A stretch of DNA of 64,000 nt from Geosiphon pyriformis uo1 (lineage: Eukaryota; Fungi; Glomeromycota), in NCBI GenBank assembly GCA_016748015.1, contig JAAOMT010000295.1:124001-188000 (forward strand), in the 5' to 3' direction. Below, in pieces: positions 1 to 64,000 of the stretch. The notes under the pieces were generated by a model. That model was not told the origin of the DNA. It saw only the letters and a list, made by a program, of their open reading frames with translations, and did not search any database. Position numbers and translations under genes: made by a program. How positions within the stretch are numbered: position 1 is the first letter of the stretch; the number at the start of each line of letters is the position of its first letter.

Positions 1-1380
1 GACATTGTTCAACATCAGATCCATACAGGAGATGTTCCACCAAAATGTTAAAAAGCTTATTGAGTGCCATTTGCCAACCACCAATTCATCAGAGAAGAGA
101 TCCAAAAAATGCTCAATAATGGATTGATTCAACCATCAAGAAGTCCTTGGGCCTCACCAGTAGTTTTAGTTAAAAAGAAAAACGGAAAAATCAGATTCTG
201 TGTTAATTATAGATAACTGAATAGTATTACAATTGGAGATGCCTATTCTCTTCCAAGAATTGATGACATGCTAGATGTTCTAAAAAAAGCCAAGTTTTTC
301 TCAACTTTAGACTTGGAAAGTGGATACTGCCAAGTCGAAATGGACCCAAAAGACCGACCCAAAACAGCATTTACCACCCAGGGAGGAAACTATGAGTTCA
401 ATGTTATGCTTTTTAAACTCTGCAATGCACCAACAACATTCTAGCAACTCATGGATGTTGTATATAAAGGATTTTTGTGGCAATCAGTAGTTGTCTATCT
501 TGATAACACTGATGTATACTTACCAAGCTTTGAGACTCATCTTATCCACCTGTGAAAAGTTTTTCAATAATTACGGAAAGCAAAATTAAAGTTAAACATT
601 GAAAAATGTCATTTTGAAAAAACAAGCTTAATCTTCTTCAGACACATTGTTAGCAAAAATGGAGTCAAACCAAATCCTGGAACAATCAGTGCTGTCAAAA
701 ACTTTCAAACTCCCAGAAATACCACAGAACTACAAGGATTTGTAGGATTAGTCTTTTACTATTAAAAATTTATAAAAAGATTCTCAAAAATTGCCAAACT
801 ACTCAATTATCTTACCAACAAAAATGTACTATACAAATGAACTGAAGAACAACAAAAAGCTTTTGAAACTCTCAAAACAAAATTGACAACAGCCCTAGTT
901 CTTGCTTACTCAGACTTCAATAAATGATTCCAATTAGCCATTGATGCTTTACACATAGCATTTGGTGCCATTTAATCACAATTGGATGAAAATGGCCAGG
1001 AACAAGTTATCGCCTATGTTAGCAGAACACTCAAGCCAACAGAACTCAAATATGGCTCAACTGAATTGGAAGCCACTGCAGTCATCTGGGCTCTTAAACA
1101 CTTTCAACAATACCTGAAGAATAGAAAAAAATTTAACATAATATTTGACAATATTGGCCTCAAATGGCTTAATAAAAAGAAAACTGAACAAAGTGCCAAA
1201 CAGTCTCAATGGAATAACTTCCTAGCAGACTACAGATACATTGTACATCACAAACCAGGAAAACTACACACCAATGTTGATAGCCTCTCAAGAATGAGAC
1301 AATATTAATACTAATATCAACACCAACAAAACACCAACAAACTTAACAGCAGAACAAACAACAAAATCAACAACAATAGA
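1..1380 (+). mobile_element. Ty3/Gypsy family-A-like pol fragment (RT + RNase H), truncated at the start of the integrase ORF
   Basis: Degenerate RT (SPWASPVVLV, YLDN at 496-507) and RNase H (ELEATAVIWALKHF...DSLSRMRQY*, stop 1306-1308). Close to 6940-8300. Joins LINE ORF1 sequence near 1380. Confidence 0.9.
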
Positions 1381-1627
1381 TCCAGAAGACTGTAGACACA
1401 GGAGCAGAGATACTATCAAGATCTAAGAGTTCATGAAGAGAGAGATTAGGATCAGATCCAAAAGGAATACCACTAGAAGACTTAAAGAGTGAGACCATTT
1501 GGGCCCAAGATTTGTTACCAAAAGCAGTAGAGCAAGATATTGGAACACATTTTCTTTCATACAATTTAGCAAGCCGAAAACAAACTTTCTTTGAAGCACC
1601 CTTTCTGTATAATTCCTTAGATGATGG
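1380..1627 (-). pseudogene. LINE ORF1 segment, continuation of the ORF1 at 11539-12777 split by LTR element A1
   Basis: Removing A1 and one TSD gives a continuous minus-strand frame ...ECDILNAIVLP|SSKELYRKGASKKVCFRLAKLYERKCVPIS...KSWAQMV. Confidence 0.8.
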
Positions 1628-2619
1628 TGTTACCAGTAAAATTTTAGCTATTAATTAGCATGAAATTACTCTTATAATTCTTATAATTAATTAGTATATT
1701 AATATCATTTCAAATTATCATTTATTATTTAATCAATTATTATATATTACAATTCAATTAAAATAATCTAATTAGTATAACAGAAAGTAAGATAATCAAA
1801 TTACACAATATCCTGAACTTTGTAATATTTTAAAATTTGTTGAAATTTACAGAAATTTGCTGAAATTTATAGAAATTCGCTGAAATTATGAATAGTTCAC
1901 CCAAATTAATCAATAGTTTAGCAAAATAACTTGTAGTTCATTAAAATGTATTTTTAGTTTGCTGAAAGTAGAGCAAAGAGAAAAAGTGCAAGTTCATAGA
2001 CTAATACTACAACAAGTTGTATAAAAAAAGAGCTTTTCTCTTCAAGAAAATGTATCTTATTTTAGATTTATCACTTAGAACCATTTCTACACACACAAAA
2101 AGAAATAAATATCAAATAATTTAAAAAACCAAATTCTTTAATTATTTTACTTGAAAAATCCCCAAAACCCAACTAATGTTTTGAAATTAATTAGCTACCA
2201 ATTTCAGTAAACTGTTAGTGACTCTAGGCCTGGATAAAAAAACGTTTCCCTTGACAGAATTCAATTTTTTTTATATTTCTTTTATTTTTCTTTTATTTTC
2301 TTATTATAATTATTAAGGTAGCCTACAGACAAAATTCCTGTAGAAGAGTTGACTTTCACAGCAAAATAACTACACATTTTTAGTGAGCTTCCAGATGAGC
2401 AATTCCTGGGAAAGAGTTGATATTTACTACAATGTAACTACATAAAGTAACTGGTACAGAATTGGCCATTCTACTTATAAGCCAGCAAGTTCAAATTATA
2501 GAAGATAATTTGAAAATAAATTCAGTTATTGGAGGTTCAACTACTTCTAAAAAACGTGAATTTGCAACCAACAAACATTTACAACATTCAAAAAAAGAGA
2601 CCAAAAACCTCCAGTAATA
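1628..2619 (+). repeat. 5' LTR of A1
   Basis: Starts TGTTACCA, ends CCAGTAATA (CA mutated). Direct repeat of 10522-11534. Confidence 0.95.
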
Positions 2620-2621
2620 TT

Positions 2622-2633
2622 TGGTGCTCTTCC
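2622..2633 (+). promoter_or_regulatory. Primer binding site of A1
   Basis: TGGTGCTCT.. 2 nt after the LTR end, complementary to a tRNA 3' end (..GAGCACCA). tRNA identity not established. Confidence 0.75.
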
Positions 2634-2666
2634 ATGGAAATAATACAGCAAACAACAAACTTCAAA

Positions 2667-5600
2667 GTGGCAACCACACCAGATACAACAACTCTAGAGT
2701 ATTATCAGTCAATTTACATCCATTGCAAGTAGAGATTCAACATTCCAAACGGAATTGAAATTGTTGAAAGAACACTCTACCAATACATTGAAAACCATAT
2801 CAACAATTATCTTCTTGAAAATTACAACATTTCAAAAGTGAAAAGCAACCTCTACAATAATCTAGTACACTATTCACAATTGAGAACTGAAGACCTTAAT
2901 AGTGAAACACTTGCCACCTACTTTTAAGAACTCAATTACAACATTATTAAGTATTGTGAAGAAAAATACCTAGTACAGTCTAAATACTTTTTTGACTTTG
3001 AATCAGAAACAGAAACAGACAACAAAAACAAACAAAAAGTGAAACAACACTCAAAAACCACTCCAAACACTCCAATACTACCAAAGACAACTGCCAAACA
3101 CTTGCAAACACCTGAACAAGGAACCAGTGTCAAATTACTACTTTTTATCACACTATTTCCAATTTCACTTGTTCGACCACAAACACCAAATTCACCACTT
3201 AACCATTTCTCCAGACCAAAAGATTTTCAGTTACCTAGAAATCCTACTCAACAGCAGAAACCTATATTAACAAGCACCAATATTATTGAATACTTGCAGG
3301 AAAACGAAAGTGATCATTTAGAAAATTTGGAAAGTGAAGAAACTGAATCAGAACAAAGAGAAAATGGCAACTGCTTACATTGCAAAAATTCCAGAATTCA
3401 CGGGTGAAAATAATGATACCAGTCCTCAAGAATGGCTTGACAAAGTTCAAAAAGCAGAAGATAAAAATGGTTGGATTGCAGCAAGAATGCTTAAAGCAAT
3501 TCCCTACTTTCTCCAAAGAACAGCAGGAGAATGGTTTGAAAATTTAGAAGAACCATTTGAGAACTGACAAGCATTCAAAGATGCTTTCTTACAACAATTC
3601 ACTGACAACAACACCTCTATTACTCTCCGCAATTGCTTTCACAATATCAAACAAGAAACATCTGAAACTGTTATGACCTATCTTGGAAGATTTAACAAAC
3701 TTCTCAAACAAATTTGACAATTGGAAACCAATAACTACTATTCTAATGCTCAAATTCTGGATCAGTTTATAGCAGAGTTAAAAGACAAACTGATTAAGAA
3801 AGTCTGTCCACATGCTCCAGCAGACTTAGCAACTGCTATTAAACATGCAAAGAGCTATAAAATGGCAATGGAAGAAGCAAATCACACCAAGCTTGTAAAC
3901 CTTGCAATTGGAGAAACCAGCTCAGCAGCTGAAGAGAAAATAAACCAACTCACAAAAAAGATTGAAAGCTACTTTACAAACCAACAACAACAGCAACAAC
4001 AACCACAAAGATATCAACCTCCACAACAATGCAACCAAAACAATTTTGAATTACCATCCAACAACCAACCTCAAAATTGTCATTATTTTGGAATTCCAGG
4101 ATACTGGAAACAAGATTGTAGGAAATTACAAAGAGACCAACAAAACAGGAGTAATCAACATTACTCTTCACTACAACAATCTTATTACCAATCTCCACCA
4201 CCAATCTATTATTCACCAAGACCACAAAATCAAAACAGTTACTATCTACCAGCTCTACAACCAATGCAGCAACAATATCAACAACCTTTACCAATTCAGC
4301 CATATCAGACACCACCCACTCAACAATATCAAGTACCAGCAAGAAAATTGGTTTAACATAACCAATTCACACTCCAAAATCAATTGCAGAGTAACAACAA
4401 CAGAATTAATCCAAATAACCAGTTGGTTCCCCGAAATTCTGGTCAGCAAAGACCCAATCTCTATCACACTCAACCCAGTTATTTTACAATACCAGAAGAA
4501 TCGGATTTTCAACAAACTGTACTTTCTGAAAGTGAAGTTACAGCACCAAGATCAAACCCTTCCAACCACACCATTCCACTAGCTCAAATTGTCCAAAATG
4601 CCAATCTGTCAAATATATTTCCATTTGTATTTGAAGCAAATGAATCACCATTTCTGCTTAGTAATGCAGCAGTCAATGAACAAAAAACAATTACTGCTAT
4701 GTACACAAAAGCTACAGTAGAAGGAAAACCCATTCACTTAATCTTAGATAGTGGATTGGCTGGAAGTATCATTACTTACCAGCTGATGCAACAACTCAAA
4801 TGAAATGTAGACAGACCAGCTCAAACAGTTATTGTCACAGCTGATGGTAGAAAAAAAACTCCAGTAGAAAAAATTGATGATTTCCCCTTTACAATTGATG
4901 GAATCACTATTTCAGTTAAAGTTCTTGTTATGGATGCACCCCAATACCAAGGTCTAATCGGAAATGATTGGCTTTTTAAGGCCAATACAAACCTGAACTG
5001 AAAAACTCAAGAAATTAAAATCTCATACCAAGGACAATATATCATAGTACTTGCAACCTGTGGTATCTTTACCAAATGATCAGAAAAAGCTCCAGTATTT
5101 GAATTTGAAGAAGAGAAGGAAATGCCACTCACTGAAACCTACATGGCTCTTGAATCACCATCCAATTGGGCTGAGAAAACAGAACAAGAGATTTTTGAAG
5201 AATCAAGAGGATGGAAGAAAGTTAGATATTCCATACCAGAACCACAAAAAAAACCACCACACATTCCACTAAAATGCAAAAATTGCAAAAAGAAGCTTTC
5301 ATCTATAGGAGCCTGTATTTTTCCAGAAGAGGAATACAAAACTTGCACTTGTTACTTCTGCAAGACATGCCATAGAGAACGATTTGAATCCCCAAAGAGA
5401 AGTGGAAAATGGGACAAAACTCTTTGTCTTACTTGTAGAGAAAGGCTACCAGAAGAATGCAATTAGATTGATGTAACAATAAGAGGAGGAGTATGTAATC
5501 AGACCTGTCAATATGCTCTATCAATTTCAGAAAAAGTCAGAAGAGGAACACCATTTGATGTAGTATACAACAGTGCTCTCAATAAACTTTACCACTACCC

Positions 5601-8244
5601 TCATGATGCTAAAATGATTTTTGACCTAGCAATGGCATTGATCAATAAAGCCACCCAAAAAAATGTTCACCAAATGAAAGAAACTGAATACATTGAGTAT
5701 ATCATGGAATTAGCTGGATTTGATTATGAAGATGAAGTAGAAACCTACCACCAAAGAAGCTCAAATTCAATAATTAGAGCAAATAAACATTCAATTGTGT
5801 GAAGAATGTGTTATGCCTTGTGATGACCAATAGTGTTTAGAATGTTATGCTCTTAGCATTTCTCTGCCAGATGAAAATGATGAAAATGAAATCGAATTTG
5901 AAGTATCTGAACTAGTAGAAAAACTACCACCCACTCCCATCTATCTTCTTGAAAAACAATCATCTTTACAACTTAATATTTTGACAACAATGGCCAAGGA
6001 ATCAGACCAGAAAAAGCACACGAAATTGATGCTGGATATGACCTAAGATACCCAGGAAAAAATATTTTGATTCTCCAACCAAAGTCCTTAACAAAAATCA
6101 ATTTCAAAATTGCTTTTGAAATTCCACCAGGAGCAATGGTTCAAATTGCCTCCAGATCATCATTGGCAAGCAAAGGAATCAATATTAGAGGAGGAGTTAT
6201 AGATGCAGGATACACTGGAGACATTACCATCATGTTACAGAATGAGACAGACAAACCATTCAAAATTGAACATGCTGAAAAAATTGCTCAAGCAATTTAC
6301 TTACTCTTAATCAACATTTCGGGTTTACAATCAGTAAACAACAGAAAACAATTGGGAAAAAATGAAAGAGAAATTCAAGGTTTTGGTTCAACTAGATGAT
6401 TTACAGTTCCAGAAAACATAGCTCTTAATACACAAAATGAATCTCACCAGATTCTTCAACTTCTCCAGCCAATTACCATTTCACCTTTTGGAAAACATCA
6501 CGAAATTTACACTTGCTCAAAACCTACCACTACACAACAAATCTTTGAATCCAATAAACAAATCTGTTTGAAGCATAAAATCTTAATTCCAAACGTTTAT
6601 ATTCCCAAAGGAATGAAAAAATTTTGAGTTACATTCTACAACCCCAATAATTACCCTATTGTCTTATTAAACAAAGTAGAAATTAGAATTATACACAGCA
6701 ATATCTTTTAAAATAAAAACCCTCAAATTGTCTCTAATTTTATTGAAATTGTAAGGCATACTCTACTCCCAAATCCAAATATTATTCCCACTACTGAAAA
6801 CTACCACTTTTTGGAAAAAAAACTCTCTCGAATCAACATGGGTTCCTTAGAACCTCAACAACAAAGACAATTGAAACAATTGATAGCTGAATTTGCAGAT
6901 ATATTTGCAAAAGACAACAATAATCTGGGAAAAACAGATATAGTTCAACATCAAATCCATACAGAAAATGCTCCACCAAAACATCAGCAAGCTTACAGAG
7001 TGCCATCTGCCAGCCACCAATTCATCAAAAAAGAAGTCCAGAGAATGCTTAATAACGGATTAATTTAACCATCAAGAAGTTCTTGGGCCTTATCAGTAGT
7101 CCTTGTCAAAAAGAAAAATAGAAAAATCAGATTTTGTGTTGACTATTGCCAATTGAACAGTATGACAATTGAAGATGTCTATTCTCTTCTAAGAATTGAT
7201 AACATGTTAGATGCTCTAGGAAAAGCCAAGTTCTTCTCAACTTTAGACTTGGAAAGTAGATACTGACAAGTCGAAATGGATCTAAAAGACTGACCCAAAA
7301 CAGCATTCACTATCCAAGGAGAAAACTATGAGTTTAATGTTATGTCTTTTAGACTCTGCAATGCACCAGCAACATTCTAACGACTTATAGATGTTGTATA
7401 TGAAGGACTCTTATGGCAATCAGTAGTTGTTTATCTTGATAACACTAATGTGTACTCACCAAGCTTCAAAGCCCATTTTATTCATTTGCGAGAAGTTTTT
7501 CAACAATTACGGAAAGCAGAATTGAAGTTGAATATTGAGAAATATCACTTTGGAAAAACAAGCTTAATCTTTCTTAGACACATTGTTAGCAAAGATGGAG
7601 TCAAACCAAACCCTGGAACAATTAGTGTTGTCAAAAACTTCCAAACTTCCAAAAATACTACAGAGCTATAAGGATTTGTAGAATTAGCCTTCTATTATCA
7701 AAAATTCATCAAAGGATTCTCAGAAATTGCCAAACCACTCAATTATCTCACCAATAAAAATGTGCCATACAAATAGACTGAAAAACAACAAAAAGCATTT
7801 GAAACCCTCAAAACAAAGCTGACAATAGTCCCAGTTTTTGCTTACCCAGACTTCAACAAACGATTTTAACTAGCCACTGATGCTTTACACATAACATTTG
7901 GGGCCATCTTATCACAAGTAGATGAAAATGGGCAAGAACAAGTCATCACTTATGCTAATAGAACACTCAAACTAACAAAACTAAAATACAGCTCAACTGA
8001 ATTAGAAGCTGTTGCAGTTATTTGGGCTCTTAAACATTTTCAACAATATCTGAAGAATGAAAAAGAATTTGACATAATAACAAACAACATTGGTTTCAAA
8101 TGGCTCAATAAAAAGAAAATTGAACAAAGTGCCAAACAGTCTTGATGGAATAACTTCCTAGCAGACTACAGATATATTGTACACCACAAACCAGGAAAAC
8201 TACATACCAATGTTGATAGCTTCTCAAGAATGAGACAAGATTAA
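2667..8244 (+). pseudogene. A1 gag-pol: N-terminal extension, Gag (CA + CCHC), aspartic protease, Cys-rich domain, dUTPase, RT, RNase H
   Basis: Motifs IPEFTGE, LDQFIAELK, degenerate knuckle CHYFGIPGYWKQDC, LILDSG, dUTPase GVIDAGYTG and QGFGST, RT and RH motifs. Interrupted by stops and frameshifts. Confidence 0.92.
6010..6399 (+). pseudogene. dUTPase domain within A1 pol
   Basis: All five trimeric dUTPase motifs: AGYDL, RSSLA, GVIDAGYTG, KIAQ, (R)xxQGFGST. Confidence 0.92.
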
Positions 8245-8301
8245 TACTAACAACAATTCTACTACAATTTACCAACTTACCAACAAAATAACCAAACAAG
8301 A

Positions 8302-9687
8302 ATGGATCTCAGAAATTACAGCAATCTTAAAAATTATTTGGAGACCCTTACCATGCCAGAAAACTGGTCTCCAAGTAAAAAACATTGTTTACAACACCAA
8401 TCAAAACAATATTTCATACACCAGAACAAAATCTATTATAAAAATCACAGAAACCCAAACCAACAATTCAGATTAGTACAAGAGAATGAAAAAGAAACAA
8501 TTTTATACAATATGCACACAGATCCGTTTTCAGCACACTTGGGAAGAGATGGAACAATTCAAAGAACTCTTGAACATTATTTTTGGCTTCACATGCAAAA
8601 AAACATTCGACAATATGTAGAATCTTGTGATAGTTGTCAAAGAAGAGGAGGAACTCACCCCACAGAATCTTTAAATCCAATCAAAGTTGGACAACTTTTT
8701 GACAGAGTTGGAATTGATTTAGTCAGACCATTACCTATCACAACCCAAGGAAATTGCTATATTGCAGTAGCAGTAAATTATCTTATCAAATGGCCTAAAG
8801 CTAGAGCCATCCAAAGAGCAGATGCAAAATCAGTAGCAAATTTCATCTATGAAGACATTATTTGTAGACATAAATGCCCAATTGAACTTTTATCTAATCA
8901 AGGAACACATTTTGTGAACAACTTGATACAAAAAATTTGTGAATGGTTCAATGTCAAAAGACCTCTATCATCACCTTATCACTCTCAAACAAATAAACTT
9001 GTAGAACATTTCAACAGAATATTGTGTAAATCTCTAGCCAAAGTCTTAACAGACTTTGAGCAGAAATGAAATATCTTTATTCCATCAGTGTTATTAGCAT
9101 ACAGAACACTAAAACAAGATACTATAAAACACACACTATTTGATCTTACTTATGAAAGGACAGCAATATTACCAATTAATTTTACAGTGGAAACATACCT
9201 AGTGCAACCAATCAATAAAGAAAACTTTAAAAAAACACTCCAAAGAAGGGCCTATACTCTTTTTAGTACACTGGAAGGAAAAAGAAAAATAGCAGCAACT
9301 CATATTGAACATTTCCAAGCTCAACAAAAAGAAAGACATGACAACAAATTACCATCTATTACCAACGAATTTAAAGTTAGAAATAAAGTTTTCTTACACA
9401 GAACTAAGGCTGAAAAACAATGGAGTGGAAAATTTGAAAACAAATGGGATAAACCATTTTATATTCACGAAATTCTAGGCAATGAATCATACAAGTTAAG
9501 ACTTGATAACAAAATACTAGCAAAAGTTGCATATGGAGACAGATTAAAACACTATTATTCCAGAAACAATCCTAAAACATTAATTCCACAAATTGGTACA
9601 CATTTTTTTTTAATTAATCCTGAAGATATTCCCCGAAATTTAAAACCAATAATTATAATAGAACAACAACCAAACTTGAACACTTAA
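8302..9687 (+). pseudogene. A1 integrase, separate ORF with its own ATG
   Basis: HHCC (H..H..CDSC), core GIDLV, NQGTHF, degenerate YHPQTNGLVE, C-terminal W-GPF-like module. No chromodomain seen. Confidence 0.92.
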
Positions 9688-9833
9688 ATTTTACAATAAT
9701 TCTCTAATAAAAACACAAAAACAAAAATAGTAAATAATTACAAAAAACACCCAAACCCAAAAACAAATAAAAACTCCATATCCAAAAAATAATTTTTTTT
9801 ATTCTCTCTTTTCATAAATTAGTCAATTTTATC

Positions 9834-10487
9834 ATGATTATTCCTCGAAATATTCAACAAATATCCCAAAAGTTAATGTTAGCCTTGAAAACACTTCTTG
9901 ACTTATCTATAATGATTAATGGAAGTTAAATTAATTACATTCAGAAAAAAACCACAGTGCCAGTAGCAAATCATTCACAGAACTATCACCCCTATAGAAA
10001 AAAAACAAGAAGTCACTCTGAAAATAAGTTACCAAGACTTTTGAAGCAAGCACTAGAAGAAAATCTTTTAATTGCTCTTATTAACATTCCACCAAATGCT
10101 ACAATGCAACAAAAACTTTTACTACTTCTCAATGAACAGAACAATAAACACACTCTTATCTATAAATACTTTCACATTGGAAAGACACTTTATGAACAAA
10201 AACTGGAACTTGAAGCAACAAATCTTACTCCTGAAGCTATACAAAAACAAATCCACAATGAATTCAAAACAGCAGCTGAACCAACAAACATTCGCTACAA
10301 ACTTAGAACAGCTTTTAGACTCTATGATTTGTTTAATACTTGTGAAAATATTCTACAAAATCCAATACTGCAATCAATAAAAGTCCAATACATTGGCAAA
10401 CTTACAGAACTGAAATTTCAACAATTTTGAGACCAGATTACTTCAATTATTTTGGATCACTATCTCAATATTACAAATAGTGCTTGA
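9834..10487 (+). pseudogene. A1 ORF3, unknown protein between integrase and PPT
   Basis: ATG 9834 is in frame with ORF 9957-10430. Homologous to 63629+ and to B ORF3. 3' end uncertain. Confidence 0.75.
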
Positions 10488-10508
10488 ACTTTAATGGAGC
10501 TTAGTCTT

Positions 10509-10521
10509 GAAAAGAAAATTA
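10509..10521 (+). promoter_or_regulatory. Polypurine tract of A1
   Basis: GAAAAGAAAA directly upstream of the 3' LTR. Confidence 0.7.
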
Positions 10522-11534
10522 TGTTACCAATAGAATTTTAGCTATTAATTAGCATGAAATTACTCTTATAATTCCTATAATTAATTAGTATATTAATATC
10601 ATTTCAAATTATCATTTATTATTTAATCAATTATCACATATCATGATTCAATTAAAATAATCTAATTAGTATAACAGAAAGTAGGATGATCAAATTACAC
10701 AATACTCTGAACTTTGTAACATTCTAAAATTCGCCGAAATTTACAGAAATTCGCCGAAATTTATAAGAAATTTGCCGAAATTTATAGAAATTCGCTGAAA
10801 TTATGAATAGTTCACCCAAATTAATCAATAGTTTAGCGAAATAACTTGTAGTTCATCAAAATATATCTTTAGTTTGCTGAAAGTAGAGCAAAAAAAAAAA
10901 GTGCAAGTTCATAGACTAGTACTACAACAAGTTGTATAAAAGAAGAGCTTTTCTCTTCAAGAAAATGTATCTTACTTTAGATTTATCACTTAGAATCATT
11001 CCTATATACACAAAAAGAAATAAATATCAAATAATTTGAAAAACCAAATTCTTTAATTATTGTACTTGGAAAATTTTCAAAACCCAACTAACATTTTGAA
11101 ATTGATTAGCTACCAATTTCAGTAAACTGTTAGTGACTCCAGGCTTGGATAGAAAACGTTTCCCTTAATAAAATCCTATTTCTTTTATATTTCTTTTATT
11201 TTTATTTTTATTTTCTTATTATAATCATTAAAGTAGCCTACAGACGAGATTCCTATAGAAGAGTTGACTTTTACAGCAAAATAACTACACATTTTTAGTA
11301 AGCTTCCAGACGAGCAATTTCTGGGAAAGAGTTGACATTTACTACAATATAACTACATAAAGTAACTGGCAAGGAATTTGCCATTCCACTTATAAGCTCA
11401 GCAGTTCAAATTATAGGAGATAATTTGAAGATAAATTCAGTTATTGGAGGTTCAAATACTTCTAGAAAATGTAAATTTGCAACCAACAGACAGTTACAAC
11501 ATTCAAAAAAAGAGACCAAAAACCTCCAGTAACA
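10522..11534 (+). repeat. 3' LTR of A1
   Basis: TGTTACCA...CCAGTAACA followed by TSD ATGG. Confidence 0.96.
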
Positions 11535-11538
11535 ATGG

Positions 11539-12777
11539 TAGCACAATTGCATTTAGTATATCACATTCAAGAGCCGAATGTCCAAAATGCCCACACTTTT
11601 TACAACAAACCAAATCCATTCTGGCCCAAGAAAGTTTCACCCCATTAAAGATAGGCTCCATGTGAAAAGCAAATTCTAAATCATTATCAGAGGCAAAACC
11701 AACTACCATACAGTAAATCTTATTACCAGTTTCCAAGGATCTGTTTATAATGCATGTTTTCCCACCAGCTCTTTCCAAAAGATTGCCCAAATCATGAGCA
11801 GTTGTTCTCACAGGTAGAGTAAACAGAAGTGCTCTGAACCAATCCTTAGATGCCCAAGTCTCATGATCCCCCACTGCTTTGGCTACACGTACAGAGTCTT
11901 TACCAGAAAAAACCACTTTAAGACCAATGAATCAGCTTGGTTCATTTTAGCAAACTTCACTAGTCTTTTGTTACAATCTAATTAATTGAATTTTGATCGA
12001 CTTAATTTCCCCAAATTCAGATACTGCAGTGACAATCATATTTTTAGATGTATTCATAAGAATTTCCTTGATTATTACAGCCTGATCTGACCTTATTTCT
12101 TGTTTCTTAAGATCGCTGTTTATGATGATTTCTTTTTCTCTGATCAATGATGCAGTCTTAATCATGCTCACCTCAGAAGTAAACGTAGATCAAATAATCC
12201 CCTCAAATTTTGAGGGGGTAGTGGCCCCCCCAAAACTATTAACTAATGAAAAAATTTTTCTAATTAATTGGGTTTTTGCCATCATTGATTTTTCTTCCAC
12301 AGTACTAAGATTGATATTAAGAGTGAAGGATTTTTTGGCAAACACTTCAACCTGAGTCTTAATAATTTTTGGGTCAATTTATTTCTTTTTCAGAGAGATT
12401 GGAAGGTGAAAAGAAAGAGAGATATCTTCATCATCATCTATAACAAAATTAGGAAAACCAAAAGGGGAACTGAAAATGGCACTAGTATTAACATGCTTGG
12501 CTTTAGGAGTGTTGACAGCTGAATTCAAAAGAGACCTAACATTAATGCCAGTCATGTTAGCACCTTTTTCATCAAACACACTATCCACATTAGAGAACAC
12601 ATTGTCACTAAGCTCAGACTTGTTCAGAGAGATATTTTTTTTGTCACCTAAGTGTTTGACATTCCCAAACACAACTTTCTTTTTCTGGGAGAAAGAGCTA
12701 CCAACAAGACCATGAAAAGCACTCTTTGGTGTCTTTTTTTTAGACATATTTTTACCAAAAACAGCTTCCAGGTCCAT
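11539..12777 (-). pseudogene. LINE ORF1 5' part (RRM-like region + CCHC knuckle)
   Basis: FGEIKSIKIQL, LLFTLPV..TAHDL, CKKCGHFGHSALEC. Interrupted by A1. Confidence 0.8.
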
Positions 12778-15700
12778 GAAAAATGGGTTATTAGAAAGAA
12801 AAATTGTGAAATACTAACAAAAAAAAAAAAATAAATAAAAACTTCTTTTTCAGAAAATATGCTTTTTGAAAATTTGTGGAAGTAAGAGAGAAAGAAGTTT
12901 TTTTATTTCAAATTAATATTTACCAAATTTTTTTTATTGATTATTAATTTTTTAGCTTGATTAAGACTAAATTTGAAGATAAATATCAAATAAATAATTT
13001 CATAAAATTTTAAAGAAATTAAAGATCTTTTAAAATTATCTATTTAATAAAATAACTTTTTAATAAGTTTTAATTTATTATTTAAATTTTTTTCTGAAAT
13101 AATTAATATATTAATATCTAATGCAAAAGATTTTACTAGTTTAAAAACTTTTTTTTTTAACTAATAAAAAAATTTATATATGTATATTTACAAAAATTGG
13201 AGAAAAAAATTTAATATATTGTTATTATTTTTATTATTAATAACAAAAAAGTATAATAATTTTAATATATTATAAGTCATAATATGAGTTTAATATAGTA
13301 TTGTATCATTTATATTTTTGTTATTTTTTATATTATTTAAGTTTATATATTAAGTTTTTTTAATTAATAAGTTGTTTAAATCATTAATATTTAAAGTTTT
13401 ACTAATACTATTTATCTTATTATCTATTTTGCTTCTTTATAATTTGTATAAATTATAACTTAAAATGTCCAAAATATTTAAAACTATAAAATTAGTAAAT
13501 ATTTCAACTATAATAACAAAAATACTAAGCTTTTTTGCTTTTTTACTAGTACTTCTATATATAAATATAACTGATTTTTTTTGACTTTAAAACAGAATTC
13601 TATACCAGTATTTTTTTGTTTAAAGCTTTAGCAAAAAAACTGTTAGTTTTATAATTTCAAAAGAATTAATATTAGTAAAAATATTTATAAAAAAAAAAGA
13701 TAAAAAGATAGCAAAACAAAATATTCAGTATAATTTTTTATTTTTATTGTAATAAAAAAATCTAAAAAAATAATAATTTTCTATTAAATAAACAAAAATT
13801 TTAAAATATTGTGTAATTTAATAATTATTAGTTACTTAAATTTTTAATTATTAAAATTATTAAAATTAATTAAACGAAATTCAAAATTTTAATAATAGTT
13901 ATTTTAAATTTTTAAATATAAAACTTTATTTTAAAGTAATACATAATTAATTAAGTTAACTTTATTTATATATTTATATAATAATTCATCTGGTTTTTTT
14001 GGTTATTTAAGCAGTATTATTAAAAATTTTAATAATATTATTAATATTGTTTTGTTATTAATTTTATTGTTAATAAAAGTAAATAAATCTTTGATAAACT
14101 AATTTATTTTCAAAGTATTTTTTATATTTTAAATTATTGTTGCTATTAAGTTTATAATAAAATGACCAATTTTATACTAATTACTTTGTAATAAAAGTTA
14201 ATACAAATTTGGAATTATTTAAGTAATTACTAAAATTAATAGCTAATTAATTTCAAAATATTAGTCGTAATTATGAATTTTTAACCAATAATATTTCAAA
14301 AAAAGTTTGGTTTTTCAAAGTAAATTTATTAAATTAATTTGTAGTAACTAATTTGCTTGCTAAAAAAATAATTTTAAATTAAAATAATTCTAATAAAGAT
14401 ATATTTTTTTGAAAAAAAAAGCTTTTTTTTATAAAATTAGTTATAATACTATTTTATAATTTTGTATTTTTTTTGTTAATAAATTAAAAATATATTTTGT
14501 AAACTACAAATTATTTTTACAAACTATTAATTATAGTTATTAAATATTTTATTAAACTTTTAAATATTTTAATGAATTTTTGAATGTTTTATAATTTAAA
14601 ATATTGTATTATCTGATTATTATAATTAATTATATTTGTGTTTTATTCAAATTAAATTATTAATTAAATAATAATATTTAATAATTTGGCAAAATAATAT
14701 ATACTAATTAACAATAAGAATTATAAAGTAATTTTATATTAATTAATAATTTAAATTTTTATTAATAATTAATTTTTTTCTCAAAATTGAACTTTGTTAA
14801 AGTTTAAATACTATTTGTAATTTTCAGATAATAATATAAATTATTAAAATAATTTGGTCTGAAAATTATTAAAATATTAGTTTTATAAACTTTTTAATAT
14901 ATTAAATCTTTAAAAATTGTAAAATTGAGTTTTATAAAACATTTTTGCAAATATAAAATAAGTTATATAGTCTTAAAACTGCTTTAATTTTGTAATAAAT
15001 ATTTGTTAATTTAGCTGTTGTCTTAAATTTGTTGTGTATTTGTTTTTAAATAACTTTTGAGATAAAATTTATTGTATTAAGTTTCAGTTTTCTTTTGTAA
15101 AATATATTTTTTAATATAAAAATATCTATAAATTAAAATGTATTTATAGTTTTATTTATTAAAATACTATTAAAGTTTTTGTTAAAATATGTTATTTAAA
15201 AAATATTAATAAAAATAAACAAAATGTTTTCTTTTAAAACTTGTTTTAAAAATTCTGATAATAAAATTTCAAAATAACTTTTTATGTTTTTTTATAAGAG
15301 TAATAGTTTTATGAATTTATTATTAAAATTATAATAAATTTTGTCTGAGTATAATTAATTTGAAAAATAGTTTCAAAACTAATATTGGTTTTTAGAATAT
15401 TTATTAAATGTTTTAAAAATAGTTATTATTAAAAGTATAAAAAAAATTTTAAAATATAAAAAAGAAAAAAAAAATTATTTTTTAATATGTTATTTTTATA
15501 TATATTTGGTTTAAAGAATTTTGTATTTATTTTTAATTATTTTTAATATTTTTTTAAAGAAATATAAAGAATAAAATATAATGTAAAATAAAATATTAAA
15601 TGTTTAAATTTGAAGATTATTTGATAATAACTATTAGTTTTAAGTTTTAAAAAATATTTTTTGAGTTAATTAGAAGAAATTATATACAAATTTATGAAAT

Positions 15701-16498
15701 TAAAAATTTGGAATTAATTGAATAGTAGTATTTTAGTCTTTTATTATGTGTAATTTTTTTTAAAATTTTTTTATTAAATTTTAACTTATAAGATTTATTT
15801 TCTAAAATTTTATATATATAAAATAATTTATTTATTTATAATTAAATTTTTTACTTTATTATTTTTTAGTTTTAGTTTTATATAAGAGAACTTTATTTCT
15901 ATCTTTAAATTTATTGATGGCAGATAAAAATTTATTATTATGTTATTTTTTTTATTAAGTTTAAAAATATTTAATATAAATAAATATAATTTATTATTTT
16001 TCTTTTAAAATATTAAAAAAAGTATAAGCTTTTTACTAAAATGTTTTTTAGAAGTTTTTCTTTGTAATTGATTGAACTAAATAGGTTTTTATTAAAAAAT
16101 TAATTAATAATATTGCTGTTTTTTCATATATTAGATTAAATAGTATGTGTTTTATTGTATTTTGTTTTAGTATTCTATATATTAATAATATTAATAGAAT
16201 AAAAATATTCTATTTTGCTTAAAATTAGTTGAAATTTTAACTAATAATTTATAAAGTATTTTATGTTTTATAAGTTTATTTGTTTAAGAATAGTAAAATA
16301 AAAATAAAAATTTTTATATTAAATTATTTACAAATTTTTTGTATTAAAATATTTATAAAATATGTTTTTAATTAAACATTTATATTTACAAATAATGTTT
16401 TTATAGATAAAATTTGTTATTAATTTTGTATCTGTTTTTTAAATAACTTTTGTTTTAAACTATTTTGTAAAATAATCTACAATAACTACAATATATTA

Positions 16499-19400
16499 GT
16501 TTTTTTTTTTTTTTTATTACACGTTTTACAAGTGAAGCCCAACTGCTATCTAATACAAAGAACCAAACTAAGTGGAACCAACTAAATACAGCTTATGCAC
16601 AAACTACATATGACCAACCACTTGGACCAGACAAAGCAACACTATATATTTATGACAACAAAAGCATCATCACTTAAACCAGAAAAAAAATAACACAATT
16701 TGTGCCTACCAAATTTAACAGCAAAAGATTCTATAACACCAAGCATATAGATAACACCAGCTGACAATGTAAAAACTACATTGCTGGACAAGCCAGAAAC
16801 CACACCATTATCCTCAACCAAGTCAGTCTTTTTCATCTCCACTTTATGCTTGGTTCTAATAGTCTATATTCGAGTGCACTGCAACTCTATCACAAATCTG
16901 ATGAATTCTACTAGGATCTGAGTAGCTTTCTTTCTTCCCTCAAAAACTGAAATAGCTTTGACATACCAATCTTTCATTACAAAACCCTTGTACACTGCTG
17001 TATAAAGATCCACATCCAAAGAACATGATAAGAGTGAGAGCAAAATAGCAGACAGAAACAAACTTGTAAGACCAAACATTAACATCCATTTTTCAGCAGC
17101 TTCAACCAAAATGTTCCCATGGAGACCAGAGTTACCAAAACAAGCAAAAACATGATCAGAAAACTCTACTTCACCACACAGCAAACACAAAACACCAGAA
17201 TAACTTCCGTTATACAACCTCTTTTTAACTACAACTGGCAGCCACCTATATACAGTCTTCATCAAATATGTGCATAAATTAGCTGACTTCCTACTAGTAA
17301 ATTCAGAAAACATGTGTGAATCAGGATGCCAAACCATTGCAGTAGCATCCCAATCTATTTCCTTAATTATAACATTTAGAACTATACCAAAATCTGGACC
17401 AGTCTTCCAATGGGCACAGCATATTAACTGGTATAAGTCTTAAGCAAAATGACAAACATTGCCAGATATGGCAGTTTTTTCAGCAACTAGAAACCTCTTT
17501 CAAATATTAATTGGCAAAGAAAGAGATAAGGAAGTAGCCTCATTAGCCAGTGCGTCAGCTCTTATATTGCTCAACACATCTGAATGTTCTTTAACTTTCA
17601 TTTACTTAATTGAAATATTTTTGTTTTTAAGAAGATTGACAATTTGCAATTTTTTAATTCAACATTGGTTATAAAAGTCAGGTATAGTCAAAGAAGCCTC
17701 GGAAATGCAAGCATCAATTGCAGATTGACTATCTGAGTATAAAACCACTGAGTAAGAAGATAGAACACACTCCAAAGCCAACACCACAGCTTGCAGTTCA
17801 GCTAAAGTAGAGGACAAAAGTCCAGCAACCTTAACCCCAATGCTCATGTTTGCAGTCAGAAAGTATACAGCTGTTCCATCTACCACCCCAACAGAACCAG
17901 TACATCTTAAAGACCTGTCTATATACATCTCAATACAATCAGATTACACCTCCAGCAGACTATTACAAACTTTAGAAAACCTATCAGAATCCAAAACACT
18001 TAGCACATTCTTCTCAGTAGCAGTAGCAGCTCTGACCCCCAAAGAAATATAATCGTTCATAAAATCAGATGTCAAAAAAAACCAGTAAGACACAGGGCCC
18101 CTTGGGTTCAATTGCTTCCAATGCTGAAATGTTTTCCAGTCTATCACCTTTTTTTTCTTGTTAAGAATTCTGTCACCAAAAGCAACACCAAAACACTTCA
18201 ATAAAAAAACGGATTTGTAATACAAAGACTGACCCAGAATGCCAGACATCGAGAAATTGCCAAATCCATGAAAGACACAAGGTAAATTGTTTGCTAAGGA
18301 TAATTCATTCTCCAAAAAAATCTTCACCACTCCTGCCAAGAAATTGTTAACAGGATTAACATGTAACTTAACAGAAAATTGCAAAGAATTCAAAGGAGAC
18401 CATCCCAGAATTTGCAAATCCAAAAATTTATGATCAAATAAATGTCTAAAAATGCTGTGGCCATTAGAAAATGAAATCAGTGATGCCAGTTTTCTTTCAG
18501 ACTGCACTTACTTAAAAGGCTTCAATCTATATAAAGAAGGGTGGTATAAGACTTTACTGGGAAAGTTATATGGTAAACCAGCTTTAGCCCTAAGACTTTT
18601 TCTAATCATGATATTCCATTTATGACACACATTTAAAGTAATAAAACTAAACTGTACACAATAGCTAACAATGGATTGCAAAACTGCTGAAACCAAATAA
18701 CAGAATTGTTTGTTTATAATAGCTTTTTTTAACACTATATTAGAAAAAAACTTGACATCCTTATGGACTTGAGCCAAACTGGAATTAGAGAAACTCTCAG
18801 TTGACAGAAAGATATCCAAGTATCGGTATGACTCACTCTTTCTAGCAATCAAAATTGGCATTCTATTGATTAATAGCAAAGCATTCTTAACTCTTTAATT
18901 GATAGAAATTGCTACTGTCTTATTGTTATTAATTGAGATGTCATTGATCACAAAAAATTCACTTGCAATATTCAAAATATACTGCATAGATGCCTAACTA
19001 CTTCCAACCCAAATTGTATCATCAACAAAAGCACCTGCAGCCAAAAAAAAGGTTTTTCCTCCACTTGTCTCAATTCTGCCAGACTTTGCTACAAACTTAG
19101 AATTAATTCTATACCCACATAATTGCTTATGCCTTTTCACTTTACACAAAAGTAGATCATAAAATATTCTCCAAAGCAGTGGGGAAAAGACCTCCTCTTG
19201 ATCTAACCTATTATGTATTCTATAACCATCCAAGAACCCAAAATCAGTCATCACCCTGTTGAGCCAGTCCCCATGAATGTTGCCAAAAAATTGGATGAAA
19301 CATTCACTCATTTTAATGTGATGCAAGTTCACTCGCAAATAATGCTAGCCTACCAAATCATAAGCTTTGTGCATATTCTGTAGCACTAACCAAAACTCTC

Positions 19401-21685
19401 TGTTTTTTTTCAGAGCATTCTCAATCACTGAGCCAATAGCAAAAATAGGAGACTGGGTTAAAGTACTTTTCAACACTAAAAAATTGTCACCACAAAGAAC
19501 ATTAAATTTGCTACAAGCCAAAGATATCCGATCAGATAGGATTTTAGATAGTATTTTACACACTGTTTCGACCAATATAATAGGTCTGGTATTTGTCAGA
19601 ATACTATTCCACTCATAAGGTTTCGGAATCATTGAAACCCATGCTTTCTTCCACAGATTAGGAACTATATCTATATTCAAGCACAAATTCAACAATTTCA
19701 AAAGACAGACCAAAATCTCCCCACCACAATGCTTCCAAAGTTTATTCAGTATTCCAGATAATCTGGCTGCTTTATTGTTTGGTAGATTATCAACAACCAG
19801 AGATAATTTCTCCATACCAATATCAACTATTATATCAGAGAAAACATTATCATTTACATAATTCAGAGGCATATATTGCCAAGCCCAGAGGTCAGATATT
19901 TTCAGAAGAACTGATCACTTCCTTGTCTACTCTTCCATAATTTTGTCAACCTTGAGCTTCATCTTATTAGGCTCAACCACTAGTTCATCATTTACTACCA
20001 AGTAATCCAAAACCATCTTGCAAAATGGACGTTTTAGAATGCTCTTTATCATCTTTCCTTTGTTAAAACAGAAGTTTTCTATGCAATAGTCAATTGCCTT
20101 TTTTATAGCAGTATCTTTAGCAATCTTAGACTCATAATACTTGGACTTACAATACTCTTTCTTTATCATTGACAAATGCTTAATCAACTCCATCGAGCTT
20201 ACACTATTCAAAACCATACTATCAACCTTGGAAGCTTCGACTACATTAATAGCCAACCAAATCTTAATAAGGCAGTTGAAATTCAGGAGATCACCAGAAT
20301 TCCAACATTTCACAACCTTTGCAACAAGCAGCTCTAATTTAAAGAATATGGAAGATTGTTTATTCCTCAAACAGTCATACTCACTATACTATATCTTAAA
20401 GCAAACTGTGTCAGCAGTCTGTATTATGGCCTCTTTCAACAATTTTTATATTGTATTTAAGTTATCATTGACTCTTGCCTCTTTAAACATGTTTGATCTA
20501 GCCAAAAACTTGGCAAAAGAGCAATCTTTAAAACTTAACCATTGAACATTATCTACATTCTTTAATTTGAATCTCCACCAGTCTTGGTTGGCTTGTCTGT
20601 AAATGTTAATAAGATGTGTATCCAGCAGTCCACCCAAACCAATTGAAATAGAAACTGACTTATGATTTGTATCAAAAAACTTAAACATATTATCGACAAA
20701 ATGCGATGTTATAGCAGATGCCAAATTTCCATTAACTAGAATAAAATCAATCACTTTCTTAACATCTCTAGAATTGCTCCAAGTGGAAGCCTTGGCCAAT
20801 AAGTGTCTATCAAAAGTATTAAACAGGCCCAAACCCAAACAGAACTTGAAACTCGCACTTTTGCTAGACCCATTTTCATTAAAGTTACTACCCAAAACCA
20901 CAAAAGAGCTAGAATTGACTGCCTTAGAAACCATAGAATTGATATCAGCAGCTTGACCAAACCGTGCTAATAGATATACCAGCATACAAATCCAAGATCA
21001 TAACTAAAAGTTTGTTCTTGAATAAAAAATGCACAGAAATCAAATGACCAGGAATCTCATCTACTTTCAAAACATGTCAAGCCAAAAAATTGTTCATAAT
21101 TATGACAACTCTAGCACCACAAAACCCAACATCCAAACCAGAAGTAAAAACTTAAAGTCTATTAAATTTATTCATGATCCAAGATCTAATATCAGATTTT
21201 AATTTAGTCTCAGTAACAATTGAAATCATATTTCTTGAATCCTTATGCCAACAGACAATGTCTTCCTGTTTAGCTAAATTTGTCATACTCTTAATATTAC
21301 ATGTAGCCACTCTCCAAATGAGCTCACTTATTGATGTAAAGAGTGCATCAAAGAATCTGAATTTATGCACAACAGATCTAATTTCCCCAAGATTGAGCCA
21401 ATAGAAACCTCAAGAGCCATCATCTTGAATTCCAAACTGCCAACTTTGGAGGTAAGAACCTTTGAACTACTCAGACCTAAATCTACCACCTTGTTTTCTA
21501 ACATTGAAGAAGAGAGAAGAAGAGATGGCCATAGAACATTCAGAACCATATCAATATCCGGTGATGCCAATGTAGAAACAGAAGTGGCCAGAGGTACAAC
21601 TTGAGTAATAAGCACCAGAGGCACAAGCTCCATATTATTTAATCTATGCATAATATCTGATACTTGATCAGTTAGCAACTCTATG
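16499..21685 (-). mobile_element. 5'-truncated LINE: ORF1 end plus ORF2 (APE endonuclease, RT, RNase H, C-terminal Cys motif), with poly(A) tail
   Basis: WRVATCN..ETKL, GSNFNE, IDFIL, RPIIL, AFVDDTIW, RNase H (YID..AELQA..SDSQ), CLLC..DHVFAC. Poly(T) at 16500-16515 on +. Confidence 0.93.
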
Positions 21686-21989
21686 TTATAAATGGGATAT
21701 TATGATAAAAAAGAGGCTCAGATTTAAATTCAATCTGCTAAGAAATTTTTCTAATAAAGCTTTATACTATTTATTTCTGTATAATCTGAAATTTTTTAAG
21801 CAAATATAAACAGAAACCAAGATAGCTTTAGTAATTGTATTTTCTAATACTGCTAAAATTTTTGGCCAATTATTTAAGTATTTTGCTTTAGGTTTACAAG
21901 TTTTGAAGTAGATATCTCTGAATTTTTTGTAGTATTTAGTCAAGTTAAAAATCAATTCTATAAACAATTTTCTAGTAAATGTTGTCAAA

Positions 21990-23800
21990 ATTTTTTTAAA
22001 CACCAAAGTCTTTTTGGCCAATAATCTGTTTAGTGTATTTTATAAGCCTGACCATTTTCTAATATTCAAAATATTAAAAAATATCTATTATTTTGATATA
22101 ATATATTTTTTAAGATGTTTTGGTTTTGTCTTTAGAAATTATTTATTAAACAAACATGGTTTGATTATGAATTAAAAAACTTTTTAATATTAGAAAAAAT
22201 TAAGCCCAAGAGATCTAGTGCTATTATAGTTTAGAAAAGTATTGACATATATAAGCAATCTTTTTGTTAAGTCTAATAAAGCTGCTGTCAATCTAGTCTG
22301 TTCAAATTTTTTTAACTCAAATGAGTTCTTGGATGTTCATAAATGTTTGTATAAATTATGGTCTGAAAAGATTAATGTTTACACTGATAATTTATTAAAA
22401 AATTTGAGTACAACAAAAGTGACTAGTAAAACAATGGTTTATTTCTTTGATATTAGAATAGATATAAGTATAAAAGTGCATAAAATGTTGTTTTCAACAT
22501 TATTAGAACTATAGACAATTGCCTTGATCTTGAAGTGTATTCTCTTATCTTGTTTAGTAAATTTGCATACAAATAGCCAAATGGCTATGGATGTGTACAT
22601 ATTAAAACTTGAGCTTTGTCAGTCTGACTTCTAAAACAGATATTAGATAAAAAGACATTATATTGCTAATTTGGTTAAATTAAAAGACATTTTTGTGAAG
22701 TAAATAAAAATAAAAAGCTATTTTAGAAATTTGGACAATAATTAGACAGATGCTTTTGCTTTTATTGTGTAGTCATATTTGGCTTTTTTTATTAGAATTT
22801 ATAAGAGAGTTTTAATAACAAATAGTCAAGTAGTTTCAGACAATGCTTATCATTTTGTTTGCAATATCTATTGAATTATTTGTTGTGCTTAATAAAAAGT
22901 AAATTCTAGTATAGAGATTTTATATAACTTACTTATTCTGTATATTAATTGAAAATATACTGTCTTAGTTTGGTATTTAAACTCTCACATGTTGGCTGAA
23001 TTTACCAATAAAAAGTCAGCTGCTCTATGCATATATTTGATAAAAGCCATTTATAAAAAATTATTGGTTGTTATTTATAAAAAACTTTATAATAAAAATT
23101 ATTTAAGTGTTTTGTGTTTAATATATGATAATGTTAAGTTGCCTAATCATGTTTTTACTTGCTTTAAAGATGCTTTTGTGCACTCTGATATTCTTTTAAA
23201 TTATTTTGAGCTGTGAAAATTTTTGGTAGAAAATTGTTTTATATTATCTTTCTTGATTGAACACTTTTTCTTTAAAAGCTTTGGATATTGGTATTTATAC
23301 AGTTTTGTGCAAAGATTTTGTTTTTAATAAATGAGTAGATAAGATGGTATTAGTTTTTAGTAATAAAAAAAAAGCAAAGTTTGTAATAGTTAATTTCATT
23401 TGTTATTTGACTAATAAATATTATAGTAAGTTATAGTTGTTAAAATTTAAGTTTAGAGCTAATATAAAAAAGAATGGCTTAGTTTATAATATGGAAATAA
23501 CGTTTAATTTGTTGTATAGTTTGTTCAGTTTTTTGTCTGAGAAAGTGGTTTGTTTATTTGATATTATTGAATCTTTTATTGTTAGTTTTAGTTTGCATAT
23601 ATTATGTTTGTTTTTTCTGGTATAAACAATAATGCTGAAGTTTTTATAAGTATATAATATTGTCTTAATTGGCCTAAGTGGTTGGTTACATGTAGAAAAT
23701 ATATAAATTATATTTAGTTTAATTTATTTGTTTATATTTGTATGCTAAGTAGTAATTAGGCTGCACTTGTTAAATAAATAAAATAAATAAAAAATAAATA
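21990..23800 (+). mobile_element. Highly degenerate LINE 3' fragment (RNase H + C-terminus + 3' UTR)
   Basis: INVYTD..STLLEL, CLIY..HVFTC. 3' UTR GGCCTAAGTGGTTGGTTACATG...CACTTG followed by an A-rich tail. Confidence 0.8.
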
Positions 23801-26800
23801 AATAAATAATACAAACTTTTAACCAAATTCAAACTAAACTCAAACTTGATAAAAAAATTCAAGTTTAGTTTATAATTCAAATTAAACTTAAATAATATTT
23901 AAAATTTGATTTAATTTAATTTAATAAATTTCTATTATTAATATTAATAAAAAAATAATTAGATTTTAATAAAATAAGTATAGACTTATAAAATTGTATT
24001 AAGAAAATATAAATTAATAAATTTATTTTAAATATGTGTGAATTTTAGGTATTAAATAATTAATTATATAAATTATTTAATAAAATAGAAATTAAATTTG
24101 TTTTTAATACTTTTATTATATATACATAAATCTTCATAATATAAGATTTTTATTATTAAAATTTTTAACATTCTTAAAATTTTTGCTAATATTTTTAGAT
24201 TTCTTAATATTTTATGCTTTAATAATCTATATTAAATTATTAACTATTTATTTTATATTTTGTTTTTTATTTTTGTTTTGTTTTTACTCTGTAAATAACA
24301 ATTTTTTTTTTAAGAATTTAAAAATTTTTGCAATATATACAGTTGTTATTTTTTTGCTTTTTTTGTTTTTTTTTTCTGTATTAATAAATTTAAAAATACT
24401 TTTTTTATTTGCTAAAGTTTTTGAATGCTTATTTTGGTTTTTTACCAAATAATTAAAAAGATTAATATTTGTGTAAATCAGTTTTGACTATTAAATTTAA
24501 TTTGTTGGTAATATAAAGTTTTTTGATTTTAAAAAACAAATAAGTAGTAAATTAAATGTTTAAGTTTAAACAAATAAAACCAAAAAAGATGTAACTAAAA
24601 ATAGTAATTTAATATTGACTTTTTATTTTGATGTTTACAAGTATTTAATAGTAATTCTTGAGATGTTATGTGTTGTTTAACTAAGTTTGAAGATTTTATT
24701 TATTTTTATTTATTGCTAGTTTTTGTTTGAATTTTAAGTTAAAAAAAATTGTGCTTAAACTAAATATGTTTTTTTTACAAAACTTGGTAATATTGTAAAC
24801 AAATTCTTGAAAATAAATAAAACAAATATTGACACCAATAGTTTTTGTTTTAGTTAAATAATAAATTAAATTTTAAAAGGATTTTATTTAACTTTTTTAA
24901 TATTGTAGTTTTTAAAAAAATAGTTGTTGATTCGATTTTTAATATATTATTAGAAAGTTTTTTTTACAGCTATACTTTTATTTTAGATTCTAAATTTTTG
25001 TTTGCAATATGTATAAATTAATTAATAATACTCTAAAGTTGTGTTAAATATGGTTGTTATTTTGATTAAATTGCTATTGTATTGTTTTTGGAAAAAAACT
25101 AAATATTATTAAATATTTTAATTATTATTTGATAATATTGTTAATGCTATTTTGCAGTTAATTCTATTGTTAATAAATTAATTTATTTTCAAAATATTTC
25201 TTTATACTTTAAATTATTGTTGTTGTTAAATTTATAATAGAATAATCAATTTTATGCTAATTACTTTGTATAACTATTTTGCAATAAAAGTTAACTTTTT
25301 TACAAAAATTCTTATTTGTAAACTTTTAAATTATGTTTAGTTATTTTACTGTAAAAGTCAACTTTTCTACAAAAAATCTTAACTGTAAACTATTTAAAAA
25401 AAAATTAAAATAAAAAAATATAAAAGAAATTATTTTTAATTCAGATTTAGAATTTAATTAAGTAATTATTAAAATTAATAGCTAATTAATTTCAAAATAT
25501 TAGTCGTAATTATAAGTTTTTAAACAATAATATTTTGAAAAAAAATTTGGTTTTTAAAGTAGATTTATTGAATTAATTTGTAGTAGATAATTTCTTTGCT
25601 AAGAAAATAATTCTAAACTAAAATAATTCTAATAAAGATATATTTTCTTAAAAAAAAAGCCCTTTTTTTATATAATTTATTGTAATATTATTTTATGATT
25701 TTGTACTTTTTTTTGCTAATATTTTGGCAAACTACAAGTTAGTTTTACAAACTATTATTTATTTTAGTAAATTATTAAATATTTTATCGAATTTTTAAAT
25801 CTTTTGATGAATTCTTGAATGTTATATAGTTTAAGATATTATATGATCTAATATTTATAATTAATTATATTTGTGTATTATATAAATTAAGTTATTAATT
25901 AAATAATAATATTTAATAATTTGGTAAAATAATAAGTAATAATTTAAAATATTAATATATATTAATTAATAATAAAAATTATAAAAGTAATTTTATGCTA
26001 ATTAATAATTTAAATTTCTATTGATAATAATAATAATAAGTAAAAAAACAATTTAGTTACCAATTTTTTATTAAATACTTTAAAACTTTTAAAAAAACAA
26101 AAACTATATTAAAATTATTTTAGATAAGTTATTTTAAAAAAATAAACTTTTAACCAAAAATAAAAAAAAATGGTTTTAAAACAGCAAAAAATTAGTTAAC
26201 TACTATATTATTTAAAAAAATATATCTACAAAGTATTATTAAGCAGTATTATTTATAAAATAATACAAAAAATAAGCAGTAGTTAAATATAGTATAAATT
26301 AGCTAATAATAAAATAAAAATTATTAGATTATATAATATTAAAAATTCCAAAAATACCAGAAAAAATTTTAAAGATTTTAAAAATATTAAAAATTTTAAT
26401 AATAATTCAAGAAAAGTATAAAAATCATTAGAAATTTTAAAAATTTTGTATTACAAAAATTTATATATATATAATAATAACATTAAAAGTAAAAAAAACA
26501 ATTAGTTTATTAAATTTTTATCAAGTAATTTTAATAATTAAAAATTTAGTACTTAAAGTAAATATTTATTTAATAAAAACCATAATTTAATTATTTACTA
26601 TTCAAGTTTTATGAATTTATATTTATTTTAGCAGTTATTTACATTTAACTAATATTAATAACATTAATTTAAAGTTATTAATTATATTAAAACAATAGTT
26701 TTTAATCATAATTATTAATAAAATATTTATTTTTTATTTTTTATTTATTGTTTTTTGTGTATTTTATTTTGTTTTATTAATTAATTAAAAAAAATATTAA

Positions 26801-27829
26801 AATTATAATATTAAAAATTGCTTGGTAAAAATAAATATAAAATTAGTTTATTAATTATTTATTAAAAAAATAAAAATTATTAGAATAAATTAGTTATTAT
26901 ATTAAAAAAATTAGATATTAAATATTGTTAATTATTATGAATTTTTATTTATTTTACAAAAAATTCAATCAACTAAAATTTTTAAATACTAAAATTTTCA
27001 AAGTAAACAACAAACTTAAAATACCAATTTACAAACTAATATATTATATAATTATCTATAATAATAATTTTTACAACTGTAAATATTTTATTAATAAAGA
27101 TACTATTAATTGTTTTAAATAATAAAAATAATAAAAAAGTTTTAATTTTTTTATTCTTTGCTTTAATTATAATTTTAAAATTAAAAAAAAATATTTTATT
27201 TTATTTATTTTATTTATAATATATAAAATATTTATTAATCTTTTAATTAAAATTAAAAAACCAATAAATATAATAATAAGCTTAATTAACAAAACCAATT
27301 TTGTTAATTTAAATTTTAATAATATTTAAAACCAATTATAAATTTAATAATAATAATAAAAAACAAAATCAGTATTTTTAATATATAACTTTAAATTAAT
27401 AAACTAATTTTATAAATTTTAAAATTAATTATAAGCTTAAATAAAAACTTAATAAATAAAAGCCAAATAATTTAAATTTTAATACTTAAAACAAAATTAA
27501 TAATAAAAAATTTTTTATTAAATATAGTTTTTTCTTAAAATATTGGTTTTAACTATAATAATATTTAAGTTTTTTTAAAAATTAAAAATAATAATAACAT
27601 ATTTTAAATATTAAGTAAAATTTACAAAGCAAAAAATAAATAAATATAATTATATACTTGAAAATCCAATTTATTAATTTTAAAAACAACATAATTAAAA
27701 AAATTAATTTGATTTTAAAAATAATTTTTTAAAAGTTTTTAAACTTTTTATAATAGTAATAATTATATTAAGTTAAATATTTTAAAAAAACTTTAATTGA
27801 AAAAAACTTTTATTTAAAGCAAAAAAAGT

Positions 27830-27955
27830 AGTGGCTAGCCACATGTAGTGAGTGCGTGAACTGCATTTAGTCTGGGCCTCTTAGTTTGGTTCTGTATACT
27901 AGACAGCGGTTGGGCTTCACTCGTAAAACGCGTAATAAAAAAAAAAAAAAAAAAA
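27830..27955 (+). mobile_element. Very short LINE 3'-end insertion (SINE-like) with poly(A) and TSD
   Basis: Matches the reverse complement of 16516-16622. Poly(A) tail. Candidate TSD AAAAAAAGT at 27821-27829 and 27949-27957. Confidence 0.85.
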
Positions 27956-30900
27956 GTGTTTTATTAATTAAAAATTGTTATATATTTATATTATTTAAAA
28001 AAAGTATTTTAAAAAAATATTGTTTAGTTGTTTTTATTTTTAAAAAAGTTTTTTAAATATTAAAACTATTAAAAACAATAAAAAAATATTTTTTTTATTT
28101 TTTATTTTAATTATAATTACAAAAATATAAAAAAAGATTTAAATATATATAATAACAAATTAATTACAATAATATTTTAGTATATAAAATAAAATTAAAA
28201 ATTAAAAATTTTAAATCAAAATAAAATAAATATCTTGTTTGTAATAATATTTATAATATTAAATATATTGTTATATTTAATTATCTTAATTATTAAAAAA
28301 TATTATTTGGTACTTTTATCGATTTTTTATGATTTTGCAATTTTTGTATTGTTTTGCTAATAATAATTAGTTTTATATAATTTTTTATAAGAATTTTGTT
28401 CTTTAAAAATTTTTAGTAATATCAAAAATACATATATTATTATTATTAACTTTGTTTAAAATTTGATTATAGTTTATTAAGAATGTTTATAATTGTTATA
28501 TATTAAACTTAGATCTAATTTAAAAAACACAGTTTATTATTTTATAATATTAATTTGTTTAATATTATAAATAAATTTGTTAATTTTTTATTTATTAATT
28601 GTTTTAATTTTAAAAAAAGGCATCTGTTTTTTTAAGTATATATAAGAATGTTTTTGTAATTATAGAAATATAATATAGTTTTAGCTAACTCAAGTAACTA
28701 TTCATATATAATTGGTATATGAATCATGTTTATTTTAAAGTATTTATTACTGTATTATAATAGATAATAATTGAGCCTTATTTATTAATAATAATAATAA
28801 AATTTTAAATAAGAAAAAATATAAACTAAAATTAATAATAAAATTTTTTTATAAATAAAATTATGTTAACAAATTTAAATTTGTTATTGAAAAAATATTA
28901 ATAACTTAAAATAATATTACAATTAATAAAAATTATTTAAAATAAATTATTTTAAATTTATTAATTAACATTTAAAATATTAATTAAATAATATATTCTT
29001 ATATTTAATATTTGTATTTAGTTATTTTAATTAATAATTTGTTGTTATTTAATTAATAAAAATTTCAAAATTATCATGAAAAATTAATATTTTTTTGCCA
29101 CTTTTTTCATAACAATTATCACGTTATTTGTAATTGAACTTATGATCGCCATGCAATTCGAAAAGGATAATGAAGTCGAAAATCTTATTTAAGAAACTCC
29201 TCTCTCGGTCAACATACTTGATCGTAGTTAGTGGGAAGTATATTATGGTCTGGATTTTAAGTCCGATTTTAATATGCGCTGGTAGCACTACCAATGTTAC
29301 TTGCCTACACCCTGCAGTCGTGTTCTGAGCGATTCATCGCACAAAGCAACATGCGTTCTTGCTTGAAGTGGGAAGCGTATTATAGTTTGGGCCTTTGGGC
29401 CCAATTGTAACATGTGTTGGCAAATAACAATCAATTAGTTTATATAAGACAGGTAAATTTTCTTCACTATTTTCATTAAGAACTGTGATAAAGATTCTGC
29501 AAATGAATTGTTATGGAAAAACCATCTTGCGAAATTAGAATCATTGGCTATTTCGGATCGAGTAAATAAAGTATGTGTTGTCTTTGATCTTACTAATATG
29601 TTTAACCGAATAAATATGCCTTCGGTTGAACACTTTTTATATATCCTAGAGTACTTTATTCGAATGGAACAACACATCTGTATTGGGGTCTCATGGAAGG
29701 CTTCCCTAAATTTGAATCGAGCACCAATTTAATTAGCGATAAAATTCTTACTGCCAGATGGAACAGTTTTTAATCGGAAAAATTTATCGATCATTAATTA
29801 CAATCTATCTTGCAAAATGTTTAATCAGGGAACCCGTGACTCAAGTTGCTAATGAAGTAAAGCGATGCGTTTACAATCTACGAATGATACCATACGGTGA
29901 ATCTATTGGCGCGTTCAATTTATCCAACATCTAACTTGTGAGCGTAAGAATCAACTTTGCTTATATACCGCTTAATGTCAAAAATGGAGGTCTAAATGAT
30001 CGAAATATTGCTATTAGGCATCAAGCTGCCTTGAACACGGGAGTTTTGACCTATCGACGAAAACATTAAGAGAACAGTGACACACCTGCTTAATATTATA
30101 ATGAATTTATTCAACAGAGAAACGGGTTAAATAAGCCTATTTCTGTTTTTCAATCCCTTTGAGAAATTAATTATTCAATTGGGAAGATATTTGATAATGA
30201 TAAAATTACGTGACAAACAATTGTGTCCAATAAAGGCGTTATCTATTCTAAGATCCCAATGTAAAACATGATACAAATATTCCATCAATTTCTGTCTTGA
30301 AACTTATTGATGTAGTTCGAATCAGCGTTTTCAGGCAATCGAAACTTGCAAATGATTGCTATAAGAAAATTAAGAACTTTGGAGTTTGCCTATAAAGTCT
30401 AATTAAACCTGCATTGTCATCTAATTTTCCGCTTCACAAACTTCAGTATCGTTCTATAAAGATGCACTCACAACGAAGTTTAAGGTATCACTCGAAAATG
30501 TCCTGTTTCAATAAGTACTTTTAATATTGACTGTTGGCGAAAATCTGGTTGTAACATGATTCATCGTGCACAACAATCCAACCTCTCTGGGTCAACATCG
30601 TTTTTTCCGGAGCAATTCTTACACAGCAAGCAGATATTCTTCCTCGGCTATAGATTTTGTTTTTCAAGTAATTTTTTGATGCCGTTCAGTTGCCCTCTTA
30701 GCCTGTAATCATCTCAAAATATTATTGATTGTATGTAGCTCCATTCACCTTAAACGCAAAGTTCATGGCCATTATCACATCATTTTGTAATAACATTTTT
30801 TTAGACTTTTATTATCTGTTGGGCGAATATGATTTTAGGGATCATACACGCAAATGCAAGTAAAATGAAATAATTACAAATTGTATTTACAACTCCTACG

Positions 30901-31085
30901 TATCTAAAAATGTTTATGGAACGGATGGAATAAAAAGAACAGAGATGGGCAATAAGAGAGTAGGAAATAAAAACACAAAGTGACAAGGATAATATGAATT
31001 AGCTATATTGCTGACTAATTATAAAGAAAAATGTACAGCTTCAAGTAAATTTGAAATAAAGCTTAACACTTTCCCTCTCACCTTC

Positions 31086-33727
<2,642 letters not shown>

Positions 33728-34794
33728 ACAGCGTCAAGAGTGAATTCCATACGATTAAAGCGAGAAATTACACTGGTAGAATCATAAGAATTAGACCAAC
33801 AGGGGTAGTGATTTTTTTTTGTGATGTTTACGTATTAGTAAAAATGTGACTTGTTTGCTGACTTTAGATTTCATTACTTGGAATTTTCCCAAAATGACTT
33901 GTCAATAATAAACTTTTTAACCAAAATATACTTGAATTATATTTTTAAGTTATTTAAAAAGAGACTATTTATATTCTTAAACATAAACAGTATTTAAATA
34001 TTTTTTAGATTTAAAAAGAATCAACAAATAACAAAAGAAATTTAGACTTAATTAATATTAGACATTATTAAAATTTAAAAAAAAAAACAGTTATTATATA
34101 AATAAAAATAATATTAAAATAAAAAATTATTGAGAAATATGAAACAAATTTTTTTAGAAAAAATAATTTTTATATAATTAAGCATATTATAAAATCTATT
34201 ATTTAAATTACTAGTTTTTAATAATTATTTGTAAATTTTTAGAAATAAAATGATTTTTTAATTATAAATATTTATGTATTAAATTTTTGTAAAATTTTAT
34301 TTGAAATATTGTAAAAAATTAATTAATTAATTAAACACATGAATTTATAAATCAAAAAATAATAAATTTGCAAATACAAAAAACAAAAAAATTGTTTAAA
34401 AACATGAATTATAATTTTAACTAAAAATATTTATTTAATTAATTTACATATTGTGAATTTTATTATCAAAACATAATAATGTTGTAATGTTTCTCACAAT
34501 ATCATACTGTCTTTAGTTAAAAAAAAACTTTAATTGTGCAATTGATTAAGAATTTTCTTTTTTTAATACTTGACAATATCCTCCATATATAATAAAAATA
34601 ATTGTAAAAATAATGATCAACAAAATTAACAAAATTCAAATGTTCGTAACTTGTGGAAATATATTAAAAGATGAAGCTGGAAAAGTGTGGCTAATTGATA
34701 GACAACATGACCGATAATATGTGCCCGTATACTATGTGGAACTTGAAATCTACAAAAAATCGACAGAGGCATTTTCCTTCCCTAATTTTTGACC

Positions 34795-35710
34795 ATGTCC
34801 CCACCAGTAGCCTACGTAATTTCCACAAAAGCTTATCAAAAACTCATACTACATGCGAGCAAACACCCCTCTGCAACCGTCAACGGGGTTTTACTCGGCA
34901 GTTATACTTCGTCAGATGCTGGGAACGACGATACTGTCGCGATCACCGACGCTGTGCCTTTGTTTCATCATTGGACTACGTTGACACCAATGCTTGAGGT
35001 TGGGCTGCAGCAGGTAGGGTTTTGTTTGAAAGCTTGTTGATTTCTTTCAGAGAGTACTCAAGTAAATAGGGTTGGTGGTGAAAAGAAAACGGGAAATTGG
35101 GATTAAATGACTACTTTTTCGGTTTGAAAGGTTGACATATACGCAGCACACCATAAGCTTCGCATCGTAGGTTATTATCATGCCAATGCCCAAGCAGCTG
35201 ATAAATCATTGCCCGGGATTGGGATGAAAATCGCTTCAAAAATACGGGAGAGTTTCACTGATGCGATTGCGCTTGTTGTGAGTCGATTAATTTTTGGATA
35301 GCTGCTAAAATTATTATTATTTTATTAAATGATTTTTTTTATTTCGGCAGGTTCAAAATACTAAATTATCACAAGATACACCTGAAGTTGCCGTTCTGGT
35401 ATTTAAATTCGTTATTACTATCAATGTATTATTGAGTTTGAAATTTATTAGCTTCTGTTTTATCTTCTAGCCATATATTTTCAAAGAAAATCAATGGCGT
35501 CCTGTTAAACCGGCATTTGAATCAGAGAGTAGCTCCTCTTCATTGCCATCAAAATTTACCCTAATGAATGCCGACGCACCCAATCTAACTTCAAAATCTA
35601 TCAAACGTAAAATATACGAATATTTATATGACTTCGATGAACATCTCGAGAATATCGAGTTAGATTGGCTGGGTAATGAAATATTATGGGCTTTAATCAA
35701 GTCAAAATAG
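34795..35710 (+). CDS. EMC8: ER membrane protein complex subunit 8/9 (UPF0172, MPN-like), 4 exons: 34795-35013, 35131-35277, 35351-35398, 35471-35710
   Basis: AYQKLILHASKHP..VNGVLLG, DAVPLFH..LTPMLEVGLQQVD, IVGYYHAN, LYDFDEHLENIELDWLGN. Canonical GT-AG introns preserve the frame. Confidence 0.92.
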
Positions 35711-37584
35711 TCACATAAGTCAATTTATGTGAGAATCATAGAATTATAAGAGGGCGAGATATTGGTAAGTTGGTAAAGAACTTTCATATTTTTTTTGTTG
35801 ATACTAATAAAATAATTTTTCAAAACAGATAGTTAGTGTTGGATTATCGAGCCACAAAAAACTCGATAGATACACTCAGGAAACAGAAAAATTAAACAAT
35901 TTTGAGACAAGAAACGTCATAATCGTACCAGATTTTGAAATCCCAAGGACAAAATAAACTCATTTCATCCTACTCAATTTCACTTTTCATGCCATTGATG
36001 CTGACACGTATGATTACAACATTTGTAAAAAATGGACATGGGTTCATCGGCGGAGCGCGTCTGAATTTGCATAAAGTATGCGCGTTTATGTTCACATTTT
36101 GGACATGTAGCTTTTATTCCGGGGTTCACACGCGATGAGTATTATTTTAGAACACAACAGAAATTTTCGGGGTGCATTAAAAATATTTGCCTCACCATCG
36201 GTTGAATCCACATTCTTCCAACCTTCCTCACCACCGAGCACATCATCTACTTCCTTACGCTTTAATCGCGTCTCGGATTTTATCTATTTCATTTATGAGT
36301 TAAGTGAATTTATGATCGAAATGGAAAATTTTAAAGCTTTAACTCTAGTATAGTTCAAAGGACAATGCTTATAAGGATTTTCATTGTTATTTGCTCTTAA
36401 TCTTTTTTGACCAAAAATTACACTCTTTATATACCAAATTACAAAAAACCCCTTTTCAAACTCACCGGTTCTCGAATTCGAAAATTGTATGGACATGTCT
36501 GACAATAAAACTGTTGGCCGTTGTAACCTGACTGTACGAGCAACATGTTTCCACACGTCGGACAGAATAACATTGTTCTGAAAGGAGGTGATCTGCCAAA
36601 GTGAAATTTCTGTAGTTTTCATGGGAATCAATGACTCATATCTTACTTATAGCTTGATTTATATTTTGGTAAGCAATAAATAACAGTTAATACAATATAT
36701 AATTAAAATTGTTGTTAATCGCAAATTTTGTAATTATTAATTAGTTTAGCCTGTGCAAATTAATTTAAATTTAACAAATTTGTTGCCAATTAATTTTAAG
36801 TTAATTATTTGTAATATTTTTTTAAACTTTTAATAACAATAATATTATATTTAATTTTTAAAAAAACTTATTTTTAACCAAAATTAATAGTTATTTAACT
36901 TTAAAGTTATTAATTTATAGCATAATAAAATATATTTTTTTGTTTACATAAATTACTTATATTAATAAAAATCTTAGTAAATTAGAACAAAATTATGCAG
37001 TTATAAATTAAAATACTTAATAGTAGTTTAAAACTGTAAACATTTTTTGAAAATATTTGCTTTATAAACAATTTGATATTATTACAAATTACAAAAGCTT
37101 AATATAATTAAAAATCTTTTTTTCTTAATTTTATGATTACAATTAAAGCAAAAAGTAAAAAAGTTTTAAATATCTTTTAAAATATTTTTTTTATTTTTGG
37201 CTGGTAATTATTTTTCAATTAAAGTTTCTTTCAAAAAATACATTAAAGTTGGTTTTAATATTATTTTTATCTTTTAAAGATTTTAATAATAAGTTAATTA
37301 ACAAACTAGTATTTTTTGTTTTTATTACTATTTTTAATATTATTACTTTGCAAATAACCAAAAAAACCAAAGACTTTAAAAAATAGCAGCAATTATTTAT
37401 GTTTATTATTATTATATTAAATTTTTTTATAGTTTTAAATAAAATTTTGAATAAAATCTTTATAATAGCAATTAGTTTTTTTTTAATATATGTAACAATA
37501 ATAACAATATTTTTTTTAAAACAATTTAAGATTAATTACTAATTCTATTATTAAATATAATGTTTATTAACAAATTATTATTAA

Positions 37585-40500
37585 TTTTTTTATTTGTTTA
37601 TTTTAATGAGTGAGATCCAAACATTGCCTAGTTTTATATATCAAAGAAATGATCTATACTAGATGTGAATCATGCTTTTTTTACATGCGACCAGCCACTC
37701 AGGCTAATTAAAACAACATTATGCAGCTATATAAACTAAAACTGAATCACCTATTTCAAAAAAAAACAAACAAGATTTGTGAAATCCAAAACATACACCA
37801 AAAGTCTCAGCTATGCCAAGCATTTTAATCACATCAGCAGAAAATCCTGAAGCCAAACCAGAGACCAATATGAGAGCTGAACCATCAAAAAGAATCAAGC
37901 CATTCTTCTCCATATATGCTTAATGTTTAGCATGAACCAGTCAGACATTATTCCTAAAAGCAAGACTAAAAGAGTACACAAACTCAACTACCTCATGACA
38001 AGCAATCTTGTGATCACAGAAAATGGAAATAGTTTCACGAAACCAACCATCAAAAACACAACCCTTAAAAAGAGCCATCAACAAAGAAAAATCAGAAACA
38101 CAGGTCAACAACAACTGGAGCACACCCAAAGAGGAATAAAAGAGACCCAAAAGTGATTTCCAAGAATTCATATGGGCTTCCAGTATTTGATGCCAAGTAG
38201 GCTCATCAACTCTACAGGAAAACACATGATCTGATACTTCCATCTCACTACAATACAAGCACAGTACACTGAAATAATGTTTATTATAGAGGCACTTACA
38301 AATGGCCACAGACAACTAACAATACAAAGCTTTCATAAAATAAGTGCACACATTAGCTGAGGCCTTGCTGATATAACCAGTGGTCATGTGCAAATCAGAA
38401 TGTCACATCAGTAAAAAACGGTGCCAATCAATCTCAGAGAGCAAACCATGAGGCACAAACTTTAAACCAGAACCAATCTTCCAATGTGCACAACAGACAA
38501 AATAATAAACATCACAAACAAAATGTCTAGAATTGCTAAAAATAATACTGCCATCAGCCACCAAAAAATGTTTACTCAGATAAAAAGAAAGAAACCAATT
38601 AAAAACAGATGCATCACCAATAAGTGAATCAGCACAGTCATTTTCTGAAATGTCAGAGTGACTCTTTATCTTGTGTCAACTAACACTCAAATTTTTACTG
38701 TAAATAACATTAACTATATGTCAATGCTTGACCCAACACTAATTATGAAAATTGGGACACATCAAAACCAATTCCAACTTGTAAGCATCCAAAGCAAATT
38801 AACTATTCGAAAACAAATGAACAAAACTAGACAAAGGAACACATTCTAAAGCCAATGCAATAGCTTGCATCTCAGCCAAAGTAGATGACATCAAACTCAA
38901 TATTCCAATGCCCAAACCTAAATCAATGTCTTCAAAAAAAACAGCAGTACCAGCCTTATAGCCAACTGTGCCCAAACTCTTCAGAGACCCATCTATGTAT
39001 ACAGATAAACTACCAGTACCAACCCAAGACAGATGATTACATACAAACATAAAACTGCTAGAGCCAAGAACATTTAGAGGACCAATACCACTTAATACTG
39101 AGGAAAGAGTCGGAGACAAATTTATACTATTGAAAAATGCAGTAGAAAGTTTAAACCACTTAGAAACAGGCCCATGAGAGTTCAGCCTCTTCCACCACTT
39201 AAATGTGTACCAATCAAAAACAGCACCATGATGATCACAAAGCTGATCCACAAATACAATATCATATTATTGAAGAGAAAAAAGAAACTTGAAAAACATC
39301 AACTCACCAAAAGCAACAGACATAAGAATCCCACTATAAATGTGAAAAGAATTGGCCAGAAAGTCACTAATAGACAGATTGCAATTACAAAGAACCCAAA
39401 CCATGTCCACCAAGAAATTATTAGAAGCACCAACATGAATACAAACAGAAGAACACAAAGAATGAACAGAATGCCAATAAAAAACTTGCAAATCATGAGA
39501 TCTATAAGAAAACAATTGACCCAGAATTCCACTGTAGTTTGCAAAGTTAATAAAAAAGGCAATCTTACTTTTAGATTGAATTTGCACAAAAGATTTCAAA
39601 CCATAAAAAGAAAGATAGTGAATTGTATCACTAGGAAAGTCAAGAGGCAGACCAGACTTGATCTTTAGCCCCTTATGAATTAGAGCATCTCACTTGTTAT
39701 ATACACCAACCAGAACAAAACTAAACTGCATCCTATAACTGACTATAGAATAAAGTACTGTTAACACCAAATATAAAAACTGTTTATCTGAGACCACCTT
39801 TTATAAAACCAAATTGATAAAAAAGCAAATGTCTGAATGTGTCTTAGCCAAACTAGGCTTTGAAAGACCTTCAGTCGAAAGAAAAATATTCAGGTATTGA
39901 TAAGATTTACCCTTTTTAGCAATAAAGATAGGTGCACCATTAATAGAGAGAGAAGGAATGCTAACTCTGCTATTAATGGGAATGGCCATTGTTTTGTTAT
40001 TATTGATTAAAATGTCATTAATCCAAAAGAAATTACTAGCAATATTGAGAATATGCTGTGTAGCACTCTGACTGCTACCAATCCAAATTGTATTATCAAC
40101 AAAGACGCCAGCAGCAAAAAAGGAAAAAAGCCCAGTCTAAAATTCAGTGCGATTACTTTTGGAAACAAAATAAAAATTTAGTCTATACCTGTACACACTT
40201 TCTTGACACTTAATCTTATACAACAGAGGATCATAAAATATGCACCACAAAAGGAGGGAAAAAACTTCTCCTTAGTCCAAACCATCATGCACACAATAAC
40301 TACTTGTTAAACCAAAATCTGTCATAATTCTGTTGGTATGATCTCTATGAATATTACCAAAAAATTGAATGAATTTGCTGCACATCTTGATCCTAACCAA
40401 ACTCTTCTCAAAATATTCCCAGCTGACTGAATCGTATGTTTTTTGCATGTTTTGTAAAACCAGCCAAAGCTCTCTGTTCTTTTCCAAAACATCTTTAATA

Positions 40501-41962
40501 ACTGAACCAATTGCAAAAATAGGAAACTGAGTTGACATGCCCTTTAAAACCAAAAAATTGTCCTCATAAAGAACATCAAAAGTGCTGCATGCCAAAAAAA
40601 TCTTATTAGAGAGAATCTTAGAAAGAATCTTGCAAGCTGTCTCAATTAAAGCAATAGGATGGGTATTTATCAGAACACTCTTCCAGTCATAAGACTTAGG
40701 AATTATTGAGACCCAAGTCTCTTTTCAAGGGCTGGGTACAGATTCACAAGCTAAACAAGAGTTCAAAAGCACCAAGAGCAGATTAAGAATTGATTCATTA
40801 CAATGCTTTCATAGTTTATTTAAGATACCCAACAGGCCAGCAGCTTTACCATTAGATAAATTAGAAACCACCCCAAATAATTCATTAAATCCAATAAAAC
40901 ACATCACACTAGAAAAAGCTCCATCAAAAACATACTCCAAAGGTTAATATTGACAGCTCTAATTATTGGCAATATTATTGACCATCTGATGTCTTCTAGT
41001 CTAATCTTCCATGATTGTATCTACCTTAGATTTGACCAATTCAGGCTCCAAGACCAACTTATTGTCCACAACTAAATGATCCAACACCACTTTATAAAAG
41101 GGATGCTCTAGCACACTTCTGATAGTATAACCTTTGTTCAATTCAAAATTTTCTATCCTTTTACAAATTGCCTGTTTGATGTAACACTTTTCAGCACATC
41201 TTGATTCCAACAATTTGGAAAAGCAATAAGACTTCTTTGCCTTAACCAGCTTGGAATAAACAGCATCAAAACTAGAACCAGAAATAAAAAGAGATTTCAC
41301 TCACACTGCATCACTATTATCAAGTTTATTCCAAGTCTTTAACAATAAAGCAAAATCCTTACTAAAAGCCAAACAAGAAGTCTTTACTAATTTGGACATC
41401 AGCAACTCAAGTTTATGAAACCTAGAAGACTCTTTGGTAAAAACACCATCAAAACTCTTGGACTATTTCTTACTAAAAATACTATCGGCTGAAAAAACCA
41501 TTATTCTATAAACAACAACCCACATTGCATCCAGATCCAAAAATGCTACAGCTCTAGCAAACTCATCTAAAAACATAGTGGTATTAGCTGTCATGGCATT
41601 CTTAAACTTGCACTATTTTACAACATTGACATGTTTGACATCAAACTTCCAATGATTCTTATTAACTTGTTTTTAAAGCAAAAACAACTACACATTCAAC
41701 AAACCACTAAGACCCACAGAAACAACAATAGCCTTGTAGTTAGTATCAAAATAGTCCACTACATCAGTCACACCACAGTTTACTATTGAATTGACCAAAT
41801 TAAAAGAAATAAACAATTAATCAATCACCTTGATAACACTACAAAAATTGTGCTACATTGGCATCTTAGCTGCTGAGCTCCCATCCAATAAGTTAACCAA
41901 GTCCAAATCAAGGCACTTTTTATAACTGGCACATCTACAAAAACCATCTTCATTGAAGTTGC
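37585..41962 (-). mobile_element. LINE ORF2 (partial APE, RT, RNase H) and 3' UTR, interrupted in the APE domain by element B2
   Basis: Homologous to 16642-20900 (FNED, FVDNTIW, YIDGSL..AEMQA). 3' UTR and A-rich tail at ~37585-37715. Confidence 0.9.
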
Positions 41963-42165
41963 TGTTACAGATGATTATTTGGGGTCTTAAATCAAATAAC
42001 AAATCCATAACTTGGTACTCAATATCTTGACAATGCTGGTGATACTGGTATATTGGTTGTATTTGAAAGTTTTAGAGTTGAGTCTTTTGTATAATGAACA
42101 AAAATTCAATGATGATGTAGTTGGTTGGTAAGTTGTGTTTTCAATTTCTGTCTTCAGCTTGGTGG

Positions 42166-42933
42166 TATTACTCATAAAAAAAAAACAGATATAAAAAATA
42201 GCAGACCAATAAAAAAATAGTATTTAGCACATAAGCACATTGCTCAGCAATATGAGCATTGCTCAAAAAATCATAGCACATCACTCAAGAATATGAGCAA
42301 TTTCATAGAACATCAATTATGTATATATAGCAGTAGCATTAGAAGTAGAAAGAGCAGAATCTCTAGTTAGAAATCTTTTATCCACAAATATTAAATAAAT
42401 AAATCATCTATTATCCAAATTCACTATTCACTATCAACACTTCATGTTGATAGTAATTGATACTTAATTATGTTGGAACAATAGCTCTTGATTATGGCTA
42501 TTGATAAGCTACTAACTTGCATATTGCCTTGGTTCATTTCTTTATTTTCTTTTATTTTTCTTTCTTTTTTTGATTTTTCTTGTTGAATACTAATGGATTA
42601 AGAATTAAAGCACTGAGTTATTAATGTTATGGATAGCCTGGTAAAAGACCCATAAATAAGAGTAGAATTATATATATATTATTAGATAGCTTACCAGAAG
42701 GGCACGAATGCCAGAATAAATCCGGCCACCAAGCTGAGAAAGAAATTGGGAAACAACTTACCAGAAAACTGTAAATAACATCAACAAAAAATCTCTGTTC
42801 ATTATACAAAAGACTCAACTCTAAAACCTTCAGATACAACCAATGTACCAGTATCACCAACATTGTCAAGATATTGAGCACTAAGTTACGGATTTGTTAT
42901 TTGATTTAAGATTCCAAATAATCATTTGTAACA
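42166..42933 (+). repeat. 5' LTR of B1
   Basis: TATTACT (TG mutated)...TGTAACA. Direct repeat of 52254-53121. Confidence 0.94.
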
Positions 42934-42935
42934 TT

Positions 42936-42952
42936 TGGTGCTCCCTGTGAGG
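42936..42952 (+). promoter_or_regulatory. Primer binding site of B1 (resembles elongator tRNA-Met)
   Basis: TGGTGCTCCCTGTGAGG is complementary to ..CCUCACAGGGAGCACCA, similar to eukaryotic elongator tRNA-Met 3' ends. Confidence 0.75.
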
Positions 42953-42996
42953 TATAATCCTACAGAAAATCAGCACCAACAACACCCATTTAAACA

Positions 42997-45900
42997 GTGG
43001 CAGAATCTGAAGAAACAGGGACAAACCATCTAGGATTTGCAAAATCTTTATTCCAACACTACTGTCAACATTTAGGATTAATTGACAACCACTTATCAGC
43101 AGAATCAGCTTTCAATTTCTACATCAATGAGAGAATCTTATATTTACTAGGAGTACCAGTAAAAACTGACTCAGCTAGAGAAAACTTCTACAATGAATTA
43201 ATCCAGAATATTAGCCTACCAACAAATTACAATTTCACAGCAATCTTCACTGAAATCAATAAAAAAATTGAAATTCACATTCAACAAAGATATCCAATTA
43301 TCTATGCAAACAAAGGCAAAGGAAAATTACAAATATCAGCAATAACACCTTAAAAGATACAACTACCTATTTGGAAGAAAACTAGAGTCAAATTACCAAC
43401 AAAACCATCATATCACTATACATCTGGAAGTGCCATTAATATTACATCAACAGGTATGTCCACATCAACTTTTAGACAATTCCCATTTCAGAGTAAACAA
43501 AGGAAAGAAGATCTTCTAAGATCATATGGCATGTATTTCGAAGGATTTAAGTCACAATTGCCAATGCCATCAGGACTTCGATTTCTGCTACTTCAACCAA
43601 ATTTCGGAACCACAAGCCCCTAGGAAGTAACAGATTTGGGAAAAAAACAAGAAGAAAAGGAAGAAGAATCTGAAGATTAAGAATTTACTTACCAGAACCT
43701 GATCATGGAAAACTCAGAAATCAAAACTCCGAACTTTCAAATTCAGCAAAATCCAACTTTAGAAAATTCAGAAATCCAAACTCCGAATTTTCAAATACAG
43801 TATAATCAGAACAAGTGAAATCCTGACATTAATAATCAATAACACTTATCTCCAGTAATTGTCATCACTAGCTCCACCAAATGTCAAACAACAACAACAA
43901 CAGCCACAACTGCTATCTCAACAAAACCAGCAGCAACCACAACAACAACCAATGGCTTATGCTCCAATTGCCAAAATCAAGAAATTTACCAGTGAAGAGA
44001 ACAATGCTCAAATATGGCTCAACAATATGGAAAAAGCCATTGTAGCCAATGGATGAAATGATGATAGAGCCCTTCAAGCAATTTTCTATTTTCTACAAGA
44101 TATTGCTGACTTGTGGTATCAGAGTTTAGCCATTAAACCTTAAACATTCCAGGAATTCAAAACTGCATTTTTAGGATATTTTAGTAATAATAACAGCATT
44201 AATTGCTTAGCCAACACCTTCACCATAATCAAACAAGGAGAAACTGAAGCAGTTACCACTTACTTGGGATGTTTCCACAGGAATTTACACCAAATCCAAG
44301 CAATTCAAGCTGACTATTTTACAGTGCCTCAGATTCTAAACCAGTTCATCCGTGGACTGCATAGTAGTCTTTTCCAGTGTGTACATCCAATGCATTCACA
44401 AACTCTCCAAAATGCCATCATAAATGCCAGAAATTTTGAATTGGCAAAACTCAAAGCAAGCCATGCCCAAGCTGTTAATCTAGTAATGAATGGATCATTT
44501 GAATTGGATTCCAAATTGAAACAATTCAGTGATTTAATTAATCAGAAATTGGAAGGATACTTAGCTGACAATCGTGCAATTTATCAACCACCACAACAAC
44601 ACAATAATTTAGAAAACATGAATTGTTTCCAAAATTAGTCGCATCTATCATTATCTCCAAATCAGCCATGGCAACAAGAGACACATGTCTGCCATAACTG
44701 TGGTAAACAAGACCACATTAGAGCCGACTGCTAATTTTATAATAATAATCAACAATTGGGAAATCAATATTGAAACCCCAATTGCCAGTTCCCAATTCTG
44801 AGTTACCAATCCAATTCAGCCCCATATCAACTAACTTATCTGTCAATAATACAACAGCCAATATATCAACCACTCATATATTAATCTCCAGTTTATCAAC
44901 CGCAACCACTGATAATATATCAACCACCACAGCCACAAATAATTTATCAGACACCCACAGTTCAAACATTGCTATTAAACCCAGCTCAAATGACATCAGG
45001 AAACCCTAGATCGAAAGCCACCCAAAACTGGAGATCAGCAATGGTTGTTCACCAACCAATTCCCAGTTCATCCAACCAGCCATCAGAATTACAACAGTGG
45101 AGTTCAGGAACCAGGTATACTCAAAACCCGAGTTCCCAGAACTATTTAAGTCTTCTGGCTACCTCAGAAGACACCTCACCCAACACTTGAGAACCCAAAC
45201 AGAAGCAATTACTTACCAATATTCTGGCAGCCACTATTATAGAAAATGAGTCTCTAGCAGCTATATTTCTTTTCGAAATCGAGGAACTGACAGAAACTCC
45301 TTTGTTTAGTGGAGCCACACTCGAGGAAAAACCTATTATGGTAATGTACACAGATGCCAAAATTAATAGTCAGTTCATCAAACTGATTCTAGATAGTGGA
45401 TTAGCTGGCAGTATTATCACAAGACAATTCATAGACCAATTAGGTCACCAAGTTGATCAAGCTGCCAATGCAAGAATAATTACCGCTGATGGAGCCACCA
45501 AGACTCCAATTGGTAAAATAGATAACTTGCCCATAGAAATCAATGGCATCACTGTACTAATCAAGATATTAGTCATAGAAGCCACTCAATACCAAGCACT
45601 AGTGGGTAATAACTGGCTGTTCAAAATCAAAATGACACTTGATTGGAACACTCAAGAGCTCCAGCTTAGCCAGAACAGACAACACACACATGTACCAGCC
45701 ACATGTGGCCATTTCAAACTCATTATCACGCCATCAGCTTTACTTATCAAATTTGAAGAAAAAAAAAAAAACCTACCTGGAAAGCATACCAAGTCTCTTG
45801 GGCCGACGAAGACTACAACAAGCTACCACCGATACTTTTTTGGGACAACAAGAGAAAAGAGAAGAAAAACAAAAAACTTACTTGGAATACTGACCAAAAC

Positions 45901-48900
45901 TGGGAAACTGATAATGACCAAGATGAATCAGCAAACTGGAAGTGAGAAGAAATTGATAAGAGAAAGAAGAAAAAACTATTCTCACTAGCAGCACTTATAG
46001 TTTATACACTTATATTTTATCATCACCATCCAATTATCATCAACCAAAATTGGAATGTGTTGATTGCAGCAAGAAATTGTTATCAATGAGTGCATGCTGT
46101 GGTGATGATGAGGAATACTCCATGGCCACAAGATTTTACTGCTGCCCATGTGTCATAGAGCACTTTGGATGACCAAAATGACAAGGAAAGTGGGATAACC
46201 AACCATGTCTCACATGTGGAACTATCCTATCTGACAAAAGAATGTGGAATGACATTCCTTGGCATGAAAGAACGTGCAATGAAACATGCCAGTACACCAT
46301 ACTGATAAATGATTGGGTAAGCAAAGGAACACCAATTGATAATGCCTGGAAACAAGCATTGTAACAATTGGAAAAATATCCTCATGACAAAGATGAACTA
46401 TGGAGAATGGCGTATGCAAAAGCAGAAAGCATGACAATCAGCAAACTACTAGAGATCAAAAACAATCCTTTATCTCTTCCTGAACCCAAATATGTCCAAA
46501 CTTTTAATGTCTTTGGCAACATTGAAGACAATTCAGAAGAATTTTATGAACATTACCAGTGTTTGGCACTTACTAGGGAAGAACAAGAGCAGTGTTTAGA
46601 GCAGTTGAACACTTGATTATGTCAATATTGCTTAATTCCTTGTGACTTTCAGTATTGTAATGAGTGTGACCTCATTTACAATCCACTACCATCCATGATC
46701 TACACAATTCCAAAAGAAGATGAACCAATAAGCAACTGTGCATCAGAATCGAAATCAACTTTCAATCCCAATTCAAACTCTGACAACGATGACAATGAAC
46801 ACAATGGTTCCAGCTCTGCTCTAAATAGCAATGAAATTTACGACAATTCAAACTCTGATTCAAACCCCAAAACATTTATCACACTTTCTGACCTCACTAA
46901 ATAACAAAAACTTAAATGGTTCAGTGATAATGGCAAAGGTATTATGCCAGAATGTGCACATGATACTGATGCAGGGTTTGATCTGAGATATCTAAAGAAA
47001 GATCCATTCAAATTGGAACCACATTTGCACACTTGTATTGATTTAAAAATAGCACTGGAAATTCTAGCCACAACAATAGTTCAATTGACATCTAGGAATA
47101 GCTTAGCCAAAAAAAGAATCAACATCAGAGGAGGGATAATTGATACAAAATATATAGGAAATATCATTGTTATGCTACAAAATAACTCAAAAAAGACATA
47201 TATTATAGAGCCAAATGAAAAGATAGCACAAGCAATATTCTTACCTCTGGTGAAAATAGCTTAGTTAATGTCAGTAGAAAGCAGGAAGGAATTAAGGATA
47301 ACAGCAAGAGGGATACAACAATTCGGATCCACAAGTAGAATAGATGTACCAGTTAATATGGCAGAGGAAGAGATTGTTGACAAAGGAAAAATTATCTCAA
47401 CTCGTCAAACAATTTCCATTTTGCCATATGACCAGTATATGTTAGCTATAAAAAGAGAAGTAAAGAATCAAGCTCAATTGTTTGAAGCAGAAGCCACCAT
47501 TTGTGAATCAGGGGAGATTGGACTTACTAATCTCTACATATCAGCCAAAAGTTCCAAAAATATCAAAATTCCCATCTACAACACAACTGGAAGTGTCATC
47601 AAAATACCAAAGGGAACTATTATTGGATATTTAACCACCAAAGTTGAAAATCAACCACCAAACCACATTCCAGATTTTTCACAGCTTTGCAAATATGTGG
47701 ACATTACATCACAAACTATCTATGAAAGAAATGAATATTATTTGCTCTAACCAGAACAATTGGAACAGATAAACATAAGGAATCTAGATCCACTTCAACA
47801 GATGCAACTCAAGATGTTACTCAACAATTTCAATGACATCTTTGTCAGCGAAAATGAATTTGGCCGAACCAACATCATCTAGCATTAGATCAAAACTGGA
47901 GATGCAATGCCAATTAAACAAAGAACATACAAAGTACTACCAGCTAGCCATGAGATCATTTGTCAAGAAATTAACTGAATGCTTGACAATGGGTTAATTC
48001 AGCCATCAATGAGTCCATGGTCATCACCAGTGGTACTAGTCTGGAAGAAAAATGGGAAAATCCACTTTTGTGTAGATTACTGGAAACTGAATAGAATAAC
48101 AAAAAGTGATAGCTATCCAACTCCAAAGATCCAAGAACTATTCAATGCTTTTGGAGGAAATAAATGGTTCTCAACACTAGATTTAAATGGTGGTTATTGG
48201 CAAGTAGCCATGAATCCAGCTGACAAAGAAAAAACAGCATTTACCACAAGAGAAGAAAATTTTGAGTTTGAAGTCATGCCATTTGGCTTAATGAATGCTC
48301 CAGCAACATTCCAACGGCTCATGGAAATTGTCTATACTGGATTACTATGGAAATCAGTAGTCATATACTTGGATGACACCAATGTGTTCTCAAAAACATT
48401 TGATGATCATCTGTATCATCTTTAATAAGTGTTTGAAAGGTTGAGAAGAGCAGAATTGAAACTAAACGCAACCAAATGTTTCTTTGAAAAAACTGAACTT
48501 AAGTTTTTAGAACATATAGTGAGCAAAAATGAAAGCAAAACGAATCCAAACAAGATTGAAGTAGTTAAAAACTTTTTGGTACCAACCAATTTGACAGAAC
48601 TAAAAGCATTTTTAGGTTTCACAAACTATTATTGCTGTTTTATCAAAGATTTTTCAAAACTGGCTTAGCCACTTTACTATCTACAGACCAAGAAAATGAA
48701 GTATGAATGGACTGAAGCTCAACAAGAAGTGTTTGACACATTAAGAAGAAAACTTATCCAAGCTCCAGTATTGATGTATCCAGATCACAGCAAACTATTC
48801 ATAATCACCACCAATGCATCAGGTCAAACATTGGGAGCAGTACTATCACAAAAAGGATTAAATGGAAGAGAACATCCAGTAGCTTATGCCAGTAGAAGCT

Positions 48901-49169
48901 TAAGTCCAGCTGAAAAGAATTATAGAACTCCAGCACTAAAACACTTAGCTATCTATTGGGCTGTCATCAAATAGAAAGAATATTTGAGTCAAAAGTTTGA
49001 AGTGTACACTGATCACAAAGAATTAACTTCAATCCAAAAACAAGAATTTGCAGATGATTGCTATGCCAGATGGAAAATAGAACTTTCACCATTTAATTAT
49101 ACAGTACATTATAAAAAAGGAAAAAACAATAGAAATGCTGCTGGACTGTTATGAATGAGACAAATTTAA
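42997..49169 (+). pseudogene. B1 gag-pol (extension, Gag, PR, Cys-rich domain, dUTPase, RT, RNase H)
   Basis: MAYAPIAKI, LNQFIRGL, CHNCGKQDHIRADC, LILDSG, AGFDL..GGIID..KIAQ..FGST, YLDD at 48366-48377, RH, stop at 49167-49169. Confidence 0.92.
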
Positions 49170-49201
49170 AAACATTTCAACCCAAAAAAATATAACAAAA
49201 G

Positions 49202-51544
49202 ATGAACACACAAAAATACCAACAACTTCAGCATTATATAAATACTCAATCATTCAAAGAGAAATTATCTCAAAAAGAACAAAACAATATAAAACAACAA
49301 TCAAAATATTTTATCAATTATCAAAATATACTCTACTGGAAGAACAGAAGAAATCCGAATTAACCAATCAGAGTAATTACAGAACTAAAGAAAGAGACAA
49401 TATTGTTTAACATACACTCAGATCCAACAGCAAGACATTTTCATAAAGAAGCGACCATAGAAAGAACCAAAAAAAGATATTATTGCTCATCAATGTATCT
49501 AGACATCATCTAATATGTTCAAAATTGTGATGCTTGTCAAAGAAAAGGAGAAACAAAACCAAGTAAACCATTAAGACCAATCAAAGTAGGACAACCATTT
49601 GATCACATTGGAATTGACTTAGTCAGACCATTGTTACCAATAGAATTTTAGCTAGTAATTAGCATAAAATTACCCTTATAATCTCTATAATTAATTAGTA
49701 TATTAATATTATTTCAAATTATCATTTATTATTTATTTAATTATCACATATCACGATTCAATTAAAATAATCTAATTAGTATAACAGAAAGTAAGATAAT
49801 CAAATTACACAATATCCTGAACTTTGTAACATTCTAGAATTCGCCGAAATTTACAGAAATTTGCCAAAATTATAAATAGTTCACCCAAATTAATCAATAG
49901 TTTAGCAAAATAACTTGTAGTTCATCAAAATGTATCTTTAGCTTGCCAAAATTTGAGCAAAGAAAAAAAGTGCAAGTTCATAGACTAGTACTACAACAAG
50001 TTGTATAAAAGAAGAGCTTTTCTCTTTAAGAAAATATATCTTACTTTAGATTTATCACTTAGAACCATTCCTACACACACAAAAAGAAATAAAATATCAA
50101 ATAATTTGAAAAACCAATTTCTTTAAATATTGCACTTAGAAAATTTCCAAAAACCCAACTAATGTTTTGAAATTGATTAGCTACCAATTTTGGTAAACTG
50201 TTAGTGACTCCAGGCCTGGATAGAAAACGTTTCCCTTGACAGAATTCTATTTCTTTTACATTTCTTTTATTTTTTTATTACAATCATTAGGATAGCCTAC
50301 AGATAAGATTCCAGTAGAAAAGTTGACTTTCACAGCAAAGTAACTACACATTTTTAGTGAGCTTCCAGACAAGTAATTCCTGAGAAAGAGTTGACATTTA
50401 CGACAATGTAACTATACAAAGTAACTGGCATAGAATTGGCTATTCCACTCATAAGCCCAACAGTTCAAATTATAGGAAATAATTTGAAGATAAATTCAGT
50501 TATTGGAGGTTCAACTACTTCTAGAAAATGTGAATTTGCAACCAACAAACATTTACAACATTCAAGAAAAGAGACCAAAAACCTCCAGTAACACCATTAA
50601 CAATTATCAGTAAAGACAACAGATATATTGCAGTAGCCATAGACTATCTCAATAAATAGCCAGAAGCAAAAGCCATTCAAAGAGCAGATGCAGAATCTGT
50701 TGCCGAATTTGTTCATCAAGATTTGATATGTTGACACAGATGTCCAAAAGAACTATTATCAGATCAAGGAACTTATTTTGTGAATAGAACATTAACAGAA
50801 TTAAGTTAGAGATTTGGGATAAAAAGACCATTATTGTCACCATATCATTCATAAACAAATAGACTAGTCGAAAGATTTAACAGAACACTGTGTGAAGCAA
50901 TCACCAAAATCAGTCAAGAAAACCAAAATAAATGGGATTTGTTTATACCATCAGTATTATTTGCTTATTGAACAATGAAACAAGATACTACATAAGCAAT
51001 ACCATTTGAATTGGTATATGGTAGGACAGCAACATTACCAGTTGAGAGAAAGGTCAGCATATATCCAACTGAACCAATAACAGAAGCTAATTTCCAAGAA
51101 ACATTATTGAAAAAAACATATGATCTAATAGAAACACTAGAAAACAGATGACAAAAAGCAGCTGATAATATTCAAAAAAAGCAAAAAAAGCAAAAAAAAT
51201 GACACAATAACCAATTACCAAATAAACCAGTTGAATTCAAGATTGGAGACAAAGTACTTTTACATTATACCAAAGTGGAAAAACAATGGAGTGGAAAATT
51301 CGATCCCAAATGGGATAGACTATTTAACATAGAAGAAATTCTTAGAAATAAAGCTTATAAATTAAGATAGGACAACAAAATCTTAACCAAAGCAGCACAT
51401 AGTGATCGACTAAAACCATATCACCAAATAGCATCATCATCTACCAATAACATTCTACAATTAGAAGTACAACAAATACTAGTTCAACCAGATAAAATTC
51501 CATGAGATCTGGAACCAATCATAATCATTAAACCAAACACGTAA
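49202..51544 (+). pseudogene. B1 integrase (separate ORF), interrupted by a solo family A LTR
   Basis: ATG 49202, HHCC (CDAC), GIDLV, SDQG, C-terminal W-GPF-like module. Confidence 0.9.
49632..50593 (+). repeat. Solo LTR of family A (A2)
   Basis: TGTTACCA...CCAGTAACA flanked by TSD CCAT at 49628-49631 and 50594-50597. Confidence 0.96.
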
Positions 51545-51604
51545 AATCAAACAATAAAAGAGTATATAAAGACACAGTATACACAACAAAAGCAACCAAG
51601 AAAA

Positions 51605-52240
51605 ATGGAAATACCAAATTATATTCACACCATAGCTCAACAATTATTTCAGGCCTTAAGTCAACAACCTTTAGACATGGAAATTATTATTAACAACCAA
51701 ACAATTTGCTATCAAAACACCAAAAGAAAGACAAAGAATACACCATATTAGCATTTACCAAAGAATAATAAAAACTGGTCAGATAACATAATAAAAAAAG
51801 TAAAGAACACTTTTGGAAAAATACCTATTATGGCACCAACAAAAGAACTTACAAAAGAGAATTGAAAACAATGGACAGAACAACTTCCAATATCATACTG
51901 TTACTACTAACTAGGTCGAAAGTTGAATATTCAGGAGTTGTATATTGACAAATCCAAGAGAGTATTTAACCAAAACATAATACAGCAAATTGAAGAATTT
52001 ATTGAGAAAAAGATGAACTTAACACTACATGTGAAAACAATTTATTGACTACACAACATATTTCAGAACTATCCAGAAATACTGTTATACTCTAACATGG
52101 AAACCATAACCATTAACCAATAGGGAAGAATGAACAATACACAAGTAGAAGACATAAAGAATAGAGTCAAACAAACAATACTTGAAAAGGAAGTATTAGA
52201 ATTAATTCAAAATAAAAATTTTGACGGAGCTCAATATTAA
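51605..52240 (+). pseudogene. B1 ORF3, unknown protein
   Basis: 636 nt from ATG to TAA, the same length as B2 ORF3 (54457-53822). Internal stops arise from CAA/CGA/TGG codons. Confidence 0.78.
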
Positions 52241-52253
52241 AAGGAGGAGATAA

Positions 52254-53121
52254 TGTTACTCATAAAAAGAAAACAGATATAGAAAATAGCAGACCAATAA
52301 AAGAATAGTATTTAGCACATGAGCACATTGCTCAGCAATGTGAAGCAATGTCAAAAATTATGGCATATTGTTCAGCAATATGGAGCAATATCAGAAAATT
52401 AGAGCATATTGTTCAGCAATGTAAGCATTGCTCAAGAAATCATAACACATTGCTCAGAAATGTGAACAATCTCATAGAACATCAATTATGTATATATAGC
52501 AGTAGTATTAGAAGTAGAAAGAGCAGAATTTCTAGTTAAAAATCTTCTATCCACAAATATTAAATAAATAAATCATCTACTATCCAAATCTACTATTCAC
52601 TATCAACACTTCATGTTGATAGTAATTAATACTTAACTATGCTGGAACAATAGCTCTTGATCATGGCTATTGATAAGCTACTAACTTGCATATCGCCTTG
52701 GCTCATTTTTTTATTTTCTTTTATTTTTCTTACTTTCTTTTATTTTTCTTTCTTTCTTTTATTTTTCTTATTGAATACTAACGAATTAAGGATTAAAGCG
52801 CTAAGTTATTAACGTCATGGATAGCCTGGTAAAAAACCTCAAAATAAGAGTAGAATTATATATATATTATTGGATAGCTTACCAGAAAGGCATAAATGCT
52901 AAAATAAATCCAGCCACTAAGCTGAAAAAAAAATTGGAAAACAACTTACCAGAAAACTGCGAATAACATCAACAAAAAATTTCTGTTCATTATACAAAGG
53001 ACTCAACTCTAAAACCTTCAGATACAACCAATGTACCAGTATCACTAACATTGTCAAGATATTGAGCACCAAGTTATGGATTTGTTATTTGATTTGAGAC
53101 TCCAAATAATCATCTGTAACA
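52254..53121 (+). repeat. 3' LTR of B1
   Basis: TGTTACT...TGTAACA followed by TSD GTGG. Confidence 0.95.
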
Positions 53122-55393
53122 GTGGCTGGTTTATTTTGGCAGTCGTGCCCTTCTGGTAAGCTATTTGTTAATATATATATAATTTTACTCTTATTTCTGG
53201 GTTTTTTACCAGGCTATCTGTAATGTCAATTATTCAGTGCTTTAATTCTTAATCAGTTAGTATACGACAGTAAAAATCAAAGAAAGAAATAAATAAAAAA
53301 AAATAAAGAAATAAGCTAAGGCAATATGTACATTAGTATCTTGTTAATAGCCATGATCAAGAGCTATTGTTCCAGTGTGGTTAGGTATCAATTACTATCA
53401 ACATAAAGTATTAATAGTGGAGAGTGGATTTGGATAATAAATGATTTATTTATTTAATATTTGTGGATAGAAGATTTCTAACTAAAAAATTCTTATCTTT
53501 CTACTTCTAATGCTACTGCTATATATACATAATTGATGTTTTATAAGATCACTCATATTTCCGAGCAATGTGCTATGATTTTTTGAGCAATGCTCACATT
53601 GCTGAGTAATGTGCTCTAATTTTCTAACATCGCTTCACATTGCTGAACAATATGCCATGTTTTCTGACATTGCTCCACATTGCTGAGCAATGTGCTATGA
53701 TTTCTATCATTCTTATACATTGCTAAACAATGTGCTTACATGTTATATACTATTCACTCATTGGTTTACTATTCTCTCTATATCTGTTTTTCTTTTTATA
53801 AGTAATATTATCTTCTCTTTTTTAATATTAAGCTCTGTCAAAATCTTCATTCTGAATTAACTCTAATACTTCTTTTTCTAGTATTGTTTGTTCAACTTTA
53901 TTTTTCATGTCTTTTACTTGTACATTGTTTATTCTTTTCCATTGATTAATGGTTATGGTTTTCATGTCAGAGTGTAACAATATTTCTGGATAGTTCTGAA
54001 ATATATTGTGCAATTAGTAAATTGTTCTTACATGTAGTATTGAGTTTGTCTTTTTTCCAATAAATTCTTCAATTTGCTGTATTATGTTTTAGTTAAATAT
54101 TCTCTTGGATTTGTCGATATACAACTCTTGAATATTCAACTTTCAACCTAATTAGTAGTAACAATTTGATATTGGAAGTTGTTTTGTCTATTGCTTCCAA
54201 TTCTCTTTTGTAAGTTCTTCTGTTGGTGCCATAATAGGTATTTTCCTAAAAGTGTTTTTTACTTTTTCTATTATTTTATCTGACCAGTTTTTATCATTCT
54301 TTGGTAACTACTAATATGGTGTATTCTTTGTCTTTCTTTTGGTGTTTCAATAGCAAATTGTTTGGTTGTTAATGATAATTTCTATGTCTAAAGGTTGTTG
54401 ACTTAAAGCCTGGAATAATTGTTGAGCTATGATGTAAATATGATCTGGTATTTCCATTTTTTTTTCTTGGTTGCCTTTGTTGCATATACTGTGTTTTTAT
54501 ATACTTTTTTATTGTTTGATTTTACATGTTTGGTTTAATAATTATGATTGGTTCCAGATTTCGTGAAATCTTCTCTGGTTGAACTAGTATTTGTTGTACT
54601 TCCAATTGTGAAATATTATTGGTGGATGATGATGCTATTTGGTGATATGGTTTCAGTCGATCACCATGTGCTGCTTTGGTTAAGATTTTGTTGTCCCATC
54701 TTAATTTATAAGCTCTATTTCCAAGAATTTTTTCTATGTGAAATGGTCCATCCCATTTGGGGTCGAATTTTCCACTCCATTGTTTTTCCACTTTGGTATA
54801 ATGTAGAAGTACTTTGTCTCCAATCTTGAATTCAACTGGTTTATTTGGTAATTGGTTATTGTGTCATTTTTTTTGCTTTTCTTGAGACTTTTGAATGTTA
54901 TCAGCTGCTTTTTGTCATCTGTTTTCTAGTGTTTCCATTAGGTCATATGTTCTTCTCAACAATGTTTCTTGGAAATTAGCTTCTATTATTGGTTCAGTTG
55001 GATATGTGTTGATTTCTATCTTAACTGGTAATGTTGCTGTTCTACCATATACTAATTTAAATAGTGTTGCTTGTATAGTATCTTGTTTCATTGTTTGATA
55101 AGCAAATAATACTGATGGTATAAACAAATCCCATTCATTTTGGTTTTCTTAACTGATTTTGGCAATTGCTTTACACAATATTCTATTGAATCTTTCAACT
55201 AGTCCATTGGTTTGTGAATGATATGGTGATAATAATGGTCTTTTTATCCCAAATCTCTGACTTAATTCTGTTAATGTTTTATTCACAAAATGAGTTCTTT
55301 GATCTAATAGTAGTTCTTTTGGACATTTGTGTTAACATATCAAATCTTGATGGACAAATTCGGCAATGGATTCTGCATCTGCTCTTTGAATGG

Positions 55394-58300
55394 TGTTACC
55401 AGTAGAATTTTAGTTATTAATTAGCATGAAATTACTCTTATAATTCTTATAATTAATTAGTATATTAATATTATTTCAAATTATCATTTATTATTTAATC
55501 AATTATCACATATTACAATTCAATTAAATAATTCAATTAGTATAACAGAAAGTAGAATGATCAAATTACACAATACCTTGAACTTTGTAACATTTAAAAA
55601 TTTGCCAAAATTTACAGAAATTCGCCGAAATTTATAAAAAATTCACCAAAGTTTATAGAAATTCGCTGAAATTATGAATAGTTTACCCAAATTAATTAAT
55701 AGTTCAGTGAAATAACTTGTAGTCCATTAAAATGTATCTTTAGTTTGCCAAAATTTGAGCAAAGAGAAAAAGTGCAAGTTCATAGACTAGTACTACAACA
55801 AGTTATATAAAAGAAGAGCTTTTCTCTTTAAGAAAATGTATCTTACTTTAGATTTATCACTTAGAACTATTCATATACACACAAAAAAAAATAAATATCA
55901 AATAATTTGAAAAAACCAAATTCTTTAATTATTGCACTTGGGAAATCCCCAAAACCCAACTAACGTTTTGAAATTGATTAGCTACCAATTTCAGTAAACT
56001 GTTAGTGACTCCAGGTCTGGATAGAAAACGTTTCCCTTGACAGAATTCAACTTTTTTTACATTTCTTTTACTTTTCTTTTATTTTCTTATTATAATCATT
56101 AGGGTAACCTACAGACAAGATTCCTGTAGAAAAGTTGATTTTCACAGCAAAGTAACTACACATTTTTAGTGAGCTTTCAGACAAGCAATTCCTGGGAAAG
56201 AGTTGACGTTTACTACAACATAACTACATAAAGTAACTGGCAAAGAATTGATCATTCCACTTATAAGCCCAGCAAGTTCAAATTATAGAAGATAATTTGA
56301 AGATAAATTCAGTTATTGGAGGTTCAACTACTTTTAGAAAACATGAATTTGCAACCAACAGACATTTACAACATTCAAGAAAAGAGACCAAAAACCTCCA
56401 GTAACATTTGGTCCTCTCCTACAGAAATAATACAGCAACAACAAATTCAAAGTGGCGACCACACTAGACATAACAACTCTAGAGTATTATCAGTCAATTT
56501 ACATCCACTGCAAGCAAAGATTCAACATCCCAGACGGAATTGAAGTTGTCAAGAAATCAGTATACCAATATATTGAAAATCACATCAACAATTATCTTTT
56601 TGGAAACTACAACATTTCAGAAGTTAGAAGCAACCTCTACAATAATTTAGTGCACTATTCACAATTGAGAACAGAAGACCTAAACAGTAAAACACTTGCT
56701 ACCTACTTCCAAGAACTTAATTTTAATATTATTGAGTACTGTGAAGAAAAATATTCAGTACAGCCCAAATATTCTTTTAACTTTGAATCAGAAACAGAAA
56801 CAAGCAACAAAGGCAAACAAAAAGTGAAACAATACTTAAGAACCACTTCAAACACTTCAATACTACCAAAGACAACTGCCAAACACTTGCAAACACCTGA
56901 ACAAGAAACCAGTGTCAAATTACCACTTTCTATTACACCATTTCCAATTTCACTTGTTCAACCACAAACACCAAGTTCACTACTTAACCGTTTCTTCAGA
57001 CCAGAAGATTTTCAGTCACCTAAAAATCCTACTCAACAACAGGAACCAATATCAACAAGTGCCAATATTATTGATTACTTACAGGAAAACGAAAGTAATC
57101 ATTCAGAAAGCTTGGAAAGTGAAGAAACTAAACCAGAACCAGAAGAAACCACAGAAAATGGAAAAGAAATGGCAACTGCTTATATTGCAAAGATTTCAGA
57201 ATTCACGGGTGAAGATAATGATACCAGTCCTCAAGAATGGCTTGACAAAGTTCAAAAAGCAGGAGATACAAATGGTTGGAATGCAACAAGAATACTCAAA
57301 ACAATTTCATACTTTCTCCAAGGAACTGCAGAAGAATGATTTGAAAACTTAGAAGAACCATTTGAAAACTGGCAAGCATTCAAAGATGCTTTTTTATAAC
57401 AATTCACTGACAACAACACTTCTATCACTCTCAGAAACTGCTTTTGCAATATCAAGCAAGAAACATCTGAAACTGTTATGACCTATCTTGGAAGATTCAA
57501 CAAACTTCTTAGACAAATTCAACAATTGGAAACCAATGACTACTATTCCGATGCTCAAATTCTGGATCAGTTTATAGCAGGGTTAAAAAACAAACTGATT
57601 AAGAAAGTCTGTCCACATGCTCCAACAGACTTAGCAACTGCCATTAAACATGCAAAGAATTATAAAATAACTATGGAAGAAGCGAACCACACCAAACTTG
57701 TTAATTTGGCTATTAGAAAAACCAGCTCAGCAGCTAAAGAAAAGATAGACCAACTCACAAAGAAAGTTGAAAGCTATTTTACAAACCAGCAACAACTACA
57801 AAAATATCAACCACCACAGTGATGCAACCAAAACAACTTTAGACCATCATCCAACAACCAACCTCAAAATTGTCATTATTGTGGAATTCCAGAACACTGA
57901 AAACAAGATTGCAGAAAACTACAAAGAGACCAACAAAACAGGAGTAATCAATGTTATTCTTTACCATAACAATCTTATTACCAACTCCCACCACCAACTT
58001 ATTATTCACCAAGACCACAAATTCAAAACAGCTATTATCAACCAGCTCCACAACCAATTCAACAACAATATCAGCAACTTTTACCAATTCAGCAATTTTA
58101 GATACCACTAACTCAACAATATTAAGTACCAGCAAGAAAATTGGTTCAACATAACCAATTCACATTCCAAAATCAATTACAGAGTAACAACAACAGAATC
58201 AATCCAAATAACCATTTGGTTCTCCGAAATTCTGGTCAGCAAAGACCCAATCACTATCACACTCAACCCAGTTATCTTACAATACCAGAGGAATCGGATT

Positions 58301-61300
58301 TTCAATAAACTGCACTTTCTGAAAGTGAAGTTGCAGCACCAAGATCAAACCCTTCCAACCACACCATTTCACCAGCTCAAATTGCCCAAAATGCCAATCT
58401 GTCAGATATATTTCCATTTGAATTTGAAGCAAATGAATCACCATTTCTGCTTAGTAATGCAGCAGTCAATGAACAAAAAGCAATTACTGCTATGTACACA
58501 GAAGCTACAGTAGAAGGAAAAGCTATTTGCTTAATTCTAGATAGTAGATCTGCTAGAAGTATCATCACTTACCAGCTGATGCAACAACTCAAACAAAATG
58601 TAGACAGACCAGTTCAAACATTTATTGTCACAACTAATGGTATGAAGAAGACCTCAGTAGAAGAAATTAATGATTTCCCCTTTACAATTGATGGAATCAT
58701 CATTCCAGTTAAAGTTCTTGTTATGGATGCACTCCAATACTAAGCTCTAATCAGAAATGATTGGCTTCTCAAGGCCAATGCAAACCTGAACTGGGAAACT
58801 CAAGAACTTAAAATCTCATACCAAGGACAATATACTATAGTATCTGTAACCTGTGGTATCTTTAACAAATGATCAGAAAAAGCTCCAGTATTTGAATTTG
58901 AGGAAGAAAAAAAAATGCCAATTACTGAAACTTACATGGCTTTTGAATCAACATCCAATTGGGCTGAAGAAACAGAACAAGAAATTTTTGAGAAAACAAG
59001 AGGATAGAAGAAGATTCGGTATTCTATACCAAAACCATGAAAAGAACCACCATATATTTCACTAAAATGCAAAGATTGTAAAAAGAAGCTTTCATCTATG
59101 AAAGCCTGTATTTCTTCAGAAGAAGAATATGAGACTCGCACTTACTACTTCTACAAGGCATGCCATAGAGAACAATTTGGATCCCCAAAGAGAAGTAGAA
59201 AATGGGACAAAACTTCTTGTCTTACTTGTGAAGAAATGCTACCAGAAGAATGCAATTGGATTGATGTAGCAATGAGAGGAGGAGTATATAATCAGACCTG
59301 TCAATATGCTCTATCAATTTCGGAAAAACTCAGAAAAAAAACATCATTTGATGTAACATACAACAGTGCTCTCAATAAACTTTACTACTACCTTCATAAT
59401 GCTGAAATGATTTTTGACCTAGCAATAGCATTAATCAATGGGGCCACCTAAGAAGATGTCCGCCAAATAAAAGAAGCTGAATACATTGAGTATACTATGG
59501 AATTAGCTGGATTTGATTATAAAGATAAAGTAGAAACCTATCACCAAATTGCAAGCCACACATATCTGACCAAAGAAGTTCAAATTCAATGATTAGAGCA
59601 AATGAACATTCAATTGTGTGAAAAATGTGTTATGTCTTGTGATGACCAATGGTGTTTAGAATGTTATGCTCTTAGCATTTTTCTGCCAAATGAGAATGAT
59701 AAAAATGAAATCGAATTTGGAGTATCTGAACTAGTAGAAGAACTACCAACCACTCCCATCTATCTTCTTAAAAAGCAACCATCTCTACAACTTAAATATT
59801 TTGACAACCATGGCCAAAGATTCAGACCAAAAAAAGCACACGAAATTGATGCTGAATATGACTTAAGATACCTAGGAAAAAATACTTTGGTTCTCCAACC
59901 AAAGTTTTTGACAAAAATCAATCTCAAAATTGCTCTTGAAATTCCACCAGGAGCAATGATTCAAATTGCCTTCAGATTATCATTGGCAAGCAAAAAAATC
60001 AATATTAGAAGAGAAGTTATAGATGCAGGATATACTGGAGACATTACTATCATGTTACAGAATGAAACAGATAAACCATTCAAGATTAAACATGCTGAAA
60101 AAATTGCTCAGACAATTTACTTACCCTTAATCAACATTTTGGGTTTACAATCAGTAAACAACAGAAAACAATTGGGAAAAAGTGAAAAAGAAACTCAAGG
60201 TTTTGGTTCAACTGGACGATTTACAGTTTCAGTAAACATAGCTCTTAATACACAAAATGAATCTCACCAGATTCTTCAACTTTTCTAGCCAATTACCATT
60301 TCACTTTTTGAAGAACATCACGAAATTTACACTTGCTCAAAACCCACTACTACACAACAAATCTTTGAATCCAATAAACAAATCTGTTTGAAGTATGAAA
60401 TCTCAATTCCAAACATTTATATTCCCAAAGGAATGAAAAAATTTCAAATTACATTCTACAACCCCAATAATTACTCTATTGTTTTATTAAACAAACTGGA
60501 GATTAGAATCATACACAGCAATATTTTTCAAGATGAAAACCCTCAAATTGTCTCTAATTTCATTGAAATTGTAAGGCACACTCTATTCCCAAATCCAAAT
60601 ATCATTCTTACTACTGAAAACTACCACTTTTTGGAAGAAAAACTCTCTCGAATCAACATGAGTCCCTTAGAACCTTAACAACAAAGACAATTGAAACAAT
60701 TGATAGCTGAATTTGCAGATATATTTGCAAAAGACAACAATGACCTGGGAAAAACAAATATGGTTCAACATCAGATCCATACAGAAGATGCTTCACCAAA
60801 ACATCAGCAAGCTTACAGAGTACCACCTGCCAGCCATCAATTCATCAAAGAAAAAGTCCAGAGAATGCTCAATAACAAATTGATTCAATCATTAAGAAGT
60901 CCTTGTCAAAAAAAAAATAGAAAAATCAGATTTTGTGTTGACTATCACCAAGTGAACAGTGTGACAATTAGAGATGTCTACCCTCTTCCAAAAATTGATA
61001 ACATGTTAGATGCTCTAGGAAAAGCCAAGTTCTTTTCAACTTTAGACTTAGAAAGTGAATACTGGCAAGTCGAAATAGACTCAAAAGACTGACCCAAAAC
61101 AGCATTCACTACCCAAGAAGGAAACTATGAGTTTAATGTTATGTCTTTTGGACTTTGCAATGCACCAGCAACATTTCAACAACTCATAGATGTTGTATAT
61201 AAAGAACTCTTATAGCAATCAGTAGTTGTTTATCTTGATAACACTGATGTGTATTCATCAAGCTTTGAAGCCCATCTTATTCACTTGCAAGAAGTTTTTT

Positions 61301-64000
61301 AATGATTATGAAAAGCAGGATTGAAGTTGAATATTGAGAAATATCACTTTGAAAAAACAAGCTTAATCTTCCTCAAACACATTGTTAGCAAAGATGGAGT
61401 CAAACCAAATTCTAGAACAATTAGTGCTGTCAAAAACTTTCAAACTTCCAGAAATACCACAGAACTACAAGGATTTGTAGGATTAGTCTCTTACTATCAA
61501 AAATTTATAAAAAAATTCTCAGAAATTGCCAAACCACTCAATTATCTTACCAACAAAAACGTACCATACAAATGGACTGAAGAACAACAAAAAGCTTTTG
61601 AAACTCTCAAAACAAAATTAACAACAGCCCCAGTTCTTGCTTACCCAGACTTCAACAAACAATTCCAATTAGCCACTAATGTTTCACACATAGCATTTGA
61701 TGCCATCTTATCACAATTGGATGAAAATGGCCAGAAACAAGTTATTGCCTATGCCAGCAGAACACTCAAGCTGACAGAACTCAAATATGGCTCAACTGAA
61801 TTGGAAGCTGTTGCAGTCATCTGGGCTCTCAAACACTTTCAACAATACCTGAAGAATGAAAAAGAATTTGACATAATAACTGACAATATTGGTCTTAAAT
61901 GGCTTAATAAAAAAAAACTGAACAAAGTGCCAAACAGTCTCAATGAAATAACTTCCTAGCAGACTATAGATATATTGTACACCACAAACCAGGAAAACTA
62001 CATACCAATGTTGATAGCCTCTCAAGAATGAGACAAGATTAATACCAACAACAATTCCACCACAACTTACCAACTTACCAACAAAATAACCAAACAAGAA
62101 TGGATTCCAGAAATTACAGCAATCTTAAAAATTATTTGGAGACCCTTACCATGCCAGAAAACTGGTCTTTAAGTGAAAAACATCATTTACAATACCAATC
62201 AAAACAATATTTCATACACCAGAACAAAATCTATTATAAAAATCACAGAAACCCAAACCAACCACTCAGATTAGTACAAGAGAATGAAAAAGAAACAATT
62301 TTATACAACATGCACACAGATCCGTCTTTAGCACACTTGGAAAGAGATAAAACAATTCAAAAAACCCTTGAACATTATTTTTGGCCTTACATGCAAAAAG
62401 ACATTCGACAATATATAGAATCTTGTGATAGTTGTCAAAAAAGAGAAGGAATTCACTCCACAGAACCTTTAAATTCAATCAAAGTTGGACAATTTTTTGA
62501 CAGAGTTGGAATTGATTTAGTCGGACCATTACCTATCACAACTCAAGGAAATTGCTATATTGCAGTAGCAGTAGATTATCTTACCAAATGGCCTGAAACT
62601 AGAGCCATCCAAAGAGCAGATGCAAAATCAGTAGCAAATTTCATCTATGAAGACATTATTTGTAGACATAGATGTCCAATTGAACTTTTATCTGATCAAG
62701 GAACACATTTTGTGAACAACTTAATACAAGAAATTTGTAAATGGTTCAATGTCAAAAGATTTCTATCATTATCTTATTACTCTCAAACAAATGGACTTGT
62801 AGAATGTTTCAATAGAACATTGTGTGAATCTCTAGCCAAAGTCTCAACAGACTTTAAGCAGGAATGGGATATCTTTATTCCATCAGTGTTACTAGCATAC
62901 AGAATGCTAAAACAAGATATTATAAAACACATACCATTTGATTTTACTTATAGAAGGACAGCAACATTACCAATTAATTTCACAGTGGAAACATACTCAG
63001 TGCAACCAATCAATGAAGAAAACTTTCAAGAAACACTCCAAAGAAGGGCCTACACTCTTCTTAGTACACTGAAAGGAAAAAGAAGAATAGCAGCAACTCA
63101 TATTGAACATTCCCAAGCTTAACAAAAAGAAAAACATGACAACAAATTACCATCTATTACCAACAAATTTAAAGTTGGAAATAAAGTTCTCTTATACAGA
63201 ACTAAGACTGAAAAACAATGGAGTAGAAAATTTGAAAACAAATGGAATGGACTATTTTATATTCACGAAATTCTAGGCAATGGATCATACAAGTTAAGAC
63301 TTGATGACAAAATACTAGTAAAAGTTGCACATAGAAACAGATTAAAACATTATCATTCCAGAAACAATCCTGAAACATTAATTCCACAAATTGGTATACA
63401 TTCTCCTTTAATTAATCCTGAAGATATTCCCCGAAATTTAGAACTAATAATTATAATAGAACAACAACCAAACTTGAACACTTAAATTTTACAATAATTT
63501 TCTAATAAAAATACAAAGACAAAAATAGTAAATAATTACAAAAACACTTAAACCCAAAAACAAATAAAAACCCCATATCCAAAAATAATTTTCTTTATTC
63601 TCTCTTTTCATAATTAGTCAATTTTATCATGATTATTTCCCGAAATATTCAACAAATATCCCAAAAGTTAATATTAGCCTTGAAAACACTTCCTGACTTA
63701 TCCATAACGATTAATGGAAGTCAAATTAATTACATTCAGAAAAAAACCACAGCCCCAGTAGCAAATCATTCACAGAACTATCACCCCTATAGAAAAAAAA
63801 CAAGAAGTCACTCTGAAAATAGGTTACCAAGACTTTTGAAGCAAGCACTGGAAGAAAATCTTTTAATTGCCCCTATTGACATTCCATCAAATACTACAAT
63901 GCAACAAAAACTTTTACTACTTTTCAATGAACAGAACAATGAACACACCCCTATCTATAAATACTTTCACATTGGAAAGACACTTTATGAACGAAAACTA
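55394..64000 (+). mobile_element. Family A copy A3 (runs off the window): 5' LTR 55394-56406, gag-pol 56452-62042, integrase 62100-63485, ORF3 from 63629
   Basis: Colinear with A1. Left flank ATGG. The ORF fragments from 56452 to 61321 all lie in one frame. Confidence 0.95.

Follow-up and report, generated by a model that had tools for sequence, protein, structure and literature searches.

The question raised by this locus is how translation of Gag begins in LTR retrotransposons whose first open reading frame is headed by GTG and whose next several hundred nucleotides are nearly free of ATG. LTR-retrotransposon Gag is normally annotated from the first ATG, and a sequence-only reading of the 64,000-nucleotide stretch of Geosiphon pyriformis DNA analysed here (the window) had proposed that weak initiation at GUG gives an extended Gag, and that scanning to a downstream AUG gives a short one. 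We describe a GTG-headed, ATG-poor Gag extension that is a real feature, with good support at the level of sequence and translation as what we infer from it. The host genome consists of 41.2% LTR sequence (PMC11952901).

Two families of decayed Ty3/gypsy elements

Self-comparison of the window reveals nested LTR elements of two families: family A, with the elements A1 (1628-11532, + strand) and A3 (+ strand, starting at 55394) and a solo LTR (49632), and family B, with the element B1. The LTRs are about 1 kb long and 90% alike, with TG...CA ends and 4-bp target duplications; in A1 the 5' LTR (1628..2619, + strand) is paired with a 3' LTR at 10522-11532, and the duplicated target is ATGG. A PBS-like motif is seen in the sequence of A1 at 2622..2637 (+ strand), and in B1 such a motif and a spacer occupy 42936..42996 (+ strand); the motif starts with TGG and would serve as a PBS, and a purine tract is a candidate PPT. 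Folding predicts that the family B PBS pairs with an AGCACCA farther downstream (42936-42978), although the score is not significant (z -1.5); B subfamilies seem to retain AGCACCA in differing frames, which suggests constraint at the RNA level.

Pfam recovers the order Gag, aspartyl protease, dUTPase, RNase H and integrase, with Retrotrans_gag above the cut-off in B1 and Ty3_capsid below it, and the nearest solved structure to the RT-RNaseH is that of Ty3 (E 1.9e-25, the best of seven matches), MLV RT scoring far lower. The homologues of the two extensions that were listed (the best 120 of 244 and the best 120 of 176) are Geosiphon pyriformis gene models in 240 of 240 cases, one of them 99% identical to A3. 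From the LTRs, the domain order, the closeness of the RT-RNaseH to Ty3 and the exclusively Geosiphon pyriformis origin of the homologues among the matches listed, we conclude that A1, A3 and B1 are decayed fungal Ty3/gypsy (Metaviridae) LTR retrotransposons. Copies number in the hundreds, are LTR-bounded and decayed, and every one that we examined has decayed. In A3 the capsid ATG is followed by CA-NC-PR-dUTPase-RT-RNaseH-IN (57169..63119, + strand, from Pfam and structure matches), and the Gag frame up to 61910 carries 21 stops; since 18 of these are absent from A1 and the three common to both stand at likely CpG codons, gag-pol in an active element was likely one long ORF. The dUTPase sits between protease and reverse transcriptase in both families (59593-60285 and 46596-47363).

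Several other features of the window were observed. A heavily decayed A-like extension fragment, whose start codon is unreadable, lies on the minus strand at 24881..25057, and a second B-type LTR with an integrase fragment (52254-55393) is inverted and abuts the 3' LTR of B1 at 53121/53122. Element remnants at 12000-16000 and 22000-28000 have 11-21% G+C with C and G almost all gone, a decay that far exceeds the CpG decay of their neighbours and resembles a hypermutation process. Another decayed element, with endonuclease- and RT-like reading frames on the minus strand at 16400-23300, is probably a non-LTR retrotransposon. Between 28000 and 38000 there is a CpG-rich island (27-60 CpG per 2 kb, as against about 8 elsewhere), which probably represents host genes and includes a minus-strand ORF of 320 codons (32771-33733) with no Pfam match.

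The GTG codon and the domain behind it

The observation that a GTG in strong context heads the first ORF was borne out in all three elements, the candidate GUG starts lying on the + strand at 2667..2669 in A1 and 56452..56454 in A3 (both aaaGTGG) and at 42997..42999 in B1 (acaGTGG). In A1 a predicted four-helix bundle (2667..2966, + strand, with in-frame stops at 2730 and 2925) is followed by a basic KxK motif and a low-complexity P/S/T/Q/N/E linker (2967..3363, + strand), and then by the capsid ATG (3364..3366, + strand); the frame is indeed broken ahead of that ATG, by a 20-nt deletion near 3361 that had been placed near 3355. The A3 extension (56452..57168, + strand) has 239 codons, comprising a predicted four-helix domain of about 100 aa and the linker, and its frame is open and continuous into the capsid. 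That of B1 (42997..43951, + strand) consists of a homologous predicted four-helix domain and a longer linker, and its frame is interrupted by five stops and shifts near 43870, with nine ATGs in the stretch; the capsid ATG of B1 (43952..43954, + strand) keeps the register relative to the capsid domain that is seen in family A. In none of the three does the GTG itself begin a stop-bounded frame, the nearest in-frame stop upstream being 150 nt away in A1, 24 nt in A3 and 6 nt in B1. An in-frame ATG found 33 nt before the GTG in A1 (2634..2636, + strand) is lacking in A3, and across 17 gene models this site reads R in 4, W in 7 and Q in 6, the pattern of a decayed CpG. We rejected it as the true start, as it was likely made by CpG decay and the frame of the spacer varies among copies.

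Several lines of evidence show that GTG is ancestral in both lineages, as read from the gene-model sequences. In family A the start codon encodes Val in 82 of 115 anchored models (from 120 fetched, the best 120 of 244 matches), Met in 14, and is otherwise or unaligned in 19; nine of the 14 Met stand at model N-termini and five beside unrelated upstream residues, which we read as predicted splice junctions. Family B has Val in 102 of 119 and Met in 6 (best 120 of 176 matches), and a third B-type lineage has four Val, two Met and one junction Leu. These counts rest on gene models made automatically, a procedure biased towards copies that have an ATG or offer a usable splice. A check on the family consensus thus returns Val and not Met as the majority in both lineages. 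Background decay at codon position 1 is one-way, with G-to-A changes at 240 of 2232 positions (10.8%) and A-to-G at 5 of 3165 (0.16%), so that Val cannot arise from ATG by decay, as had been argued, and Met at 6-15% is what a decaying GTG is expected to give when gene callers favour Met copies. We also considered an origin of the GTG from GCG and rejected it, because the neighbouring GCG codon scatters to Ala, Val, Thr and Ile, and codon 1 shows no true Ala.

Both context positions are preserved, a purine at -3 and a G at +4. Immediately upstream of the start, 137 B-type models have K in 113 cases, T in 17, N in five, I in one and S in one, and 136 of them (K, T, N, I) have an A-initial codon at this position. 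This pattern bears on the main rival to GUG initiation, in which aaAG|TG holds a 3' splice acceptor at its AG, and joining to an upstream exon with a final A creates an AUG for the long form. Unspliced genomic RNA, scanned as far as the capsid AUG, would give the short form; there would again be two isoforms, with no need of a non-AUG start. K and T before the start match AAG and CAG acceptors, the gene models use the G|TG junction (five Met and five Leu cases in family A), candidate A|GT donors are present in both leaders, and the ATG desert described below is accounted for equally well. Leader splicing is also plausible from the B LTRs, with their T tract, TACTAAC and AAG. However, the residue ahead of the start is Asn in five B models, and Asn codons leave no AG, which weakens this explanation; four of the five belong to one 11-row sub-clade (in a quick tree with most forks unresolved), where the raised share of Met fits a CpG at AAC|GTG. 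Moreover, T makes up just 15-20% of the 40 nt before the GTG, and a search nearby gave no CTRAY motif. We regard a splice-made AUG as unlikely.

The LTR motifs themselves deserve a note. In the B LTRs at 52710-52795 (+ strand) and 53262 (- strand), and in decayed form at 42535-42605, a long T-rich tract and TACTAAC are followed a few bases on by AAG, and a second TACTAAC lies upstream at 42510 and 52679; the A LTRs have ACTAAC and then TTAG near 55960. These look like the branch point and acceptor of a leader intron, which could define a spliced, translation-only RNA.

Downstream of the GTG the extension behaves as a coding domain. The A and B extensions are 23% identical, their GTGs align to within two residues, their profiles match (E 6e-6, probability 85%, 92 columns) and conservation begins at the GTG in both families. 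The spacer upstream meets the GTG in three frames, in the proportions 23/8/5 in family A, with 77 of 113 models unclassifiable, and about 84/20/14 in family B, where the classes are approximate and 28 of 146 models are unclassified; a fixed reading frame therefore begins only at the GTG, and slippage in A-runs may contribute to the variation. AlphaFold2 (AF2) places helices at 7-23, 31-50, 55-69 and 79-100 from an A-led alignment (mean pLDDT 81, three of five models confident) and at 12-26, 33-50, 57-71 and 81-98 from B sequences alone (one of five models confident), and A and B are thus predicted to share one four-helix domain, after which come the conserved basic KxK motif and the low-complexity linker. 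The extension is constrained at the protein level, as judged from the A-B profile match and the same predicted fold, which goes against the lack of coding constraint that had been named as refuting the proposal. Between A1 and A3, codons 1-113 have 22 synonymous and 15 non-synonymous differences, resembling RT-RH at 38:27; the linker (5 synonymous, 26 non-synonymous) and the integrase (10:53) indicate that counts from two copies are a poor gauge of constraint.

Structure prediction, also suggested at the outset, gives a four-helix domain with no match to a known family or fold. Pfam returned no family above the cut-off in 14 members of the extension, the PDB sequence search no match, Foldseek against the PDB and viral libraries no match at E<=0.001, the Atlas no usable match, and comparison with 48,161 chains no structure at Z>=8, the best being a designed protein (Z 6.9, rmsd 3.4, 100 aligned) with no matrix fold among the matches listed; absent Pfam, PDB and Foldseek matches do not imply that the fold is new. 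Retroviral matrix proteins carry Gly at position 2 for myristoylation; here that Gly is absent, and the majority residue at position 2 is Ala in both families. A hydropathy scan of the extension shows no hydrophobic signal or anchor, the maximum over 19 residues being 0.74 in A3 and 0.83 in B1. A metagenome scan for relatives confirmed none of 127 pattern matches. A profile search gave 206 proteins, and of the best 150 listed 29 were known already and 121 were new, 120 of the latter aligning to family A or B and one being a repeat-rich chance match; the library is nameless and only the best 150 of 206 were covered, so relatives in other fungi are possible.

Scarcity of ATG upstream of the capsid

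Between the GTG and the capsid ATG there are no ATGs in A1 (2667-3363), one in A3 and nine in B1. As the sequence-only reading had noted, A1 lacks ATG in any frame over this interval, and the single A3 example, at 57158 and out of frame, precedes the in-frame 57169 that lies 239 codons past the GTG. The accompanying estimate of about ten expected by composition was slightly high, base composition giving 8.1-8.8 and dinucleotides 6.8-8.1; we take 7-9 as the expectation for family A, and about 12 for B1 against the nine observed, of which four are in frame and five out. The ATG-free gaps of A1 and A3 are the second and third longest on the + strand of the window. Upstream of the GTG, the A3 leader (R-U5-PBS, 55839..56451, + strand, after a TATA-like box near 55803) has no ATG in common with A1, and the stretch free of shared ATGs reaches about 610 nt farther, through U5. 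Over these 1,330 nt (55839-57168) A1 and A3 share no ATG, as against 12.5-21.5 per kb downstream, and at the lowest downstream rate the Poisson probability is 1.3e-4 for the 717-nt extension and 6e-8 for the full 1,330 nt. At the upstream edge, an A LTR ATG at 55836, near the predicted cap site, is present in three of four LTRs, and B LTR ATGs at 42444 and 42494 occur in three of three copies and would fall within the leader if a TATA near 42320 is used. We note that 55836 in A and 42708 in B are each an ATG some 30-40 nt past a TATA-like box, which would open a short uORF.

Family-wide comparisons extend these counts. Met is the majority residue in 0 of 231 and 0 of 289 columns of the two extensions, which bears on the question of whether the consensus has internal ATGs; against the resulting 0 of 520, the internal columns of the capsid number 6 with Met as majority out of 447 (p 0.01). 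Tyr, His, Asn or Asp followed by a codon starting with G, a junction that can form an out-of-frame ATG, occurs at 3 of 46 in the A3 extension and 32 of 154 in pol (p 0.03), and C is used at two of three such junctions in the extension as against 2 of 32 in pol (p 0.03). At all eight potential out-of-frame-ATG junctions of both extensions the following G decays in a CpG-like manner (0.23-0.54), while control junctions of the same regions decay at pooled rates of 0.16 and 0.22 (p 7e-5), which suggests that the ancestral sequence was C|G rather than T|G. The lone out-of-frame ATG of A3 (57158..57160, + strand) itself falls on an Asn|Glu junction, whose decay (0.44) is of the CpG type. Comparison of extension with capsid junctions is also significant (p 2e-4) but mixes Glu with Ala/Asp columns, and decay at the B capsid junctions is raised as well (median 0.26).

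The ATGs of B1 had been noted as possibly ACG-derived. Its four in-frame Mets are minority residues in their alignment columns, and all five out-of-frame ATGs lie at potential-ATG codon junctions. Three of the latter were compared with pooled contigs, and at the readable one, 43193, C is found in 25% and A in 29%, like a neighbouring CpG site, although T is still the majority at 43194. A desert in family B would therefore be one reconstructed from decayed copies.

Some measures are weak when taken singly, namely the absence of in-frame Met in family A alone (p 0.06) and the count of out-of-frame ATGs with the protein held fixed (mean 1.9, P(<=1) 0.32). The region is A/C-rich, and the control trinucleotide for the minus strand, CAT, is likewise scarce in the A extension (four shared in 717 nt, as against 7.5-17 per kb downstream); another ATG gap, of 440 nt, lies in the Q/P-rich tail of Gag. 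Such observations would fit an extension that is untranslated, or is the relic of an ATG-started domain lost in master copies, with a merely compositional scarcity of ATG. Against this stand the GTG at a homologous codon in lineages only 23% identical, the conservation of the domain and its predicted fold, and a frame that is fixed from the GTG onward only, and we consider this explanation highly improbable and already largely refuted.

Long and short polyproteins and their counterparts

The model that we favour, and hold to be probable on the sequence features above, is that weak GUG initiation and leaky scanning yield long and short polyproteins. Ribosomes would start weakly at the GUG of the conserved Gag extension to give a minor long polyprotein, and most would scan past the extension, poor in ATG as it is, and begin at the conserved AUG of the capsid to give a major short one. 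The proposal of an extended and a short Gag is supported in this form, and the checks that could be made, on the start-codon consensus, internal ATGs and coding constraint, all came out in its favour; we infer that the GUG is used and that ribosomes scan across 700-950 nt, as well as the relative amounts of long and short form. Purging out-of-frame ATGs pays only if ribosomes pass the GUG, which makes the capsid Met their obvious target: it is the majority residue in both families, in the same register, and is the first residue of the capsid region. Because Gag and Pol are apparently one ORF, both forms would be full polyproteins, the long one adding the predicted four-helix domain, the basic KxK motif and a flexible linker. 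It could serve as an adaptor on a few subunits per particle, for localisation or binding of host factors, a guess that we think somewhat unlikely. A GUG that has A at -3 and G at +4 is a textbook weak start; initiation at GUG in a context of this kind is on record, as are near-cognate codons at 2-30% and scanning across about 895 nt (PMC3542737). Downstream of the GTG we found no hairpin above shuffled sequences (z 0.19, -0.32 and 0.43).

Two other arrangements keep the GUG as a start. In the first it is the sole functional start, the capsid Met is kept for structure or cleavage, and ATGs are purged because leaked out-of-frame starts harm the genomic RNA, for example through nonsense-mediated decay. 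DAP5 starts solely at GUG (PMC5666671), and the B capsid ATG is mostly preceded by Pro, a weaker context. However, Met stands at the same register in both lineages as the first capsid-region residue, and normal ATG density resumes straight after it (12.9 shared per kb, out-of-frame ATGs being common), as fits a barrier at that point; we find the GUG-only arrangement improbable. In the second, a separate internal RNA is the source of the short form, on the model of Ty1 p22 and its Ty1i RNA; the short form may then restrict copy number, and the GUG form is the main polyprotein. Truncated Gag from an internally initiated RNA has precedent (PMC5408680), but such a transcript needs just a short local desert, and the one seen here spans the whole extension and the A leader, so that we rate this as very unlikely.

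Weak GUG initiation with leaky scanning invites comparison with known systems. The analogy with MLV glyco-Gag, a CUG-initiated Gag extension that gives two Gag forms by leaky scanning (PMC3542737), holds for the translation logic and not for the rest. The likeness is an in-frame near-cognate codon upstream of the Gag AUG, known here from sequence alone; the differences are CUG there and GUG here, a gammaretrovirus there and fungal Ty3/gypsy here, and a predicted soluble four-helix domain and linker in place of a hydrophobic signal or anchor segment. Human PEG10, a Ty3/gypsy-derived gene, uses both CUG and AUG starts, and resembles the present elements in having an upstream non-AUG and a downstream AUG start on a Ty3/gypsy Gag; however, PEG10 is domesticated, with a 34-aa extension and a -1 frameshift (PMC2800197), whereas these are multi-copy LTR-bounded elements with extensions of 239 to about 320 aa, a predicted domain of their own, and a gag-pol that looks like one ORF. 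The AUU-started ORF I of rice tungro bacilliform virus, over which about 895 nt are scanned (PMC3542737), is likewise a long AUG-poor coding stretch after a non-AUG start, but this plant pararetrovirus has separate ORFs, in contrast to the in-frame fusion of extension and Gag in the present elements. Among fungi, Neurospora cpc-1 has a conserved long in-frame N-terminal extension from near-cognate codons (PMC5487733); the gene encodes a transcription factor of the cell itself, with control by uORFs and several candidate start codons. Relative to Ty3/gypsy (Metaviridae) elements, the LTRs and the Gag-PR-RT-RH-IN order agree, a PBS-like motif and a PPT-like purine tract are present, and what departs from the typical element is the extra N-terminal domain of no known family behind the GTG, together with a dUTPase between PR and RT.

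Our coverage of the literature, which was partial, yielded no report of non-AUG Gag initiation in a fungal LTR retrotransposon, nor of these elements, and an earlier description is possible. We advance tentatively the broader view that, an old fungal Ty3/gypsy clade relies on a conserved GUG to equip a minority of its Gag-Pol polyproteins with an accessory domain, four-helical and of a new family, with AUGs purged from 1.3 kb to set the ratio. If true, glyco-Gag would have a parallel among transposons, though one whose added domain is soluble and unrelated. Should initiation at GUG prove real, these LTR elements have been annotated without a conserved domain of about 100 aa and without a second form of the polyprotein, and hundreds of public gene models would be artefacts built to find an ATG. 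The elements would then offer a natural case, in an early-diverging fungus, in which the stringency of start-codon choice sets the ratio of isoforms, together with a new family of domains that could be assayed for a part in the particle or in countering host silencing.
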